Assembly (NCBI GenBank): GCA_044229845.1
Contig: JBGASG010000003.1
Coordinates: 320,001-384,000 of the forward strand
DNA from: Candidatus Obscuribacteraceae bacterium
Lineage (GTDB): Bacteria > Cyanobacteriota > Vampirovibrionia > Obscuribacterales > Obscuribacteraceae
DNA length: 64,000 nucleotides
Reading direction: 5' to 3'
In this document: in pieces, positions 1 to 64,000 of the stretch
Layout of the letters: each line of letters begins with the position of its first letter
Numbering within the stretch: the first letter of the stretch is position 1
The notes under the pieces: model-generated
Databases searched by the model: none
Told to the model about the DNA's origin: nothing
The model's input: the letters and a program-made list of their open reading frames with translations, nothing else
Made by a program: the position numbers and the translations under genes

Positions 1-30
1 TCGCGCAAAATCCTTGAGATAATCAACTGA

Positions 31-3000
31 ATGAATTACGACCAGACTATCGCCTATCTAGAGAGCCTGATGCCCACGGACACCCATCCGGGGTTGGAAA
101 GGATCGAACTGTTTCTTTACGAGCACGGCTCGCCGCAGGACAAGTATGCAGCGATTCATGTAGCCGGAACCAACGGCAAGGGGTCGACTGTTGCTCTTCT
201 GGATTCAGTGCTGCGCGAAGCGGGACTGAGGGTCGGGCGGTTTGTCGGACCGCACCTGCTCAACTGGAACGAGCGCCTGCACGTAGACGGTCGTCCGATC
301 AGCGACGAATCATTTGCGGCGCTGGCGACTGACGTGCGTCAAAAATCGGAAGATTTCGCGCGTCGCAATCCCAGCCATGGTCGCCTGACCTGGTTCGAGT
401 TTCTCACTGCCATGGCATTTTTCTATTTCCAGCGGGAAGCAGTCGATGTGGCTGTCATCGAAACCGGTCTGGGCGGTCGCTGGGATGCGACAAACACAAT
501 CCATCAACCAATCGCCTCCGTGATTACGACGATCGATCTCGATCACACGCACTTACTCGGCACGACCATCGAGCAAATCGCTCAGGAAAAGGCCGGTATC
601 ATCAAAGCCGGTGTGCCCGTAATTACCGCCACCACAGGCAGTGCATTGACTGTTATCGAAACAGTCGCTCAGTTCGTGGGCGCGCCCGTGATCCAAATCG
701 ATGACCCGGAAGCTGTGCCGAGCGAGGTTTACTCGCAGCTCGCCGATGCCATGTATGTAAGCAACCTGCACGGGTTGTATCAGCGACAAAACATGCACAT
801 CGCTTTCGTCACTTTAGTGCAGTGCATCACGCGCGACAAGCTGCCAGGGCGTGTACTGAAAGCGCTGCCGAACGGCTTCGCCAAGGTATTCTGGCCTGGG
901 CGCATGCAATACATCCTCGACCTGGATGCAGTGCTCGATGGCGCACACAACGTCGCCGGTGCCAAAGCTTTACGCGCCACTCTCGACGACATGTATCCGG
1001 ACCGCCCGCGCGTCTTTGTGCTCAGTTTCTTCAAGAACAAAAACGTCGAGGAGTTTCTGCAGGCGCTCTTGCGCCCGGAAGACAAGGCGTTTTCAGCCGA
1101 GGCAAAAACACATCGCGAAGTGTTTTCCGCCTCCAGCATTACCGCCATTGCCTGCTCAAAGTGCTCGGATGCCCGCACGTTCCCCAGCATTCCACAAGCC
1201 TTCAACGCGGCGATTAAAGGATCTGCGGCCGACGAGCTGGTGGTCTGCACCGGCTCCTTTTCTACCGTCAAAGAAGTGATGCTCGCGCTGGGATGGAAGC
1301 ATGTCGAAAGCTGCTTGCAGAATGCGCACACCTACGCAGAAAGGCGAGGCAGCGATGTGCAGCCGGAGCCAGAGGCAGCCGACCCCGCCCCACCAGACAC
1401 GGCTGCGGCGAACGCAGTCAGCACGGGCGAAGTTACCTACAACTTGAAAGGGGTGGTTCGCAACCAGAGCTTGCCCATCGCCAATACGCGAATTCTTCTG
1501 TACGATCACTGGACGACCAGCAAAGGACTGGTCAAACACTTCCTCGCCGAACAAACGACCAACTCGAAAGGCGAGTATTCATTTGACGTGCGTCTGGGTT
1601 CGTATGCCATCGATGTGGTACCAAACCCGGAAACCCGTTTCGCACGACAGTCGATCGAAAACATCAAGATCTTCAACAACTTCGATCAAAACATCACCCT
1701 GAAGACAGGCAGCATCCTCTCCGGCACTGTGCGTACGGCGCTCGGTGACGTGGAGCGCGATGTGGAGATTCTGGTTTTCGGCTTTGAGAAGACCAGCCTG
1801 GAAACAAAAGTCCGCAATGACGAAAACGGTGAGTTCAACATTACCTTGCCCAAAGGCAAGTATCACCTCACCTGCCGGCATGTGGGGTCCAGTACTCTGC
1901 CGTTTGTTTCACCGGTCTTCGAGACCATCGAGATCGACGGCGATACCAAATACGATATCAGCCTGCCTGGCTTCGTTCGTTTGACGGGCGTGGTCAAGGA
2001 TTATCAGGTCCGTCCGGTCTCTGCTGCTATCGCCACCGTGACGCCGACCAACCCTCCGGATGATCTGCATCTGTCCGCCTCGACTTGGATCGCGCAGTGC
2101 ATCACATCCGACATGGGCCAATTCGAGTGCGATGTTATTCCAGGTTCTTACGACATAAAAATCGAAGCCCCGGATCAGGCACATCTAGCTGGTCGCAAAA
2201 TCAGTGGATTGTTGGTCGAACAGGCGCGCACGCGTAACTACGACCTGGAAAAGGGATTCCAGATCTCGGGTTTTGTCAGCTATAAGGGCGAACCGGTTCC
2301 TGATGCTCTGGTTTTCGCCGCCGGCGGCAAACTCGATGCCACCTGCGAAACGGATGAGGAAGGCTTTTTCGTCCTCACCTTGCCGAGCGGGCTGTATGAA
2401 CTGAATGTCTGCCCCCAGCCAGATTCTCTAGCGCGGCTGCCATTTCGCATGCTGGCTCCCTGGTCGACGACAATACCACTGGGCAAAGATACCGAAGCAA
2501 ATGTCGAGCTGGAAGAAGGCATTCCACTCAACGGCAAGGTGGTGGATAAAGCTCAACAGGGACGTCCAGGTGTGCACCTGGCTATCTATAGGGCCAAAGG
2601 CGATGAAAAGGAATTGCCTGAGGGCAGCACCGCCATTGCCTATGCTCTGTCAGGGGAAAGTGGTGCCTACGAATTCCGTGTCAGTCAGGGCAAATACTGG
2701 CTGGTCATCAACGGACAAATGTCGACGGCACGCATGTTTGATGTCTCGGATGACAATGATGCGGAGAGCAACGTACTCTGGGACAGCTCGTGCCTGATCC
2801 ACTTTCAGGTGGTATCGGAATTCGATGAGCCGGTGCCGAAGTGCCAGATTAGCTTCGAGCAATATGGTGCCAAGCACAAGAATGGCGACGCCGATCTTCA
2901 CGACCGCATGGTCAGCCTCACGGATGATGACGGAGTATGCAGACTGGCCCTGCAAGCCGGTATCTACAGTTTTTACTTCGATCCGCCCGAGCATGGTTCG

Positions 3001-3099
3001 TATGAACCGAAGCAAATTCGCCAGCTCTCACTCAACTCGGATGTCTCACGCAAAGTGAAATTGGCGCTCAAGACACAGCCGAAGGGTTCGCGCACTTAG
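31..3099 (+). CDS. folC: Folylpolyglutamate synthase/dihydrofolate synthase fused to six C-terminal carboxypeptidase-regulatory-like (prealbumin-fold) repeats
   Basis: FolC motifs HVAGTNGKGST, ETGLGGRWDATN, IAQEKAGII, WPGR, LDGAHN, TGSF in the first ~430 aa; then six repeats of type xGxVx..P....V....TDxxGxFxxxLxxGxY. Confidence 0.9.
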   Translation: MNYDQTIAYLESLMPTDTHPGLERIELFLYEHGSPQDKYAAIHVAGTNGKGSTVALLDSVLREAGLRVGRFVGPHLLNWNERLHVDGRPISDESFAALATDVRQKSEDFARRNPSHGRLTWFEFLTAMAFFYFQREAVDVAVIETGLGGRWDATNTIHQPIASVITTIDLDHTHLLGTTIEQIAQEKAGIIKAGVPVITATTGSALTVIETVAQFVGAPVIQIDDPEAVPSEVYSQLADAMYVSNLHGLYQRQNMHIAFVTLVQCITRDKLPGRVLKALPNGFAKVFWPGRMQYILDLDAVLDGAHNVAGAKALRATLDDMYPDRPRVFVLSFFKNKNVEEFLQALLRPEDKAFSAEAKTHREVFSASSITAIACSKCSDARTFPSIPQAFNAAIKGSAADELVVCTGSFSTVKEVMLALGWKHVESCLQNAHTYAERRGSDVQPEPEAADPAPPDTAAANAVSTGEVTYNLKGVVRNQSLPIANTRILLYDHWTTSKGLVKHFLAEQTTNSKGEYSFDVRLGSYAIDVVPNPETRFARQSIENIKIFNNFDQNITLKTGSILSGTVRTALGDVERDVEILVFGFEKTSLETKVRNDENGEFNITLPKGKYHLTCRHVGSSTLPFVSPVFETIEIDGDTKYDISLPGFVRLTGVVKDYQVRPVSAAIATVTPTNPPDDLHLSASTWIAQCITSDMGQFECDVIPGSYDIKIEAPDQAHLAGRKISGLLVEQARTRNYDLEKGFQISGFVSYKGEPVPDALVFAAGGKLDATCETDEEGFFVLTLPSGLYELNVCPQPDSLARLPFRMLAPWSTTIPLGKDTEANVELEEGIPLNGKVVDKAQQGRPGVHLAIYRAKGDEKELPEGSTAIAYALSGESGAYEFRVSQGKYWLVINGQMSTARMFDVSDDNDAESNVLWDSSCLIHFQVVSEFDEPVPKCQISFEQYGAKHKNGDADLHDRMVSLTDDDGVCRLALQAGIYSFYFDPPEHGSYEPKQIRQLSLNSDVSRKVKLALKTQPKGSRT

Positions 3100-3245
3100 A
3101 TCAAAGCTCAACAGAACGCGGATCATAAGTTCCGCATTCCCCGGGCAGCAGCACAGCTGGATCGGACTTAGAGCAAGGTTTTGGTTGCCAAAGACTTGCA
3201 CCCCCCCTGTATTTCCGTTGTATATTTTCCGGGCGCATTCGAGAG

Positions 3246-3719
3246 GTGTCCGTAATGCAAAACTGCGGCAGTTATAGATACAAAGATAAATCCGCGATCT
3301 GCAGGCGAAACGTCACACAGCTATCAGCCAAACGAGTGCCCCTCGTTATCTTCATCGCGGTGGTTCTGGTTCATCTCAATTCAATGTTCGCGCTGGCAGC
3401 TATCCGCGATCCGGTATTCAGCATTCCAGACGGAACGGTATTATCCAGCCCGCGGCAGCTGGCAATCTCGGTTCCGTTTGACGGGGAAGTCAGATTCACA
3501 CGCGACGGCACGACGCCCGGACCCGCAAGTACCTTGTATTCCGGGCCACTGTTAATCCGCTGGTCGGAGACTATTCGCGCGGTGGCTATTGTCGGCTCAT
3601 CATCGAGCAATGTTGTCAGCGCCAGCTACACACTAAGTTCCACGAAATTCCCGCCGCCTTCGTCCGGTGGCACCACCCCGCCTGTAATTAACCTCCAGTC
3701 GCCAACGCCGGCTCAGTAA
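3246..3719 (+). CDS. Small exported protein with a chitobiase/beta-hexosaminidase C-terminal (Fn3-associated) domain; start uncertain
   Basis: PVFSIPDGT...VRFTRDGTTPGPASTLYSGPLLI...TIRAVA...SNVVSASY matches the CHB_HEX_C_1/Fn3_assoc pattern; preceded by a hydrophobic signal-like stretch. Confidence 0.75.
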   Translation: MSVMQNCGSYRYKDKSAICRRNVTQLSAKRVPLVIFIAVVLVHLNSMFALAAIRDPVFSIPDGTVLSSPRQLAISVPFDGEVRFTRDGTTPGPASTLYSGPLLIRWSETIRAVAIVGSSSSNVVSASYTLSSTKFPPPSSGGTTPPVINLQSPTPAQ

Positions 3720-3743
3720 CCACGAAGGACCCAGAGAGAAACA

Positions 3744-4484
3744 ATGTCAGAAAGCAAGGCAAATTCTTCGCGTTCATTCATGTTCCGCTTGATCGCGACC
3801 ATTATGGCTCTCTTCCTCAGTTGTGCAAGCAGCTGCCTGCCGGTGTTGGCGATTGAAAGTTCGCAGCGCCCCCCTGCCGCTGCGGAAAAACCTCGAAAGC
3901 CTATCGGGAGTGTAAGTGCGCAAGAGAGAGCAGCTCGCCACACCGCCAAGAAACTGCAACTTTCGCTGCCTGCCTCACCTTCAGATGCAGAGCTGGAGTG
4001 TTGTCATATATTTCCCGAGCCCTTCACACCCCTGGTGGCTCCCGAAGTATCCGGTGAAAATGCATCTCTGTCCCGTGCCTTGACTGCCTTCAACGCACGC
4101 AAGAATGTTGATGACTTGAGCGCTCTCCAGCTCTTCGTAAAAACCTTGCCCACATCTCGCTGGAACGCCAGCCTCGAACTCAATATGGCAATCTTGCGCC
4201 AGGAATCAGGTCGGACGGCAGACGCGCTTTCTCTTTTCAAATCGGCCTGGGACAAATCAAAGAGTCAAACGGGCAAGCCTCAATCACTCATTGCCCAACG
4301 TGCAATCTCCGAACTCTTGTACATACAAGGGACGCTCGGGCGTGTTGAGGATTTGAAAAAAGGACTTGCTGAAGTCGGCAAGCGCCCGATGCAGGGTTCC
4401 GCTCAACAAAGGCTCGCGGCTGTTCGCGACACGTCATGGAGCACGATCCGGGCTCGTCCTTTCGTTGCGGACCATATGCAGTAG
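3744..4484 (+). CDS. Signal-peptide and helical (TPR-like) protein; probably the frameshift-separated N-terminus of the downstream C39-RHS protein
   Basis: Hydrophobic N-terminus ending VLA; overlaps the next ORF by 49 nt in another frame; the next ORF starts only 10 aa before its catalytic Cys. Confidence 0.6.
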   Translation: MSESKANSSRSFMFRLIATIMALFLSCASSCLPVLAIESSQRPPAAAEKPRKPIGSVSAQERAARHTAKKLQLSLPASPSDAELECCHIFPEPFTPLVAPEVSGENASLSRALTAFNARKNVDDLSALQLFVKTLPTSRWNASLELNMAILRQESGRTADALSLFKSAWDKSKSQTGKPQSLIAQRAISELLYIQGTLGRVEDLKKGLAEVGKRPMQGSAQQRLAAVRDTSWSTIRARPFVADHMQ

Positions 4485-7400
4485 CGGCGCTGCTCCGCTT
4501 GAGCGGCAAGCGCCCTAAAGATATGTCTGTGATCAAGAAGGCGTCCTCCACCAGCAAAGGAACATCACTTTTTCAGCTTAAGACCTGGGCTGAGCAGTCC
4601 GGCATGAAGACGCAAGTAGCAAAGCGAACTGCCGGCGCACAAATCGCAGTGCCGTCCGTGATGCATCGAAAACTCGCCCACTTTGGAGCGATAACGGCTT
4701 TTCGTCAGAACCGCTACCGAGTGCAAGATCCGACATTCAGCAAAAGCTCGAATCTCTGGATGACACCTGAAGCTATAGACTCTGAGAGCAGCGGATATTT
4801 TCTTGTCCGTGCAGGCAATTTGCCGTCCGGCTGGCAAAAGGTTTCAGATGCCGAGGCAAAAACCATCTGGGGCAAAGGTTTCATGGAGACAAGATATGAA
4901 GGCAAAACAGAATCTGAGCCTCAAACAGACATGGGCGACCGAGGCGGCGGCGAAGGCAGTTGCAACACAGGCATGCCCACTGTCAACGCGTTCACAATGC
5001 AGGCAGCCCTTGCAATTAATGATGTGCCGCTCTCCTATAATTGCCCGATTTTCGCTTCGCCCATGGAGTTTCGTCTGCATTGGAATCAGAATCAAGAAGA
5101 TGAGCCCTCCATCTTCGGGTTCACAAATCTCGGCGCCAACTGGAGTTTGAATTGGGTTTCCTGGGTTCACGTCGATGGCTCAAACAATGCCCTCGTCCAT
5201 GTTCGCGGTGGTGGCGTCGATCATTATCCGTACACCGGCAGTCCTTCCACCCCATACGATGCCAGTATTCTGTCGCAGGCGCAACTTACGGTGCCCAGCA
5301 CAGGTGTTTACCAGCGCCTGCTTCCGGATGGCTCCATCGAGGTCTTTGATCTAGCCGACGGCACCGGCAACTACATGCTCACCGCTCTGATCGATCCGCA
5401 GGGTAATGAGGCGTCCGTGCAGTACGACAGCAACCTGCGCGTAACCGCGGTTCTTGATCCCAGCTCGAACGCCAGCACCTTCACTTATGTCTCGAACACC
5501 GTCGGCAACAGTGGCTTTTACAAAATAGCCGCGATCACCGATGCGTTCTCGCGCTCTTGTTCATTTTCCTATGACGGCACGAACACATTTCTGACCGGTA
5601 TCACAGATAGTGTCGGCAATGTTTCGTCTTTCCAATACAACACGTCCACTTCTTTCATCGACTCAATGACGACAAACTATGGAACGACGAGCTTTGAGAC
5701 CTCAACGATTACCAGCGGCTATGTCCACCCGGCTCGACAGTTAAAATTCACTTTCCCGGACGGCACCACTTCGGTACTTCAGAATTTGCTCGACCACATG
5801 TACTCCTACTTCTGGGACCGAGAAGCAATGGCGCGCTATCCCAATGATCCGAACAACCGCATTTTCACGCACTGCAAGACCACGCAGTTCATGTCGGAGC
5901 AGAACACTACCAACGAATACCCGGTAATGTATTGGATAAAGCCTGCGCTGAAGGCGCCCGTGTATTTTACTTATCCGGACGCCTTCTTTGAGCAGTTTTA
6001 TGGAACAATCAACAAGCCAACGCAAACGACGCGCGATACGGCTTTGAACAAAACTTGGAATTTCACCGTTGGCGGTACCATCAATGCCGGCAACGTCTTC
6101 TCCCTGAACATATTCAACAGTCTGATTCCAGGTGGTTCTACCGTAGTGCAATACACCGCGCAGGCAGGTGATACCGCGCAGGTAGTTGTGAGCAGTCTGG
6201 CGACAGCCGCCAGCAGCAATGCCGGTCTAATAGATGCCGGCATCTATGCGAGGTCGAGCGGATCGAGAGTGTCCATCGTCCCTACTTGTACTAACCTGGC
6301 AGCAACAGGGATTACGCATAGTGTCTCCGGCTCCGGCTCAACTTTTACCGGCTTCTATGAAGGAAACTCCTGGTTTGTCGGACAACTTGGCGGGACGCTG
6401 ACAAACGGCGATGTCCTGACTGCATTCATCGATGCACCGACCCCGTTTCCGGATGAAGAAGTCACGCACACGGTGCAATCCGGAGACACGCTTGAGAGCA
6501 TCGCTCAAGATATCGCCGTTAAGGTAAATGCCTTGCAATCTGTCCAGTCAAATGATCTCTCAGTCTCCGCGATCGGCTCGAAAATCATAACGCGAAGGCT
6601 CAACAGCGGGACTTATTACCCCAGCTTTTTCTGGAACAGCGGCGCCACAGAGACCATTACCGATGCTGGAAGCGATGCGAACGAAATTAACAGTTATGAG
6701 TGGAATAGCCAGGGCAAGCCTACTCGAACTGTTGCCCCCTATGGCCGCGAATTCTCATACAGCTATGCAAGCAACGGCATCGACCTCGAAGAGATCCGCG
6801 AAACAAAGGACTCCGACAATTTCCTGCTCGGCAAGTGGACTTACAACAGCCAGCACGAACCCCTCACGCAAATTGATGGTTCCGGGCAACAGACGGTCAA
6901 CACGTATAACGTGTTCGGACAGCTCACGTCGACGACGGATGCTCTCAGCAATGTCACAAGCTACCAGTACACGTCGACCGCAACTGCCACTGTCGGCGGT
7001 ACCGTCAACAGCGGCAACCAGGTAAACCTCACAGTCTCCGACCCAGCCTTGCCTGGCGGGTCCGTCACCGTGTCTCATACTGCCGGCAGCGGAGAAACAA
7101 AAGCTCAAGTTGCCGCAGCCCTGGTCACCGCCATCAACAGCAACTCTGACCTGCAAACGCTCGGCGTCACGGCCTCCCGCACTGGAGCTGTTATCACGCT
7201 CAAGTCAACGTCCGTGAATGCAACCTCGTACTCAAGAACAGTGACCGGCACCATCACGCTTGCGCTTTCAAATGTTGCTTATGGCTTCCTGACCAAAATC
7301 ACGGGACCGCTGCAGCAAAATGACATCACCACCCTCTCCTGGAATCCGAACGGGACCCTTGCCTCCTCGACGGACTCCGAAGGCTATTCGCTCGCCTTCC

Positions 7401-10400
7401 AGTACGATGCCATGGACCGGCTCACGCAAACTACACATCCTGACGGCACAAGCGATCAAATCAAGTATCAGGACCTTGATGCCATCTTCTTCATCGACAG
7501 GCTCGGCAGAACAACACAACGCTCGTTCGACGCCATGGACCAGCTCGCTTTTGAAATTGACCCGCTTGGCCGCAAGACGAAATACACCTGGTGCTCCTGC
7601 GGCTCGCCCAGCACTCTCACCGACCCAGCAAACAATGTAACGACGTGGAATCATGACCTGGAAGGGCGCATTATCAAAAAGGTGCTCGCAGATAGCACCA
7701 CAACTTCCTACTTGTGGGAGGACAACACCGGCTGGTTGCGCTCGCGCACCGACGCGCTCGGGCAAGTCACCCGCTACAACAACCTTCTCGACGGCAGCCT
7801 CGGCTCTGTCATGTATCCCAACGCCAACAACCCCACTTCGCCTGTCACCTATTTCCTCGCCCCCAACTTCCGTCGCCTGCAAGCTGCGCACAATGCCTGG
7901 GGACAATATAATTATGCTTACAACGACTACATTACCGACCCGCTTGCGCCACCCATCACAGGTGGTGGCAGAATTTCTCAAATCACCAACTCCGTAATCC
8001 CCAACTCCGCTGTAACCTACTCATATGATGCGCTCGCCAGGATGACCAACCGCTCAATTAACGGCAGCAGCAACTCCATCACCTGGAGCTACGACGCCAT
8101 GAGCCGCGTTACCCAGGAGGTCAACGCGCTCGGCACCTTCGGCTTCACCTATGTCGACGACGTCTCTCCGAATTCGAAAGGCGTCAGTCGCCTGGCAAGC
8201 ATCTCGTACCCTAATGGCCAGCAGACCAAGTTCTCCTGGTTCGATAACACCCGCGACCAACGCTTGCGCGAAATCACAAATCTCGATCCAAGTTCACAGA
8301 CCCTGTCACAGTTTGATTACTCCTACGATTCTGCCGGGCAGATCACTCGCTGGCTCCAGCAGCAAAAGGGCAGCCACCAGAATTTCGCCCTGGATTACGA
8401 CCTGGCTGGACAACTCACTGGCGCCGCCGCCGGACGCGGTAGCACAGCGCCACCATTCGCCAACCAAAACTTCTACAGCTACGATGCCGCCGCCAACCGT
8501 ACCTCCGCTCAACAAAGTCAGGTGCAGAATTTAGTCGTCGCCGGCACTAAAACCACTGGCGACGTGTTGACGGTCACCGTTATCGACAGCGCGCTCTCCG
8601 GTGGGCAGCTGGCAGTCCCCTACACCGTCGCATCCGGAGATACGCTTACCACCATCGCCCGCAAGCTTGCCGCCACCATCACCTCAAAGGCAGCGCTGCA
8701 GACTATAGGCGTTGATGCTGTTGCGAGCGGCACCACCATCACTTTGCGCTCAAAGTCCCCGAATATAACGATCTATACCACCAGCCTCAGCGGTGGTGCC
8801 ACAGAGACAATTACTGCCGGCATCAACTCCGCCACCCATAACATCACCATTGGCGGTACCGCTCACGACGGCGATCAGTTGCAAGTTATTGTCCGCGATC
8901 CAGCTCTCTCCGGCGGGCAAACAACCGTTAACTATACAGTCCCCACCGGAGCATCCCTCAATACCATCGCTTCCGGGCTGGCCAGCGCCATTAACGCGGG
9001 CAGCGGACTGGCGGCGCTTGGCATTACGGCTACCTCGAAGCAGCGCGTGATTACGGTGAAAACCCTCTCGCCCAATGTCACCAACTTCACAGGCTCTGTG
9101 TCGGGTGCTGGTGCCACAGTGACCATGTCCCTCGGCGTCAGCCTTAACGGCTCGGTTACAGCGCTTATTTCCGGAACCGCAACCGGCAACGACATCCTCA
9201 CCATTTCAGTTTTCGATGCAGGGCTCTCCGGCGGGCAGCACGATATCTCCTACACCGTGCTCCCTTCCGACACGCTTGCCACCATCACCAGCGCGTTGGC
9301 AGCAGCCATAAATGCCGACAGTCAACTGCGACTGATCGGTGTCAAAGCGTCAGCCTCTTCGACAAAGTTGACGGTCACTTCCGTCTCAACCAACGACACC
9401 ACGTACCTGCCATCCAAGAGTGCGGGCGCTACCGAAACTATCCTCTGGGGACTGCCCGCCAACGGCACCATCACCGCATCCGTTGCCGGCTCGATCACCG
9501 CAGGTGATGTCGTAACCATCAATGTGTTTGACGCCGGTTTGAGCGGCGGCTCCACATCCGTATCCCACACGGTAGCGGCTGGAGATACGCGCAAAATAAT
9601 CGCCGCCTCTCTCGCTAGCCAGATCAACGGCAATGCCGGTCTTGCCGCTATTGGAGTCACTGCTCTCGCCGTCACGCCGGCCGGCTCAGTCAATGTGGTA
9701 AACATTACTTCTGCATCCTCCAATGCCACCACGTATGCCAAATCTACAAGTCCCGGCGCCACCTTATCGCTAACCTTGAGCAAGAGTGTTGGCGTAACGA
9801 AGGCAACCTTCAACAACGTCAACGAACTCACCTCGCTATCTGCGGGCGGCGCCACCAGGTTTCAAGGCACGACAGATCGTCCAGTGCTGCCGGTCACCAT
9901 CGATGGAAATGCCGCAGAAATGACTACCTCGCAAAGTTTCAATGGCACCGCCGTTCTAGATGTGAACCCGGATAGCGTCCCCGTCAGCGCCACCGCTGGC
10001 GGCGGCAGCGGTACAACCACCAACGATTACAAACTAGACCATGTCGGTGCCACCGCAACGCTAACCTTCGATGCCAACGGCAACATGACGAGCGATGGCA
10101 CTAACTCGTTTTCGTGGGACGCCGAAAACAGGCTAATTCAGATCACGTTTCCTGGCACTGGCAATAACAGCAGCTTTCTGTATGATGCACTTGGCGATCG
10201 CGTGCGAATTATTGAAACAAGAAACAGTTCCGTGTTGACCACGCAACAGTTCATTTTCTGCGGACTCACAGCTTGCGAAGAACGTGATATCAGCGGTAGT
10301 TTAACTAAAGAGTTCTTCTCGTTCGGACAAACCGTGGGTGGAACCACAAGCAAATACTTTTATTGGTTCACACATCGTGGCGACGTCTGCACAGTCACAG

Positions 10401-11140
10401 ATAGCGGGGGCGACAATGTTTCAGAGATCGCCTACGACCCATACGGACGAGTGCGCCTCATGTCTGGAAGCTTCACCCCAGATTTTGCCTTTGCCAGCAT
10501 GTATTTCCACGCACCTAGTGGACTAAATCTGACAAAATTTCGCGCTTTCAGCCCAGGTTTGTGTAGCTGGATCAGTCGCGACCCGCTCAATAATGAATCG
10601 TTCCCATATGCATACTGCCAGAACGAACCGACTGGTCGAATTGACCCTAGCGGCTTATTTCACTTCGACCCAAAAGTCTGTTGCCAGGTTAGGGACAAGC
10701 TTAAGGAACTGGCATCCCAATCTCGAGAAAACAATCGAGAAATGGGAATCCCCTTCAATATCGATTCAGAGGGAAACGTTACGTTCGGCCTGCCTGAAAC
10801 CGGAAAGACACCAGAAGGTCCGATTAACGGCCAAGCGGGATTCTCTAATGTTGGGATGACACACGTTATAGGGGGCATGGGCGGCACTTATGACATCCTC
10901 GGCCAAAAGGTAACCATTCCAAACGAACTTGGAGCACCGTTTGGCGCGAATTCTGGATTTAGCGCAAAGAAAGGAGACTTCAAGCCCAAACCGTTCATTC
11001 CTTGGACCATTAATGGAACCGGTGATATTTTCCTGATTGAAAACGGACACACTTATCACATGACCCCGGATTGTAAAAAATGCTGGGACTTAGGCACACC
11101 TACGGAACCGATCTTTGACGGTGTCAAACCCTGCCCCTAA
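4436..11140 (+). CDS. RHS/YD-repeat polymorphic toxin with an N-terminal C39-like peptidase domain, seven inserted sheath-like repeats and a C-terminal toxin tip
   Basis: C39 triad CGPYAV / HF / QDP; many YD repeats (YDAMDRL, YDALARM, YDSAGQI); RHS core YDPYG...RDP...YAYCQNEPTGRIDPSGL. Confidence 0.9.
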   Translation: MEHDPGSSFRCGPYAVAALLRLSGKRPKDMSVIKKASSTSKGTSLFQLKTWAEQSGMKTQVAKRTAGAQIAVPSVMHRKLAHFGAITAFRQNRYRVQDPTFSKSSNLWMTPEAIDSESSGYFLVRAGNLPSGWQKVSDAEAKTIWGKGFMETRYEGKTESEPQTDMGDRGGGEGSCNTGMPTVNAFTMQAALAINDVPLSYNCPIFASPMEFRLHWNQNQEDEPSIFGFTNLGANWSLNWVSWVHVDGSNNALVHVRGGGVDHYPYTGSPSTPYDASILSQAQLTVPSTGVYQRLLPDGSIEVFDLADGTGNYMLTALIDPQGNEASVQYDSNLRVTAVLDPSSNASTFTYVSNTVGNSGFYKIAAITDAFSRSCSFSYDGTNTFLTGITDSVGNVSSFQYNTSTSFIDSMTTNYGTTSFETSTITSGYVHPARQLKFTFPDGTTSVLQNLLDHMYSYFWDREAMARYPNDPNNRIFTHCKTTQFMSEQNTTNEYPVMYWIKPALKAPVYFTYPDAFFEQFYGTINKPTQTTRDTALNKTWNFTVGGTINAGNVFSLNIFNSLIPGGSTVVQYTAQAGDTAQVVVSSLATAASSNAGLIDAGIYARSSGSRVSIVPTCTNLAATGITHSVSGSGSTFTGFYEGNSWFVGQLGGTLTNGDVLTAFIDAPTPFPDEEVTHTVQSGDTLESIAQDIAVKVNALQSVQSNDLSVSAIGSKIITRRLNSGTYYPSFFWNSGATETITDAGSDANEINSYEWNSQGKPTRTVAPYGREFSYSYASNGIDLEEIRETKDSDNFLLGKWTYNSQHEPLTQIDGSGQQTVNTYNVFGQLTSTTDALSNVTSYQYTSTATATVGGTVNSGNQVNLTVSDPALPGGSVTVSHTAGSGETKAQVAAALVTAINSNSDLQTLGVTASRTGAVITLKSTSVNATSYSRTVTGTITLALSNVAYGFLTKITGPLQQNDITTLSWNPNGTLASSTDSEGYSLAFQYDAMDRLTQTTHPDGTSDQIKYQDLDAIFFIDRLGRTTQRSFDAMDQLAFEIDPLGRKTKYTWCSCGSPSTLTDPANNVTTWNHDLEGRIIKKVLADSTTTSYLWEDNTGWLRSRTDALGQVTRYNNLLDGSLGSVMYPNANNPTSPVTYFLAPNFRRLQAAHNAWGQYNYAYNDYITDPLAPPITGGGRISQITNSVIPNSAVTYSYDALARMTNRSINGSSNSITWSYDAMSRVTQEVNALGTFGFTYVDDVSPNSKGVSRLASISYPNGQQTKFSWFDNTRDQRLREITNLDPSSQTLSQFDYSYDSAGQITRWLQQQKGSHQNFALDYDLAGQLTGAAAGRGSTAPPFANQNFYSYDAAANRTSAQQSQVQNLVVAGTKTTGDVLTVTVIDSALSGGQLAVPYTVASGDTLTTIARKLAATITSKAALQTIGVDAVASGTTITLRSKSPNITIYTTSLSGGATETITAGINSATHNITIGGTAHDGDQLQVIVRDPALSGGQTTVNYTVPTGASLNTIASGLASAINAGSGLAALGITATSKQRVITVKTLSPNVTNFTGSVSGAGATVTMSLGVSLNGSVTALISGTATGNDILTISVFDAGLSGGQHDISYTVLPSDTLATITSALAAAINADSQLRLIGVKASASSTKLTVTSVSTNDTTYLPSKSAGATETILWGLPANGTITASVAGSITAGDVVTINVFDAGLSGGSTSVSHTVAAGDTRKIIAASLASQINGNAGLAAIGVTALAVTPAGSVNVVNITSASSNATTYAKSTSPGATLSLTLSKSVGVTKATFNNVNELTSLSAGGATRFQGTTDRPVLPVTIDGNAAEMTTSQSFNGTAVLDVNPDSVPVSATAGGGSGTTTNDYKLDHVGATATLTFDANGNMTSDGTNSFSWDAENRLIQITFPGTGNNSSFLYDALGDRVRIIETRNSSVLTTQQFIFCGLTACEERDISGSLTKEFFSFGQTVGGTTSKYFYWFTHRGDVCTVTDSGGDNVSEIAYDPYGRVRLMSGSFTPDFAFASMYFHAPSGLNLTKFRAFSPGLCSWISRDPLNNESFPYAYCQNEPTGRIDPSGLFHFDPKVCCQVRDKLKELASQSRENNREMGIPFNIDSEGNVTFGLPETGKTPEGPINGQAGFSNVGMTHVIGGMGGTYDILGQKVTIPNELGAPFGANSGFSAKKGDFKPKPFIPWTINGTGDIFLIENGHTYHMTPDCKKCWDLGTPTEPIFDGVKPCP
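8165..10090 (+). repeat. Copy 1 of a ~1.9-kb direct repeat inside the RHS gene
   Basis: Aligns with 12041-13966 at constant offset 3876; long identical stretches with scattered substitutions. Confidence 0.95.
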
Positions 11141-11207
11141 TCAATGGGAACAACCGTGTGGCTAAGAAAAGCAGGAACTGTTAAGCTGTTCAACGAGGTA
11201 CCAAGCT

Positions 11208-11486
11208 TTGAAAAAGATCGCCAGTCTGAGTTTGATTGCTTCTCTCGCGGTTTTATCACTTCTGCTGCTATCCACGTACTTTTTCGAAGATCTTCCAATG
11301 GAGTTAGCAGTGGACAGTTGGGAACGCGGACATCCTGATCGAGCAGCCTTCTATAAAACTGGTGTGTTGCACACGCTCGTTGCCAATGTTCAGTGGAATG
11401 TTTTGCATTGCCCCGAGTCCCATCTGCCCGACGCAGCTACTCTTTATCGACTTTATCGAGATTTTCGGGATCACGAAGCCAACTGA
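11208..11486 (+). CDS. Small membrane-anchored or exported protein, candidate immunity protein for RHS tip 1
   Basis: Position directly after the toxin tip, lower GC, MKK plus hydrophobic N-terminus; TTG start. Confidence 0.45.
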   Translation: MKKIASLSLIASLAVLSLLLLSTYFFEDLPMELAVDSWERGHPDRAAFYKTGVLHTLVANVQWNVLHCPESHLPDAATLYRLYRDFRDHEAN

Positions 11487-11592
11487 GATCGACGTCATCC
11501 CTTCTCCACAGGAGTCGGCAGACTCACAGCGGCGCCTCGACATGACTTCGTCTTCCTAACAGGCAACGAGAGGCGAGGGCGAGCGCGAAGGC

Positions 11593-11686
11593 AGATATCG
11601 TCTTCGCGTCAAGCAGCCATGAAGTCCGCGCAGAACGGCTTTCCGGTTTTGAGCACTCCGAAAACTATATGCAGAAGCTTTCGCCC
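11593..11686 (-). mobile_element. IS110-family remnant: transposase C-terminus and right end
   Basis: Minus strand reads RKLLHIVFGVLKTGKPFCADFMAA* (typical IS110 C-terminal helix); the stop lies within GCTTGACGCGAAGACGATATCT, resembling IS110/IS621-type right ends (TTGAC...AAGAC..TATCT). Confidence 0.7.
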
Positions 11687-12040
11687 CTGATATCTGGTGG
11701 GGACGCTTAGAGAGCCAGCATCGCCCGAACCAACGGCAAAGCCAGGGAAAGCTGGTGACCGCTTGCGGCTTGATGGTATCGACGATTTCGCCTTCGTGAG
11801 ACTTGAGTGCAGTGAGGTATTACCACCATGGCTGGAGGCATCCAAAGCACCCAGAACTCCTGGAGCTGAGGAATTTTGGTTTTGCCATCGGTGTTGGACC
11901 AACCCTTTTTACGCCCAACACCTCGATACGAAGAGGGCGGTCTGTCCATCGGAGTGGCTCCGCGGACCAGGGCCCCCCGCTGCTACTCCTTACGCCAAGC
12001 TGGAGACCGAACGGGACGGTTGACTCTGCCCGGCTTCAGA

Positions 12041-13966
12041 TCTCCCAATTCGAAAGGCGTCAGCCGCCTGGCAAGCATCTCGTACCCTAATGGCCAGCAG
12101 ACCAAGTTCTCCTGGTTCGATAACGCCAGGAACCAACGCCTGCGCGAAATCACCAATCTCGATCCGAACTCGCAGACGCTCTCACAGTTTGATTATTCCT
12201 ACGATTCTGCCGGGCAGATCACTCGCTGGCTTCAGCAACAAAAGGGCAGCCACCAAAACTTTGCCCTGGATTACGATGCTGCCGGTCAGCTCACTGGCGC
12301 CGCCGCCGGACGCGGTAGCACAGCGCCACCATTCGCCAACCAAAACTTCTACAGCTACGATGCCGCCGCCAACCGTACCTCCGCTCAACAAAGTCAGGTG
12401 CAGAATTTAGTCGTCGCCGGCACTAAAACCACTGGCGACGTGTTGACGGTCACCGTTATCGACAGCGCGCTCTCCGGTGGGCAGCTGGCAGTCCCCTACA
12501 CCGTCGCATCCGGAGATACGCTTACCACCATCGCCCGCAAGCTTGCCGCCACCATCACCTCAAAGGCAGCGCTGCAGACTATAGGCGTTGATGCTGTTGC
12601 GAGCGGCACCACCATCACTTTGCGCTCAAAGTCCCCGAATATAACGACCTATACCACCAGCCTCAGCGGTGGTGCCACAGAGACAATTACTGCCGGCATC
12701 AACTCCGCCACCCATAACATCACCATCGGCGGTACCGCTCACGACGGCGATCAGTTGCAAGTGATTGTCCGCGATCCAGCTCTCTCCGGCGGGCAAACAA
12801 CCGTTAACTATACCGTTCCCACCGGAGCATCCCTCAACACCATCGCTTCTGGGCTGGCCAGCGCCATTAACGCGGACAGCGGCCTGGCGGCGCTTGGCAT
12901 TACGGCTACCTCGAAGCAACGCGTGATTACGGTGAAAACCCTCTCGCCCAACGTCACCAATTTGACGGGCACTGTCTCGGGCACTGGCGCCACGGTGACC
13001 ATGTCCCTCGGTGTCAGCCTTAACGGCTCGGTTACCGCGCTCATTTCCGGGAACGCAACCGCCAACGACGCCCTCACCATTTCAGTTTTCGATGCAGGGC
13101 TCTCCGGCGGGCAGCGCGATATCTCCTACACCGTGCTCCCTTCCGACACGCTTGCCACCATCACGAGCGCGTTGGCAGCAGCCATAAATGCTGACAGTCA
13201 ACTGCGACTGATCGGTGTCAAAGCGTCAGCCTCTTCCACAAAGTTGACGGTCACTTCCGTCTCAACCAACGACACTACCTACCTGCCATCCAAGAGTGCG
13301 GGCGCCACCGAAACTATCCTCTGGGGTCTGCCCGCCAACGGCACCGTCACCGCATCCGTTGCTGGCCCGATTACCGCCGGCGACATCGTGACCATCACCG
13401 TGTTTGACGCCGGTTTGAGCGGCGGCTCCACGTCCGTATCCCACACGGTGGCAGCCGGGGATACGCGCAAAATAATCGCCACCTCCCTCGCTAGCCAGAT
13501 CAACGGCAACACCAGTCTTGCCGCTATTGGAGTTAGTGCTCTCGCCGTCACGCCGGCCGGCTCAGTCAATGTGGTAAACATTACTTCTGCGTCCTCCAAT
13601 GCCACCACGTATGCCAAATCCATAAGTCCCGGCGCGACCTTGTCGCTAACCTTGAGTAAGAGCGTCGGCGTAACGAAGGCAACCTTCAACAACGTCAACG
13701 AACTCACCACGCTGTCTGCCGGCGGCGCCACCAGGTTTCAAGGCACGACAGATCGTCCAGTGCTGCCGGTCACCGTCGATGGAAACGCCGCAGATATGAC
13801 TACCTCACAAAGTTTCAACGGCAATGCAGTGCTAGATGTGAACCCGGACAGCGTCCCAGTCAGCGCCACCACTGGCGGCGGCAGCGGTACAACCACCAAC
13901 GATTACAAACTAGACTATGTCGGTGCCAACGCAACGCTGACCTTCGATGCCAACGGCAATATGACG
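12041..13966 (+). repeat. Copy 2 of the ~1.9-kb direct repeat
   Basis: Matches 8165-10090; DNA identity collapses after FDANGNMT. Confidence 0.95.
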
Positions 13967-14971
13967 TCCGATGGGACGAATTCGTACTCCTGGGATGCGG
14001 AAAATAGGTTGGTGCAAATCACGTATTCGGGGAGCGGCAACAATAGTCAGTTCGCGTACGATCCATTGGGTCGGAATGTGAAGATTGAGGAACGGACCGC
14101 TGGCAGTGTGACGAGCACAAAGCAATATGTTTGGGTCAGATGGGACCGGCGGGAGGAACGCGACGCATCTGGGAACTTAACGAAAGAGTTTTTCAATGCA
14201 GGGCAGCTTAACGGCAGCACCAAATATTTCTATGCGACCGATTGGCTGGGTTCGATTCGAGAGTTAACTGACAACAGTGGTGCTATCCAAGCTGAGTATT
14301 CTTATGACCCATATGGTCGCCCGACGAAGATTGTTGAGTCCTCGCCTTCAGATTTTGGCTACGCGGGGTTGTTCGTGCACAGCCGTAGTGGTCTGAACTT
14401 TGCCGCCGTTAGGAATTACAACCCCTCCCTTGGTCGCTGGCTGAATCGCGATCCGATTGGCGAACGCGGCGGCCTAAATCTCTACCGTTATGCCAGGAGC
14501 AATCCCATATCCTTCTTTGATCAACTGGGAATGATGGCATCCCAAGGGGGAACAGCAGCCACTCCCCCAGATCCTGGTTCCATAGGCGAGCAAGCAGCAA
14601 GTTCTGCGATGGGTGGTGGTGGTGGTGAGCCCCCAAATCCAAATAAGAAGCCACCAGAGAAAAAAGATCCCGATCCAAAGGATCCGATCGATAAGGAACT
14701 GGAGGATTGCCTCGACGAAGCTGAGCATTGGCTTGAGGCGGCCGAGGAAATCCTGAAGAGACCGGACAATCAAAAACCGAAATGCAGCTCCAAAAAAGGG
14801 AGAAGAGTAACACACGAAGATCTGCTAGAGCAATTTGCGAAAATGATTGCTGACTGTATCGAAGAAGCCGATGAAAAGCGGGAAAAGAGAAACGACCAGG
14901 ATGAGAAAATCCTTCAAAAGATGCGAGAATGGCACAAGTGGTATGTCGAAAACATCAAAAGCAAACTCTGA
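12041..14971 (+). pseudogene. Orphan (5'-truncated) RHS cassette with a different core and toxin tip
   Basis: Homology to the main RHS begins abruptly at SPNSKGVSRLASI with no credible start; core YDPYGR...RNYNPSLGRWLNRDPIGERGGLNLYRYARSNPISFFDQLG; ORF open to the stop at 14971. Confidence 0.85.
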
Positions 14972-14983
14972 TTCGAGGTTTTA

Positions 14984-15343
14984 ATGGCGAACAATCAAGC
15001 CGAAGGAAGCGATGGGATCAAAGAAAGTGACATTGTTGCAGAAACGAAGGTTATCTTCATTCGCGCATCTGATGGCGAGCGCCTGTTCGTCCGCCTGGGA
15101 ATCGGGCGTCCATTCTTCATTGCAAATGATCTGTGTTCATACTGCTACATCTTTATGGATGGGCATCTCAAACCATTGAAAGTCAGCGGCACAGATTCGC
15201 TCCAGGCGCTTTGTCTTGCGGTCCAGTTCTTGCGAAAGCAGCTGGAGACGGTGCGTAAGATGGGGTGGACGATTCTCGAAGATGATCCAAGTTCGGAGAC
15301 TGCCGAAACTTTTGACATCGACGCCTGCTTTGGTCGGAAATAG
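14984..15343 (+). CDS. DUF6968-like protein, candidate immunity protein for RHS tip 2
   Basis: 12 nt after the toxin stop with a GAGG RBS; pattern IGRP...C...I.G...VSGTDSLQALCLA resembles DUF6968. Confidence 0.6.
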   Translation: MANNQAEGSDGIKESDIVAETKVIFIRASDGERLFVRLGIGRPFFIANDLCSYCYIFMDGHLKPLKVSGTDSLQALCLAVQFLRKQLETVRKMGWTILEDDPSSETAETFDIDACFGRK

Positions 15344-15538
15344 GAGTCTTAGCAATCGCACGTTTTGTGAGGCATTTGCATTTCTCGATCGCGCACCGGT
15401 TCCTTCCGTGCTTTTGGCGCGACCGAACTTGAGATGCTATCATCCTGAAACAGCCTGCTGGACAGCGATTCCCAATACCACCACTTCTGTCCGGTGAGGC
15501 GCATTTCTGCGTGGAGCCGCTTGGATGCTGGGAGTTAA

Positions 15539-15640
15539 GTAAGCGTTCCAGCAACACCACGTTGACTCAGATCAGAGATCACGTAAGTTGAAATGGAGGG
15601 GTGCAAGGGTACCCCAAAAGCCGACGTCGAAGGCACCATA
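15539..15640 (+). mobile_element. IS66-type terminal sequence, possibly a left-end stub with promoter and tnpA start
   Basis: GTAAGCGTTCCAGCAACACCAC (IS66 ends begin GTAA), then TTGACT-16 nt-TAAGTT, GGAGG and GTG-QGYPKSRRRRH. Confidence 0.5.
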
Positions 15641-15717
15641 TTCGGAAACCCGCAACAGGGCGTTGTTTGAAAAAGTCACGAATGAAACTTAATCGTTTTG
15701 ATCAGACACTGGTAGAT
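15617..15717. repeat. Left arm of a 101-bp inverted repeat (inner 91 bp perfect)
   Basis: Reverse complement of 18078-18178 with two mismatches in the outer 10 bp. Confidence 0.95.
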
Positions 15718-15728
15718 AAATATGCCAC

Positions 15729-17220
15729 TTAATGCGGTGCGAGACTTGAGGCGAGCTGAGACGCGAGCCACCGGTCCGGTAGCAAATCACCAATCTCCTC
15801 GTAGTCCTGGTTTGTCAGCGTTTCCAGAACGTCTTTCCAGTATTGGAATGGATTCACGGAAAGCAGCTTACAACTATTGGTCAAACTGGCAAGGATTGAG
15901 AAAGTGTCGCCTGCGTCTTCGTCTCCCAAGAACACCAGTTTTTCCTTCCTACCGCTACTGGGCGCAGGGCCCGTTCCGCTGCATTGTTATCGATCGGAAG
16001 AAATCCTCGTTCAGTGTAGCGCGTCAAGTTGGACCAGCGCGAGACCGAGTACTGCAGGGCCTCTCCAATTGCACTTTTCGGCAGTGTGCGAGTCTGAACG
16101 TCGCGCATCCAGTCGTGCATTTCAACCAATCTCGGCACCGCTTCTCGCTGACGAAGTTGGTGGCGGTCATCCTCCTCAAGAAGATTTCCTTGTCGCTCAA
16201 TTTCATACAGGACGTGGATTCTTGCCAAAGCTTCGTCTGCAATCCGAGGATTGTTTCCCTGCGCTCGTTCGAAGTAGCGACGCGCATGCGCCATGCAACA
16301 GAGCCGTTTCGCCTGCGTGGCGCTCGCCAACGCGTCATAACCACCGTAGGCGTCCGCTTGCACGTATCCGGCGAAGTCATTCAAAAAGTCTTGTGCATGC
16401 TTGTGTCCTCGGTCTGGGTGCCACTCAAATATTACGTAGGGGTGGTCTTCGTGACCGAGATAGGTCCAGGCATAACCGGTTGGTGCTTTACCGGCACCCT
16501 TCCTCTGAAACTTCACAGGCGTCTCGTCTGCATGGATTATCCGCGACTGCAATACCTCATCTCGCATTCGCTCGTAAATGGGTCGAACCTTTCTGCACAG
16601 ACTGCAAGCCACCGACTCATGCTGGAACGAGCAACCTTGACTCCCTGGCGTTCATACATCTGCTCTTGTCGGTATAGTGGCAGATGGTTCGCATACTTGT
16701 TTTCGATTGTGTTTGCAAGCAATCCAAATCCTGGCATGCCCTTCGCGATCGGCTGGGCACTTGTTCGGGGTGCTAACACAATATGTCCGTCGCACGTCCT
16801 GCATCCGTATTTAACTTGGCGGTGGTCAGTCACCGCGAACCTGCCTGGAATGTACTCCAGCTCTTTCCATGATTCGTGCCCAATGATCTGCCGCACGTCG
16901 GTGCACTTTGGACATCGCCGCTCTTCATCCGAAAGCGTGTACTCCTGAACAGCTTCTGGAGCGGTCACGGATGTCACCCTCCCTCCACCTCCACGCCGTC
17001 TTTCTGACGTGGCCGATCGCCCGTCGGTATACCCCGAAGCTATTTGTTGAGCGAACAGAGTAAGCTGATTCGGATCTATCTTTTCCGACTTGCTGCCAAA
17101 CTCTTCTCTGAGAAACAATTCAAGACGACGCCCCAGTCGTTCATTGTCTGCCCGCAGCTCCACAATTATTTGATGGCACAAGCTAATATCGTTTGGTAGT
17201 TTTTCCGGACTTACTGGCAT
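15729..17220 (-). pseudogene. tnpC: IS66 transposase TnpC with two apparent single-base deletions
   Basis: FGSKSEK, zinc-finger CPKC/CRTC, HLPLYRQ, HADETP, QADAYGGY, CMAHARR, IDNNAAERALR, GRKNW; frame breaks near 16590 and 15935. Confidence 0.9.
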
Positions 17221-17629
17221 ATCTTGTCTCGCTGCAAGAATCTTGCAAGGTCGTATCATGCACCATATGCGGTGTCGACGGTCTGCGAAATCTCTGTCGC
17301 CGGCGGATACTGCTCAAATCAATTCCGTCCAGGATCATTCGCAGTGTGGATGCTTCGATTTCCACGCCGGCGGATGAAAAGTTCTCTAAGTCAGGAAACT
17401 CAAAAGTGCCTTTTGGAAGCATTTTGTACCACATGGCAAAGCCGTCGTTGTCCCAGTACAGCACCTTGATTCGGTCGCCTCGTTTGTTGCGGAAGACGAA
17501 CAGATAACCGGACTGCGGGTCCAAGTTCATCGCACTGCCGACGATGCCGGAAAGTGCATCAAAACTTTGTCGCATGTCAATGTCCGACGTGCAAATGAAT
17601 ATCCTCGTACCCAGAGCAGAACTCAGCAT
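17183..17629 (-). CDS. tnpB: IS66 accessory protein TnpB
   Basis: DMRQSFDAL...LFVFRNKRGDRIKVLYWDNDGF...YKML..GTF. Confidence 0.92.
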   Translation of the reverse strand: MLSSALGTRIFICTSDIDMRQSFDALSGIVGSAMNLDPQSGYLFVFRNKRGDRIKVLYWDNDGFAMWYKMLPKGTFEFPDLENFSSAGVEIEASTLRMILDGIDLSSIRRRQRFRRPSTPHMVHDTTLQDSCSETRYASKSGKTTKRY

Positions 17630-17630
17630 T

Positions 17631-18019
17631 TCACTTTCCCACAAATCGTTCAAGCAAGATATCTAGCAACTGAGGGTCGACCCCCTCATAAACTCGGAGA
17701 ACCATTTCATCAATCCAAGTCACTTCGGCAAGCAAACGCTCTTGCATCTCAATCGGTTGCGGCGTGTCCGGTAGCACGACGGGAACGAAGGAAGACTGAG
17801 TTCCACGTGTCATCTTGCGGCGCCGTTTCAATCGATCAGCGGCTGCGGCCGCATCGGTTCTCTTGATTCGAGTAACCCAATGTCCCAGTGTATTGACATT
17901 GAGCTTTCCCTTTCGCAAAACGCTTTCTGCGACAGATCAGAAGCCCGCCATTGAAGCAATATGGATCTCCACATCGCCTCCTTTTCTTCGTCCGGCGCGC
18001 CCCGAGATTTACGCGGCAT
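17631..18019 (-). pseudogene. tnpA: IS66 accessory protein TnpA (HTH), frameshifted
   Basis: W...L.QWRASDLSQKAFCER continues in another frame as LNVNTLGHW...FVPV; break in an A-run near 17905. Confidence 0.75.
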
Positions 18020-18077
18020 CGAAGCACCGATCACCGACACCAGCCGTTGCGAAAACACTCCATTCAGCGCTAATATG

Positions 18078-18178
18078 ATCTACCAGTGTCTGATCAAAAC
18101 GATTAAGTTTCATTCGTGACTTTTTCAAACAACGCCCTGTTGCGGGTTTCCGAATATGGTGCCTTCGATGGCGGCTTT
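18078..18178. repeat. Right arm of the 101-bp inverted repeat
   Basis: Reverse complement of 15617-15717. Confidence 0.95.
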
Positions 18179-18820
18179 ATCACTGGCGATGTACGCAGTG
18201 ATTGCGCTGGTTGTTTTTTTTCATCGCCGGCACGGCCAATTTGCCTTATATCTGGGCGACCCTGTCCACTCAACTGATCGCTGGGCTGATAGCTGATAGG
18301 CGTCTTCACGCTTGATGAAGATCTCATGCGCGAGCGTTTTCGTCCGCGTGGCAAAGACGAGGACCCACTGGCTCCTGCAATACTCAGCATCTTGCTATTA
18401 GCAATCATGGTGCTGTCCGCACTCGACGCCGGTCGTTGGCATCTATCCCAGATCCCAGCCTTCATTTGCATCATCGCCGAAATATTCCAGACAATTGGTT
18501 GGCTCGGATTTCTCTGGTCCATGAAAGTGAACGCGTTTTTTTCATCTGCAATTCGCTTGCAACCAGACCGCGGACAGTACGCCATCAGCGAGGGTCCGTA
18601 CCGATTCATGCGCCACCCTGGTTATGCGTTCGCTTCTCTGGCGTTTCTTACGCAAGGTCTCTCGATGGGCTCATGGCTCGCTGTCGCGCCGGCTTTGATT
18701 GTCGTTCTATACCTTTTATATAGGACGCAGCTTGAAGAGAAAATGTTGAGGGAGGGCTTGCCGGGCTATCATGACTATGCCGAGCGAGTGCGCTACCGAT
18801 GGCTGCCGGGCGTGTGGTAA
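18156..18820 (+). pseudogene. Isoprenylcysteine carboxyl methyltransferase (ICMT/PEMT) family membrane protein with a disrupted 5' part
   Basis: N.FFS..IRLQ.DRGQ..ISEGPYRFMRHPGY...RT..EE.ML...LPGY.DY...VRYRW.PG.W in 18326-18820; the upstream TM segment joins only if one T of a T8 run and a GCTGATA duplication are removed. Confidence 0.75.
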
Positions 18821-18831
18821 AACGCGGTGTT

Positions 18832-19317
18832 TCAACCGGCGGCGCGCTGTCCGTGTGTATGACTTTTTGCTGTAGTGTCTGTTAGACGAATGATTTCTAC
18901 TGAACAATGGGCACGAGCCAGCACAGCTTCCGCAATGCTGCCGATGAAGAATTTGGCCAGTCCGGTTCTGCCGTGCGAGCCGACAATAATCATATCTGCC
19001 TGCCATTCATCAGCAATCTGCACTATGCGACCTTCAATCGATCCGGCGGTTACCAATCCGGCGATGTTGGTGCCGCACGTTTCTGTCAGTTGAGCGACCG
19101 CTTTTGAGACCATCTGCTCACCGAACGTACGCCCCGCTTCATGCACCATCGCCGAGACATCACCGAAGCTGTGACTCAGACCTATATAGGTAGCCGGCAA
19201 TGGTTGCACCACATGCAAAACCAAGAACTGCGTGTCATCAGCCCACTCGCGCTCTGCCACCGAATCCAGTGCAGCCTGAGCAAAGCGAGACCCGTCCGTA
19301 GCGATTAGAACTTTCAT
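18832..19317 (-). CDS. Universal stress protein (UspA family)
   Basis: MKVLIATDGS...LHVV...ADMIIVGSHGRTGL...GSIAEAVL..AHCSV. Confidence 0.92.
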   Translation of the reverse strand: MKVLIATDGSRFAQAALDSVAEREWADDTQFLVLHVVQPLPATYIGLSHSFGDVSAMVHEAGRTFGEQMVSKAVAQLTETCGTNIAGLVTAGSIEGRIVQIADEWQADMIIVGSHGRTGLAKFFIGSIAEAVLARAHCSVEIIRLTDTTAKSHTHGQRAAG

Positions 19318-19516
19318 AAAACCTCCTCGCCTGGCGGTAGCAGGGTGTATGACGCGAGTCTGAACCGGGTGTTTCCCCAAAAGCTCTCAACTCAGCCATA
19401 CTGCTGCGCATAGGACTGCACGAGAATTATACTGCTACCGCAGATGGTGGCACTCAGATGAGGAACCATTGTCCGAGGCGGTGCGTCTGTGCCAGAAGTA
19501 TAGGGGAGGATAGATA

Positions 19517-19894
19517 ATGAAACGGTTCAGTTTCGCTTTAACACTTATTGCTCTTATGGGCATTCTGCCTGCGGCTAACGCTGATTCGCTGAAAGGTCCG
19601 CTGGAAGGTTCGGTTTCGGAAGACGGAATGAGCCTCAACTTCTGGCTGAACAGCCCGGTTGGCTCCGACGATCGCGGCCGCTATCTGCGTTTCGTGACCG
19701 ATGACCGTCTGCATCGAGATAATGTGGGTCTGCGCAATCGCGACTTTGAAAACTTCAGCAGCGATACGTTCACCGCGTCAGCCAGCGCCAACATGGGGAC
19801 GAAAACCAGAGGCATCGCGCGCGCCGCTCGCGAAAGCCAAACCCATCGTACGACCGCCAACCGCGCGATCTACATCACTGGTCCCTGGTTCTAA
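19517..19894 (+). CDS. Hypothetical exported protein
   Basis: GGGGAGGA RBS; signal peptide MKRFSFALTLIALMGILPAANA. Confidence 0.7.
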   Translation: MKRFSFALTLIALMGILPAANADSLKGPLEGSVSEDGMSLNFWLNSPVGSDDRGRYLRFVTDDRLHRDNVGLRNRDFENFSSDTFTASASANMGTKTRGIARAARESQTHRTTANRAIYITGPWF

Positions 19895-20119
19895 ACACCT
19901 CCGGAAATCAGCAATGACGAGCAGCTCACTCAGGTGGGCTGTTTCGTTTTGTCGACTAGCGGTTACAGCGCTTTGCTACCGCGTTGTCAGTTGCAAGCAG
20001 GAAGCAAAGCTTCCAACATAGCTCTTCACTAAAGGATCCACTGCCTGGTTGAGCATGTGATGATTGTTGAGGTACCCACGCTATCGTCTACTGCCCCACC
20101 GACCAAGGAAGTCACTCCT

Positions 20120-21406
20120 ATGGATGACGCAGATTGGCTCAAGTTCTTTGAGCAGGCCAAAAAGGCCACGGCGGAAGGAAAGTTTGGTTACGCTGAAACC
20201 AGCTGGTCAGCTGCTTTGCAAGAAGCCGAGACTTTCGGCCCCACGGATGAGCGCCTTGTAAAAACGCTGGAAGGTCAGTCTGAGACCTTTTGCTTGCAAG
20301 GCAAGTTCAGGCAGGCCGAAAGACCTTGCTTTCAGGTTTTGGAAATCTTCCGCAAACTGCATGGTGACACCCATGTGAAGAGCGGTTTTGCCGCTCACAA
20401 TCTGGCCAATGTCTATCACATGCAGCAAAAGTACGGGCAGGCGGAGCCGCTCTACAAGCTGGCTCTGTCGGTTAAAACTAAGGAGCTGGGAGAAACGCAT
20501 CCCGACGTCGGCAAGTTGCGAGACAGCTACATCGATCTTTTGATCAAGACCAATCGACAACCAGAAGCCGACAAGATCAAGTCTCCAGTTGCCCAGCCGG
20601 CAGCAGCTGTGGCTGCTGAAAAGCCAGGCGGCACCGGACAGCTGTTCCGCAACAAAGCGATTTCTGCGGAGTCGCTTGCCGGTCTGGCGGAGGAAAAACA
20701 ACCAGCGGAAGTCGAAAAGAATTCCATCCAAGCCGATGAGGAACTCTGGGAAGACTTAAAGAACCGCGCCGAAAAATTTCTCGCCACCGGACACAAGAAT
20801 GAGTCGCTCGATCTGTGGAATCAAGCGATCAACTTAGCCGAGCGCTTTCCGTCGCAAGAGAAACTCTCCTATTCGCTCGATCGCATCGGAGACATCATGT
20901 TCTCCACCGAAAAATATGGACAGGCAGAAATGGCCTGGTGGCGTTCTCTGCAAATCAAGCTGGCAGCCATCGGAGAAGCGCATCCGGCCGTTGCTTACAC
21001 CGCCAACAAACTGGCCGGATTGCACTATTTGCTCGGTCGCTATTCCGAAGCAGAAGCGTACACAAAGAAATGCCGGGACATTTACACTGCCACCACCGGA
21101 AAAGAGCATCCGAACGTAGCCACGTGCTTAAATAACCTGGCAAGCCTCTATCACGTGCAAGGCAGATACGCAGAAGCTGAGGAAAACTACCTGGGAGCGA
21201 TGACCATCAGGAGAAAAATCCTCGGCACAGACCATGCGGAAACGCTCGCTGTCACTAAGAACTACGCAGCCTTGCTGAGAACTGTTGGTCGCGATCGCGA
21301 AGCTGCTGACCTCGACAAGGAGACCAGCGGCTTGATTACAGGCAGCTGGAAAGCCATTTCAATCGATGCTGATTCATTGCTGCGAGGCAAGAATCTCGAC
21401 GATTGA
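20120..21406 (+). CDS. Tetratricopeptide repeat protein (kinesin-light-chain-like TPRs); start may be 20057
   Basis: Repeated HP.VA..LNNLA.LY..QGRY.EAE..Y..A..I. Confidence 0.88.
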   Translation: MDDADWLKFFEQAKKATAEGKFGYAETSWSAALQEAETFGPTDERLVKTLEGQSETFCLQGKFRQAERPCFQVLEIFRKLHGDTHVKSGFAAHNLANVYHMQQKYGQAEPLYKLALSVKTKELGETHPDVGKLRDSYIDLLIKTNRQPEADKIKSPVAQPAAAVAAEKPGGTGQLFRNKAISAESLAGLAEEKQPAEVEKNSIQADEELWEDLKNRAEKFLATGHKNESLDLWNQAINLAERFPSQEKLSYSLDRIGDIMFSTEKYGQAEMAWWRSLQIKLAAIGEAHPAVAYTANKLAGLHYLLGRYSEAEAYTKKCRDIYTATTGKEHPNVATCLNNLASLYHVQGRYAEAEENYLGAMTIRRKILGTDHAETLAVTKNYAALLRTVGRDREAADLDKETSGLITGSWKAISIDADSLLRGKNLDD

Positions 21407-21447
21407 CGGCGCGTTTCGAGCTATCGAGAGCAGCGCCGCTCCCACAG

Positions 21448-21475
21448 AAAAAGCCCACCTTTCAGTGGGCTTTTT
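21448..21475. terminator. Bidirectional rho-independent terminator
   Basis: AAAAAGCCCAC-CTTTCA-GTGGGCTTTTT between convergent genes. Confidence 0.85.
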
Positions 21476-21538
21476 CCGGCTTTTTCTCCCATACAGGCGT
21501 TCAGGCGAGGACTCCTTCACACCCGTATCGAAGTCTGT

Positions 21539-22312
21539 TTAGCAGGCTTGAGCTGGCGTCAAGCTGCGAATGCTGAGCGAAGAGCTGGCGACAGATTCCG
21601 CGCACACCGAGGCGTACTGTCTTTCAGTGCTCTGCCATTTGGCTTTTACGATGCCGTTCTTGTAGATATCCTGGTGCGTCACGAACGCGATGCGCTGGCA
21701 GATGCTGGAGCCAGCCAGTTCGTTTTGAACTGCTTCTTGATGAGCATCATCGCGCGAGACAATCCAGATCATGTCGATCTCACCGCTCTCCAGCGCCTTT
21801 TCGCAGACGGCGGTCAGTTCCGCGCGATCAGCTTTCGGCTGGTTGATGATACCGATACGGTGATCTACACCATTGCGGTTAAAAGAGATCTTGGCATCAA
21901 TTGCCGTCGTGCCGGGAACCGCTTTCGTGGTTGTCCAAGCGACATTGCTGATCAACCCGTCCTTTTGGTCGACCAGGAAGAGCATGCGAAGATTAGCCAC
22001 TTCCAGAAGGTGGCGCTGGCTGTCGCAGTTGCCCAGGTCGATGTCGGTGCTCTGTGCAGTCAACAACTCGCGCGTCATCGGCGAGAGCATATACACAAGC
22101 GGTTTCGTGGGGGTTGTCCACCACGGAAGTTTGCCGCCGTGCCGTTCGCACAGGAGGTAATCGAGGTAGAAGAGTTTGCGTAGACGGTCGCGGATCAATA
22201 CCGGTTTATCGTCGCAAGAGATAAACCAGGCGATGTGTTTTTCGAGGAGAACTTGATGCTCTTCAATCAGTTTGAAGATCATCATGTCTCTGTCGCTTAG
22301 TTGAATGGCCAT
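21539..22312 (-). CDS. Replication-relaxation (Replic_Relax)-like winged-helix protein with a degenerate nuclease region
   Basis: LSDRD..I.K.I.EH..L...HI......RDRLRKL....YL...P.VY.LS...HLL.VA follows the Replic_Relax N-terminal pattern. Confidence 0.55.
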   Translation of the reverse strand: MAIQLSDRDMMIFKLIEEHQVLLEKHIAWFISCDDKPVLIRDRLRKLFYLDYLLCERHGGKLPWWTTPTKPLVYMLSPMTRELLTAQSTDIDLGNCDSQRHLLEVANLRMLFLVDQKDGLISNVAWTTTKAVPGTTAIDAKISFNRNGVDHRIGIINQPKADRAELTAVCEKALESGEIDMIWIVSRDDAHQEAVQNELAGSSICQRIAFVTHQDIYKNGIVKAKWQSTERQYASVCAESVASSSLSIRSLTPAQAC

Positions 22313-22422
22313 TGGGGGTGGTCCTCGTTTTGTTGTTTTGCCAGCGATCTTTCGGGGGTGTGCTTCTTGGTGTGGGGGGAGTCTTGCGACTCAGTTAGAC
22401 TCTATATGTTTTCAACCGTTCT

Positions 22423-23118
22423 TCATAGGTTAGGATCACGTGTTGTGTATTGCAAAAGTGCATCATCATGACGCGGTTGGTGAAGGTTGTAAGTGACTCT
22501 CATTTTGGAATCCATCATTTTTAGAGAGCGATATTGCTGTCTGAGCCCTTCGACACGGGTATGAATTTCTTCCAGCGAGGCTTGCAGTTCTTCTTGAGTC
22601 TTGGCCGCCTTGCGTGGGCGAATCATATCTTCGAAAACCGCAGCGGAATCGTCGTACCAGTCCGCCATGTTCTGCATGTAGACTGTGCTTTCCGGCATTC
22701 CATTGCAGGGCGGCATCGAACGAATGGTCTTAGCTAGCAGACGGTATCTCTTCGCGATTCCGGCAGCAGTGCGCGACCATTCCATGACCCGCTCGACTTC
22801 TTGATTGAGCGGCTTTTTCATAATCACGGCTTCGCTGACCGTCACTTTGTAGTGACCAACAGCGTCGTCATAGGCTTCCATCCACTCCAACGGTTTCGAT
22901 TGCGGAGTTACTCGCGGCATGACCCACGGGGGAGTCGGACGCTTGTAGGTGTTGGCAGCAGCATTCGGCACAGGTGCCGTGGTGCGGTTGAAAACGTCTC
23001 CTTTTTGTTGCGGATGACCGCCGTTCGGCTGCGTCGCTTGCGCCATGGAGGAGGCGAAAGTGGTGGCAGCGAAGATGGCGCTGGTCAATGCAATTTGGAT
23101 ACGTTTCGTGGCTGTCAT
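22423..23118 (-). CDS. Hypothetical exported helical protein
   Basis: Signal peptide ending MAQA; Pro-rich linker; helical C-terminal region. Confidence 0.75.
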   Translation of the reverse strand: MTATKRIQIALTSAIFAATTFASSMAQATQPNGGHPQQKGDVFNRTTAPVPNAAANTYKRPTPPWVMPRVTPQSKPLEWMEAYDDAVGHYKVTVSEAVIMKKPLNQEVERVMEWSRTAAGIAKRYRLLAKTIRSMPPCNGMPESTVYMQNMADWYDDSAAVFEDMIRPRKAAKTQEELQASLEEIHTRVEGLRQQYRSLKMMDSKMRVTYNLHQPRHDDALLQYTTRDPNL

Positions 23119-23185
23119 GTCCGTGGTCTGCTGCTAGTTGTCTGTCGGTAATACTGATGTTTTTCGCGCAGTGTGAGTTTCTTGC

Positions 23186-24673
23186 TTACGGTCCTGGGTT
23201 CGCTGGTCCACCCGGGTTCGCTGGTCCTGCTGGTCCTGCTGGTCCTGCTGGAGCCGGTCCCGGATTGGTCGGCGGAAGGAACGGTCCACCCGGTCCACCA
23301 CCGCCCGGTCCTGGAATGTTCATGCGCGTGCCGTCTTGGTACTGCGCCCAGGTGTCAGTAGAGTTGAAATCAAAGGTGTTCATCTGGACGATCTTCCAGA
23401 TGGTGTAGCCGGCGAGCAGGAGGAGCAAACCACCGACTGCACCGATGACTCGCGAACCGCCGTACGGGCTGCCGAAGACCATCGACCACGCTGCCAGAGC
23501 AACGATGATGGTGGCCATAACGACGCCCAGGATAACCAGATAGCGAGAGAAGACTCTTACTGTCGGGAGCGGTCCCATGAAGTCATATTTTGGTTGTTGT
23601 TTTTGACGGTTGAGTTGGGTGTCTTGTTCGCCGTTGGCTCCAGCTTTGGCTCCGCCGTTGTTAACGATGCCGAGACCATTGTTGTTGCCGCCGTTGTTGA
23701 CGACTTGTTGTCCGCCGTTGCCGCCGCCGAAGTCGTTCTGACGTGTGCCACCATTGCCGGCACCACCTTCGAACTGACCGTTGCCGCCGTTGCCGGCACC
23801 ACTTTCAAATACGCCGCGTCCGCCGTTGCCCTGGCCGCCTTCGAACAGTCCCTGACCGCCGTTGCCGCCACCGCCTTCGAACACGCCTTGACCGCCGTTA
23901 CCAGCGCCGCCTTCGAAGAAACCACGGCCACCGTTGCCCTGACCGCCTTCGAACGTGCCGCGACCGCCATTGCCCTGGCCGCCTTCGAACAGTCCTTGAC
24001 CGCCATTGCCGGCGCCGCCTTCGAACATGCCCTGACCGCCGTTGCCATAGCCACCTTCAAAGGTGCCTTTGCCATTGTTGCCCCAGCCGCCTTCGAAGAG
24101 TCCCTGTCCGCCGTTGCCGGCGCCGTTTTCATACTTGCCCTGACCGCCGTTGCCGTAGCCGGGTTCGTAGGTGTTTTTGCCGCCGTTGCCCCAGCCGCCT
24201 TCGTAGAGACCTTGACCGTTGATCGGCGCGCCGTTTTCATACACACCGTCCATTTGACCGTGTTGTGTTTGATAACGACCGTAGTTGTTGATGACTGGAC
24301 CTTTGGTGCCCGGGGCGCCACGGGTTCCGAAAATGTTGCCGTGTGTCGGATCGGCAAAGCTGGACGGAGGCAAGCTCGAAGCGCCTTGATCGCCGGGAAT
24401 GACACGCGGAGCCATGGAGCCATCGCCGACCGGCGGCGGTTGTCCTTGCGGAGCAGCTTGGTTAGGACGCTGCCAGGAAGCACCATGGATCAAAGGAGTA
24501 CGCAATGTCGATTGTTGCGTCGGACCGGACAAGCATGGCTTGGTCGGGTTGTACAGCATCTCGGCATATTCAGCGCGAGCGGTTGTCGGTGCGAACAGCA
24601 TCACCACACCAGTGATGATCAGGCTGATCGCCGTCAACGCTTGTTTTACTCCAACTCTATCCTTGCCTGACAT
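23186..24673 (-). CDS. Exported Gly/Asn-rich 12-aa repeat protein with a C-terminal two-TM hairpin (TrbC/VirB2 pilin-like)
   Basis: AGGAGA RBS, signal peptide ending ARA, 14 xFEGGxGNGGxG repeats, two hydrophobic helices, Pro/Gly tail. Confidence 0.8.
   Translation of the reverse strand: MSGKDRVGVKQALTAISLIITGVVMLFAPTTARAEYAEMLYNPTKPCLSGPTQQSTLRTPLIHGASWQRPNQAAPQGQPPPVGDGSMAPRVIPGDQGASSLPPSSFADPTHGNIFGTRGAPGTKGPVINNYGRYQTQHGQMDGVYENGAPINGQGLYEGGWGNGGKNTYEPGYGNGGQGKYENGAGNGGQGLFEGGWGNNGKGTFEGGYGNGGQGMFEGGAGNGGQGLFEGGQGNGGRGTFEGGQGNGGRGFFEGGAGNGGQGVFEGGGGNGGQGLFEGGQGNGGRGVFESGAGNGGNGQFEGGAGNGGTRQNDFGGGNGGQQVVNNGGNNNGLGIVNNGGAKAGANGEQDTQLNRQKQQPKYDFMGPLPTVRVFSRYLVILGVVMATIIVALAAWSMVFGSPYGGSRVIGAVGGLLLLLAGYTIWKIVQMNTFDFNSTDTWAQYQDGTRMNIPGPGGGGPGGPFLPPTNPGPAPAGPAGPAGPANPGGPANPGP
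23741..24244 (-). repeat. Coding tandem repeat, 14 x 36 nt, plus about 3 degenerate units down to ~23633
   Basis: Units such as LFEGGQGNGGRG and MFEGGAGNGGQG. Confidence 0.9.
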
Positions 24674-24686
24674 TATGTGGTCTCTC

Positions 24687-27600
24687 CTATGAGTCCTGAT
24701 TGTGATTGTCAGAATTGCCATCTTCCTTTTTGGCAGGCGCGACGGTCACCGTCTGGGTGAGTTGCGCAAGTTGTCGCGAGAGCGACGCGAGTTCACTGAT
24801 CGACGGGAAGTCGAGCATCTCGTCGGATTCATCGGCCCAGAGGCTGGCGGCCAGCGATCTGGCGACATCCTGGGCGGTGGAAGGAGCTTCAGTCGCCGGA
24901 ACTTGCAGTTCTTCAGCGTGCACCACTTCCGGTTCTACTTGTTCGGCGCAGGGGATGCCCTGAGCGGCAGCACCAATTACGGTGGCTTCGGGTTCCAGCC
25001 CCATTGGTTGCACCAGTTCGGCCAACTCTTCCAGAGTTTCTGGGCTCATTTCGAGCATCGCCGGATCCATCACGTCTTTCTCGGCACGAGCCGGCATGTC
25101 GGTGAGGATGTCGGTTGTTTGTTCGCTGATGAATGCATCGAGCAGGTCGGAAGAAACCGGTTCGTCTTCGATATCGTCGATGAGCGGCTCCATGGACATT
25201 TCGAATTTGGTTTTGACGGCGCCCTTGGCGTTGGTGACGGAGGTGATGATCGGTGCCGTCGGCGTCGGGCGCACGACAGGCTCGTAATCGCCAGCCGGAA
25301 TCTCGATGATGTTTCTGCCTTCTTCTTCGAATTGAGCAACTTTGGAGACCATGTACTCTTCTTCGAGCGACTTGGCAGCGGCTTCGCGAGCGTCTTTCTC
25401 GGCAGCCTCTTCTTGGGCTTCGACGTATTTGCCCAGAGTCACTTCCAGACCGAGACCGCGCAGTTCGCAGCACAGTCCGTCGAAAGCAGCGGTGCGTCCG
25501 CCGGCGGTGACTTCCTTGCCTTGCACCATATCGGCATAAGCTTGATGGCGGCCTTGAATGTCATCGGACTTGATGGTCATCATTTCGTGCAGCAGGTGCG
25601 AGGCGCCGTAGGCTTGAATTGCCCAGACTTCCATTTCGCCCATGCGCTGTCCGCCGTGGTTGGCTTTGCCGCCGACCGGCTGTTGTGTAACAGCGGCGTA
25701 CGGTCCGCCCAATCCGGAGCGGGCATTGATTTTGTGCAGAACCAACTGGTTGAGCTTCAGCATGTACTGTCTGCCGACCAGGACCGGCGAGTCGAAAGCT
25801 TCGCCTGTTCTGCCGTCAAACAATTGCACTTTGCCGGATTCGGTAACCCACTCATAGCCGGGCAGTTTGCGCACTTCGGCAAGAGCTTGGGTGACGAGCT
25901 TGAAGGAAGCATCTTTTTCCAGCGATTCGTCGAACTGGTGAATGCGATAGTGACGATTGAGGATGCTGGAATAAAGACCTAGTTGTGTGTCGAATACTTG
26001 ACCGACGTTCATACGGCTGGGGACGCCCAGTGGATTCAACACGATGTCGCACGGAGTGCCGTCCGGCAGGTAAGGCATGTCTTGATCAGGAACTACGATC
26101 GAGACGATACCTTTGTTGCCGTGGCGTCCAGCCAGCTTGTCGCCGACTTCGAGCGGGCACAAACGCGCGATAAGTACTTCGATTTCGCAGATGATGCCAG
26201 CTTTCAATTCCGGTGTGGTTTCCGGTGTGAAGATGCGGACATCGATAACGCGACCACCCGAGCCGTGCGGAACACGCAGGCTGCTGTCAGCCATTTCTTC
26301 CGCCACTTTACCGAAGATAGCTTGCAAGAGTTCTTCTTCAGCGGAGAGAGCGCGAGCTTCTTTCGGGCTCAATTTGGCGACGAGAATATCGCCCGGGTTG
26401 ACGTAGCTGCCGACCATGGCGATGCCGCGTTCGTCGAGATGCTCGAGGTCTTTACCGGCGACGTTCGGCAGTTCCGGCGTCAGAATTTCTGGTCCGCGCA
26501 GGGTCTGGTGAACACCGATGGAGTGCTTTTCGATTTCGATGTGCGAAAGTTTGTGGTCGCGGATCAAACCTTGACGGACGACAATCGCGTCTTCGAAGTT
26601 GTAGCCGTTCCATGGCACGAAGGCGACGAGAAGGTTTCTTCCCAGAGCCAGTTCGCCTTGATCGATACCAGGACCATCAGCGATGATCTGTCCGGCTTCG
26701 ACGCGATCGCCCTGTCTGACGATCGGGCGCTGGTCGAGAATTGTGTTCTGGTTGGTGCGGTCGAAGCGAATCATGTTGTAGGTGCGCGATTCGCCGGAAG
26801 CTTGGGTGATGACGATCTGATCGCCGTTGACCAGGCTGACAGTACCGGCGCGACGGGCGACGACTGAGTGACCGGACGAGCGAGCGACGATTTTTTCCAT
26901 GCCGGTGCCGACGCGCGGACGTTCCGGCTTGATCAAAGGCAGAGTTTGGCGCATCATGCCGCCACCCATGAGAGCGCGGTTGGCGTCATCATGCTCGAGG
27001 AAAGGAATGAGAGCCGATCCGACCGAGATGAAACCTTGCGGAGCAATACCGATCATGTCTACTTGATCTGGTGTCACTTCGAAGAACTGTTCGCCGCAGC
27101 GTGCCGAAACGAACGGTCCTTGAATCATGTCGTTTTCGACTTTGGTGTCGGGCGGTGCAAGCGTGAAACGCTTGTCGTCTGATGGTGTCAGGTAACGGAC
27201 TTCATTGGTCACATGTCCGTTTTGCACGACGCGATAGGGAACGGTCATGAAGCCGTCGTCATCGATACGGCAGTAGGTTGCCAGATATGCCACCATACCG
27301 CAGTTTTTACCTTCAGGCGATTCCACCAGGCACACGCGACCGATTTGCGAAGGATGCACATCGCGCATTTCGTTCGGAGCGGCGTTCGGGTCGATGCCAC
27401 CAGGACCGAAGGAGGTGATTCTTCTTCTGTGCGACAGTTCGGAAAGTGGGTTCTGTTGGTCGAGGTATTGAACCAGGGGGTTGCCGGCGAAGAACTTGCT
27501 CATGGCATTGACGAACGGGCGCGAATCGACGAAATCATTGGCGCTGCCGATTTCATCTTCTTCGAACAGTTCGAGGCGGGTGCGAATCGAGCGCGACATT

Positions 27601-28598
27601 TGTGCCAGCGCCGGACGCAGCCCCTTGGTCATCACATCGCCGATACCGCGCAGGTGGCGGTTTTCCAAGCTGTCGATATTATCTGTTTGTCCAGAGCCGA
27701 GCGGCAAAAGCAGAATGTATTCGATAGCAGCAAGAATATCTTCAGCGGTCAGTTGCGAAGAGCGCTCTTCCAGACGCAGCTTATCGTTGAAGCGGCGACG
27801 ACCGAGCGAACCGAGTGAATAACGACGTTTGTCGGTGAGTTCTTTCAGGGCAGCATGACCGGATTGCGAACCGCCGCCACCATCTGGTTTCCACGCGCGA
27901 CCGACGACGGAAAGCGCTTCTTGCTGAGTGACTTGTTTCCACTCGATGCGATTCTTTTCCAGAAGCGGAGCGAGACGTTTTTGAATGGTGGACAGTTCGA
28001 CGCCCATGGCGGTCAACACTGTGGTGGCAGCCACCCAACCACGTTTGGGCAATTTGATACGGCATTTGGCGCGGCTGGTTTTGCCACTGCCGGTTTCCAG
28101 ATCCAGTTCGACGGAGACCGGAGCGCCGAGTTCAGCCAGGATAAGAGCTTTGTAGAGCATCGGGTTGTTCATTTGGAAATAGACGCCTGGTGCACGCACC
28201 AGTTGTCCGAGGACGACGCGCTCGGAACCGTTGATGACGAAGGTTCCACGATCGGTGATCACCGGCAGGTCGCCCATGTAAGCAGTCGACTTGCGCAGTT
28301 CGTTGGTTTGCAGGTCACGCAGCCACACATCCATGAGCAGGCGACGGGCATGCGTCATGTTAGTCTTGCGAGCTTGCTCGGCAGAACTGGGATAACCGGA
28401 ATCAACTGCATAATCTTCGAACTTCCAGTGAGCTTTGCCGTCGGGTCCGACGAACGAAAGTTCAAGGCGCGGATTGAATTCGCTGGCAATCGGAGAGATT
28501 TCAGCGAAGAGGGCGCCCAGGGTTTCTTCCAGAAAACGTCGGTATGAACGTCTCGGGAATTCTGCCAGATCTGGAGGCTGGAAGTAGAAGTTACTCAT
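24687..28598 (-). CDS. rpoB: Divergent DNA-directed RNA polymerase beta-subunit homolog (probable second copy) with an acidic C-terminal extension
   Basis: GTFVINGSERV, PFLEHDDANRALMG, GYNFEDAI, GDKLAGRHGNKG, LNPLGVPSRMNVGQ, GGQRMGEMEVWA, TIKSDD; no rpoC adjacent. Confidence 0.95.
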   Translation of the reverse strand: MSNFYFQPPDLAEFPRRSYRRFLEETLGALFAEISPIASEFNPRLELSFVGPDGKAHWKFEDYAVDSGYPSSAEQARKTNMTHARRLLMDVWLRDLQTNELRKSTAYMGDLPVITDRGTFVINGSERVVLGQLVRAPGVYFQMNNPMLYKALILAELGAPVSVELDLETGSGKTSRAKCRIKLPKRGWVAATTVLTAMGVELSTIQKRLAPLLEKNRIEWKQVTQQEALSVVGRAWKPDGGGGSQSGHAALKELTDKRRYSLGSLGRRRFNDKLRLEERSSQLTAEDILAAIEYILLLPLGSGQTDNIDSLENRHLRGIGDVMTKGLRPALAQMSRSIRTRLELFEEDEIGSANDFVDSRPFVNAMSKFFAGNPLVQYLDQQNPLSELSHRRRITSFGPGGIDPNAAPNEMRDVHPSQIGRVCLVESPEGKNCGMVAYLATYCRIDDDGFMTVPYRVVQNGHVTNEVRYLTPSDDKRFTLAPPDTKVENDMIQGPFVSARCGEQFFEVTPDQVDMIGIAPQGFISVGSALIPFLEHDDANRALMGGGMMRQTLPLIKPERPRVGTGMEKIVARSSGHSVVARRAGTVSLVNGDQIVITQASGESRTYNMIRFDRTNQNTILDQRPIVRQGDRVEAGQIIADGPGIDQGELALGRNLLVAFVPWNGYNFEDAIVVRQGLIRDHKLSHIEIEKHSIGVHQTLRGPEILTPELPNVAGKDLEHLDERGIAMVGSYVNPGDILVAKLSPKEARALSAEEELLQAIFGKVAEEMADSSLRVPHGSGGRVIDVRIFTPETTPELKAGIICEIEVLIARLCPLEVGDKLAGRHGNKGIVSIVVPDQDMPYLPDGTPCDIVLNPLGVPSRMNVGQVFDTQLGLYSSILNRHYRIHQFDESLEKDASFKLVTQALAEVRKLPGYEWVTESGKVQLFDGRTGEAFDSPVLVGRQYMLKLNQLVLHKINARSGLGGPYAAVTQQPVGGKANHGGQRMGEMEVWAIQAYGASHLLHEMMTIKSDDIQGRHQAYADMVQGKEVTAGGRTAAFDGLCCELRGLGLEVTLGKYVEAQEEAAEKDAREAAAKSLEEEYMVSKVAQFEEEGRNIIEIPAGDYEPVVRPTPTAPIITSVTNAKGAVKTKFEMSMEPLIDDIEDEPVSSDLLDAFISEQTTDILTDMPARAEKDVMDPAMLEMSPETLEELAELVQPMGLEPEATVIGAAAQGIPCAEQVEPEVVHAEELQVPATEAPSTAQDVARSLAASLWADESDEMLDFPSISELASLSRQLAQLTQTVTVAPAKKEDGNSDNHNQDS

Positions 28599-30697
28599 TA
28601 CTTAGCCACCTCGACATCGCCATTACCGCTCACCATGGAGCGTTTGTGAATCGCAAGCGCCCGGGCCAGGTCTTCGGCGTAAGCGCGATTTGCTGGTTCG
28701 AGAGCAGACGCGATCCGGAATTCAGAGATTGCATCAGCGATGCGACCGGCGGCCAGCATGTTGACGGCCAGGCGGTGGTGCACTTCGCTGTTTTGAAGGA
28801 ACTTAGCGGCCACGCCTTGCAGGATGCTGATGGCTTGGTCGTAGTTCTTGTCGCCTTCGGCTTGCGCAGCTTTCGAAATCGCTTCGGCGACTTGGCTGTT
28901 TGCTGAGTTTGCTGCGTTCGGCTTCTGGGCGGCTTGCTGTTGAGCAGCCAGAGCTTGTTGTTGGCGAGCTTGCTGCTGTTGGGCGGCGATTGCTTGTTGC
29001 TGGGCAGCCACGGCTTGCTGTTGCATCATTTGCTGTTGCGACATTTGCTGCGGCATGGCGCCGGCAGCCGGCATTGACTCGTTGTGCGTGCGCAGACCAT
29101 ACTGGTTGCCGGCCATTTGCATGCCGTTACCGCCTTCGAACACGTTCTTTTGCGGAACGGGCGGCGGGTAGGCAGCTTGTTGCTGCATCGGTTGCTGCTG
29201 TTGCACTTGCGGTTGTTGCATTTGCTGCTGCTGTTGCTGCTGCATTTGCACCATTTGCTGAGAAACGCTTTGTTGCGGCTGAGCGAGTTGGCTGGCCACT
29301 TGATTGACTTGCGGAATCTGCATACCGCGATTCTTCATGCCCGACTGCATTTCGCGCATGCGAGCAGCGGCTTCGCGGTTGTTTTCGGGATCGATAAGCA
29401 CGCAGGTCAGGTAGGCCTGGTAGGCACCTTGGTAGTCGCCATTGGACTCGAGGGTTTCGCCCATCAGGAATTGATACTTGGCGTTGCGGGGCTCCATCAT
29501 CACAGCCTGAGTGATTTCAGCGAGAGCTTCGCGGCGCAGACCTTGACCAAAGAATGTTTCGGCGGCGGCTTTGTGCTTTTCGGCGGAAGCGTGCTGGAGA
29601 GCTTTTTGCAGGCTGGCACGACCGGAAGGCAGACCAGGATGTTTGGGATCGAGAGCTTCCAGTTTGCGGTATTCATTGTCGGCACCAGCGAAGTCGCCGG
29701 TCAATTGCAGGGCGCCAGCCAGACCGAGGTGGTTTTCGGCGAGCAATGGATTTTGTGCCACTTGCCGGCGCCAAATTTCAACCAGTTGTTGACCAGCGGC
29801 GGCATCGCGCGGATCGCAGATGACTGCTTTGCGCAGCGAAGCACCAGCGCCGGTGTAGTCTTTTTGAGCCAGAGCCAGCATGCCCAGTTGGCGATGGGCT
29901 GGTCCGAAGTTGGGATCTTTGATCAGAGCTTGTCTATACCAGTTGGTGGCGGTGGTCAATTGACCATAACGCAGAGCCATATCGCCGACTTTGACGAAAG
30001 TGCGAGCCGTGGGCTCGATTTGCATGGCGGCCTGGTATTCAATAGATGCGCCTTCGAAGTCGCCGACAGCAGCCAGTTGGTCGCCGGTGGCGATTCTGGT
30101 CTCGGCGTTGTTGGGGTCACGACCCATCTTCTTAAGGGCTTCACCGAGCAAACGACCAGCCAGTCCGTTGTCTGGAGCGGCGGCGAGGGCTTGGCGGAAA
30201 AGGTTGGCCGCGGTGTTGAAGTCGCGGGCGTTCAGTCTTTCTTGACCGTAGGCGCAACGCGCTGCCGAAAGGTTGATTTTGTATTGCTTGTTGCTGGGCT
30301 CGTACTTGCAGGCTTCTTCGTGAGCAGCAATCGACTCGGACCAGCGACCTGCTTTTCCGAGTGACACACCTTTATTGTTTTGTTCGAGGGCGTACTGGAC
30401 GCGACGCTTGAAGTTGTCGCCGACGGCTTGTTGTTCTTTGGCTGCCTTTTCTTCAGCCGCTTTCTTAGCTTCTTCAGCAGCTTTCTTCTTTTCGGCTTCG
30501 ACAACACGGTAGTCGGGACGGCGCTGGAATCCGCTCACTACCGGAGCGCTGGTCTGACCTTCTTCGAAATTCTTCAGGTCGCGCTCGCGGGGCAGCGGCT
30601 GGGCGTTCATCTTGGTGGCATGCGCCGGGATGAACATCGTGCCCGAGAGCGTGGTGGCGAGAAGGAGAGTTGCTGCGATGGGTCGAACTTTGTGCAT
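28598..30697 (-). CDS. Exported multi-TPR protein with a Gln-rich low-complexity region
   Basis: Signal peptide MHKVRPIAATLLLATT...PAHA; many TPR motifs; poly-Q/QA tract; stop overlaps the rpoB ATG (TAATG). Confidence 0.85.
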   Translation of the reverse strand: MHKVRPIAATLLLATTLSGTMFIPAHATKMNAQPLPRERDLKNFEEGQTSAPVVSGFQRRPDYRVVEAEKKKAAEEAKKAAEEKAAKEQQAVGDNFKRRVQYALEQNNKGVSLGKAGRWSESIAAHEEACKYEPSNKQYKINLSAARCAYGQERLNARDFNTAANLFRQALAAAPDNGLAGRLLGEALKKMGRDPNNAETRIATGDQLAAVGDFEGASIEYQAAMQIEPTARTFVKVGDMALRYGQLTTATNWYRQALIKDPNFGPAHRQLGMLALAQKDYTGAGASLRKAVICDPRDAAAGQQLVEIWRRQVAQNPLLAENHLGLAGALQLTGDFAGADNEYRKLEALDPKHPGLPSGRASLQKALQHASAEKHKAAAETFFGQGLRREALAEITQAVMMEPRNAKYQFLMGETLESNGDYQGAYQAYLTCVLIDPENNREAAARMREMQSGMKNRGMQIPQVNQVASQLAQPQQSVSQQMVQMQQQQQQQMQQPQVQQQQPMQQQAAYPPPVPQKNVFEGGNGMQMAGNQYGLRTHNESMPAAGAMPQQMSQQQMMQQQAVAAQQQAIAAQQQQARQQQALAAQQQAAQKPNAANSANSQVAEAISKAAQAEGDKNYDQAISILQGVAAKFLQNSEVHHRLAVNMLAAGRIADAISEFRIASALEPANRAYAEDLARALAIHKRSMVSGNGDVEVAK

Positions 30698-30889
30698 CGT
30701 GGTGGAAGAACCGTGCCGGTGGCGAACTGTGAGCACAGCTTAACGATGCGGGGGGTATGCGGTCTATTGGGGTTTGTCCCACGGCATTCGTAAATCTCCC
30801 ATGCCGGATAAAATCGCGCCCCATGGGCGTTCACCCGCCGTTTTGAGTTGCGTAAAAACCGCAAGATTTCGCGTGTCGGGATGACAGAC

Positions 30890-32695
30890 TTAGCGCAAGG
30901 TCTGCAAAACGGTCGGGCGAGCCAGAACAGTGTCAGATCCAAATGGCTGTTGTTTGTTTCGTACGTCGACTGTAGGCAGAGGCGGGACCAGGTGGTTATT
31001 TTCTTCATCGCAAGCGAACCCGGCCATGTGTTGAGCATCGAACACAGGTTCTGCATATCGGGGCTCGCTTGTTTCCTCCCCTACCAGAACCGGGTGGGAC
31101 ATGGTCTTGGTCATAGCGTATTCGATATCTGCCATGGACATCGCGGGTGCAGGTGGACAGGTTCCTGGGTCCGGCACGTTTGCTTCTCTAGTTTTAAGAG
31201 CTGATGGAGTAGTGATAGCCGGTAAATTAGAAACAGGGTCAGCCTGTCTTTCAGGGAAAGCGTCTTGCTCATAGTTCTGGTTAGGACTCCACCCCACCAG
31301 TGCCGGCACGATCGACGCGCTGGCGTCGGCGGGCAGACCCTTCCCATGTTCAGGCATAAAACCGTGAATAGGCTGGCGGTCGTGAGCAATGAGCTGGTAG
31401 GGGTCGGCCATCGCCGAGGGCTTGCCGGACGGCGCCGGGGTGACAGGCTGGGGCGGCGTCGGGGTGTTTTCCTGCTCTTCGATTTGCTGGCGCAGCTGTT
31501 CCAGGGTACTGGTCAACGCCTGCTTCGCCGCAGACACGCGCATACCAAAATACATGCGGAAGTCCATGCCGCTGAGACCGGGAGTGCGACCCGCCTTCAT
31601 GTTCCAGATGGGCTCAGCGCGAGCAAAGACTTGGAAGCCGGGAATTTGTCTGAACAGTCTGCGAGCAATCTCGAAATCAGAGATCATAGTGTAATTATTC
31701 TTGGGGATGGTGGCATGTTCGCGAAATGGTTCGCGGAAGTTCTGCACGAAGGTGGAGGTGGCCGAGAACGTCCATCCACCACGTTGATGCACCATACCCC
31801 AAGTGTAAAAGGGGTCTATTTCCCGGTTTGGAGATTTGAAATAGCCGGTGCCGCGCAACTGCAAGAGACAATTGGCAAACACCACCGTATTTGGTGGCGT
31901 AGTCAGAACGCGAGTAGCGGTGATGCCGGGCAAAAAGTCGAACAATGGCAGCTGATTGGTCTGCCAGAGATCGCGGAACTGCATTTCGACTTGAACGTTC
32001 GAACGGCTGCCGATCGGGAAGTCGTGCTGCACAGCCGTCGTCACTGAGTTGATATTGGTGTTGAGCTTGATGTTGTGGGCCAGCGAATCTCGCAGGAAGA
32101 AATAGTTGACGTAAGCCCGAGTACGCGGCGTGAAAGTCCATCCCGCAGTAACGTTGGGCAAGATACGGAAGACCGTATCTTCGCGGCTGGCGAGAGCCAA
32201 AATGCTCGACACTTGATTTTTCTGGAATGCCGAAAGGCGGAAAAAGTCATTGCCCTGCGGCAAGGTGGTGATCAAGTTGCGCTTGGTAGGAAACTGGAAA
32301 ACGTTGGTTTCGACACGCACCGATGTTTCGGCGGTGCCGGTCAGATAGAGCCGGGAAGGCAGAGCTTGCAACAATCGCAACTGGAGATTTTCTCCGACCG
32401 TCATACGATTGCCGAGCGACTGAGCCGGCAAAGTATCGGTCGGCAAGATGGTCGTGCCAGTGGGCGCCTGCACGTTGGGCAGGTCGACACGGGGAGCGGG
32501 AGTTGTAGTTGTAGGAGGGGCGATCTGCGCCACCGCCGGCGAAGCCACAAAACCGGCCAGCAAAATGCCGATAGTGCTTGCGCGCTTCACCACGTCATCT
32601 GTCAGCCGAGGGGCTATTTTTCTCGCCGATGCCACCGGGTTACCCATTAGTAAGCGATCGCTCCCAGCAGCCCTCGCTAGTGCTCTTTGGAACAC
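30890..32695 (-). CDS. Putative outer-membrane beta-barrel protein with a Pro-rich C-terminal extension; true start probably 32593-32647
   Basis: Signal-like ILLAGFVASPAVA; alternating amphipathic strands with aromatic residues (PNVTAGWTF, AYVNYFF, PFYTWGMV, FRMYFGMRV). Confidence 0.55.
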   Translation of the reverse strand: MFQRALARAAGSDRLLMGNPVASARKIAPRLTDDVVKRASTIGILLAGFVASPAVAQIAPPTTTTPAPRVDLPNVQAPTGTTILPTDTLPAQSLGNRMTVGENLQLRLLQALPSRLYLTGTAETSVRVETNVFQFPTKRNLITTLPQGNDFFRLSAFQKNQVSSILALASREDTVFRILPNVTAGWTFTPRTRAYVNYFFLRDSLAHNIKLNTNINSVTTAVQHDFPIGSRSNVQVEMQFRDLWQTNQLPLFDFLPGITATRVLTTPPNTVVFANCLLQLRGTGYFKSPNREIDPFYTWGMVHQRGGWTFSATSTFVQNFREPFREHATIPKNNYTMISDFEIARRLFRQIPGFQVFARAEPIWNMKAGRTPGLSGMDFRMYFGMRVSAAKQALTSTLEQLRQQIEEQENTPTPPQPVTPAPSGKPSAMADPYQLIAHDRQPIHGFMPEHGKGLPADASASIVPALVGWSPNQNYEQDAFPERQADPVSNLPAITTPSALKTREANVPDPGTCPPAPAMSMADIEYAMTKTMSHPVLVGEETSEPRYAEPVFDAQHMAGFACDEENNHLVPPLPTVDVRNKQQPFGSDTVLARPTVLQTLR

Positions 32696-33256
32696 AGCCG
32701 TGAACTACACTGGGAGCAATCCTACATGTCGTCCTGTGTAGAAGCAAGACGTTATCATTGACCTCCTCACTTTCTTGAGAGGAAAGTGATCCCGACTCGG
32801 AGTCCGACATGAACGCCGACACGGTGGGTTCCTGCTTCATCGAGGTTGCCAGAATTTCTGGTCTTAAGTCCTCTCCACAGGCTCATCGGGCGAGCCCCGC
32901 CCTGCAGTCCCTGCGTGGTTCAGCAGGGACCATACATACGTATCTCATAGTTGAGTTTCCGTTTGCAACTCCAGTTTCTAACTGCCGACTCCGCCGGCGG
33001 TGCTCTCTCCTCCATCGCGCCCCTGAACTCAATGGTCAAGATGTAGCTGAGAGAATCCGATGACTGATATCGTTCGAATAGCCATCTGTGTTTGAGAAAG
33101 CGGCGAATCAGGTATGTACTTGACGGGGTTTCCAGATTCCCGTAACGTAGCGGGCAAGACATTTTCAGGAATTCCGCCGTCGGCCGCAGCGGCGTTGTTA
33201 CAATAGAGCGGTGACTACCAAAGACGAAGTTCGTCTAAATCTTATCCGGAGCAACT

Positions 33257-34108
33257 TTGGAAACTATTCCGACCGGCAGTCAGCCTCGACCGACGGTATT
33301 CCGTCCGAAAACAGTCATCTGCGAAAGACATGAACTGATTCGCTTTGGCTTGAAGCGGGTGGTATCGGAGGTGCTCGAGATTGTCGGCGAAGCTTCCGAC
33401 GGCATGGCTGCCACCGAGGTGATTCGCCGGTTGCAACCGCATTTCGTCATACTCGACGTCGACCTGGATATTCTCAACGGCGTTGAAGTAGCGCGCCGGG
33501 TGTCGCAAGAATTTCCCAACAGCAACATCCTCTGCCTGACTGATTCTTATCACGCCACCAAATATCACAACCAGCTCATCCGCTCTGGTGTGCGCGGCTT
33601 CTGCCTGAAGAGTTCAGGACCGCGCACGCTGTTCGAAGCCATCGAACAGGTAACTCGCGGATTGCCTTATTGCGACCCGAAGATCACACAGTTGGTCAAG
33701 CAAACGCCATCGAATGCGATGCCCAACACCAACCTCACGGATCGCGAAATCGAAGTCTTGATTCGTCTGGATTTGCGCAACAAAGAAATCGCCGAAGAAC
33801 TGGACATGAAGCTGCGCACGGTGGAGAAACATATCGAGTGCATCCTGGCAAAACTGAAGGTTCCCACTCGCACGGCGGCTGCACTTAAAGCTGTGCAGTT
33901 GGGTTATGTGCTCTTGCCGAAGATGCCCGGCCGCGACCCGGTGACCGGCGTCACTTACGAGCAGACTGTCGCCGAACTGCAGGCCGAACTGGCCATCGCC
34001 AACGAGCACTTGAAGGCACTTTTGAAGCAAAACGAACTCCTGAAAGACGCGTTGCACGATCGGATGCGGCAGCAGCAGAACAAACCGCCGGACAATCCGT
34101 CGACATAG
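33257..34108 (+). CDS. NarL/LuxR-family response regulator
   Basis: REC domain (IVGEASDG, VILDVDL) plus LTDREIEVL...NKEIAEEL....RTVEKH HTH; GGAG RBS and TTG start. Confidence 0.92.
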   Translation: METIPTGSQPRPTVFRPKTVICERHELIRFGLKRVVSEVLEIVGEASDGMAATEVIRRLQPHFVILDVDLDILNGVEVARRVSQEFPNSNILCLTDSYHATKYHNQLIRSGVRGFCLKSSGPRTLFEAIEQVTRGLPYCDPKITQLVKQTPSNAMPNTNLTDREIEVLIRLDLRNKEIAEELDMKLRTVEKHIECILAKLKVPTRTAAALKAVQLGYVLLPKMPGRDPVTGVTYEQTVAELQAELAIANEHLKALLKQNELLKDALHDRMRQQQNKPPDNPST

Positions 34109-34226
34109 CCTCAAGGCAGACACGCGAAAAACATCAGTCCTTCGCATGCGTGCGCCCGTGCGGCTCGACTGGCGTCTCGAATAGAAGTGCTATGCTTTAG
34201 GTGGTTAAGCCTGTAAGGTTTTTGCG

Positions 34227-35237
34227 GTGAAGATCGCGCATATCGCGGCGGTACTGATTTCTGTCTCTTTTGCCACGTGTCCCAAGCTGGCCATCGGCAA
34301 AGAGATGTCTTCCAACGGGCATTTTCAGATCGCCGGCAAAACCAGTCGCACCATTCAGAAATACACCGGACTGACTTGGGTCGGAAACCATCTGGTTAGC
34401 GCCGGAGCCGGTCTGGCACTGAAGTCCAGGCTCGGCGGCAAAGTAAAAGTAAAAGCACGCAGCTACAGTTTCACCGACATGCTGCAAGGCAAATTCGAAA
34501 CTGTCGAAGTGCACATGAAAAACTCCAAAGTCAAAGGAATTCCGATGGGTACGGTGATCGCCCGCACAGACCAGCCTGTCAAGGTTCGGTACTTCAAAAA
34601 GAATGGTCAGCGGGCCGGGGTTGAGACACCAGTTCTGGTATCACTGTCCGGGTCAATAAATGAAGAGCAAGTGACGCGCGCTCTCAACTCGAAAGAGATA
34701 TCGCAAGTCCTGAGAATTCTCAAACTGGACCTACCTGGACTTGGCGAACAGCAGCTCCAGATCTTAGATCCGGAGGTTTTGCTCGAAAAAGATCAGATTA
34801 CTTTAAAAACGGTGATGATCACAAAAGGGGCCGCGAAAGAAACCGGCGTGCCACTCACCATAGTGGCGCATCCGGTGCTGGAAGGGGATCGCCTGATTGT
34901 CCTTAAAGAGACGAAAATCGACTCCAAGATCATCGAAAAGCCAGAGCTGTTCGCCCAGTTCGCTGAGGAACTGCTCAACCCGCTCTTCGATTTCGGCCGA
35001 TTAGACAGGCAAAGCCATGCTTTGCGAGTGCAGAAATTGAATTTGTCCGACAAAGAAGTCTCATTTGATGGTAAATTGTTGCTGGCACCGAAGCCCAAAG
35101 CAGCGGCGCCGTCCCAGGCGGAAGCCAAAACAGGAAACGCCCAGGCAGGAAACAGCAATCCGCTACCACCGGCAAACAAAGCAGAAGAGACTAAACCTGT
35201 CGACGGCGGCAAGCACGTTTCCGAAAACAAAAACTAG
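34227..35237 (+). CDS. LmeA/DUF2993-family phospholipid-binding protein
   Basis: Signal peptide; DMLQGK...V.V....; INEEQVTRALNS; LLNPLFDF..LD pattern. Confidence 0.6.
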   Translation: MKIAHIAAVLISVSFATCPKLAIGKEMSSNGHFQIAGKTSRTIQKYTGLTWVGNHLVSAGAGLALKSRLGGKVKVKARSYSFTDMLQGKFETVEVHMKNSKVKGIPMGTVIARTDQPVKVRYFKKNGQRAGVETPVLVSLSGSINEEQVTRALNSKEISQVLRILKLDLPGLGEQQLQILDPEVLLEKDQITLKTVMITKGAAKETGVPLTIVAHPVLEGDRLIVLKETKIDSKIIEKPELFAQFAEELLNPLFDFGRLDRQSHALRVQKLNLSDKEVSFDGKLLLAPKPKAAAPSQAEAKTGNAQAGNSNPLPPANKAEETKPVDGGKHVSENKN

Positions 35238-35251
35238 AAAGTCTGGTTTCT

Positions 35252-35776
35252 ATGCAAAAATCGATGAGTCTGGCTCTGGCAGGGATTCTCTGTGCTTTCC
35301 TGCCTCTCTGCGGCTGTACCCAGCGAACGATTCTCACAGGTAACTCCAGCACCGCAGACAGTATCGCTCCAGAAAAGAACCAGGTGATCGTATGGTTTGT
35401 GCGTACAACCGAGGGCGGTACCAGGTTTGTGGCGGTCAAACGCCCCCAGCGCGGCAACGACAGGCTGGCTTCCGCCCTGCAGGAACTGCTTTCCGGTCCC
35501 AGCGACAAAGAATCCCTGCAAGGGCTGGGCAGTGAAATTCCACGCGGCACCATTTTGCTGGGCGTCAAACATAAGAAAGGCAATCTCGAGGTTGATCTTT
35601 CGCGCCGCTTCGCATCAGGTGGTGGCAGCGATACGATTGAGGCAAGGCTTTCGCAGTTGCAGCGGACCGTAGAATCGAATGACGAAAAAGGCGACGTTTA
35701 TCTGAATGTCGAAGGACAGCGACTGACGATGACGATGGGCGAGGGAATTGAAGTGCCGCAACCGATAAATCGCTGA
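35252..35776 (+). CDS. GerMN-domain lipoprotein
   Basis: Lipobox-like [13 protein letters not shown]....GL.SEIP.GT.LL.V......VDLS..F.SGGGS....RL.QL..T...V.L.VEG. Confidence 0.85.
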
Positions 35777-35939
35777 ATTTCGCGTGTTCGCGACCGATCA
35801 TCTCGTCCCAGCCCTGAATTGGCAGTTCTTAATAGATCCGGAAGGGGACGCTCCCCATCTGGTAAGATGTCGTTTTGGTCGCGTTTTTAAGCGACCGACG
35901 TACTCGGAAATCAAAGACAGTCATCAAAGAAGGATTGCC

Positions 35940-36164
35940 ATGAAAGAAGGCATTCACCCCAAGTATCAAGAAGTCATCGCCACTTGCGTCTGCGGAAACA
36001 AAGTAGAGCTCGGCTCGACCAAACCGCAAATCAAGGTGGAAATTTGCTCGAACTGCCACCCGTATTACACCGGTCAACAGAAGATTGTTGACACCGAAGG
36101 TCGGGTTGACCGCTTTGTCAAGCGCTACAGCAAGAAGAAAGACGAAGCCGCTGCTAAGAGCTAG
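35940..36164 (+). CDS. rpmE: 50S ribosomal protein L31 (Zn-binding type)
   Basis: MKEGIHPKY...CVCG...[24 protein letters not shown]. Confidence 0.97.
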
Positions 36165-36172
36165 GTGCCACT

Positions 36173-36910
36173 TTGCAATCTGCCAGAGAGAAACTAATCC
36201 TGGCGGTCGATACTTCATCATTGGAAGAAGCTCGTGCGATCGTCGACGAGCTTCATGATTCTGTAGGTATTTTTAAGGTCGGACTGCAGCTGCTGTCCAA
36301 TCACGGACCGAAGATTATCGAAGAACTGGTGTCCGGCGGACTGAAAGTCTTCTGCGACGGCAAGTTTCACGACATCCCCAACACCGTCGAGCAGGCAGCC
36401 GAAGGCATCGCCGGTCACGGCGCTTTCATGTTTACGGTCATGACCTGCGGCGGGAAAAAGATGCTGGAAGGCGCGGTCAAAGGCGCGACACGCGGCTCCG
36501 CGCGCGGCGGACACGCAGCGCCGATTGTGCTAGGAGTAACTGTTCTTACCAGCCTCAGCCAGAAAGTCGTTAATGAGGAGCTGAAAGTAGACCTGCCGGT
36601 CGACGAGTACGTGCTCCATCTGGCTGAACTGGCGCGCGATTCGGGGGTCACAGGCATCGTGGCGTCCGCAGAAGAAGTGGCTCGCTTGCGCCACGCATTG
36701 GGCAAGGAGATGGTGCTGGTGACACCGGGCGTCCGACCGTCGTGGGCGGGAGCAGACGACCAGGCACGCATTGTGACCCCGGCTGATGCCATGAAACGTG
36801 GTGCCGACTACATTGTAGTCGGGCGCCCAATCACGGCTTCGGACAATCGCAAAGCAGCCGCCCAGCGCATTGTGGACGAGATGGAATCAGCCCTGGCGCA
36901 TACGGGTTGA
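36173..36910 (+). CDS. pyrF: Orotidine-5'-phosphate decarboxylase
   Basis: LILAVD, FKVG, DGKFHDIPNTV, GVTVLTS, VTPGVR, DDQAR, VVGRPI. Confidence 0.95.
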   Translation: MQSAREKLILAVDTSSLEEARAIVDELHDSVGIFKVGLQLLSNHGPKIIEELVSGGLKVFCDGKFHDIPNTVEQAAEGIAGHGAFMFTVMTCGGKKMLEGAVKGATRGSARGGHAAPIVLGVTVLTSLSQKVVNEELKVDLPVDEYVLHLAELARDSGVTGIVASAEEVARLRHALGKEMVLVTPGVRPSWAGADDQARIVTPADAMKRGADYIVVGRPITASDNRKAAAQRIVDEMESALAHTG

Positions 36911-36917
36911 ACCGGAG

Positions 36918-38009
36918 CTAAACAGGTTCAGGCGTTGTTGTTTGCGGGCGAATGTCGTCGTCCGTTTCGATGCTGCCTCCGGGCGGCGGAGCATCAGGAA
37001 GCGCATCAGGAGTGGTATCTATAGAAGTGATGCCGCTCGGCGGCTGTTTGGTCGGCACCACCGGCAGTTTATCTTGAGTGACCTCATTGCTGGCAGCACT
37101 GGCGCGAGCAGTATCACCCCTGGTGGCAGGCATGCGACGTCCGAACATAGACAGGAAGGAATGAAACGGCGTATCTTTGGCTCCAGAAGCCTCAACCGTG
37201 CCATGGTAATAGACATAGGAAAGCGGATCAGCCAGATCCTCGGCGGTATTGTATTTGACCAGCATGCCCCGGTTGGCGGCCGATATGGCACCAGTTTCTT
37301 CCGACACCACCACGCACAGTCCGTCGTAGACCTCGGAAAGTCCGATGGCCGCCCGGTGGCGCGTGCCATAGCGTTGACTGAGTTTTGGGGCTTCAGTCAT
37401 CGGCAAGATTACTCCGGCTGCCACGATTTTGTTTTGCCTGATGATCACGGCACCATCATGCAAAGGCGATGTCGGCAGGAAAATCGCCACCAGCAAAGGC
37501 GCCGAAACATCAGCATTGATGGTCGTCCCCGGGCTCAGGTAATCGCGCTCACCTTCCGGTGGTTCAATCACGATCAGGGCACCGGTTTTGGTGCGCGCCA
37601 ACTCACGCACCGCTGAGATGATCTGTTTGATGACAGCGGCACCACGCTCCTTATCGCTTTCACCCAGCGAAAGATCTACTCGGAATGCCGATTTCCCGAG
37701 ATAGCCCAGACCGCGCCGAATCTCTGGTTGAAACACGATCAGCAAGGCCAAAACAAAAACTGGAATCAACTGCTGGAGAACGGCCGTGATCAAAGTCAAA
37801 CCTGTCACCCATGACAGGATGCAGATGATGAAGAGTACCATGACGCCTTTGACGAGACGCTCAGCCTGTGTGCCTTTGATGCGCGACCAGATCCACATGG
37901 CCGCGTAGCCGATGATAATCAGCTCGAACGTTACTTTGATCAGTCCAACCCAATCAATAACGCGCGCGGCGCCCCAGAATCCGTTGAATTCGAGCCAGAC
38001 TTTGTCCAC
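36918..38009 (-). CDS. cdaA: Diadenylate cyclase CdaA with a Pro-rich C-terminal tail; start GTG 38009 or 38057
   Basis: Three TM helices, FQPEIRR.L, GALIVIE, PLHDGAVII, GTRHRAAIG, VSEETG. Confidence 0.93.
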   Translation of the reverse strand: MDKVWLEFNGFWGAARVIDWVGLIKVTFELIIIGYAAMWIWSRIKGTQAERLVKGVMVLFIICILSWVTGLTLITAVLQQLIPVFVLALLIVFQPEIRRGLGYLGKSAFRVDLSLGESDKERGAAVIKQIISAVRELARTKTGALIVIEPPEGERDYLSPGTTINADVSAPLLVAIFLPTSPLHDGAVIIRQNKIVAAGVILPMTEAPKLSQRYGTRHRAAIGLSEVYDGLCVVVSEETGAISAANRGMLVKYNTAEDLADPLSYVYYHGTVEASGAKDTPFHSFLSMFGRRMPATRGDTARASAASNEVTQDKLPVVPTKQPPSGITSIDTTPDALPDAPPPGGSIETDDDIRPQTTTPEPV

Positions 38010-38028
38010 AGATTTCCCTGTCAGAGCA

Positions 38029-39378
38029 TCAGAGCAGGCTTTCAGGCACGCGATCAAAACGCAGCAGGTCTTCGTCTGTCTCGCGGTCGATGATGATCTC
38101 CGCTTTGCCGTCTGCCACCAACACGCAGGCTGGGCGCCCGGTACGGTTATAGTTTGACGCCATACTGTAGTTGTAAGCGCCAGTGCCGAAGACAGCGATT
38201 AGATCACCGGTTTCTGCTTCAATATAGGTTTCTTCTATGATTATATCGCCCGACTCACAGTACTTGCCGGCCAGGGTCAGCGCCGGGACCGCGCCGGGGT
38301 GCGAAGACGCGCCATTCATGCGGTTGGCGACCGCAGCGGTATATTGCGCCTGGTAGGTTATCGGCCTCGGGTTATCAGCCATTCCACCATCGACCGCCAG
38401 ATGCACTGTGCCGTTGGGAAGGTGTTTCTTAAATCCGGCGCGATACAAGGTAACGCCCGCAGTGCCCACAATCGTCCGACCTGGTTCGACCAAGAGTTGC
38501 GGCAGCGGCTTGCCGCTTTGCTGGAAAGCGTCCTTCACCTTCGTCGCCACCGCCCGGCTCCACTCCTCGAGATCGGTAGGCCTATCTGAATCGACATAAG
38601 CGATCCCCAACCCGCCGCCCACGTCGAAAACGCTCAGTTGAAACCCCCACTTGTCCTGCAGGCGGTGAAAGCACTCGGCGACGACACGCAGGCTTTCCAA
38701 AAATGGACCCATTTCGTGCGACTGGCTACCGATATGGGCATGCAACCCAATCAAGCTGAGCGACCCACCCGCTTCTTTGATGCGCTGAGCGACTGCGTCC
38801 AGTTGTTCCGGCGCCAGACCGAACTTGCTGCCGGCGTGTCCGGTTTTGATGTGCTTATGCGTATCGGGCTCGACATCGGGAGTCAGACGCAAAAGGACAT
38901 TGGCAGTCTTGCCCAAACCGGCTGCCACCGAGGCGACCAGAGCTACTTCCGGCAAGCTGTCTACGACAATGCGCACATCGCCATAACTGAGCCCTTCGCG
39001 AATTTCCTTCTCCGACTTGTTGTTGCCGTGCATGTAGATCAGCTGGGCAGGAAACTCCGCCTGCCTGGCTGTCAAAAGTTCGCCAGGGGAAACGACATCG
39101 AGTCCGGTTCCCAGTTTCTTCAGCAAATGGCACATAGCCAGACACAAGAACGCCTTGCCTGCATAGAGTATCTGGGCGTCGCCATACCCCGCCAGCCCGC
39201 GCCTGTAGGCGGCAACGGCCTCTTCAATGGTGCGGCGATCGAGCACATAGAGAGGGGTACCGAATTTTTCGGCCAGGTCCACGGTGTCGCAGCCGCCAAT
39301 CACCAGATGGTTTTGGGCATTGATCTGCGCCGAGGTAGGTTGAATGCTCGTGTTGGGGGATTGCACGCGCGCTGTCAT
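38029..39378 (-). CDS. lysA: Diaminopimelate decarboxylase
   Basis: GTPLYV, YAGKA, HGNNKS, SKFG, HAHIGSQ, GGGLG, EPGR, KYCESGD, GAYNYSMASNYN. Confidence 0.96.
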   Translation of the reverse strand: MTARVQSPNTSIQPTSAQINAQNHLVIGGCDTVDLAEKFGTPLYVLDRRTIEEAVAAYRRGLAGYGDAQILYAGKAFLCLAMCHLLKKLGTGLDVVSPGELLTARQAEFPAQLIYMHGNNKSEKEIREGLSYGDVRIVVDSLPEVALVASVAAGLGKTANVLLRLTPDVEPDTHKHIKTGHAGSKFGLAPEQLDAVAQRIKEAGGSLSLIGLHAHIGSQSHEMGPFLESLRVVAECFHRLQDKWGFQLSVFDVGGGLGIAYVDSDRPTDLEEWSRAVATKVKDAFQQSGKPLPQLLVEPGRTIVGTAGVTLYRAGFKKHLPNGTVHLAVDGGMADNPRPITYQAQYTAAVANRMNGASSHPGAVPALTLAGKYCESGDIIIEETYIEAETGDLIAVFGTGAYNYSMASNYNRTGRPACVLVADGKAEIIIDRETDEDLLRFDRVPESLL

Positions 39379-39546
39379 GAAGGTTACCGGGAAGAAGAGC
39401 CGGTATGGTAACACGCTGCGGTGGGCGCAGCCCCGGGGCTTGCCAACATTCTCGCAAATCGTCACAGGCAGCGGCGCGCGACAGTGATACCGCCTGTGAT
39501 ATCACAGCCGATTGACTGATTGAAATTATCCGGTCTCGGTCTGCAC

Positions 39547-40482
39547 TCAGGGCTGAATCGCGAATGTCTGCTGCGCTCTGGGCGCACTGGGCTGAGTTTT
39601 CCAACCGGCCGGCAGCAGTCCCAAAAGATGGGAGTAGGTGCTGATCGTCGGCAGGTAATCTGAGTGATAGACCAGGTCATCAACCGCTTGCAACTCCAGC
39701 ATTCTTTCCTGAAATCTCTGACGATCGGCCAGCCCGGTAAGGCTGAAGCTCAATCTCGTCAAACTCTCGAAGTCATCATCCATGAGCACGCAGGCCGAGA
39801 TCTGCACCGGAAACGACGCACCTTTGATGATGTTGTGAGCTGATTCCGGTTTGGGCTGCATCCAGCCGGTCGCTTCGTTGTAGACGCCGATGATTCTGCC
39901 TTGAGAGGCATAAACCACGGCCGCCATTTCGGCGGGTAAGGCACCAATCACAACGCATCCGGGTTTGCCGGCAGCGCAGACTTTGGCCAGAGCCCAGTCA
40001 AACTGCCAGTTGGCTTTCACTTTGGGAGGCGGTGGCAGTACCGTTCCATGAAAGAGGGCAGCGGTAGCCAGAGCCAGATCGTCCGGCAGCGGATAGAGAT
40101 CAACGAGATTGCCTCCGGTTGCCAGGTCGGCAACGGAGCACCGGTGGGCCTCGCAGTGCATGAACTGCCCGTTCTGTCCCTTTCGTCCATAGATGCAGCC
40201 AAGCACTCGGCCGCGGTAAATAAGGATGCCTGCACGCGACCGACGTTTGGGATTGATGACTTTCAAAACACCGGTCTTCTTGTTGCCTTCAAGGGTAATC
40301 AGCAACTGGTGATACTTGAGTCCGGTAGTGTTCACAACTTCTTGCTGCCCTGGAGCTGGGCTGGGGAGCAGATTAATGGCTCGACGACTGAGGGCGGTTT
40401 TGGAAGCTGTTTTCGCGGAGATGCTTTGAGCGAACTTTTTAGCGGTGTTCCAAACAATCATAATGCTTCTCCTTGAGACCAA
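39547..40482 (-). CDS. Hypothetical protein with tandem DUF4388/PATAN-like modules, paralog B
   Basis: LL.TLEGNKKTGVLKV....AGILIYRGRV.GC; clear full-length similarity to 40616-41527. Confidence 0.7.
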   Translation of the reverse strand: MVSRRSIMIVWNTAKKFAQSISAKTASKTALSRRAINLLPSPAPGQQEVVNTTGLKYHQLLITLEGNKKTGVLKVINPKRRSRAGILIYRGRVLGCIYGRKGQNGQFMHCEAHRCSVADLATGGNLVDLYPLPDDLALATAALFHGTVLPPPPKVKANWQFDWALAKVCAAGKPGCVVIGALPAEMAAVVYASQGRIIGVYNEATGWMQPKPESAHNIIKGASFPVQISACVLMDDDFESLTRLSFSLTGLADRQRFQERMLELQAVDDLVYHSDYLPTISTYSHLLGLLPAGWKTQPSAPRAQQTFAIQP

Positions 40483-40558
40483 GGCGATTGTCCAGAATGT
40501 TGTTCCATCTGCATCCTATCACGCAGCCACAGAGCCTGCTTAAGCATATCTGCAACAG

Positions 40559-40588
40559 AAAAACGAAGGCGGTGTTGCCACCGCCTTC
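40559..40588 (-). terminator. Rho-independent terminator between the two paralogs
   Basis: 10-bp stem GAAGGCGGTG/CACCGCCTTC with a 4-nt loop, followed by GTTTTT on the minus strand. Confidence 0.75.
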
Positions 40589-40615
40589 AGTATCACTTCT
40601 TATTTTGCTGCGCCG

Positions 40616-41527
40616 TTATGGCTGGATGGCAAACGTTTGTGTGCCCTTGGTGATTGGCGCCGTTTTCCAGCTGGCCGCAGTCAGTCCGCGCATTGCGGAG
40701 TAGGTGCTGACGGTCGGAATATAGTCCGACGAGTAGCCCATGTTGTCGATTTCGATCAATTGCGCCGGCATAAGCTGATAGCGGTCTCTGTCCGCCAAAC
40801 CGCTGAGGCTGACACTCATGCTGTCGACGGTTTCAACGCTGTCTACATCGAGAACGCTGGCCGACACCGATACCGATTGCTTGGCGGCGCGGATTATCTT
40901 GTGAGCCGACTCCTGATTGGGTTCAACCCAGCCTTTTTGAGCGCAGAACACGCCCATAATCTGTCCCTTCGCCACATACACCATGCTCTTCATTTCGGAG
41001 TCCGAGGTGCTGACTACGATGCAGCCTGGCTTTTGCGCTGCTTTCAGTTTGGTGAGGGCGGTGTCGAACTGAGCTTGACCGTCGCCCGATTGATTGATTT
41101 CCAGGACTTCGCCGTGGAAGAGCGAAGCGGCCGCCAGGACGATGTCTTCTGAAAGTTGATAGGCATCTACCAGGTTACCCGTGGTGGCAAGGTCAGAAAG
41201 AGTGGCTTCGTGGGCGTCACTTTGCATGACCTGCCCGTCCAGACCTTTTCTTCCGTACACGCAGCCGAGTACGCGTCCGCGATACATAAGGATGGCGGCT
41301 CGAGAACGGCGCTTGGGATTGACTACTTTTACGACGCCGGTGCGCTTGTTGCCTTCTAGTGTGACGAGCAACTGGTGATACTTGAGCCCGGTGGTCTGCA
41401 GGATTTCACGGTGTCCGGGAGCGGCGCTCGGGAGCATGTTGATGGCTCTGCGGCTCACACCAGTACCGTGGGTCTTGGTGAGGGATGTTACATCGTCCGA
41501 ATTTTTGGTCTTTTTCCAAACAAACAC
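40616..41527 (-). CDS. Hypothetical protein with tandem DUF4388/PATAN-like modules, paralog A
   Basis: Shares RRAIN.LPS.APG, TTGLKYHQLL.TLEGNK.TG, SL.GLADR.R and QTFAIQP with paralog B. Confidence 0.72.
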   Translation of the reverse strand: MFVWKKTKNSDDVTSLTKTHGTGVSRRAINMLPSAAPGHREILQTTGLKYHQLLVTLEGNKRTGVVKVVNPKRRSRAAILMYRGRVLGCVYGRKGLDGQVMQSDAHEATLSDLATTGNLVDAYQLSEDIVLAAASLFHGEVLEINQSGDGQAQFDTALTKLKAAQKPGCIVVSTSDSEMKSMVYVAKGQIMGVFCAQKGWVEPNQESAHKIIRAAKQSVSVSASVLDVDSVETVDSMSVSLSGLADRDRYQLMPAQLIEIDNMGYSSDYIPTVSTYSAMRGLTAASWKTAPITKGTQTFAIQP

Positions 41528-41995
41528 TGCTTCTTCTCCCTAAAACCGCTCTACCGAATGTCCAGAACGTCCCTGTTGGGTGGTGGCTAAGCTGAAATTT
41601 ATCAAAGGAAGTGCCCACAGTCACTGGGGGAATTACGTACCTATGATTAACCAGCTGGGGTGCAAATAGGCAGGACCAAGGTCCAAAAGCACCTAATCTC
41701 GCCGAACAGTCGCCAAACGATGTTGACTAGACCCGCGCGCGTATATATTAACGCCAAAAATTGCTGGTGAATCATCTGTTGGAGCAAATATGTATGGTGC
41801 CAGCCATTTTTAATGCCGCTTTTTGGGCGAGACGCCTGCTTTTTACCCCTTGTTAACTGTGTTTCACGTAAACAGGCTGCCGTTTTTGCCCACTTGCACC
41901 GTATGCGGTGCAGCGGCGAGCACTGTCGGCACCACGGGTGGTTCAGCAGCGGCAGATCGCCACCTTCGCCGGCATAAATGTACACGCCCGGCAGT

Positions 41996-42433
41996 TTATA
42001 CGGACAGTCCTCTGCCTGAGGGCAGAAACGCTGATGGCACGTGGGTGATGGCCAACCTGTCGAGTTGGCAATCTGACAGATCTCGCGCGGATTCGAACTC
42101 TACAAGCGCCACGTCAAAACGCATCTGGTGTCCTACCGGCAGATGATGGCTGGCGGCATAGCAGCGCGCCGATGTAACAATCTTTTGCTGTTTACGCCAA
42201 TTTATCGTCTCCGTCCCAGATTCAGGAAAACCGGCTGTCATGCGCCTCTTGCGTCTGGTCTTCACCTCCACGAAAACAAAGGTACCGAACTGGTCAAGCA
42301 AAATCAGATCGATCTCGCCAAAGCGTCCCCAGCGCCAGTTGCGCTCAAGCACGCTGTAGCCTTGAGTTTCCAAATAGCGGGATACCGCCTGTTCGCCCAG
42401 ACGCGCGATAGATTGGTTCCATAAGTTGCCCAT
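41996..42433 (-). CDS. YraN family (UPF0102) endonuclease-like protein
   Basis: GE..V.RYL...GY.VLERNWR...GEIDLI....VFVEVKTR...K.QKI...RFDV. Confidence 0.9.
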   Translation of the reverse strand: MGNLWNQSIARLGEQAVSRYLETQGYSVLERNWRWGRFGEIDLILLDQFGTFVFVEVKTRRKRRMTAGFPESGTETINWRKQQKIVTSARCYAASHHLPVGHQMRFDVALVEFESARDLSDCQLDRLAITHVPSAFLPSGRGLSV

Positions 42434-42499
42434 TTTTAGCCCTTCCTTGATAATGACCATCTATCTCTAATACGTTTCATACGATCAAAAGGTTCAATC

Positions 42500-43792
42500 A
42501 TGCTCGACCTGAAACTTCTCCGCGACCGTCCCGAAGAGCTGAAAAAGGCTCTCGCACGGCGCAATCCAGATTTAATTCCGCAGATTGAAGAAGTGATCAC
42601 TGTGGATGGTGAATATCGTCAAACGCTCTCTGAGTGGGAAACGGTAAGGTCGAGAAGCAATGAGATTTCGCAACTCTTCAAAACCTCAAAACAAGCGGAC
42701 GACCAAAAGGAAGCCCTGCGTCAGGAGACAAAGGGACTGAAAGTGCGCGAGAAAGAGCTCGAAGACGCCAAACGCCCACTTGAAGAAACACGCGATAAAC
42801 TCCTGCTTTCCATACCGAATCCGCCCGATGAGTCGGTGCCTGACGGTCCGGATGAAACCCACAACAAAGAGATCAAGCGCTGGGGCGAAATTCCCAAAAT
42901 CGCCAATCCCAGACCGCACTACGAAATCGGCACGGAACTGGGAATTTTCGATTTCGAGCGCGGGGTGAAAATCTCACAAAGCCGCTTCACTGTGCTGATG
43001 GATATGGGCGCAAAAATCGAACGCGCCCTCATGAACTTCATGCTCGACCTGCAAACCAAACGGGGTTACAGAGAGGTTTTTCCACCAATACTTGTAAATC
43101 GCGATTGCCTGCAAGGCACCGGACAGTTGCCTAAATTCGAGGGCGATTTCTACAAGACCGAGGAAGAAGATCTCTACCTGGTGCCAACGGCCGAAGTTCC
43201 ACTAACAAATCTCTATCGCGAAGAGATTCTCGATGAAGAGCACCTGCCTATCCACCACACGGCATACACACCGTGCTTCAGACGCGAAGCCGGTGCCGCT
43301 GGCAAAGATACGCGCGGTTATATTCGGCAGCATCAATTCAACAAAGTAGAACTGGTGAAGTTCTGCGTTCCCGAGAGATCCGACGACGAACACGAGAAGA
43401 TGACCCAAGATGCGGAGGCAGTGCTGGAAGCGCTTGGTCTGCCGTATCGACGCGTACTCTTGTGCACAGGCGACATGGGTTTTTCGGCTCGAAAATGCTA
43501 CGACATCGAAGTCTGGATGCCTGCTCAAGACAAGTATCGCGAAATCAGTTCCTGTTCGAATTGCGGTGACTTTCAGGCACGCCGCGCTAACCTGAAATAT
43601 CGCCCGAAAGACGGCGGCAAGCCGCGATTGGTGCACACGCTCAATGGCTCGGGGCTGGCGATCGGGCGCACTCTCTGCGCCATTTTAGAGAACGGGCAAC
43701 AGTCCGATGGTTCGGTGGTGATTCCGGATGCTCTGGTGTCTTACCTGGGCGGTGTCCAAATCCTGAAGAATCCGGCTCGCAACGGCGAATAA
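42500..43792 (+). CDS. serS: Serine--tRNA ligase
   Basis: MLDLKLLR, GTGQLPKF, LVPTAEVPL, CFRREAG, RQHQFNKVE, EISSCSNC.DFQARR, HTLNGSGLAIGR. Confidence 0.98.
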   Translation: MLDLKLLRDRPEELKKALARRNPDLIPQIEEVITVDGEYRQTLSEWETVRSRSNEISQLFKTSKQADDQKEALRQETKGLKVREKELEDAKRPLEETRDKLLLSIPNPPDESVPDGPDETHNKEIKRWGEIPKIANPRPHYEIGTELGIFDFERGVKISQSRFTVLMDMGAKIERALMNFMLDLQTKRGYREVFPPILVNRDCLQGTGQLPKFEGDFYKTEEEDLYLVPTAEVPLTNLYREEILDEEHLPIHHTAYTPCFRREAGAAGKDTRGYIRQHQFNKVELVKFCVPERSDDEHEKMTQDAEAVLEALGLPYRRVLLCTGDMGFSARKCYDIEVWMPAQDKYREISSCSNCGDFQARRANLKYRPKDGGKPRLVHTLNGSGLAIGRTLCAILENGQQSDGSVVIPDALVSYLGGVQILKNPARNGE

Positions 43793-44580
43793 TGCAGAAG
43801 CCGGGCAAGAAGCAGCGGCACGTCATGACCACGCACTACGTGCTCAGCTGGGCTTGTCTGCTCGCTGTCATCGCGGTGCTCGCCAGCGTCGGCTTTGACA
43901 TTGCCGTAGCGCAAAGTCACAGCTTGAACTCGCCGACACCAATCAAAGTCATCCAGTATATTTCCGACAACATCTTGCTCTGGCGGGCGACCTGCGCTCT
44001 GCATGCGCTTTCCACCATCATGTTCGTGTTCTTTTGCGTGGCGTTCGTGCAGACGCTGGAGCGCCGCTATCGCCCGCTCACTACTTTTGCACTGCTGCTG
44101 GTGGCAATTGCCGCCAGCTCATCGTTAACAGCCGAATTCAACTTACTGGTTCTGGCTTCGGACCTCGCCCGAGATCAGCTTAACGGACTCAATTACATGC
44201 CCGCCGACGCCTTCCAGTCAGCCTGGTTGATAATCGCGGGAGCAATCACACACTATATATTGATAGGCAACACATTAAACGGCATCGCCGGAATAATTTT
44301 GACCGGATGTTCGCTTGTGCACCGCAACTTCCCGAAAGCGCTTGCTTGGCTGGGACTGCCCGTCTGGGCGCTGACAATCGGCGCCAGCCTGGTTGGATCG
44401 ACCGGCCGACTGGAAATGGCGCTGCTCCTGATGGGGGCTGCGTCTCTAGCCTTCGTCGTCTGGTCGTCCTCAATAGGTATCGCCATGCCTTTCGTTGCGA
44501 AACAAAGGTTCGCGCCGGCCGTCGACAAATCTAGTGAGACAGAGACCATCACTGACACTCTGTCTCACCCACTACAGTAG
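43792..44580 (+). CDS. Multi-pass membrane protein (DUF4386-like)
   Basis: About six hydrophobic segments; FPKALAWLG motif; TAATG overlap with serS. Confidence 0.65.
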   Translation: MQKPGKKQRHVMTTHYVLSWACLLAVIAVLASVGFDIAVAQSHSLNSPTPIKVIQYISDNILLWRATCALHALSTIMFVFFCVAFVQTLERRYRPLTTFALLLVAIAASSSLTAEFNLLVLASDLARDQLNGLNYMPADAFQSAWLIIAGAITHYILIGNTLNGIAGIILTGCSLVHRNFPKALAWLGLPVWALTIGASLVGSTGRLEMALLLMGAASLAFVVWSSSIGIAMPFVAKQRFAPAVDKSSETETITDTLSHPLQ

Positions 44581-44634
44581 AGCCTATCCGAACGATGGCG
44601 GAAGGGCGGGATTTCTGCTGCACCACTTATGGTG

Positions 44635-45603
44635 CTAGTGCGATACCGCCAGCAAATCAGGATAGTCTTTCATCAATTGAAAAATCTCTTCGTCTTCGCC
44701 TCTGGCGATGCCGCTGGCCACCTGCATGACCACATCTTTGCCGGTGGCGTCGGTTGCCAGCGAGGCTTTATCGAATTGGGTTGCCATCGAGAAGAAGAGA
44801 ATCAAACCGTGATCGCGGGTTGCCAGAACCGATGCGGCTTCGGTGTTCTGTACGTTGACACAATTGACCACCAGATCGCAATCACCGACGAAGCTTATCA
44901 GCGCCTCGGCGTTGACTGCATCAAGCACGCTCAGACGATCGCTGAAGCCAAATTGTCTGATGCGCGCGAAGTTAGTCTCATTGACGTCGACACCGTATAT
45001 CTCTACATCGGGCTTGTACTTCTTGATGGTCGCCATAGCGGCTATGCCGGCATTGCCACAGCCGATAACCAACGCACGCGACATCGGGCGCCGCTCCAGC
45101 ACCACCCGTTTCACTTGCACAGCCAGACTGGCTATGTCGAGGGCTGTCGCCGCCAGACGCCAGTCCATGCCATCCGGCACCGGAGTAAAGTAATAGCTTT
45201 CGAACAAGACAGCCGTGCCGACAACATCGATTTGCTGCCCGTGCACTGCCCCGATGCTCTCCAGATGCAATGGAATTGCACTCAGAGACGTCCATGGCAC
45301 AATGGCTTTACCCTCGTATTCGGCCAGCAACACGCCACCGGAATTGGTGACCGGATTATGCATCTTGCCGCGCTGTTGCACAATTTCCCAGACGCGATCG
45401 GTGATTTTGGCTCCCGACTCGCTGATCTGCCGAGTGCTCGTCGAGTCAAGGTTGAGCAACTTGACCTGCACCAGTTTTTCGCTTGGGTGCAGTTGCTTAG
45501 GCGTATTGTCTACGCGCTCGGCCGCTTGCGGCACCACTCCGCGCGGTGCAATCACTCTGTGAAATCCATACCTGCTCATACTCGTCGCCGCCTTGACACT
45601 CAT
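44635..45603 (-). CDS. kdd: L-erythro-3,5-diaminohexanoate dehydrogenase-like protein
   Basis: YG.HRVI.P.GV.PQ.A...DN, LNLDS.S..QI, IV..RGKMHNPVT.SGG, SLS..PL, A.LD.A, FFSMAT.F..A.L. Confidence 0.8.
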   Translation of the reverse strand: MSVKAATSMSRYGFHRVIAPRGVVPQAAERVDNTPKQLHPSEKLVQVKLLNLDSTSTRQISESGAKITDRVWEIVQQRGKMHNPVTNSGGVLLAEYEGKAIVPWTSLSAIPLHLESIGAVHGQQIDVVGTAVLFESYYFTPVPDGMDWRLAATALDIASLAVQVKRVVLERRPMSRALVIGCGNAGIAAMATIKKYKPDVEIYGVDVNETNFARIRQFGFSDRLSVLDAVNAEALISFVGDCDLVVNCVNVQNTEAASVLATRDHGLILFFSMATQFDKASLATDATGKDVVMQVASGIARGEDEEIFQLMKDYPDLLAVSH

Positions 45604-45726
45604 GTTCGTTTCCTTGTTCCGCGTGCTGCAATTGCATCACACTGTAGTCCACATGGGCGCGGGTTTAAATTATTCTCTCCCCTTTGAGTCTGGCATGGTC
45701 ACGCCGGAATGCGCTAACTTAGGCGC

Positions 45727-46869
45727 GTGGAAAGACCTCACTGGCTGATCGCAGGAGCCGGCATCGGCGGGCTGACCTTGGGTGCAGCCCTGTCCAAGGC
45801 AGGTCACAGCTTTACTATCTTTGACCAACAGCAGGGTCCGACTGCGCTCGGCGCGGGCATCGCCATGGCACCAAATGCGATGAACGCCCTCTCGACGCTT
45901 GACCTGGCAGACAGCGTCAGACAGAGCGGTGAGGTTATTCGCACCACCAGGCTGCTGTCTGACAAAGGACGCTCATTGCTGACCGAGATCGATCTGGGCT
46001 TTCTAGAGCGTCAGTACGGATGCCTGCCGGTTGCCATTCACCGCAAAGCACTGCTCACTGCATTGCTCGCCCGCGCCGGCGAATCAAACGTCAAGTACGG
46101 ATACAGATTGATTGGCACAGATCAATCGCCGACTTCTATCACCGCCCAGTTTGAAAATGGCGAACAGTCTGCGGGTTCCGCGCTGATAGGCGCAGATGGC
46201 ATTCACTCACAGGTGGCGCGATCGGTTGTCGGACAGCAAGCTTTGAATTACCAGGGATTCGTCGCCTGGCGGGCTATCGCTCCCAATCGCAACCAACTGG
46301 TGGCGCGCGGCACCACCACACAAATCTGGGGACCAGGCACCGTATTTGGCGTTGCCCCAGTCAACGAAGAATCCATTTACTGGTACGGCACTTGCCTGGC
46401 ACCAGCGGACTTTGCCGGCCAAGCAACCCGCGAAGATGCTCTCAAACACTTCGCCGACTGGGAAGCGCCGGTAGCGGAGATTATTCGTTCGACACCGGTA
46501 GAGTCGATACTTTGTCATGCAATCTACGACCATGACACCCTCGCGTCCTGGTGCAAAGGGCGCATCGCTTTGCTTGGCGATGCAGCACACGCCATGCCGC
46601 CCAATCTGGGACAAGGCGGCGCGCAAGCGATTCTTGACGCGGTGTCGCTCGCCAATCAGATCGACCGCAACCCTGATTTTCAGTCGGCATTCGCCGCGTA
46701 TGAGAAAGACCGCCTGCAGTCAGCCAACAGCATGGTTGAAAAATCGCGGCGCGCCGCGCGCACGGATCACTTGAGCAATCCGCTATTCTCGTTCGGCAGA
46801 GACATGGTGATCAAGCTGACACCAACATTCCTGCTGGAGAAACTCCTGCGTCCTCCGGCTCACAACTGA
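45727..46869 (+). CDS. FAD-dependent monooxygenase (class A)
   Basis: GAGIGGL, LIGADGIHS, LLGDAAHAM.PNLGQG. Confidence 0.92.
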   Translation: MERPHWLIAGAGIGGLTLGAALSKAGHSFTIFDQQQGPTALGAGIAMAPNAMNALSTLDLADSVRQSGEVIRTTRLLSDKGRSLLTEIDLGFLERQYGCLPVAIHRKALLTALLARAGESNVKYGYRLIGTDQSPTSITAQFENGEQSAGSALIGADGIHSQVARSVVGQQALNYQGFVAWRAIAPNRNQLVARGTTTQIWGPGTVFGVAPVNEESIYWYGTCLAPADFAGQATREDALKHFADWEAPVAEIIRSTPVESILCHAIYDHDTLASWCKGRIALLGDAAHAMPPNLGQGGAQAILDAVSLANQIDRNPDFQSAFAAYEKDRLQSANSMVEKSRRAARTDHLSNPLFSFGRDMVIKLTPTFLLEKLLRPPAHN

Positions 46870-46914
46870 ACTCCACTAAACTGGGCATGCGTCGCAATGC
46901 GAGGTTGAAGCTGA

Positions 46915-47358
46915 ATGAAACTCGTCTATCTGATAGCACTGGCGGCAGGAACGTTCTCGGCGTTGCAGAGTGCGGTAAACACACGCCTCTCGCAATATGT
47001 CGGCGGTCCCGTCATGTCTGCGACGATTTCCGTGCTGATCACAACTGTTTGTTTGATCATCACAACTTTGATCACGCGAGCGCCGCTGCCCACCGCCTCG
47101 GCACTCAGTGCGGCTCCCTGGTGGTCGTGGGCGGGCGGCATTATCGGGGCAGCGTTTCTGGTGACAGTCATTTTCGCAATTCAAGGGCTGGGCGTGGCGG
47201 GAGCTATTTCCCTGGTGATGGCGGCGCAAATCGTCACTTCGATCATCCTCGACCAGCTAGGGGTGCACGGCGGCACGCCGGTTCCATTCACAATCTGGCG
47301 CGGAGTCGGAGCAGTCCTTTTAATTGCGGGCGTCTGGCTAATCAACCGGCAAGGATAA
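46915..47358 (+). CDS. DMT-family transporter (YdcZ/DUF606)
   Basis: AG....LQ.AVN.RL, PWW.W.GG..GA, AQI..S..LD..G. Confidence 0.88.
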   Translation: MKLVYLIALAAGTFSALQSAVNTRLSQYVGGPVMSATISVLITTVCLIITTLITRAPLPTASALSAAPWWSWAGGIIGAAFLVTVIFAIQGLGVAGAISLVMAAQIVTSIILDQLGVHGGTPVPFTIWRGVGAVLLIAGVWLINRQG

Positions 47359-47374
47359 GGATACAAACCATCAA

Positions 47375-47497
47375 CCAACCAAATTGGCTTGTTGCAGACA
47401 TGCCAATTGATTGGTAATCTAGCGATTGGCAGGCTTAATTGGTTTGTTCACCCAAATTGGTTGGATGCATTTAATGAATTGGCAGGAACTAATTGGC
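47375..47497. promoter_or_regulatory. Cluster of ATTGG/CCAAT boxes, probable MocR/PdxR operator
   Basis: Seven ATTGG within about 115 bp upstream of and overlapping the regulator start. Confidence 0.5.
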
Positions 47498-49069
47498 GTT
47501 GTGAAGGCGGAAAAACCCCGTGGCGTGCCCATGTACGCCGAATTGGCCCGCGCCCTGAAGGAAAGCATCGAGAGCGGTGAGCTGGCCGCCGGCGAAAAAC
47601 TACCAACAGATCGCGCGCTCGCATCATCCCTGCAAGTCGACCGCTCGACGGTTTCGCGCGCTTACGACGAACTGCAAGCACTCGGACTGATCAGCAGCCA
47701 CGTCGGGCGCGGCACATTCGTGACCGCTGCTCCAATCAACTTACGTCCGGATGACAGTCCGGTCGAAGCCGGCCGCAGCAGACGCCCATCGGCATCGACT
47801 CTATCCTCTTCGTCTACGCGTTCGGTGCTCTGGCACGAAAAATTCTCGCGATTCAGTCAGTCTTCGGCCAATATCCTCAATAGACAGCCAGTGCCGTACG
47901 CAGCACCTGAGTCGATGATCTCTTTTAGTGGTGGCACACCTACTCGCGAGTTTATTCCCCACGAAGACTTCCAAAACATGGTTGGTGATCTGGTTAGAAA
48001 ACCCGATGCGTCCGACATGTTCGAATACAGTCCGCCCGACGGACATCCTCTTCTTCGCGAACAAGTTCGCTCCTATCTGAAAAGAAACGGGATCGACGCA
48101 GCAGAAGACGAACTCTTGATTCTCAGCGGTTCACAGCAAGGTATCGATCTCGTTGGTCGTACATTTGTCGACGCCAACGACGCGGTGGCTCTGGAAGATC
48201 CGACGTACTTCTGGGCTCTCTGCAACTTTTCTTCGCTTGGCGCTCGCTGCCTGCCAGTCTCTGTCGACGACAACGGACTGCGCCTGGATGTGCTGGAAAG
48301 CGTCATCTCCAGACAGCGCGTCAAGCTCGCTTACGTAATGCCTTCATTCCAGAATCCGACTGGGGCGTCCATGCCCATCGAAAACCGCCGCCAGCTGCTC
48401 GAGTTGGCAGGCATCTACAATGTCCCGATTCTCGAAGACAATTTTGTCGGCGACCTCAGCTACGATGGTGCCCCCTTCCCGACGCTGAAAGCGCTGGACG
48501 AACATGGCGTGGTTATCCATCAGGGCACTTTCTCCAAAGCCCTGTGCCCGGGACTGCGTCTGGGTTGGCTGGTCGCCCCGCGCGAAGTGATCTCGCGGCT
48601 ATTGCTGGCGAAACGCACCATCGATCTTTCCACAAACTCCATGGCGCAAGTAATCGTCGCCAGCTACCTGAACAATGGTTTGTACGAAAAACATCTGGAC
48701 ATCGTACGACGAGCCTACCGAAGCCGACGTGACACCATGGACCAGGCGCTACGCGCCAGCATGCCTAGTGATGTCACCTGGACGAAACCGCAGGGCGGCA
48801 TGTTCATCTGGGCGAAACTTCCCAGCGGTGCCTCCGCGCGAGAAATGCTGGCACTGGCTGAAAGCGAAGGAGTTACGTACAGCCCAGGAGACATGTTTTT
48901 CTTCGCCGCCGACCGCCCCGAATATTTCCGACTGACTTTTATTCAACAGAACGAACAGCAAATCGAAGAAGGCATTGCCCGCCTGTCACGCGCCGTCAAA
49001 AAATATCTCGCCACCCGCTCCAGCGTTGCGTCACGCGCCGCCAATCAAGCACACCGCACTCTCATCTGA
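47474..49069 (+). CDS. MocR/GntR-family PLP-dependent regulator, probable PdxR
   Basis: wHTH LPTDRALA..L.V.R.TV.RAY.EL plus aminotransferase domain (SGSQQG, FQNPTG, TFSK.L.PGLRLGW); directly upstream of pdxST. Confidence 0.88.
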   Translation: MNWQELIGVVKAEKPRGVPMYAELARALKESIESGELAAGEKLPTDRALASSLQVDRSTVSRAYDELQALGLISSHVGRGTFVTAAPINLRPDDSPVEAGRSRRPSASTLSSSSTRSVLWHEKFSRFSQSSANILNRQPVPYAAPESMISFSGGTPTREFIPHEDFQNMVGDLVRKPDASDMFEYSPPDGHPLLREQVRSYLKRNGIDAAEDELLILSGSQQGIDLVGRTFVDANDAVALEDPTYFWALCNFSSLGARCLPVSVDDNGLRLDVLESVISRQRVKLAYVMPSFQNPTGASMPIENRRQLLELAGIYNVPILEDNFVGDLSYDGAPFPTLKALDEHGVVIHQGTFSKALCPGLRLGWLVAPREVISRLLLAKRTIDLSTNSMAQVIVASYLNNGLYEKHLDIVRRAYRSRRDTMDQALRASMPSDVTWTKPQGGMFIWAKLPSGASAREMLALAESEGVTYSPGDMFFFAADRPEYFRLTFIQQNEQQIEEGIARLSRAVKKYLATRSSVASRAANQAHRTLI

Positions 49070-49157
49070 TCCAATTTTCTGATCCAATCACCCAACTCAA
49101 TCTTTTCCCAGCTTAATCTCATCCCAACTCAATCAACTTTATAAAGAGGTACTAGAT

Positions 49158-50069
49158 ATGGTGACTACAGTCAAAACCAATGACACGCCGAAGACCGGCA
49201 CCGACCTGGTAAAAAAGGCGCTGCCGCAAATGCTGAAAGGCGGCGTCATCATGGACGTCGTCACCGCCGACCAGGCCAAAATAGCTGAAGAAGCCGGCGC
49301 CGTTGCCGTCATGGCGCTCGAGCGCGTGCCGGCCGATATCCGCGGTTCCGGCGGCGTCGCTCGCATGAGCGACCCCGAGTTGATCATCAAGATCAAAGAA
49401 GCAGTCAGCATTCCCGTGATGGCAAAAGTTCGCATCGGACATTTCGTCGAAGCGCAAATTCTCGAATCGATCGGCGTCGACTGCATCGACGAGAGCGAAG
49501 TGCTGACGCCGGCTGACGAAGAGTTTCATATCGCAAAAAACAAGTTCACGATTCCCTTTGTATGCGGCTGCCGCAACCTCGGTGAAGCTCTGCGCCGCAT
49601 CGGCGAAGGCGCAGCCATGATTCGCACGAAAGGCGAAGCCGGCACCGGCGACGTCGTCGAAGCCGTCCGTCACGCTCGCACCGTACTCGGCGAAATCCGC
49701 AAACTCACCGTCTTGCCCGAAGAAGAACTGATGACCTACGCAAAAAACATCGGCGCACCGTTCGAACTTGTAAAACAAGTTGCAGAAACCGGCAAACTGC
49801 CGGTCGTCAACTTTGCCGCCGGTGGCATTGCCACGCCGGCTGATGCAGCATTGATGATGCAAATTGGTGTGGAAGGCGTCTTCGTAGGCTCCGGCATTTT
49901 CAAATCCGGCGATCCGCAAAAGCGCGCACAAGCGATTGTGAAAGCCACAACCTTCTACAACGACCCCAAAGTGATCGCCGAAGTCAGCCGCAACCTCGGC
50001 GAACCCATGGTCGGTCGCAACTGCTCCAGCCTCACTCCGCAAGAAACGATTGCTACCCGGGGGTGGTAA
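49158..50069 (+). CDS. pdxS: Pyridoxal 5'-phosphate synthase lyase subunit
   Basis: [56 protein letters not shown] end. Confidence 0.98.
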
Positions 50070-50071
50070 AC

Positions 50072-50752
50072 ATGCCGCTAATCGGAATCCTGTCACTGCA
50101 AGGCAGCTTTGCCGAACACGAGGACATGCTGAAACGAGCCGGTGCGAAAACCCGGCTCGTCAGGCGCGCCGATGAGATTGAAGATCTCGACGGACTCGTC
50201 ATTCCCGGCGGCGAATCGACAACGATCGCTAAACTGACTGAACGAGCCGACGACACCATTTTCGATACCATCATCCGGCGCGCCCGAGCAGGCATGCCTA
50301 TTTACGGCACCTGCATGGGCTCAATTTTTCTGGCTAGAGAAATTGAGGGTTCAGCTCAAGGGCGCCTGGCTTTGATGGACATCAAGGTGCGTCGCAACGC
50401 GTTTGGACCGCAAAAGTTCAGCAGCGAGCAACTGGTAGAAATTCCCGCTCTCGGTGAGCAGCCGTTCAATGTTGTGTTCATCCGCGCGCCAATCATACTT
50501 AATTGCGGCGAGAATGTATCCGTGCTGGCTCAGGTCGAGGAAGGGATTGTCATGGCACGCCAGGACAATCTATTGGTTACCTCTTTCCATCCGGAGCTGA
50601 CCGAAGATCTGCGCGTCCACAAATATTTCCTCGATATGGTCAACCAGAGCCTTTCGGCGAAGGCAGACTCAACCGTCTGCGCATCGGCAGAAACCTCTCA
50701 AACCTCTCACTGCGCTACAATTCCCATTCCCCGAACCGTAGCGCCCATGTGA
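50072..50752 (+). CDS. pdxT: Pyridoxal 5'-phosphate synthase glutaminase subunit
   Basis: GILSLQG.F.EH, IPGGESTT, GTCMG, RNAFG.Q, FIRAP, SFHPELT. Confidence 0.96.
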   Translation: MPLIGILSLQGSFAEHEDMLKRAGAKTRLVRRADEIEDLDGLVIPGGESTTIAKLTERADDTIFDTIIRRARAGMPIYGTCMGSIFLAREIEGSAQGRLALMDIKVRRNAFGPQKFSSEQLVEIPALGEQPFNVVFIRAPIILNCGENVSVLAQVEEGIVMARQDNLLVTSFHPELTEDLRVHKYFLDMVNQSLSAKADSTVCASAETSQTSHCATIPIPRTVAPM

Positions 50753-52239
50753 CAGGTCAAATCAAGATGCCGCAACAACATTACATTGACGGAAAGTTCA
50801 CCAAAGGTCAGTCTAAAGAAACAATCGAGGTCATCGACCCGGCGACCGAAAAAGCAATCGACTCGGTTCCAAAAGGTACTGAAGCCGATGCACACGCGGC
50901 CGTAGCGGCAGCCAAAGCAGCGTTCGATAAATGGCGCCGAACATCGGCCAATGTCCGCGCCACCATGCTGCACGAGGCGGCAGCAAAGATGCGCGCTCGC
51001 CAGCACGAAATCGTCAACCTGTTGACTCGCGAGCAGGGCAAACCGGTTCCAGAGAACGACGAAGAGTTCGAATGGCTGTGCAACACCTTCGACTACTATG
51101 CCGAACTGGGTCGCCACGAGCGCGGTCGAGTGCTGCCCTCTGGCGAGTATTCGCAACTCAATCTCGTCATCAAAGAGCCTTACGGCGTTGCCGCGTGCAT
51201 CATCCCGTGGAACTATCCGCTTTTGCTGCTGGCCTGGAAAATGGCTCCCGCACTGGCTGCCGGCAACACTATCGTAATCAAACCGAGCGAACTAACACCT
51301 TTGACGACGATGTTTCTCGCCGAACATTGCTGGGATCACTTCCCACCCGGCGTCATCAACATCGTGAACGGCTACGGGCAGGATGTCGCTGAACCGCTGG
51401 TGGTGCATCCTGATGTTCCCGTGATTGCCTTCACCGGCAGCCTGGGCATCGGTCAACGTATTGCATCTCTCGCCGCGCCGATGATGAAGAAACTGCACCT
51501 GGAGCTGGGCGGCAAAGACGCTTTCGTCATCACCGAAGATGCCGATCCCGAAATGTCCGCGCGCGCTCTCGCCTACGCCGCCCTCACAAACGCGGGACAA
51601 GTCTGCACGTCCACCGAGCGCGTCTACTTGCCGAAATCCAAGGCAAAACAATTCACAGAAGCGCTGGTCGAGCACGTGCGCAAACTGAGACTCGGCCCCG
51701 GACTGGAATCAGAAACCGATGTCGGCCCGATGATCGGTGATCGCTACCGGCAAAAGGTCGAGCAACACATCTCCGAAGCCATCAACAAAGGAGCCAAGTG
51801 CCTGGTCGGCGGCGGACGCCCGCAGCACCTCAAGCAAGGCTACTTCCTCGAGCCCACAGTGCTCAGCAACGTCAACCATTCAATGACGATCATGAGGGAA
51901 GAAACCTTCGGTCCAGCCATTCCTTTGATGGAATACCAATCATTCGAAGAAGCAATTCAACTGACCAACGATTGCCAGTTCGGTCTAGGCGCGTGCCTGG
52001 TCACCAACGATCCACTGAAAGCCAAACTCTTCATGGAAGAAGTGAAGGCTGGAACCGTGTGGATCAATGATCCGCTCACGGACAATTATGCCGGTCCTTT
52101 TGGAGGCATGAAGTTCAGCGGCGGAGCACGCGAACTTGGGCAAGAAGGACTCGACGAGTTTCGCGAGACTAAGCATGTGCACTGGGACTTTTCACCAGGA
52201 ATCAAGTCCTGGTGGTACCCCTACGGCAATTCTAACTAG
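50749..52239 (+). CDS. NAD(P)-dependent aldehyde dehydrogenase; start GTG 50749 or ATG 50767
   Basis: PWNYP, KPSE, FTGS, LELGGK, NAGQVC, EETFGP, PFGGMK.SG. Confidence 0.94.
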   Translation: MTGQIKMPQQHYIDGKFTKGQSKETIEVIDPATEKAIDSVPKGTEADAHAAVAAAKAAFDKWRRTSANVRATMLHEAAAKMRARQHEIVNLLTREQGKPVPENDEEFEWLCNTFDYYAELGRHERGRVLPSGEYSQLNLVIKEPYGVAACIIPWNYPLLLLAWKMAPALAAGNTIVIKPSELTPLTTMFLAEHCWDHFPPGVINIVNGYGQDVAEPLVVHPDVPVIAFTGSLGIGQRIASLAAPMMKKLHLELGGKDAFVITEDADPEMSARALAYAALTNAGQVCTSTERVYLPKSKAKQFTEALVEHVRKLRLGPGLESETDVGPMIGDRYRQKVEQHISEAINKGAKCLVGGGRPQHLKQGYFLEPTVLSNVNHSMTIMREETFGPAIPLMEYQSFEEAIQLTNDCQFGLGACLVTNDPLKAKLFMEEVKAGTVWINDPLTDNYAGPFGGMKFSGGARELGQEGLDEFRETKHVHWDFSPGIKSWWYPYGNSN

Positions 52240-52302
52240 TCGACGAGTCGTCGCTCAGGTCAAAGACAAACACGCGAAAAACCTTCGTTCTTCGCGTAGC
52301 CG

Positions 52303-52680
52303 TTAAGGCATGACTTTGCACTCAACCTTTGCCGAGCCGCTGGGATAAATTCCAAGAGTCTTTGCCGCACCCTCAGAAAGATCGATGACGCGATGTTTCA
52401 TTGGTGCACACCGATCGTTTATTTCAACGATGGCACTCTTACCTGACTTTGGATATGTCACTTTCACTTTGGTGCCAAATGGCAGATTTGCGTGCGCCGC
52501 TGTCATCAGATTTTTGTCGAAAACCTTACCATTGGCAGCCCGCTTGCCGTGGAAGCCGGGTCCATACCAGTGAGCGGTTCCCGCAAACGTGCCATCTGCG
52601 GCCTGGGCTGTTGAGGCACCCACGCCGGACGTCAACGCAATAGCTGCAGCAACTGCCAATAATCCCAAAGTCTTTTGCAT
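52303..52680 (-). CDS. rlpA: RlpA-like (DPBB) septal ring lytic transglycosylase family protein
   Basis: A.WYGPGFHG...ANG..FD....TAAH..LPFGT.VKVT....V.INDR......IDLS. Confidence 0.88.
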   Translation of the reverse strand: MQKTLGLLAVAAAIALTSGVGASTAQAADGTFAGTAHWYGPGFHGKRAANGKVFDKNLMTAAHANLPFGTKVKVTYPKSGKSAIVEINDRCAPMKHRVIDLSEGAAKTLGIYPSGSAKVECKVMP

Positions 52681-52724
52681 AGAGCACCTGACCAGTCAAA
52701 CGGGGTCATTGTTGCATATGAGGG

Positions 52725-52900
52725 ACCTGCCGTGGCTCAGGAGGCGCTGTTAGACATCGCTCAGGCAAATCAGTCCATACAAGCAACGACCGCACCAGGC
52801 GAACCCGGTGCGGTTGTGCGGCTGACGAAATGCTGCGGCTGATTTTCTACTTAAGTTGTAGAGGACCCTCCGCGGCATTAACGAACAGAACACCCAGCGC
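52725..52900 (+). ncRNA. Candidate 6S RNA (long rod-like hairpin); ends approximate
   Basis: Nested stems UGCCGUGG/CCGCGGCA, AAAUCAGUC/GGCUGAUUU and CGACCGCACC/GGUGCGGUUG; G-U pairs favour the + strand; central bubble. Confidence 0.5.
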
Positions 52901-53066
52901 GTAAAGTTCATACTAAAAGGAAAATTTCCAACAAGGGAATTGGAAACGGATTGTCTGCAACTGTGCATCTATCCAGCGTATATAAAGGTGGAGCGCGCCC
53001 CGCCGACGCGCTCCCTCGCTTCATACTATGTGCCCGCACCGAAAACGGTGACGGGCTAAACTCAAC

Positions 53067-53717
53067 TCAAGCCGCCCGCATATCAACGTAAGGCGCGAGC
53101 ATTTGCTGCACCTTCGAACGAGCGCGGGCGATGCGAGATTTTACAGTTCCCATTTCGGAATGTGTGACCGCAGCAATCTCTTCGTAAGACAATCCCTGCA
53201 ACTCGCGCAGAACAATGGCGGTGCGGAAGTGACCCGGCAACTGCAACATCGCTTCGCGTATGGCGATCGATAATTCTTTGCGTTGGTAACATTCATCGGG
53301 GAGCGCCGACAAATCCGCTATATCCCGGGTCGGGCACTCTTCGTTGTCTTCATAATCCCAGGGCTCGTCCATGGAAACAGTCGGCAGTTGCTTCGGCCGC
53401 TTCCTCAGTTCGTCATAAAAGAGGTTAGTCGTAATGTGGTTCAACCAGGAGCGGAAAGCCCTTGGATTTCGCAAGGTGTCTATCGACTTCCAGACACGGA
53501 TGAAGACTTCTTGCGCCAGATCGGCGGTTGTATTCCAATCTGGAGCCAGTTGATAGAGAAGATTGTATACGGAGCGTTGGTGCCTCTTTATCAATTCCTC
53601 GAATGCAACTGGATCTTTTCTCTGGCAGGCAAGCACCAGTTCAGACTCGCTGCGATGAGAGGTGCCGCCGCTCAAGACGGTCAGGGATGGTCTCTCTTTA
53701 TCTTCAGAAGTAACCAT
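53067..53717 (-). CDS. ECF-type sigma-70 factor (sigma-24/RpoE-like)
   Basis: DLAQEVFIRVW, FRSWL..I..N, IVLRELQGLSYEEIA, GTVKSRIARAR. Confidence 0.93.
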   Translation of the reverse strand: MVTSEDKERPSLTVLSGGTSHRSESELVLACQRKDPVAFEELIKRHQRSVYNLLYQLAPDWNTTADLAQEVFIRVWKSIDTLRNPRAFRSWLNHITTNLFYDELRKRPKQLPTVSMDEPWDYEDNEECPTRDIADLSALPDECYQRKELSIAIREAMLQLPGHFRTAIVLRELQGLSYEEIAAVTHSEMGTVKSRIARARSKVQQMLAPYVDMRAA

Positions 53718-53984
53718 AATTACAGTCTCCGAAGTGACGGATACCGTTTTAGTGCGCAGAAAACTCAGTCGGGTGAAGGGTCTACATACTCATTGTCTTC
53801 CTCAATGCGGCTGAGTTGTAGATGGGAAAACATATAATCGACTCGGGTTTCATTCAGCAAAAGGCATCTGTAGACTAGGCGTAAACGCTCTCTCCGTCCG
53901 GGACTCCAATTGCAATGTTGGAATAATGTTTGCTTACTTAACCTTAGGACACATGTAACTAATTCGACCAAAGAGGTACATCCT

Positions 53985-54596
53985 ATGATTCCAGAGGAAG
54001 TTGGAAACTGGCTTCTTCTCTGGCAACCAGAGCAGGACCTCACAGCTATATTCAAGTTCGATTGGGCTGACACAGCTGTACTGAGAGAAGCCGTAACCTT
54101 TCTGCTCACCACTCACATGGACGCTATAAACGGGCTAGACATCGACGTTTTGGACGACGTTAACTTCCTGCGCGTGAAGATGCTGATTGCCAGTAATCCG
54201 GAAACACCAAATGCGGTGCTGGAATACCTGGCTAAGAGAAGTGGTCCTTGCGTGCTGGAGCGAATCGCTGAGAACCCCAATACCCCGGCATCAGTGCTGG
54301 AAGATTTGGCCGGCAGCGATTGGCCGAATGTCCGTTCGGCCGTCGCCGAGAATTCGCATTCTCCTGCCGATCTGATCAAAGATCTGTCAGGTGACGAGAA
54401 CCCGGACATTCGCTATACCGTAGCCGAGAACGCTGGTACCCCCATAGAAGTTTTGCAGCTTCTTGAACTTGACGAGAATCCATATGTATCGCATCGCGCG
54501 CATACAACGCTTTCACGCCTCTCAGGAGGATTTGTGCAACAGGGCAATTTTCGCCAGGATTCTCGCCGCGGACTTAACGCCCGTCCCGCGTACTGA
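53985..54596 (+). CDS. Leucine-rich-repeat-variant/HEAT repeat protein
   Basis: Repeats VR..(I/V)AENP.TP..VL..LA.D. Confidence 0.75.
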   Translation: MIPEEVGNWLLLWQPEQDLTAIFKFDWADTAVLREAVTFLLTTHMDAINGLDIDVLDDVNFLRVKMLIASNPETPNAVLEYLAKRSGPCVLERIAENPNTPASVLEDLAGSDWPNVRSAVAENSHSPADLIKDLSGDENPDIRYTVAENAGTPIEVLQLLELDENPYVSHRAHTTLSRLSGGFVQQGNFRQDSRRGLNARPAY

Positions 54597-54926
54597 GGTA
54601 ACTGACTATCCAAAAGACGCGATAAACAGCGGAATTTCAAAGTTCGCTTTCAGGTGAGCACTGGCCCGGTCGACGCCTCCAGTTGCCGGGCCCTCACCTG
54701 ATTTTGGTGCCGATTTTGATCTCGCTTCCGTCCTCGCCATGCCGACTTTAGAAGACGCCAGCTGGGAAATTTACGATACGGGCGGGAATTCCCCCAATCG
54801 ACTCTCCTCATGCAAAAACCTATCATCGCAGCATGATCGACCTGGGGTGATTGTCTGAGCTGCCGCCGTCCGGCACCTTGGAGAACAGGTTGCGTCTGGC
54901 ATCCATCCACAAAGGACTCCCGCCAT

Positions 54927-57572
54927 ATGGCCCACGGTTTCGACGCTCTTGGAGCTTCGCATTCTGAAGCACAGGAATTGAAATTATCCCAGGGCATCGC
55001 CGACAACGTTCTTTTGTCGTCGGCAGAGATTTGGGCGAACGGTGGCACTAGCGCTGCCGGACGATTCAACGGCACGCTCTTCAACGGCACGATGCAAGGC
55101 ATCGAAAATCGTGTCCACGAAATGGGCGAAAATAAGGCAGAAACCGCAGCCGAATTTACCATTGCCACCAGTATCGGCATAGGACTGGGACTGATGAACA
55201 AAGCGGGCGGACGCTACGCAACCATTGCCAAATGGGGCGGGCGCGCCATGCTCGGTCTGATGGGCGTTGACCTGACGCGACGCGTGGGAACATCCGTATA
55301 CCTGGCAGGTGACTCAGTGTTCAATCCACAAAATTATCAGTCCAACACCGACGCCGTAGCAAACAACATGGGTGTAGTAGCGGTTGACTATCCGCTCATG
55401 GCGCTGGGCGGTTATGGCACAGCCAAAGTTATGAGCGGCGGCAAGTTCTCGATGAGAGAGTTGCTTGGCTTCAAAGGAAAATCCACTGCAGCTGGTGAAG
55501 CTCCAGTATCGGAATCAGCTGTCGGCGAGTTGGCTATTTCTACCGGTGCAGACCTGCATGCCGGTGAACGCCTAACCACGCAAGCAATGCGGCAGCGGCT
55601 AACTTTTGCGGAGCAGGGTCAGGACAAGAAAGGAGTGAGTGGTTTCGGCGACCTCTTTAAGGTCATGGCTGAACGCACTAACTTAAAAGAAAACCCGGCT
55701 CTATCAACCGAGCGCGTCCAACTGCTGAACGACCTGAAAGCGGTCGAAGCCGCCCAATCGGAACTGGCTGGTCTGAATAACACAAGACAGGGACTAGTCC
55801 GACAACGCTCAGCTCTGGACGGAGCAGTTCAGAGCGCCGAGCAGCATCTGGCGCAATTGGAACAAGTAAAGACCGAACTGGCCGCTAAGCGAGCCGACAT
55901 GGACGCCGCTCGCGCCGATGTAGGAGCCGCCAGAAAAGCGGCACGCGCCAAGGAAACAGGCACGGGCGTCGTCGAAGGCGAGCCGCCCACAGCCCCCAAA
56001 GGCAAAAGCAACCAACCCGGTGCGCGCGGCGAGGGCGATGAATCGCCATTGACGATCGAAGAATTGCAAGCCAAATTCGATCAGGCAAAGCAAGAAGTTG
56101 AAGGTCTGCAAGGTCAGCTGGATAGCCGGCCGCGATTGGAGCAAGCGGTAGAGTTTGCGAAAACCAACCGGGAAGCGAACGCCGGCGGACTCGATGCGCA
56201 GATTGCCGCTTTAAATGAAACCATCGCCGCCAAACAAACGCAGGTCGATGCTCTGCAAGGTAGTGTCGAAGCCAGGTTCCGTACTTGGACTGAACAAGCC
56301 GACGGACTGGTGCAAGTGCAAACGGCAGCCGCCGAGACAGGCAGTTCCGGAGTGCGGTTGGAAGAACTACCCGCCGGGTCTGAGGTCACCGCCAAATCTC
56401 CTGCAAAGACGGGGGCTCGGGCATTCGAACTCGGCGCGGTCACCGAGAAGGCTGCCACCACAGGCAGAGGCATAACCGATCCACTGGTGATCGAACCAAT
56501 CGCTAAAATCGTCGAACCGCCGGTGAAGGTAGTCGAACCGCCGGCGAAGGTCGTCGAGCCACCAGCAAAAGTGGAGCCGGCGGTCAAAGAAAAGCCTGTC
56601 CGCCCGACCGAAACATCCGAAGTTCCAGTTACCGCCAAAGATGTATCCGAATCGATCGGGGCCGCAGAGAAGGCTCTGAAAGACCGCCGATATGTTGTCG
56701 GGATGCGTGAGACAGCCAAAGCAATTGCTCAACATTTGGAACTCTTCCGCACCGACCCCTCTGTCGACAACAAGGCATTTCTTGCACGCATCCAGGGATT
56801 GCTCGGACGAATCGATGTCTGGGAAGCCCCGACGAGATGGTTGCGTTCAGATCCCGGTCGCAACGAAATTGCCACCATTATGCAGCGCACCGGCATCGAC
56901 GCCGATGTGATGGCAGCGAATCGCAACTGGGCACGCAGCACACAGACCTTCGACAATACCGCAGGTAGAGCAGTGCAGGGCTTCCAGGCTCGTCCCGGTG
57001 AGATGCCGGAGTTGACCTTGTCGCGCATTCAACAACACCTGGAAGCAAGAGTGCGCGTCGAAAACGGCAAGAACTTCCTCAACAAACTGTCTGACGCCGA
57101 CCGCCTCGACCCGGTGATCGTCAAAGGCATGGAGATGATGCGTTCCGGAAAGCTGCCCGACGGCACCCCCATCCCGGAAGATGCCAGTTTGCTAGCGCTG
57201 GGACGACGCACGATCGGCGGCAAAGAAGTGGTAATGGCACTGGGCACCAACAGACCCAACTACATCGACAAAGCCGCATACGATCGCTGGTTCGTCGAGA
57301 GCCAGACAGTTCGTCAGAAAGGACTGGGCGCACTTTCGGAAGAACAACAACTCGCACTGCGACATCATCATGGACCGGAGAGATTCACAGGCACGAAACC
57401 GGACGGCTTTGCGATTCTGTTCCCAGGCAAGGGGGGCAAGGTGATCAAATTCGTCGATCTGCCGCAATCTTTGCAAGGAGAGTTGTCCGGCGGTTTCACC
57501 AAAGGCAGCAACACGCTCCGCATTCACAGCGACTTCCAGCGCCTCATGTCGCTGGCCAATCGGGGAGGCTAG
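54927..57572 (+). CDS. Large hypothetical protein: Gly-rich hydrophobic N-region, coiled coil, Pro-rich linker, unknown C-domain
   Basis: 881-aa ORF with AAGGA RBS; heptad-rich middle; KVVEPPA repeats. Confidence 0.75.
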   Translation: MAHGFDALGASHSEAQELKLSQGIADNVLLSSAEIWANGGTSAAGRFNGTLFNGTMQGIENRVHEMGENKAETAAEFTIATSIGIGLGLMNKAGGRYATIAKWGGRAMLGLMGVDLTRRVGTSVYLAGDSVFNPQNYQSNTDAVANNMGVVAVDYPLMALGGYGTAKVMSGGKFSMRELLGFKGKSTAAGEAPVSESAVGELAISTGADLHAGERLTTQAMRQRLTFAEQGQDKKGVSGFGDLFKVMAERTNLKENPALSTERVQLLNDLKAVEAAQSELAGLNNTRQGLVRQRSALDGAVQSAEQHLAQLEQVKTELAAKRADMDAARADVGAARKAARAKETGTGVVEGEPPTAPKGKSNQPGARGEGDESPLTIEELQAKFDQAKQEVEGLQGQLDSRPRLEQAVEFAKTNREANAGGLDAQIAALNETIAAKQTQVDALQGSVEARFRTWTEQADGLVQVQTAAAETGSSGVRLEELPAGSEVTAKSPAKTGARAFELGAVTEKAATTGRGITDPLVIEPIAKIVEPPVKVVEPPAKVVEPPAKVEPAVKEKPVRPTETSEVPVTAKDVSESIGAAEKALKDRRYVVGMRETAKAIAQHLELFRTDPSVDNKAFLARIQGLLGRIDVWEAPTRWLRSDPGRNEIATIMQRTGIDADVMAANRNWARSTQTFDNTAGRAVQGFQARPGEMPELTLSRIQQHLEARVRVENGKNFLNKLSDADRLDPVIVKGMEMMRSGKLPDGTPIPEDASLLALGRRTIGGKEVVMALGTNRPNYIDKAAYDRWFVESQTVRQKGLGALSEEQQLALRHHHGPERFTGTKPDGFAILFPGKGGKVIKFVDLPQSLQGELSGGFTKGSNTLRIHSDFQRLMSLANRGG

Positions 57573-57578
57573 GACAGC

Positions 57579-58646
57579 CTAAGTCTGGGGCAACGCCTGA
57601 GAGCGCGGCGCTCCGTAAGTCACAGGTTTATGCGGGAACGTATTCTTGCCGCGCAAGGTCGCGGCAAGAATGCGAATTTCTTCGACTATCTCGCTCAACG
57701 CTTGCGGCGTGATAGCTTGCTCACGGTCGCTCATGGCTTCAGCCGGCTGGTTGTGCACTTCGATCATGACACCATCAGCACCACAGGCAATGGCAGCCAT
57801 GGACATGGGACGCACCAGCTCAGGACGCCCTGTGCCATGACTGGGATCGACGATCACCGGCAACTGGCACATTTGTTTAACGGCCGCTACACCAGCCAGA
57901 TCGAGCGTGTTTCGCGTGTGCGTTTCGAAGGTGCGAATGCCGCGCTCGCAAAGAATCACTTGCAGGTTTCCTTCCAGCATGATGTATTCCGCTGAGCTCA
58001 ACCACTCACCAAGAGTGGCTGACATCGCGCGTTTGAGCAATACAGGCTTGCTGGCTCTTCCCACTTCTCGCAGCAGGTCGTAGTTGTACATATTGCGAGC
58101 GCCAATTTGAAATACGTCGAGAAACGGCTCCGACTCTGCAACTTGATGTGGTGCCATGACTTCGCTGACCACTGGTAAGCCGGTGGCGGCTCGCGCGACA
58201 GACAGATGCTGCATGCCGGCCAGACCCAGTCCCTGGAAATCATACGGGCTGGTGCGTGGCTTGAAAGCGCCGCCGCGCAGAACCGTAGCTCCACATTCTT
58301 TGACTTGATGCGCGGCATGCACGATGTGCGCTTCGCTCTCGACCGAGCAGGGTCCCGCGATAATCACCGGTTCGGCGCCGCCGATCACAGTGCCGTTGGC
58401 GAGCGTGACGGTGGCGGCCGCTTTCTTCAAAGTCAGCGATAGCTGGCTGTCCACTCGTACCGCTTTCTCAACCCCTGGCAGCTGGGTGAAGATGTGCGAC
58501 GCCATCGTGCTCACATCATCGAGAATGACGAATTGGGTGGTTTTCTCAGTGCGCACCGATTGATGCGCCAGTCCGAGCGCATTCAATCGCTGGCTGGCTT
58601 GCTCGATGTCTTGCGCGGAAGCGCTTTGGCCGAAAACCAGAATCAC
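57579..58646 (-). CDS. aroF: DAHP synthase (type I-beta) with an N-terminal regulatory domain
   Basis: [47 protein letters not shown]. Confidence 0.94.
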
Positions 58647-58828
58647 ATCGGATACCTGTTACTTGCTTACCAGATTCTAGTAGATAGAGCCGCCAGTAGT
58701 GCTGAATTTAGGACATCCTTCAGGATGAAACAATTTACAACCTCGCTTCCTTATGAGGTTCTTTTAACGCTACCGCTGCAATTTCCGCACTCCGTCGACA
58801 GTCCCCGGACTCAAGCTCGCCCTATTTA

Positions 58829-59755
58829 ATGAAACTCTGCACACAGATGACCAAAAAACGTGCCAATCTGGCACAAATGGAGCCAGTCAAACCGCTGTTC
58901 CCCGACAAAGACCTGGGCTTTCTCACCTCGGTCTCGTGGTGGCAGGCAGCGTTTCAGATATCTCGACGTTTTTCGCGCCTTTGCATCTTGCCGGCAGCGC
59001 TGCTCTTCGCGGGGCATTGCCTGATTCTCTCAGCCGTCATTCCGTTCCAGATGAAAATCGACGCGACCTCGGGCGAGGCGCTGCAAATGCTCTTGTTTCT
59101 GCTCATCGGAGTTCTGGTGGCCTTGCTCGTTGGACTGACGCTCAGTCTATGCGCGCTGACCATCTGGCTGTACCGCCTGACTGAATTCACCCATACGTGC
59201 CTCGCCGTTTCATCCACACCGGAGGAAGCGGCTTTCAAAGAATCGCTGGTCTGGCTGAAGGAGCGCAAGAGCTTTATAAATAAGCTCTGGGTGTACGGCT
59301 CGATGTTCATGCTGTTGCCGCTGATTCCGCCCGCACTAATCTACGCGTTAAATTACACATCGTCGTTCTACATACAAATAGGAATTCCGCTGCCCCGGGT
59401 GCCACAATGGTTGTATCTGTGCATCTCCTTCTTGGGTAGCCTGGTCGCGTTCGCATACATGTTTACGCTGCAAGTCTTTTCCGTGCATTCCGCGCTCACC
59501 CCCGGCGCCACCGCCACCCGAGCGATTTTGGAAACGATTAAAGCAGCACCACAACTGGCGGCGGTCACAGCAGTGATTATAGTGCTCAACATCCTCATCT
59601 CTGCTCCCCAGTCCCTTTTGCCGATACCAGATGCGGTATCGCATAATTTGCTGTTCGCCTACGCCTCGCAAGCCTGGCTGTCGATTACGAGCTGTATTCT
59701 CTGGCCTCTCTCCACGACGCCCTATTTGAAGTTAGCGGGGTGGTCGAACAGATGA
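58829..59755 (+). CDS. Multi-pass membrane protein; start uncertain
   Basis: About six hydrophobic helices; ATGA overlap with cobT. Confidence 0.65.
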   Translation: MKLCTQMTKKRANLAQMEPVKPLFPDKDLGFLTSVSWWQAAFQISRRFSRLCILPAALLFAGHCLILSAVIPFQMKIDATSGEALQMLLFLLIGVLVALLVGLTLSLCALTIWLYRLTEFTHTCLAVSSTPEEAAFKESLVWLKERKSFINKLWVYGSMFMLLPLIPPALIYALNYTSSFYIQIGIPLPRVPQWLYLCISFLGSLVAFAYMFTLQVFSVHSALTPGATATRAILETIKAAPQLAAVTAVIIVLNILISAPQSLLPIPDAVSHNLLFAYASQAWLSITSCILWPLSTTPYLKLAGWSNR

Positions 59756-60882
59756 GCACATCTATCTCCAGTTCCGTCCTCATTTTGCATAATCCGGAAA
59801 ACCGCACCCAGGCATTTCTCGATCGCTGGCAAGCGGCTCTGGGCAAACGCGGACTGTTCGCGCTTTGCGTCGGCTCAACCGAATGCAGCGATCTGGACGG
59901 CATCTCGGCTGCCGGCGCCGATGGTCCGGCGCGTCGCCTGACTCCAGCTGTGGATGCAGAAGCGCTCGTCAGCGGGCGCACCAGCACCGCGGCTAAGATT
60001 CCAGTTTCTCCCACCGGCATCGCATCACCAGTAGTGCTATCACGAGCGGCGCTTTCTTTGCTCGACTGCGATGTCGAAGTATTTGACTGCGGCTGTTTCG
60101 TTTCTCCCCAGGTCAATCACGTGAAAGCCGGTGGACACCCGGCGGCTCCCGTCGCCACCGGTGCCGCCTTGCCGGAGCAGACGGTGCGCCGGCTTTTCGA
60201 AGCCGGTCGTCGCCGCGGCGGCGAATTGAGCCGCGACCATGCTTTCCTCTTCATTGCCGAGTGCGTGCCGGCGGGAACGACCACCGCGCTGGCCGTTTTG
60301 AGCGCCATGGGGCATGCCTGCCACACGTTCGCCTCGTGCAGCATGCCGCACAGTATCAACGATTTCCGCTGGCAGATGGTCCAGGAAGGCCTGGCAAAAA
60401 TCCAGCACAGCGTCGAAGACCTGCTGCGCGATCCGCTTCTGGCAATTGCCGCAGTCGGCGATCCGATGCAAGCCTTTGCCGCCGGTCTGGCTTTTGGCGC
60501 CAGCGAGCATGTACCGGTGGTGCTATCGGGCGGCACCCAGATGCTGGCCGTCTGGTCGGTGCTTCGCCAGTTGCTGGCGTCTGAATCTATCGAGCGCGCA
60601 CCGGATGCAGTGGCAGTGATAACCACGCGCTGGGTCGCCTTTGACAAAAACGCCAACGTAAAAAGCATTGCCCAGCTGGTCGATGCTCCCTTTGCCGCGT
60701 CCGGCTTCGCGCTCTCGCAGTCACGTCACGGTGGACTGCGTGCGTATGAAGAAGGAAATGTTAAAGAAGGCGTGGGTGCTGGCGCTCTTCTTACAGCGGC
60801 GCTCTTAGCAGGTACGGCGGAAGACGCGCTTCTGAGCTTGATCGACGACACGTACGCCGACATGCTCGGCGTCGAAGACTAG
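59752..60882 (+). CDS. cobT: Nicotinate-mononucleotide phosphoribosyltransferase, TIGR00303/cyanobacterial-archaeal CobT type
   Basis: GISAAGA....RRLTPAVDAE, SP.VLSRA, AECVP.GTTTA, VGDPMQ, GGTQMLAV, TTRWV, YE.G.VKEGVGAG. Confidence 0.88.
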   Translation: MSTSISSSVLILHNPENRTQAFLDRWQAALGKRGLFALCVGSTECSDLDGISAAGADGPARRLTPAVDAEALVSGRTSTAAKIPVSPTGIASPVVLSRAALSLLDCDVEVFDCGCFVSPQVNHVKAGGHPAAPVATGAALPEQTVRRLFEAGRRRGGELSRDHAFLFIAECVPAGTTTALAVLSAMGHACHTFASCSMPHSINDFRWQMVQEGLAKIQHSVEDLLRDPLLAIAAVGDPMQAFAAGLAFGASEHVPVVLSGGTQMLAVWSVLRQLLASESIERAPDAVAVITTRWVAFDKNANVKSIAQLVDAPFAASGFALSQSRHGGLRAYEEGNVKEGVGAGALLTAALLAGTAEDALLSLIDDTYADMLGVED

Positions 60883-60952
60883 CATGCTATGCTGAGTGCT
60901 CAGTGCCGGTCAGTTAATTACACATAGTGCATTTACTAAGAGAGGGCTATCT

Positions 60953-61163
60953 CATGGTCTTGAGAACAGTGGAAGAACAAGAAGTCAGCATGGACGAATT
61001 GGTCCTTGAACAGCTTGTCACCTGGGTGAAGAAACTGAAAGAAGTCGGTGTCTCCCCAGACAAAGCAGTTGAAGTCGCACAGAATTTCATGCTGGCCTCG
61101 ATGGCTGTCGCCTGCGAAGAAGAAGGCGAAGACGACGACTTCGAAGACGACGACGAAAACTAA
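60953..61163 (+). CDS. Small acidic hypothetical protein
   Basis: GAGGG RBS; helical core with a poly-acidic C-terminus. Confidence 0.6.
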
Positions 61164-61183
61164 ATCAGCACTGAGTTAGCCGG

Positions 61184-62653
61184 CTAACCGGCTACGCAGT
61201 TGCGACCTTTTTCTTTTGCGCGACCGAGGGCTAACTTCGCGTCGCGCAAAACTGTTTCTGGGTTGATGTCGCGCGTTTTGTCGAACTCCGCGCACCCGAC
61301 GCTGATAGTCACTTTGTAGCCGCCGTTGACGCCGGGGACTTGCAGACTTTCCACACCGGCGCGCAGTTTCTCGCCGACCAGTTTTGCGCCTTCGAGATCA
61401 CTGTTGGGAAGCACAACGGCAAACTGATCGCCGGCATAACGCGCCACAAGGTCACTGGAACGCACTATCGTGGACAGTTTTTGCGCCACGTTTTGCAATA
61501 CCCGATCGCCGATCTCGGTGCCGAGGTTGGTGTTGAACTGCAGGAAGTTGTCCACATCGACAATGATCACGCCGACCGGCAGCCCATGTCGATTGGAGAA
61601 CAACAACTGCTGGTTGAGGAAACCCATCAAGAATTCCAGGTTGTACAAACCGGTAATCTGGTCAGTCGACGACCAGTACTGTTGCTGCTGCTGCAAAGCC
61701 TGCACTTCCTGCCGGTGCTGCAGCACTCGCATCACAGACTGCATGTGCAACTTCAATTGTCCGAGGGTTTCTTTGGAGAGATCGTCGAGGTCGCCCTGAC
61801 CGGTCGGCCAGCCAAGCAGCAATGCGCCTACGACCTGCGGTCCGCCCATGCGAATGCACAGCACCTCGGTGACTTTCACTTCGGTTCCTTTTTCTTGCAG
61901 ATCGCAACTGACGATCATGCGCTGGTTGGCACGCATCTCGACAATTTTGGCGGCGTTCAAAACATTTTCTTCGAACGAACTTCTGGCGACGGTGGGTTTG
62001 ACTTGGTACATCCCCCAGGGGGCCACGGGATCGTTGAAGATCAATCCGATCAAATCAGCCTGGAACGTCTTCTCGAGAAACGTGAAGAAGCGCCGCATAA
62101 ATTCGACGCGATCGTCCATAGATTCGATTAAGCCGCGGCAATAGGTGGCGACGGCGCGATCGACAAGCAGTCCGCTGATCAAGTTTCGTTGCGAGCGAAT
62201 CAGATCCGAACCCGAATATTCACCGGAAACAACTGCCGAATCATCGACTTTGTCGAACGGAGGCGCTTTCTTGGCGGCTTCATCCAGAAGTTTCTTCAAA
62301 GTGGTTAGCGTCTTGGCTTCGTCAAACTCGACTTCGCGATAGTCAACGACCGCGCTCGGCTGGGCGGCGCGGAACCAGAAATCTTTCTCGTCGCCCTTTT
62401 CAGCGACCAGGATAATCGGCAAGGTCTCGGTGGCGCGGCTGGAACGCAGAAGCGCCGACAACTCGCAGCCGGTCATGTCAGGCAGTTTGACTGCCGCAAT
62501 CACGCCATGCGCGCCTTCCATGTTCAATTCGTCCAGCGCATCGAAAGCGGTGGTGACAACTATGACATCGTAGCCCTGTTTCTTGAGAGCATCGCGCAGC
62601 ACCCTCATCGGTGTCTTCTGGTCTTCGACAAGCAAAATCTTTTGCTCGGGCAT
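61184..62653 (-). CDS. REC-GGDEF protein with degenerate motifs
   Basis: KILLVED receiver; TDQITGLYN, DVDNF..FN..LG...GD.VL, RSSDLVARYAGDQF, VTISVG. Confidence 0.88.
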   Translation of the reverse strand: MPEQKILLVEDQKTPMRVLRDALKKQGYDVIVVTTAFDALDELNMEGAHGVIAAVKLPDMTGCELSALLRSSRATETLPIILVAEKGDEKDFWFRAAQPSAVVDYREVEFDEAKTLTTLKKLLDEAAKKAPPFDKVDDSAVVSGEYSGSDLIRSQRNLISGLLVDRAVATYCRGLIESMDDRVEFMRRFFTFLEKTFQADLIGLIFNDPVAPWGMYQVKPTVARSSFEENVLNAAKIVEMRANQRMIVSCDLQEKGTEVKVTEVLCIRMGGPQVVGALLLGWPTGQGDLDDLSKETLGQLKLHMQSVMRVLQHRQEVQALQQQQQYWSSTDQITGLYNLEFLMGFLNQQLLFSNRHGLPVGVIIVDVDNFLQFNTNLGTEIGDRVLQNVAQKLSTIVRSSDLVARYAGDQFAVVLPNSDLEGAKLVGEKLRAGVESLQVPGVNGGYKVTISVGCAEFDKTRDINPETVLRDAKLALGRAKEKGRNCVAG

Positions 62654-62804
62654 CGGTACTCTCTTTTCTTCTACTGTCTGGCAACTGGGCGGCTTAGGCG
62701 CTGACAATTCTAGTACATCGGGCAAATCGGCGCAGGCGACAACGCTATGAGTCTCCAGCGCCTGCGGGCATAACATATGTGCCACAGTAAGGCACTCAAC
62801 AACA

Positions 62805-64000
62805 ATGCCCGATAAGAAAGCTGACGCAGTCGAATGGCTAAGCGAGGCGACTGATTCCGAAATCGCCGAAGCTGGATTTCGCCTGGCTGACATGTACTTT
62901 CAGGGGCAGGGGCGTCCGAAAAACACCGAAAAAGCTTTCGAATGGTACCTGAAGGCCGCTGAAAAGGGACATCCGGAGGCCCAGTTGCGTCTGGGCGAAA
63001 TACTTCTCAACGGCACAATCCACAAAAAGAGCTATACCGAGGCTTTCAAATGGTTCGAAAAGGCGGCTGTGAACGGCATGGCTCGCGCTCAGTACCGCCT
63101 GGCCCAGATGTATCTGCAAGGCATTGGCGTGCCCCAGAGTTATGAGAAGGCCGCCGCGTATTACGAACAAGCCTGCGCCCTGGGCATTGCCGACGCGATG
63201 TCTGAGTTGTCGCAGATGTACTTTGACGGCACGGGGGTGCGGCGGGACATTCCAAAGGGTTTGGAGCTGTGCGAGCAAGCCGCGGAGTTGGGTGTGGCCG
63301 ATGCACAACGTCTTTTAGCGGAGCTCTACTTCGAGGGGACGGTGGTCGAGCAAAACTACAACACTGCCCACAAGTGGTTCGGCGAAGCCGCCGTTCAGGG
63401 GGATGTGCGCGCCCAGATTCGCCTGGCTGAAATGCACTATGCCGGGGTTGGCGTACAGCGAGACCTGCGCCAGGCGTCCGAGTGGTACAAGAAAGCCGTA
63501 GACAAAGAATCTCCCGAGGCGATGTTCGAGCTGGCGGTTATGTATCTCCACGGGGAGGGCGTCTCCCAGGACGTGCCGCGAGCCGTACAACTGCTCACGG
63601 AAGCAGCCAAACAGAACGTACCGGGAGCGCAAGCGCGGCTGGGACTTCTCTACCTGTCCGGCGAGGGAGTGACCGAGAACCTGAAAAAAGCGTTCAACTA
63701 CTTGAGACAAGCCGCCGAACAAGGCGTGCCCGAGGCGCAGCAGGAATTAGCCAATCTTTACCAGACCGGGCGCGCCGTTCCAAAGAACTCCAAGTTAGCC
63801 TTCCACTGGTACCACAAAGCCGCAGACAACGGCATCGCCGAAGCCCAGGAACGCATCGCCTATTACTATCTTTCCGGACGATCCGGTCCGCGCTCCATCG
63901 AACAGGCGCTCAAATACTACACTCTGGCAGCCGAGCAAGGCCGGCGCGAATCGCAGGAGAAGCTGGGCGCGATATATGCAGAAGGTATAGGAACCGCTTG
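62805..64000 (+). CDS. Sel1-like repeat protein, truncated by the window end
   Basis: Manual translation from ATG 62805: LADMYFQGQGRPKNTEKAFEWYLKAAEKGHPEAQLRLG, AQYRLAQMYLQGIGVPQSYEKA; absent from the ORF track because no stop falls in the window. Confidence 0.9.
   Translation, partial: MPDKKADAVEWLSEATDSEIAEAGFRLADMYFQGQGRPKNTEKAFEWYLKAAEKGHPEAQLRLGEILLNGTIHKKSYTEAFKWFEKAAVNGMARAQYRLAQMYLQGIGVPQSYEKAAAYYEQACALGIADAMSELSQMYFDGTGVRRDIPKGLELCEQAAELGVADAQRLLAELYFEGTVVEQNYNTAHKWFGEAAVQGDVRAQIRLAEMHYAGVGVQRDLRQASEWYKKAVDKESPEAMFELAVMYLHGEGVSQDVPRAVQLLTEAAKQNVPGAQARLGLLYLSGEGVTENLKKAFNYLRQAAEQGVPEAQQELANLYQTGRAVPKNSKLAFHWYHKAADNGIAEAQERIAYYYLSGRSGPRSIEQALKYYTLAAEQGRRESQEKLGAIYAEGIGTA

Follow-up and report, generated by a model that had tools for sequence, protein, structure and literature searches.

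The conserved module and its gene order

The gene under study, rpoB', encodes a second, divergent RNA polymerase beta subunit and lies within a 64,000-nucleotide stretch of DNA (the window) from a Candidatus Obscuribacteraceae bacterium (Table 1). It belongs to a conserved module of two operons that has a NarL/LuxR-type regulator of its own and a conserved tandem-box promoter; the genes for the regulator and an exported protein are divergent from an operon running TPR protein, rpoB', two-transmembrane (2-TM) protein, helical protein and Replic_Relax-fold protein. An earlier note, made from the sequence alone, had described six co-directional genes at this locus and all six are indeed minus-strand open reading frames where it placed them, but the conserved unit differs from those six. 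The putative beta-barrel gene, whose product has a signal-like N-terminus and no family match, is found at only 2/20 related loci, where it separates the regulator gene from the promoter of the operon; with 18 loci lacking it and its position upstream of the conserved promoter, it lies outside the conserved unit and cannot be counted as an operon member.

The remaining architecture described in the note, a polymerase paralog wired into an operon with exported and membrane proteins, a divergent NarL-type regulator upstream (Response_reg and GerE domains) and a closing terminator, was borne out. The TPR stop overlaps the rpoB' start in the sequence TAATG at 28600-28596 (ATGA instead in 15 of 19 related loci), and the rpoB' stop, TAG, falls inside the ribosome-binding site of the next gene, TAGGAGAG, 8 nt ahead of the ATG at 24673. 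Gene order is conserved across relatives: TPR and rpoB' are adjacent in 20/20 related loci, the three genes downstream of rpoB' follow in all 18 loci that reach that far and the regulator gene is found at 16/20. Of 24 family genomes, the same 22 contain rpoB', the 257-aa protein and the regulator, and the position of the module, beside pyrF, cdaA and lysA, is fixed across genera. All four gene junctions are bridged by contigs, matching at 99-100%, from metatranscriptome libraries (four studies), in keeping with co-transcription, although strand, level and a single transcript are not readable from such assembled contigs and DNA carry-over is possible.

Table 1. Features of the rpoB' module and its surroundings
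Feature	Position	Strand	Remarks
Bidirectional intrinsic-terminator-like hairpin	21447..21476		12-bp stem, A-run before, T-run after; closes operon
Cytoplasmic 257-aa protein	21539..22312	-	Replic_Relax-like at fold level
Exported helical-bundle protein, 231 aa	22423..23118	-	N-terminal signal-like segment; no known family
2-TM membrane protein	23186..24673	-	alignment of 18 orthologs
rpoB', second, divergent RNA polymerase beta subunit gene	24687..28598	-	1303 aa, full-length
Exported TPR protein	28598..30697	-	nine TPR families
Conserved operon promoter	30737..30804	-	upstream of TPR gene
Putative beta-barrel gene, exported protein, 601 aa	30890..32695	-	lineage-specific insert
NarL/LuxR-type response regulator	33257..34108	+	Pfam Response_reg + GerE; NCBIfam NarL-like
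Exported or membrane-anchored protein	34227..35237	+	co-directional with regulator; beside it in 16/20 related loci
Germane (GerM-type) domain protein	35252-35776		after the preceding gene; adjacent in 14/19 relatives' loci
Second copy of tandem-box promoter architecture	54763..54810	+	nhmmer E 6.2e-5

Identity, partners and origin of rpoB'

The rpoB' product comprises a core of approximately residues 1-1056 followed by an acidic C-terminal tail. All six Rpb2 Pfam domains were found in it (PF00562, E 2.4e-98) and the NCBIfam rpoB equivalog cut-offs were exceeded (1078 bits for a cut-off of 896, 1034 for one of 801). Its best PDB matches are cyanobacterial-type RpoBs, above all 8syi chain C (end-to-end alignment over query residues 6-1067, 914 bits), then 8h3v and 8gzg; these share with it the order and length of the core domains, without large lineage insertions, and all catalytic residues. 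The source genome contains two PF00562 loci, rpoB' and the housekeeping rpoB; the latter is located on a different contig (G000:C1) and directly adjoins rpoC1, whereas rpoB' does not adjoin rpoC, and the two copies are approximately 45% identical. In two single-contig chromosomes (G041 and G063), both rpoB copies are present on the same chromosome. The view that rpoB' is a genuine alternative beta-subunit gene, neither the housekeeping gene nor the only rpoB of the genome, is therefore supported.

A search for paralogous partner genes found a single copy each of rpoC1, rpoC2 and rpoA, and no second beta-prime/gamma or alpha gene, in the source genome (88% complete). Similarly, rpoC1 is single in each of five near-closed family genomes (94-99% complete), in which no second beta-prime was found. 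At 88% completeness a second beta-prime is still possible in the source genome, and this was counted against reading rpoB' as an alternative subunit of the one polymerase.

The paralog is old and has been kept vertically across the family, and is not a quirk of one genome. With a paralog-type match set at ≥71% identity, at least 88 of the 104 genomes from the family (Obscuribacterales, as named in the records) contain rpoB', a lower bound among the matches listed, and so does one of the three genomes from the sister family. It was found in none of 13 genomes from other families of the class and in none of the 120 genomes sampled elsewhere in the phylum. Among 1.84 billion representatives searched, paralog-type proteins amounted to one full-length and one fragmentary sequence (79% identity), the next best match being 41%. 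In the tree, the paralog clade (100*), on a stem of 2.61 substitutions/site, and the RpoBs of the phylum itself are sister groups (99*). Purifying selection is strong over the whole core (dN/dS 0.02-0.12 in 7/7 pairs). Compared with the housekeeping beta, the paralog diverges 2.1 times as much, evolving about twice as fast, and the two divergences correlate (r 0.55, 55 pairs).

The co-encoded proteins

The TPR gene probably starts at ATG 30697 and not at GTG 30736 of the listed ORF (28598-30736), and its product carries a Sec-type signal peptide (MHKVRPIAATLLLATTLSGTMFIPAHA, followed by T); the orthologs likewise have a signal peptide, then a conserved ATKLNAxPLP motif. In the 2-TM protein (listed ORF 23186-24721, likely true start ATG 24673), a signal peptide is followed by a Pro-rich stretch, Gly-rich GNGGQG repeats, a conserved two-helix transmembrane hairpin and a Pro-rich tail. 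Strong conservation is confined to approximately residues 380-450 and the Gly repeats (FEGGxGNGGQG) are lineage-specific, occurring in 3/18 orthologs; searches of Pfam, NCBIfam, PADLOC and PHROG matched no family. This protein had been termed Gly-repeat and pilin-like: the repeats exist, but the pilin likeness rests on sub-threshold Atlas leads from an ortholog to TrbC/VirB2 (0.80) and T4SS_pilin (range 0.77-0.80). The description of the 231-aa product as an exported helical protein held up, with an AF2 helical bundle (mean pLDDT 78, residues 70-225 mostly >90), and Foldseek returned no PDB match at E ≤ 0.001 (best 0.88). The exported or membrane-anchored protein beside the regulator has no Pfam or NCBIfam match and its family is not known. 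Three of the five operon products are exported or membrane-bound and not evidently connected with transcription, a further point counted against a role for RpoB' as an alternative beta.

The 257-aa protein has a helical N-terminal part of approximately 115 residues that is almost invariant, and a predicted restriction-endonuclease-like C-domain (PD-(D/E)xK-type, AF2 pLDDT >85) with Foldseek matches to PaqCI, BamHI and FokI (E 5e-4 to 3e-2). Its likeness to Replic_Relax stands at the level of fold, with the ESM Atlas placing it beside PF13814 clusters (features 0.95, structure TM 0.70 over residues 3-239; 18 of the 30 nearest clusters carry PF13814), but not at the level of HMMs, where 17/17 orthologs gave no match at E ≤ 1. 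Unlike the Replic_Relax proteins of plasmids and phages, it is encoded by a chromosomal, single-copy gene fixed in an operon with rpoB', and the canonical nuclease-motif Asp is not invariant.

This fold-level likeness and the TrbC/VirB2 and T4SS_pilin leads are what speak for the earlier proposal that a contact, secretion or DNA-transfer apparatus is co-expressed with RpoB' or delivers it to another cell, or that the operon is a domesticated conjugative remnant. The VirB4 (PF03135) and VirD4 (PF02534) ATPases, already reported as absent from the window, gave no HMM match anywhere in the 88%-complete genome, and nor did PF13814, in a weak scan whose controls matched nowhere. The operon proteins have no pilin or relaxase HMM matches, no PADLOC or informative PHROG match was obtained, and RpoB' has no signal peptide or other export signal, which argues against its delivery. 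The barrel candidate is missing from most related loci, while the module is fixed in the chromosome and its divergence tracks that of the housekeeping rpoB. As a present-day function such an apparatus is largely refuted, and the proposal as a whole is very improbable.

Conserved and switched residues of RpoB'

Positions that are ≥95% conserved among 57 canonical RpoBs (n=312) were compared with 21 paralogs, in which 211 are kept, 69 are switched and fixed and 32 are variable. The catalytic residues R678, R687, E813, D814, K1065, K1073 and R1106 (E. coli numbering throughout) are invariant in RpoB', and D516, H526 and R529 are likewise unchanged. The switched residues cluster in the fork domain, where 17/41 invariant positions are switched and the paralogs are 94.8% identical to each other. 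Paralog-fixed changes at S509N, Q510P, S512V, F514Y, M515L, T525S, S531T, A532S, L533F, T563S and I572V line what we take to be the rifampicin pocket and clusters I-II, the pocket presumably surrounding the RNA-DNA hybrid. Others (L538I, R540P, R542A, G544P and V547M) alter fork loop 2, which we take to be part of the streptolydigin site and which reads GPGGIDPNAAPNEMRDVH in RpoB' against GPGGLTRERAGFAVRDIH in the housekeeping type. Two residues that are invariant elsewhere are also replaced, W183P and H1237Q; these are, we assume, the Trp stacking against the non-template strand and the His close to the initiating nucleotide. A 2-residue insert follows the K..ARS motif. On the best reading, RpoB' would be a catalytically competent but remodelled beta subunit.

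The altered inhibitor sites raise the possibility that RpoB' is an inducible spare, sustaining transcription when inhibitory proteins, or natural products of the rifamycin, sorangicin or streptolydigin kind that target RNA polymerase, strike the housekeeping beta. Such a role, which has been proposed for actinomycete rpoB(R)/rpoB2, would be a special case of an alternative beta, and the runs containing the stretch are labelled as sludge or bioreactor metagenomes. However, none of the classic resistance positions D516, H526, Q513 and R529 has changed, and S531 has only become T; resistance would need far less than the 55% divergence, which extends to every domain, the lobe and protrusion among them (22-36% identity); and rpoB' shares its operon with genes for envelope proteins and a DNA-binding-type protein, not with a biosynthetic cluster. 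A spare of this kind is therefore unlikely.

In the sections of PMC5431353 drawn on here, the duplicated rpoB of Nonomuraea gerenzanensis (rpoB(R)/rpoB(S)) and of Nocardia farcinica (rpoB2) provides a precedent, with H526N- and S531Y-type changes in it tied both to resistance to rifamycin or sorangicin and to living alongside producers; these copies are called polymorphic paralogs and the focus is on single substitutions. As in our genome, those sections describe one beta-prime with two rpoB genes, and hence two forms of RNA polymerase, and a second copy that differs in the rifampicin-binding region and is proposed to alter global transcription and/or tolerate polymerase inhibitors. The present case belongs to a different phylum and, set against what is described there, H526 is kept, the copies are only ~45% identical with 69 near-universal residues switched, the gene is part of a conserved operon of envelope proteins that has its own regulator and promoter, and it is kept across a whole family and not in scattered species.

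The C-terminus of RpoB' is also distinctive. Four near-universal residues are changed (P1320T, E1321A, S1322A and V1325G) in a segment that presumably packs against beta-prime, so that pairing with the single beta-prime may differ, and beyond it lies a paralog-specific tail of ~250 residues with three conserved motifs, which the housekeeping RpoB lacks. Together with W183 and H1237, the changes in this segment were counted against an alternative beta. They suit a different role, in which RpoB' would not form alpha2-beta-beta-prime but act outside the normal core as a non-canonical enzyme, a regulator or a decoy for factors aimed at beta, partnered by the Replic_Relax-fold protein and/or others; the tail motifs resemble docking sites, no matching second beta-prime was found and rpoB' is always co-operonic with the 257-aa protein and its nearly invariant N-terminal part. 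Nevertheless, the invariant active-site residues only make sense beside the catalytic Asp triad of beta-prime, the 211 retained positions would be needless in a decoy and purifying selection extends across the whole core, which makes a role outside the core quite unlikely.

A probable, regulated second form of RNA polymerase

On balance, rpoB' probably encodes a regulated alternative beta subunit that gives a second form of RNA polymerase. RpoB' would assemble with beta-prime and alpha, competing with the housekeeping beta for alpha, gamma/beta-prime and omega, of which there is a single set. The resulting core would differ where beta touches nucleic acid, at fork loop 2, the rifampicin pocket, the Trp and the His, and the three tail motifs are candidate docking motifs. 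With remodelled contacts and its own tail, such a core would initiate, pause or react to factors and inhibitors differently. The co-operonic Replic_Relax-fold protein, of DNA-binding type, is a candidate dedicated factor, and production with exported and membrane proteins may reflect one envelope-linked programme of stress, dormancy or differentiation. This suggests that a whole family of non-photosynthetic cyanobacterial relatives can build a second form of the transcription enzyme.

The neighbouring regulator, which at 81-91% identity across genera is better conserved than any other protein of the module, would exert control. As in other NarL/FixJ-LuxR regulators, a receiver is joined to a GerE helix-turn-helix, the gene is divergent from its presumed target operon and repeated boxes abut the -35 region; in contrast, the receiver is atypical, with the acidic pair DD replaced by C-E, an invariant extra coiled coil forms the C-terminus and there is no histidine kinase gene within the module. 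The boxes at 30762-30802 read ATGGGA-N4-TACGAA-N5-TGGGA-N4-CCCCAATAGAC, followed by a spacer of 17-18 nt and a -10-like TAAGCT (30737-30742). They align in 10/10 upstream regions extracted from different genera, nhmmer matched the promoter with E 2.4e-17, and 20 of the 24 other genomes from the family contain a promoter 20-mer (≤1 mismatch), in most cases as a single copy adjoining the module. From their position and conservation, the tandem boxes are the presumed site of this regulator, which, when active, would activate the TPR-rpoB' operon together with a few further promoters built in the same way. The second copy of this architecture in the window precedes an 881-aa ORF (54927-57572) that has only weak Pfam matches, below the cut-offs.

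A second rpoB in the genome

The six minus-strand open reading frames of the earlier note, which proposed an alternative rpoB within an envelope operon, are all present. RpoB', the product of the second and divergent rpoB, is matched in order by PF04563, PF04561, PF04565, PF10385, PF00562 (E 2.4e-98) and PF04560, the PF04563 match (25.8 bits) lying under its cut-off of 28.2, and the protein passes the curated NCBIfam rpoB equivalogs NF001616 (1078 bits, cut-off 896) and TIGR02013 (1034, cut-off 801). In the whole genome (5.16 Mb, 88% complete) there are two PF00562 loci, namely rpoB' on contig C18, which holds the window, and a copy on contig C1 that adjoins the sole rpoC1 (626-aa frame) and rpoC2 (1263-aa frame) in an rpoB-rpoC1-rpoC2 cluster; genome search found one copy of rpoA. 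rpoB' is therefore a true second rpoB, and the C1 gene is the housekeeping copy, of the split-beta-prime (cyanobacterial) type. The proposal of an alternative rpoB is thus borne out, beyond what was known when it was made, as the gene is family-wide, under selection and heavily remodelled; with another rpoB beside rpoC1 on C1, it is not the only rpoB of the genome. The search for paralogous rpoC genes elsewhere in the genome returned only the one rpoC1 and the one rpoC2, and no second rpoC1 was found in five relatives that are 94-99% complete, each of which has a single rpoC1. No rpoC lies directly downstream of rpoB', the next gene encoding a membrane protein. Identity between RpoB' and housekeeping RpoB is approximately 45% here, and 43-46% in all 11 genomes compared. 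Contamination or a chimeric bin as the source of the second rpoB was rejected, since two single-contig genomes (G041 and G063) carry both copies on one chromosome and the GC content is like that of the surroundings.

Features of the rpoB' module, its surroundings and the promoter copies (window positions unless a contig is named)
Feature	Position	Strand	Remarks
RHS-repeat protein, 2234 aa	4436-11140	+	with Peptidase_C39 and LysM
RHS-repeat protein, 1031 aa	11876-14971	+	
IS66 Orf2 (TnpB_IS66)	17183-17653	-	after the RHS pair
Terminator-like hairpin	21447-21476	bidirectional	12-bp stem, between operon and convergent TPR gene
rpoB', 1303 aa	24687-28598	-	
Operon promoter	boxes 30762-30802, TAAGCT ending 30737	-	from comparison of relatives
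601-aa gene	30890-32695	-	
Second conserved element	33193-33205	-	about 50 nt upstream of regulator start
Regulator	33257-34108	+	
336-aa exported gene	34227-35237	+	
Regulator-side flank	35252-38057		Germane/GerM-domain, small ORF, pyrF, cdaA di-adenylate cyclase, lysA-like decarboxylase, in that order; conserved across genera
Third promoter copy	54763-54810	+	upstream of 881-aa ORF 54927-57572(+); from profile
Second promoter copy	C18:109157-109220		upstream of 78-aa ORF; from profile
Housekeeping rpoB, 1189 aa	G000:C1:23734-27300		G000 is this genome

Distribution and origin

Among 41 relatives searched, matches of the paralog type (at least 72% identity) were found in 22 of the 24 other genomes of the family, the two without a match being 58% and 85% complete, and in one of three sister-family genomes, there on a 4.5-kb contig; none was found in 13 genomes from six other families of the class. 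Among the matches listed, those of at least 71% identity cover at least 89 of the 107 genomes of the whole order (this one included) and at least 88 of the 104 genomes of the family alone, and in 120 other sampled genomes of the phylum no match to RpoB' exceeded 51% identity. Among 1.84 billion representatives at 50% identity, a scan returned 22,264 RpoB-like proteins, of which one full-length and one partial sequence (79% identity) belong to the paralog type, the next best reaching 41%. In addition, a scan for related loci over genome contigs, dominated by universal RpoB motifs, gave one paralog-type locus, in 'Cyanobacteria bacterium REEB67'.

In a quick IQ-TREE analysis (LG+C20 PMSF, 53 rows picked from 78, 1063 columns) the paralogs included, nine in number, group together (SH-aLRT 100) on a stem of 2.61 substitutions/site. 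Their sister group comprises all housekeeping RpoBs of the phylum (99), a placement that is unsafe in its exact position because of the long stem. Among solved structures, those that match RpoB' best in sequence are beta subunits of cyanobacteria, 8syi_C (914 bits) followed by 8h3v_A and 8gzg_C. Together with the tree they favour an old duplication, inside the lineage or close to its base, after which the copy changed rapidly. Over 11 genomes (55 pairs) mean divergence is 20.9% for the RpoB' core against 9.9% for housekeeping beta, and the two divergences correlate (Pearson 0.55, 55 pairs), which fits vertical co-inheritance of both copies with rpoB' evolving at a roughly doubled rate. Recent horizontal transfer was rejected on the grounds of this correlation, the conserved chromosomal neighbourhood and the lack of any close relative outside the order. 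In one relative, G007, the module occurs twice, on separate contigs (L022 on G007:C21 and L035 on G007:C50; dS 1.06, dN/dS 0.08), which may reflect an old duplication or, the bin having 8% contamination, two organisms in one bin.

Selection and remodelling of RpoB'

Values of dN/dS lie between 0.019 and 0.121 in all seven rpoB' pairs (Nei-Gojobori, first 1060 codons). With residues numbered as in E. coli, by alignment to the fetched E. coli gene, R678, R687, E813, D814, K1065, K1073 and R1106, all active-centre residues, are invariant in 21 paralogs, as are Q513, D516, H526 and R529, and the motifs NFED, GRHGNKG, K..ARS, GGKA..GGQR.GEME and KxDD are kept. A function for RpoB' apart from the core enzyme is difficult to reconcile with this intact active centre, which works only against beta-prime. 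Remodelling was gauged against 312 alignment positions that are at least 95% conserved in 57 canonical RpoBs (from this class, other members of the phylum, Bacillota, Spirochaetota, Saccharimonadota and Pseudomonadota). The paralogs keep 211 of these near-universal positions, have switched and fixed (at least 90%) another 69, and vary at 32.

The switched positions include W183P; S509N, Q510P, S512V, F514Y, M515L, T525S, K527R, S531T, A532S and L533F; L538I, R540P, R542A, G544P and V547M, as a result of which the sequence of fork loop 2 is GPGGIDPNAAPNEMRDVH and not GPGGLTRERAGFAVRDIH; T563S, I572V, N684G, Q686M, H1237Q and H1244N; and, near the C-terminal end, P1320T, E1321A, S1322A and V1325G. 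In addition, a two-residue insert follows K..ARS in the paralogs. The fork domain is 52% identical to housekeeping beta and 94.8% identical among paralogs, with 17 of its 41 invariant positions switched, and identity to housekeeping beta in the lobe and protrusion is 22-36%. By residue roles in the E. coli and Thermus literature, the switched sites include the rifampicin clusters, fork loop 2 is the streptolydigin site, W183 stacks on the non-template strand, and K1065 and H1237 lie near the initiating nucleotide. These changed drug pockets would fit the idea that RpoB' is an inhibitor-resistant spare subunit; nevertheless, the retained H526, D516, Q513 and R529 do not fit a resistant spare, and divergence over the whole protein would be left unexplained by it.

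Actinomycete-type rpoB duplicates are recent, closely similar copies of the housekeeping gene, whereas RpoB' shares only 43-46% identity with its own housekeeping copy and stands on the stem of 2.61 substitutions/site. The published account describes, for the actinomycete duplicates, a substitution of the H526N and/or S531Y type in the rifampicin region and calls their biological meaning obscure (PMC5431353); as described there, this duplication is the nearest precedent for rpoB'. In contrast to actinomycete rpoB(R)/rpoB2, H526 is kept in all 21 paralogs, and position 531 is T, not Y or N. No description of the RpoB' paralog was found in a search of full-text literature, outside which most subscription journals lie.

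Beyond residue ~1056, RpoB' carries an acidic tail in which three conserved motifs are separated by variable linkers: an ~80-residue block containing ...LEIPAGDY.PV.RP...ITS.T.GK...EPLIDDI, then FI..T.D and, near the end, DFPSLSELQSLA.EL. The housekeeping RpoB also has a long acidic tail, Gly/Asp-rich and seen in the family, which is not obviously related to that of the paralog.

Operon architecture

Gene order around the paralog was compared in 20 loci of 19 genomes, covering up to 20 kb each, by tblastn with the proteins of the window. The order set out in the earlier note is conserved in relatives, with the TPR gene directly upstream of rpoB' in all 20 loci and the three downstream genes, encoding the 2-TM membrane protein, the 231-aa helical protein and the 257-aa protein, present in all 18 loci that reach far enough. 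The divergent upstream NarL-type regulator was also correctly placed; together with the 336-aa gene it lies divergently upstream in 16 of the 20 loci, three of the other four ending at contig ends and G020, a relative, having the regulator on another contig. The putative beta-barrel gene (601 aa) was wrongly counted as an operon member, as it occurs in two of the 20 loci only and lies upstream of the conserved promoter. Across genera, identity to the window proteins (tblastn) is 81-91% for the regulator, 69-81% for RpoB', 48-63% for the 257-aa protein, 42-58% for the TPR protein and 29-43% for the helical protein. Moreover, the regulator and the 257-aa protein follow the phyletic pattern of rpoB', each being present in 22 of the 24 family genomes with the same two missing, and regulator-type matches (at least 78% identity) are absent from the 13 genomes outside the order.

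The gene junctions were likewise read correctly. The TAA stop of the TPR gene overlaps the ATG of rpoB' (TAATG), and among 19 loci this junction is an ATGA overlap in 15, a one-base overlap, as here, in one more, and a gap of 3-4 nt in two. The TAG stop of rpoB' lies within TAGGAGAG, 8 nt ahead of the ATG at 24673, which aligns with the ortholog starts and is thus likely to be the true start of the 2-TM gene. A terminator-like hairpin was found, as proposed, at the end of the operon.

Parts of the stretch are held by seventeen RNA-library runs from five studies, labelled as sludge or bioreactor metagenomes. In four runs from four studies that were compared, contigs are 99-100% identical along 21.4-30.7 kb. 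Single contigs bridge the TPR/rpoB' junction (28416-28754) and the rpoB'/2-TM junction (24287-24777), the next junction is bridged by a contig at 23060-23381 and the last by contigs at 21693-22503 and 22208-22473. Such assembled contigs denote presence in RNA libraries; they are uninformative on strand, on expression level and on whether the genes share one transcript, and carried-over DNA may have contributed to them. The 601-aa gene region (30.7-32.4 kb) has almost no cover in three of the four runs, which is not evidence of silence.

Promoter and putative regulon

A scan with the sigma-70 consensus found promoter-like sites no commoner than in shuffles (4 vs 4.6), and the conserved promoter was recognised by comparing relatives. 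Upstream of the TPR gene it reads ATGGGA-N4-TACGAA-N5-TGGGA-N4-CCCCAATAGAC, followed by a spacer of 17-18 nt and CGTTAAGCT. It is present in all ten upstream regions from which the pattern extracted it, and looser forms are visible in others. From the position of TAAGCT, the TPR gene probably starts at the ATG at 30697 (MHKVRP...), and the 601-aa gene, being upstream of the promoter, falls outside the operon. The 20-mer TGGGANNNNCCCCAATRGAC (at most one mismatch) occurs in 20 of the 24 other family genomes, mostly singly and adjoining the module, and a reversed control pattern gave three matches in all 41 genomes.

A profile of the element finds three sites in this genome at E<1e-4, one at the operon and two others (see table); the 881-aa ORF behind one of them has no family match above Pfam cut-offs. 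In addition, two palindromic TGGGA...CCCA boxes, detected with a looser pattern, precede the gene of an 888-aa LysM protein on C1 near 323522. The tandem boxes may be bound by the neighbouring regulator, as their position and conservation suggest, and the promoter-like copies would then form a small putative regulon. The second conserved element, TATTGTAACAACG, recurs in most relatives' intergenic regions between the regulator and the TPR gene, and TACAAT within it, read in the direction of the regulator, is a possible -10.

Partner proteins

In the TPR protein and its orthologs, a conserved ATKLNAxPLP motif comes after the signal peptide. The 2-TM protein consists of a signal peptide, a Pro-rich stretch, a small domain and a strongly conserved two-helix membrane hairpin, the small domain being swapped for GNGGQG repeats in only three of 18 sequences, including that of this genome. 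No Pfam match was found for it, and its Atlas hits to TrbC/VirB2 (0.80) and T4SS_pilin (0.79) fall under the 0.9 level and are leads only. The 231-aa protein is exported and confidently predicted to form a helical bundle, for which Foldseek found no PDB match at E<=0.001. The 257-aa protein is cytoplasmic, its first ~115 residues are almost invariant, and its C-terminal domain has a predicted restriction-endonuclease-like fold. The description of this protein as Replic_Relax-like stands for the fold, which matches an Atlas Replic_Relax cluster (93% PF13814) over residues 3-239 with TM 0.70 and features 0.95, both sides being predicted models, and falls for family membership, as none of 17 orthologs matches the PF13814 HMM at E<=1. 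A genome scan for PF13814 also gave no match, a weak result as the controls of that scan matched in no genome.

The complete phospho-acceptor pocket of receivers comprises DD, D, T/S and K. In the regulator (PF00072 2.6e-14, PF00196 7e-11; best NCBIfam rows NarL-like, all under equivalog cut-offs), alignment by eye indicates that the presumed phospho-Asp (in ILDVD), the Thr of LTDS and the Lys of CLKS have been retained, and the N-terminal acidic pair is C-E in all 17 sequences. The regulator also has an invariant C-terminal coiled coil. Four of 17 orthologs of the 336-aa gene (L018, L026, L029 and L030) contain one in-frame stop, which may reflect decay, assembly error or wrong ORF extension, and these four rows were left out of the alignment.

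The 601-aa, 2-TM, helical, 257-aa and 336-aa proteins have no informative match in Pfam, NCBIfam, PADLOC or PHROGs. A defence-system reading was rejected, as no operon protein has a PADLOC match; among the ten proteins scanned there were weak rows only, for the regulator (CARF3-type, E 2.4e-4 and weaker) and the 881-aa ORF (LmuB, E 0.008). PHROG matches are generic (RpoB, TPR and regulator families), with a weak row of unknown function (E 0.0098) for the 231-aa protein. The earlier note had read the operon as part of a contact, secretion or DNA-transfer apparatus and had suggested that T4SS ATPases be sought elsewhere in the genome. Neither VirB4 (PF03135) nor VirD4 (PF02534) has a match in the 88%-complete genome and, with no PADLOC match in the operon, generic PHROGs and a single rpoC1 in relatives, secretion or transfer is not supported as the function of the system today. 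A mobile element may have contributed to it in the distant past, given the Replic_Relax-like fold and the weak pilin leads.

Possible role of RpoB'

By the textbook account, a bacterium possesses a single RNA polymerase core that sigma factors alone diversify; the exceptions found in print are the rpoB duplicates in a few actinomycetes. The single core of this lineage is, with moderate confidence, the place of action of RpoB', which would swap into it as an alternative beta subunit. It is rather unlikely that Obscuribacterales run two distinct RNA polymerases, with the RpoB' core a dedicated second enzyme made by a beta-only swap. Were this so, the dedicated regulator would switch on the RpoB' core for a separate gene set or template, transcribed during an envelope-remodelling state; the Replic_Relax-fold protein would be a DNA-binding specificity factor, perhaps docked on the tail motifs, and handling of the transcription bubble would be altered via fork loop 2, W183P and H1237Q. 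Polymerases within one bacterium would then divide the labour between them. The subunits can be expressed together and assayed, which makes core-enzyme switching by RpoB' directly testable. rpoB' is ancient, family-conserved and strongly selected, and residues that practically all other bacteria share without variation have been exchanged in its product, at presumed sites of contact with the RNA-DNA hybrid, with the downstream fork and with the non-template strand. RpoB' thus offers a natural experiment to tell which "universal" beta residues are indispensable, and an uncultured lineage gains a defined regulator, a promoter motif and a small putative regulon.

Genome quality estimates and flanking regions

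Listed 'contamination' is 1-12% for genomes of the family, compared with 0-2% for most families of small genome size in the class. As the rpoB Pfam domains serve as single-copy markers, the conserved paralog may raise such estimates spuriously and complicate typing by rpoB in the family. On the regulator side, the flank of the module includes a Germane-domain gene in 14 of 19 relatives' loci, pyrF in nine and cdaA in eight, these counts being limited by locus ends; the opposite flank is without conservation across relatives' loci. Elsewhere in the window, the two large RHS-repeat proteins and the IS66 gene resemble a locus of the polymorphic-toxin type, with no relation to the rpoB' module.

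What the first reader, a model, noticed from the sequence alone, without database searches (positions are those of the whole stretch)
24687..28598. Intact but strongly diverged orphan rpoB, likely a second copy
Seen: an uninterrupted 1303-aa ORF keeps the catalytic-side motifs (NFED, GDK...GRHGNKG, PSRMN, DDANR) yet alters near-invariant ones: ALMGGGMMRQT (usually ALMG(A/S)NMQRQA), RTAAF (usually PESF), EFPRRSY (usually EIQxxS(F/Y)), and the lobe region looks shortened. Known: rpoB is almost always single copy; duplicates are described mainly in some actinomycetes and are much closer to the primary copy. Inference: an old, functionally specialised paralog.
Basis: partly seen in the sequence, partly recalled or inferred. 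Interest (0 to 1): 0.85.

Follow-up and report, generated by a model that had tools for sequence, protein, structure and literature searches.

The report
Diverged second RNA polymerase beta gene
A whole family of non-photosynthetic relatives of cyanobacteria keeps, beside its normal RNA polymerase beta gene, a second, intact but very different copy in which the residues that touch the DNA fork and the first nucleotide are rebuilt, which points to a second form of the cell's transcription enzyme that nobody seems to have described.

Summary
Window 24687-28598 (-) is an intact 1303-aa rpoB homologue. It scores above NCBI's rpoB equivalog cut-offs and keeps every catalytic residue I checked.

The same genome has a canonical rpoB-rpoC1-rpoC2 operon on another contig. 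Its beta is only 45% identical to this copy. I found one rpoC1, one rpoC2 and one rpoA.

The diverged copy ("rpoB2") is no artefact and no recent event:
- It occurs beside the canonical gene in at least 88 of 104 genomes of one family (source names: Candidatus Obscuribacterales / Melainabacteria), including closed single-contig genomes.
- It is under strong purifying selection (dN/dS 0.044; canonical copy 0.029).
- It forms one isolated clade on a stem of about 2.2 changes per site.

Nearly invariant residues are replaced in all copies: H1237Q, N684G, Q686M (initiating-nucleotide site), W183P and fork loop 2 (non-template-strand pocket).

rpoB2 sits in a family-wide five-gene operon, behind a conserved promoter with TGGGA repeats and beside a conserved NarL-type response regulator. 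Sludge metatranscriptome contigs contain it.

Best reading (inferred): a regulated alternative beta subunit that shares alpha, gamma and beta' with the canonical one and alters initiation. The closest precedent is the actinomycete rpoB(R)/rpoB2 pairs, which are far less diverged. My literature searches found no report of this paralog.

The parts
24687..28598 (-). rpoB2: diverged, intact RNA polymerase beta paralog (1303 aa). The core is residues 1-1060. The acidic C-terminal tail is residues 1060-1303 and carries conserved short motifs (LEIPAGDYEP, DFPS..L..LA..L).
28598..30736 (-). First gene of the operon: an exported TPR protein with a Q-rich middle part. The ORF as listed starts at GTG 30736. 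The likely true start is the ATG at 30697 (MHKVRP... signal peptide), because the -10-like box lies at 30737-30742. Its TAA stop shares one base with the rpoB2 ATG.
30737..30803 (-). Conserved upstream element of the operon: two TGGGA boxes 21 bp apart, the second part of an imperfect inverted repeat TGGGA-N4-CCCCA. It is followed by TAGAC, 18 nt and TAAGCT (-35/-10-like).
   Evidence: strict pattern in 15 of 18 upstream regions; variants in the other 3; only one exact copy in the genome
23186..24673 (-). Third gene: a membrane protein with GGxGNGGQG-FEGG glycine-rich repeats and conserved C-terminal transmembrane helices. The likely start is the ATG at 24673, 13 nt after the rpoB2 stop and behind an AGGAGAG box. 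The longest ORF runs to 24721.
22423..23118 (-). Fourth gene: a 231-aa protein with an N-terminal signal peptide and no known family.
21539..22312 (-). Fifth gene: a 257-aa cytoplasmic protein with a nearly invariant N-terminal 115 residues. It is Replic_Relax (PF13814)-like, with a restriction-endonuclease-like C-terminal fold. Its distribution among genomes matches that of rpoB2.
21447..21476 (.). GC-rich hairpin flanked by A and T runs, between the convergent gene ends. It is terminator-like and is the likely end of the operon.
33257..34108 (+). Context: a NarL/LuxR-type response regulator (REC + GerE), 80-91% identical across the family. It is divergently placed next to the operon in 15 of 19 loci. 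It is a candidate regulator by inference only. In this genome a 601-aa gene (30890-32695) lies in between.

Best explanation
rpoB2 is a second, functional RNA polymerase beta subunit gene. It is kept by the whole family (source names: Candidatus Obscuribacterales / Melainabacteria, i.e. Obscuribacteraceae-like Vampirovibrionia) in addition to the housekeeping rpoB.

Shown here:
- It is intact, family-wide, vertically kept in one conserved operon and under purifying selection as strong as on the housekeeping copy.
- All residues that beta contributes to catalysis are invariant.
- A fixed set of otherwise nearly invariant residues is replaced. They lie around the initiating-nucleotide site (H1237Q, N684G, Q686M), the non-template-strand pocket (W183P, fork loop 2 rebuilt) and the wall of the rifampicin pocket.
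- The genomes searched hold only one alpha, one gamma (rpoC1) and one beta' (rpoC2).

Inferred:
- RpoB2 competes with RpoB1 for the same alpha2-gamma-beta'-omega scaffold and gives a second core enzyme.
- In E. coli, published work shows that His1237 contacts the gamma-phosphate of the first NTP, that W183A shortens open-complex life about 5-fold, and that deleting fork loop 2 destabilises open complexes. The second enzyme should therefore differ mainly in initiation: open-complex stability, sensing of the starting nucleotide and start-site or pause recognition. It would reprogramme transcription globally, as 'stringent-like' rpoB alleles do.
- Production is switched by the operon's own conserved promoter with TGGGA repeats, probably through the neighbouring NarL-type response regulator, together with exported and membrane proteins of the same operon.
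- N684G would as a side effect blunt inhibitors of the i/i+1 site.
For: Two copies, one scaffold.
- The canonical rpoB (1189 aa) is followed by rpoC1 and rpoC2 on contig C1, and is 45% identical to rpoB2.
- The own genome has a single rpoC1, rpoC2 and rpoA.
- 5 of 5 near-complete family genomes, two of them single contigs, have a single rpoC1 and rpoA.

Distribution.
- The diverged copy is in 22 of 24 other family genomes, 1 of 3 genomes of the sister family and 0 of 13 genomes of six further families of the class.
- Matches of at least 74% identity are listed for 89 of 107 genomes of the order.
- Both copies lie on the single contig of G159 and of G181.

Isolation. 103 sequence clusters at 67-90% identity are followed by a drop to 44%. 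Among 1.84 billion 50% representatives there is one full-length member, then 41-45%.

Selection. Between G000 and G001, dN/dS is 0.044 (core 0.025, tail 0.117), against 0.029 for the canonical copy.

Catalytic residues. E813, D814, K1065, K1073, R1106, R678 and D675/676 (E. coli numbering) are invariant in 103 of 103 clusters. The flap-tip LLQAIFG motif is kept.

Fixed replacements. H1237Q 103/103, Q686M 103/103, N684G 102/103, W183P 98/98 aligned, Y555I, P560L and others. Fork loop 2 changes from LTRERAGFEV to IDPNAAPNEM.

What these residues do (passages read).
- PMC3994528: His1237 and Gln688 bind the gamma-phosphate of the first NTP; residues 565, 566, 681 and 684 determine GE23077 action.
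- PMC4499132: W183 stacks on the +1 non-template base; W183A gives an open-complex half-life of 0.19x; deletion of 533-546 destabilises open complexes and impairs elongation.

Operon. TPR, rpoB2, Gly-rich membrane protein, 231-aa and 257-aa genes lie in the same order in 17-19 of 19 loci, with overlapping or abutting stops and starts. The upstream element is conserved. The response regulator is adjacent in 15 of 19 loci. The 257-aa gene is in 29 of 30 family genomes and 0 of 120 genomes of ten other families.

RNA libraries. Contigs at least 99% identical cover rpoB2 in 4 of 4 sludge or bioreactor metatranscriptome runs from 4 studies. They bridge both gene junctions: 28416-28754 and 24287-24777.

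Precedent. Two rpoB genes give two polymerase forms with global effects in Nonomuraea (PMC5431353, abstract and passages).
Against: - Nothing here shows that RpoB2 protein is made or binds alpha, gamma or beta'.
- The invariant C-terminal PESF motif is changed to TAAF, in a region that I recall as part of the clamp next to beta', while only one beta' exists.
- H1237 is 100% invariant in 157 canonical sequences. Its loss together with N684 could mean a poor or differently primed enzyme rather than a merely retuned one.
- The other operon products are exported or membrane proteins with no evident link to transcription.
- RNA-library contigs may stem from contaminating DNA, and they cannot show a transcript's ends or strand (tool caveat).
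- The response-regulator link is adjacency only. The TGGGA element has no second copy in the genome above the control count.
- At the 258 columns that are at least 85% conserved, the paralogs' mismatch count (39-47) is extreme but overlaps the most aberrant canonical sequences (maximum 43, median 14).
Confidence: 0.6

Rival explanations
1. Origin rival. rpoB2 is not an in-lineage duplicate. It is a xenolog taken up once by the family's ancestor from an unsampled, very distant lineage or mobile element, and has been kept since.
For: - In the maximum-likelihood tree (65 rows, 1067 columns, LG+C20 PMSF, quick search) the paralog clade does not nest inside the canonical Vampirovibrionia or cyanobacterial clade. 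It joins the branch between that clade and 20 other bacterial representatives.
- Identity to its own genome's rpoB (45%) is no higher than to rpoBs of other phyla (41-46%).
- The last gene of the operon is Replic_Relax-like, a family that I recall as typical of plasmids and integrative elements (for the likeness; the habitat of the family is recalled).
Against: - Holding the paralogs together with the canonical genes of the same order costs only 7.9 log-likelihood units (p-AU 0.223), so a duplication is not rejected.
- No donor-like sequence exists among 1.84 billion representatives.
- The best solved-structure matches are the three cyanobacterial betas, aligned end to end without large gaps (8syi_C, 914 bits, query 6-1067 against chain 12-1069).
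- The lobe span is 182 residues against 183 in all 43 genes of the phylum. Only 11 of 114 others lie within 178-190.
- Four signature columns are shared with Vampirovibrionia only, against 0-2 for control clades. This is weak.
- A very long branch is expected to be pulled to the deep part of a tree.
Confidence: 0.3
2. Function rival. rpoB2 is mainly a drug-insensitive spare beta subunit that lets the cell transcribe in the presence of natural RNA polymerase inhibitors, as proposed for actinomycete rpoB(R)/rpoB2.
For: - N684, a determinant of GE23077 action ([Lys684]beta is resistant), is Gly in 102 of 103 clusters.
- Many fixed changes line the rifampicin-pocket region: S512V, L533F, T563S, L571M, I572V, P567K.
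- The actinomycete precedent is discussed as a way to cohabit with producers of polymerase inhibitors (PMC5431353 passages).
Against: - The main rifamycin determinants are kept: Q513, D516, H526 and R529 are unchanged and S531 is only Thr. The actinomycete copies carry H526N and S531Y.
- E565, G566 and M681 of the GE23077 site are kept.
- A resistance role does not explain W183P, the rebuilt fork loop 2, H1237Q, the 240-aa tail with conserved motifs, or the operon with exported proteins.
- No biosynthetic genes lie in the neighbourhood.
Confidence: 0.2
3. RpoB2 no longer works in a polymerase. It is a decoy, scaffold or regulator that binds nucleic acid or polymerase partners without catalysis.
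For: The universally invariant His1237 and the nearly invariant N684, Q686 and Q659 are lost. The PESF motif at the C-terminus is changed. A long tail carries short conserved motifs typical of docking sites.
Against: - All residues that beta gives to the active centre and NTP site are invariant in 103 of 103 clusters: E813/D814, K1065, K1073, R1106, R678.
- 207 of 258 conserved columns are kept.
- dN/dS of the core is 0.025. That level of constraint over the whole 1060-residue core is hard to explain without the enzyme's full set of contacts.
Confidence: 0.07
4. Artefact: contamination or mis-binning of a foreign rpoB, or a decaying pseudogene.
For: The genome is a 22-contig assembly rated 88% complete with 2.35% contamination. 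Some bins show extra copies: G007 has two and G198 gives four matches.
Against: - Both copies lie on the same single-contig genome in G159 and in G181.
- The flanks hold ordinary chromosomal genes in conserved order: pyrF, cdaA and lysA on one side.
- The frame is open in all 19 loci and under purifying selection.
Confidence: 0.01

Closest known systems
Actinomycete rpoB pairs: Nonomuraea gerenzanensis rpoB(S)/rpoB(R), Nocardia farcinica rpoB/rpoB2 (PMC5431353; abstract and passages read)
   Same: A second rpoB beside the housekeeping one with a single beta', so that two forms of the core enzyme are expected. The changes sit in the region around the rifampicin pocket. The second form is proposed to give a global, 'stringent-like' switch of transcription under stress.
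   Different: - The actinomycete copies are described as wild-type and 'mutant-type' alleles whose key differences are single substitutions (H526N, S531Y). Here H526 is kept and S531 is Thr.
- Here identity to the primary copy is 45%.
- Here residues outside that region are replaced: H1237, N684, W183 and fork loop 2.
- Here the copy is universal in a whole family rather than scattered among strains, and it sits in a conserved operon with exported proteins.
Canonical cyanobacterial-type beta subunit (solved: 8syi_C, 8h3v_A, 8gzg_C)
   Same: Best solved matches, aligned end to end (914, 888 and 886 bits). Same compact architecture without the large lineage-specific inserts. All Pfam Rpb2 domains are present.
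   Different: It is not next to rpoC1/rpoC2. About 45% identity, although the canonical genes of the whole phylum are mostly 66-74% identical to this genome's own. 51 of 258 conserved columns are altered, against 14 of 249 in the family's canonical genes. It has an extra tail of about 240 aa.
Engineered E. coli CRE-pocket mutants (W183A, deletion 533-546; PMC4499132, passages read) and i-site variants ([Lys684]beta; PMC3994528, passages read)
   Same: The same positions are changed. The mutants give a functional picture of what such changes do: shorter-lived open complexes, altered elongation and pausing, and resistance to an i-site inhibitor.
   Different: Those are single laboratory changes in the only beta subunit. 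Here a natural protein combines many of them, fixed over a whole family, beside an unaltered copy.

Membership tests
Bacterial RNA polymerase beta subunit (RpoB; NCBIfam NF001616 / TIGR02013; Pfam Rpb2 domains) | Score above the curated equivalog cut-offs | tested here: met
   NF001616: 1078 bits against a cut-off of 896. TIGR02013: 1034 bits against 801.
Bacterial RNA polymerase beta subunit (RpoB; NCBIfam NF001616 / TIGR02013; Pfam Rpb2 domains) | Full domain set: protrusion, lobe, fork, external 1, hybrid-binding/flap, clamp | tested here: met
   PF04563, PF04561, PF04565, PF10385, PF00562 and PF04560 all match. PF04563 scores only 25.8 bits, under its 28.2-bit cut-off. The alignment with 8syi_C runs end to end.
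Bacterial RNA polymerase beta subunit (RpoB; NCBIfam NF001616 / TIGR02013; Pfam Rpb2 domains) | Active-centre and NTP-site residues given by beta (E813, D814, K1065, K1073, R1106, R678; E. coli numbering; the list is partly recalled, and K1065/K1073 are confirmed in PMC3994528) | tested here: met
   Invariant in 103 of 103 clusters of the clade.
Bacterial RNA polymerase beta subunit (RpoB; NCBIfam NF001616 / TIGR02013; Pfam Rpb2 domains) | The universally conserved residues of the initiating-nucleotide site and the non-template-strand pocket (H1237, N684, W183, fork loop 2) | tested here: not met
   H1237Q, N684G, Q686M, W183P, and fork loop 2 LTRERAGFEV changed to IDPNAAPNEM. H1237 is 100% conserved and N684 97% conserved in 157 canonical sequences.
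Bacterial RNA polymerase beta subunit (RpoB; NCBIfam NF001616 / TIGR02013; Pfam Rpb2 domains) | Gene next to rpoC (rpoC1/rpoC2 in this phylum) | tested here: not met
   The neighbours are a TPR gene and a glycine-rich membrane protein gene. The rpoB-rpoC1-rpoC2 operon is on contig C1.
Bacterial RNA polymerase beta subunit (RpoB; NCBIfam NF001616 / TIGR02013; Pfam Rpb2 domains) | Assembles with alpha2, beta' and omega into an active core | not testable with these tools
   Only indirect: the genomes hold a single alpha, gamma and beta', and the whole core is under constraint.
Actinomycete-type second rpoB (rpoB(R) / rpoB2) | Second rpoB beside a housekeeping rpoB in one genome | tested here: met
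Actinomycete-type second rpoB (rpoB(R) / rpoB2) | Rifamycin/sorangicin-resistance substitutions H526N and S531Y in the rif clusters (PMC5431353 passages) | tested here: not met
   H526 is kept and S531 is Thr in all 20 paralogs aligned.
Actinomycete-type second rpoB (rpoB(R) / rpoB2) | Close 'polymorphic' copy of the primary gene | tested here: not met
   45% identity to the primary copy and a stem of 2.2 changes per site. The identity of the actinomycete pairs was not given in the passages I read.
Actinomycete-type second rpoB (rpoB(R) / rpoB2) | Condition-dependent expression with a global effect on transcription | not tested
   Only presence in RNA-library contigs and a conserved private promoter.

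The most novel reading that the evidence does not exclude
RpoB2 does not just retune the housekeeping enzyme. It creates a polymerase with a different way of starting RNA chains or a different substrate. It has lost the His that holds the triphosphate of the first NTP, the Asn of the i/i+1 site, the Trp that stacks on the +1 non-template base and both arginines of fork loop 2, yet it keeps every catalytic residue. Such an enzyme could start with primers or non-canonical initiating nucleotides, or work on templates other than a normal melted promoter (single-stranded or RNA templates). The 257-aa Replic_Relax-like protein, which has exactly the same distribution, could act as its DNA-targeting factor. 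That would be a second class of cellular multisubunit transcription machinery in a bacterium.
Probability: 0.15. Interest if true: 0.92.

Novelty: new variant of a known kind. Interest (0 to 1): 0.75.

Why it matters
Bacteria are taught to have one RNA polymerase core. The only accepted exceptions are a few actinomycetes with two nearly alike rpoB alleles.

Here a whole family of widespread sludge, soil and water bacteria, sister to the cyanobacteria, has kept for a very long time a second beta subunit. It differs from the first as much as betas of different phyla differ. Precisely the residues that textbooks call invariant are replaced: the initiating-nucleotide His1237 and Asn684, the CRE tryptophan and fork loop 2.

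If it assembles with the shared subunits, it is a natural experiment on which beta contacts are dispensable for RNA synthesis. It would also be a mode of global gene control by subunit exchange outside the sigma paradigm.

There is a practical side too. rpoB is used as a single-copy phylogenetic and amplicon marker, and both copies pass the equivalog cut-off. Obscuribacterales genomes will therefore give double or misleading rpoB signals.

Tried and rejected
- Complex prediction of RpoB2 (residues 1-460 and 1040-1303) with the 257-aa operon protein gave no answer (score 0.00, controls not run). It is not used either way.
- The AlphaFold2 model of the RpoB2 core from 19 close paralogs failed (mean pLDDT 42, pTM 0.27). 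No fold search was made on it.
I repeated it with residues 1-1075.
- PADLOC gave 0 hits for 6 operon and neighbour proteins. PHROGs gave only weak hits of unknown function. There is no sign of a defence or phage module.
- A search of the own genome for further copies of the TGGGA-N5-CCCAATAG operator found 1 exact copy (the operon's own) and 2 with one mismatch, against 2 for the reversed control. No regulon could be defined.
- The stretch 30907-33174 has almost no cover in the four RNA libraries.
- Signature-residue and shared-indel counts meant to settle the origin gave 4 columns shared with Vampirovibrionia, 0-2 in controls and no shared indel block. This is too weak to decide.
- I considered the reading 'rifamycin-resistant spare copy' and put it low, because H526, D516, Q513 and R529 are kept.
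- Earlier notes of this scan: none for this genome. The 8 look-alike notes concern other topics.
- Literature searches for a report of this paralog found none (Obscuribacter/Melainabacteria/Vampirovibrionia with rpoB or RNA polymerase; 'rpoB paralog', 'second rpoB', 'two rpoB', 'rpoB duplication', 'duplicated rpoB', 'rpoB2'). The library holds only open-access papers and preprints.
- In PMC8047818 and the preprint 10.64898/2026.08.25.746930, which came up in those searches, the passages I read mention no second rpoB in these bacteria.

Full report
THE OBSERVATION

Window 24687-28598 (minus strand) is one open frame of 1303 codons, from ATG to TAG. It matches all Pfam domains of the beta subunit: Rpb2 domains 6, 3, 7, 2, 45 and 1, with E from 2.4e-98 to 8.8e-06. 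Domain 1 lies just under its cut-off. It passes both NCBIfam rpoB equivalog models: 1078 bits against a cut-off of 896, and 1034 against 801.

So are the motifs listed as altered: ALMGGGMMRQT, RTAAF and EFPRRSY.

The 'shortened lobe' is not a peculiarity. Between E. coli positions 140 and 443 the paralogs have 182 residues (18 of 20). All 43 canonical genes of the phylum have 183-188, and E. coli has 303.

A SECOND COPY IN THE SAME GENOME

The window is contig C18 of a 5.16-Mb, 22-contig assembly rated 88% complete. The same genome has another rpoB on contig C1 (1189 aa), 45% identical to the finding. It is directly followed by rpoC1 (599 aa) and rpoC2 (1245 aa), the split beta' typical of the cyanobacterial phylum.

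Searches of the genome with Pfam families of beta' (PF04997, PF00623, PF04998) and of alpha (PF01000) find one gene each. Five of five near-complete genomes of the family, two of them single contigs, also have one rpoC1 and one rpoA. These bacteria therefore have two betas but one alpha, one gamma and one beta'.

WHO HAS IT

Names that public sources give to the close homologues are 'Candidatus Obscuribacterales', 'Candidatus Melainabacteria' and 'Candidatus Obscuribacter sp.'.

- Among 40 relatives, the diverged copy (72-98% identical) stands beside a canonical copy (43-46% to the query) in 22 of 24 other genomes of the family. The two exceptions are 58% and 85% complete.
- It is found in 1 of 3 genomes of the sister family, there on a 4.5-kb contig, so its membership in that bin is unsure.
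- It is found in 0 of 13 genomes of six further families of the class.
- Across the order, rows of at least 74% identity are listed for 89 of 107 genomes. This is a lower bound, because 52 matches were not listed.
- In the single-contig genomes G159 and G181 both copies lie on the same chromosome.
- In a sample of 120 other genomes of the phylum searched with the canonical protein, nothing like the diverged copy appeared. Their genes are mostly 66-74% identical to this genome's canonical one. Lower or multiple rows are pieces of split or fragmented genes, with two unclear fragment cases (G108, G150).

Among 5.8 billion clustered proteins the clade has 103 clusters at 67-90% identity, and then identity falls to 44%. 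Among 1.84 billion representatives at 50% identity it collapses to one full-length member and one fragment, followed by ordinary rpoBs at 41-45%.

SELECTION AND RATE

Between this genome and its congener (dS about 0.18-0.20), dN/dS is 0.044 for rpoB2: 0.025 for residues 1-1070 and 0.117 for the tail. It is 0.029 for the canonical gene. For five more distant genome pairs, dN of rpoB2 is 1.6-2.2 times that of the canonical gene. The copy is strongly constrained but evolves about twice as fast as the housekeeping gene.

ORIGIN

A maximum-likelihood tree was built from 65 rows and 1067 columns under LG+C20+F+G4 by PMSF, with a quick search. I chose the rows: 10 paralogs, 17 canonical Vampirovibrionia, 14 other members of the phylum and 24 representatives of other bacteria taken from the top.

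- The paralogs form one clade (SH-aLRT 100) on a stem of 2.2 changes per site.
- The clade joins the branch between the cyanobacterial-phylum clade and 20 other bacteria. It is not inside Vampirovibrionia.
- With such a stem, attraction to deep branches is expected.
- The best tree that holds the paralogs together with the canonical genes of the same order is only 7.9 log-likelihood units worse (p-AU 0.223), so an in-lineage duplication is not rejected.

Mild support for an in-phylum origin comes from three results. The three best solved-structure matches are cyanobacterial betas aligned end to end. The lobe span is identical. Four residues are shared only with Vampirovibrionia, against 0-2 for control clades.

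I rate duplication followed by a burst of change as more likely than ancient transfer, but the question is open.

WHAT IS KEPT AND WHAT IS CHANGED

I aligned 20 paralogs with 157 canonical sequences: 43 of the phylum, 113 representatives and E. coli for numbering.

- Of 133 columns with one residue in at least 95% of canonical sequences, 121 are kept and 12 altered.
- Of 258 columns at the 85% level, 207 are kept, 34 are fixed to another residue and 17 are mixed.
- The family's own canonical genes alter 14 of 249 such columns.
- The paralogs' mismatch count (39-47) lies at the extreme of the canonical range (median 14, maximum 43).

The residues that beta gives to catalysis and NTP binding are invariant in all 103 clusters: E813, D814, K1065, K1073, R1106, R678 and D675/676. 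This list is partly from memory; K1065 and K1073 are confirmed in PMC3994528. The flap-tip motif LLQAIFG is kept.

The fixed changes cluster in a few places:
- H1237Q (103/103), H1244N, and the neighbouring VDDK changed to VLHK.
- N684G (102/103), Q686M (103/103), Q659G.
- W183P.
- R452H and G449E.
- Fork loop 2, LTRERAGFEV changed to IDPNAAPNEM.
- The wall of the rifampicin pocket: S512V, L533F, H554Q, Y555I, P560L, T563S, P567K, L571M.
- S830H and E1114D.
- C-terminal PESF changed to TAAF.

D446, R451, E546, Q688, E565, G566 and M681 are kept, as are the main rifamycin contacts Q513, D516, H526 and R529. S531 is Thr.

WHAT THOSE POSITIONS DO

This rests on passages I read, not on whole papers.

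In PMC3994528 the gamma-phosphate of the first initiating NTP binds Gln688 and His1237, and the alpha-phosphate binds Lys1065 and Lys1073. Residues 565, 566, 681 and 684 are the determinant for the i/i+1-site inhibitor GE23077, and [Lys684]beta is resistant.

In PMC4499132 the pocket for the non-template strand is made of residues about 440-455 and 535-555 (fork loop 2). W183 stacks on the +1 base. W183A cuts the open-complex half-life to 0.19. Deleting 533-546 destabilises open complexes and strongly impairs elongation.

RpoB2 thus keeps the chemistry. It changes the parts that hold the first nucleotide and the downstream fork, which are the levers that set promoter-complex life time and initiation.

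CONTEXT

In 17-19 of 19 loci from other genomes the same five genes lie in the same order on one strand:
- an exported TPR protein;
- rpoB2;
- a membrane protein with glycine-rich repeats;
- a 231-aa protein with a signal peptide;
- a 257-aa cytoplasmic protein.

The TPR stop overlaps the rpoB2 start by 4 nt in most genomes and by 1 nt here (TAATG). The next gene's likely ATG follows the rpoB2 stop after 13 nt, behind an AGGAGAG box. A terminator-like hairpin follows the fifth gene.

The 257-aa protein has a nearly invariant N-terminal 115 residues. It is Replic_Relax-like by language-model features (0.95) and by structure (TM 0.70). Its confident C-terminal half resembles restriction-endonuclease folds: PaqCI, BamHI and FokI at E 5e-4 to 3e-2, with low TM-scores. 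It has the same distribution as rpoB2: 29 of 30 family genomes, and 0 of 120 genomes of ten other families of the class.

Upstream of the TPR gene a DNA element is conserved across the family. It consists of TGGGA-N16-TGGGA, the second box being part of TGGGA-N4-CCCCA, followed by TAGAC, about 18 nt and TAAGCT. The strict pattern is found in 15 of 18 upstream regions, and the other three carry variants. In the window it lies at 30737-30803. This places the true TPR start at the ATG of 30697 and puts the promoter between the operon and the 601-aa gene upstream. The genome holds no second copy above the control count.

A NarL/LuxR-type response regulator, 80-91% identical across the family, lies divergently next to the operon in 15 of 19 loci. 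In three of the other four the contig ends at most about 1.5 kb upstream of, or inside, the TPR gene. That it binds the TGGGA repeats is my inference.

EXPRESSION

Seventeen RNA-library runs of sludge and bioreactor samples hold part of the stretch. I laid four of them, from four studies. Contigs at least 99% identical cover rpoB2 and the other operon genes in 4 of 4. Single contigs bridge the TPR/rpoB2 junction (28416-28754) and the rpoB2/next-gene junction (24287-24777). By the tool's caveat, contigs cannot prove transcription, strand or ends, and DNA may be present in such libraries.

READING

Shown: a real, ancient, selected second beta gene with an intact catalytic set, rebuilt initiation and fork contacts, a private conserved operon and promoter, and no second beta' or alpha.

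Inferred (confidence about 0.6): RpoB2 replaces RpoB1 on the shared scaffold when the operon is switched on. This gives a core enzyme with different open-complex stability and first-nucleotide handling, and so a global shift of transcription. Insensitivity to i-site inhibitors would be a side effect.

Rivals:
- ancient transfer as the origin (0.3; this concerns origin only);
- mainly a drug-insensitive spare copy (0.2);
- a non-catalytic decoy (0.07);
- an artefact (0.01).

The boldest reading the data leave open is an enzyme with a different mode of initiation or a different template, perhaps guided by the co-distributed Replic_Relax-like protein (0.15).

COMPARISON AND NOVELTY

The closest known case is the pair of rpoB genes of some actinomycetes (PMC5431353; abstract and passages). 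There the second copy carries H526N and S531Y and acts as a 'mutant-type', stringent-like polymerase. The present gene fails those defining substitutions, is far more diverged, is universal in a family and has its own operon.

I found no paper that mentions a second rpoB in Melainabacteria, Vampirovibrionia or Obscuribacter (searches; passages of PMC8047818 and of preprint 10.64898/2026.08.25.746930). The library covers open-access papers and preprints only. Public annotation calls both copies simply 'DNA-directed RNA polymerase subunit beta'.

I class it as a new variant of a known kind and score interest at 0.75.

Noticed in passing
window 21539-22312 (-): The 257-aa last gene of the operon is Replic_Relax (PF13814)-like by atlas features and structure. 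Pfam itself gives no hit. Its first 115 residues are almost invariant across the family, more conserved than rpoB2 itself. It occurs in 29 of 30 family genomes and 0 of 120 genomes of ten other families.
   Followed up: partly
window 30737-30803 (-): A family-wide conserved upstream element with two TGGGA boxes 21 bp apart and a TAGAC-18-TAAGCT promoter-like pair. There is only one copy in the genome.
   Followed up: partly
window 23186-24721 (-): A membrane protein with about ten tandem glycine-rich units (GGxGNGGQG.FEGG) and a proline-rich tail. Only the C-terminal transmembrane part is conserved in other genomes, and the repeat number varies (277-522 aa). It has no known family.
   Followed up: partly
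G007:C50:255-3755 and G007:C21:133881-137435; G198 (4 matches): One bin holds two full-length diverged copies, both 78% identical to the query. Another bin gives four rpoB matches. Contamination is rated 8% (G007) and 5% (G198), so these may be two strains in one bin or a further duplication.
   Followed up: no
G027:C92 (locus L033): The only diverged copy outside the family lies on a 4.5-kb contig of a 76%-complete bin of the sister family. The two better genomes of that family lack it and also lack the 257-aa gene. It branches at the base of the paralog clade.
   Followed up: no
L003:11732-15301 (canonical rpoB, G000 contig C1): The canonical beta of this family also carries an acidic, low-complexity C-terminal extension of about 100 residues (1189 aa, against about 1100 in most of the phylum).
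   Followed up: no
window 4436-11140 (+) and 11876-14971 (+): Two large RHS-repeat proteins. The 2234-aa one has an N-terminal C39 peptidase domain and a LysM domain. This looks like a secreted polymorphic-toxin-type locus.
   Followed up: no
window 30890-32695 (-): A 601-aa gene of no known family sits between the operon's promoter and the response regulator. It is present only in this genus and in one other genome (G013) of the 19 loci.
   Followed up: no
window 34227-38057: A conserved neighbourhood lies on the regulator's side: a 336-aa unknown protein, a GerMN-domain protein, pyrF, and on the other strand a CdaA-type diadenylate cyclase and lysA. The order is kept in 8-15 of 19 loci.
   Followed up: no
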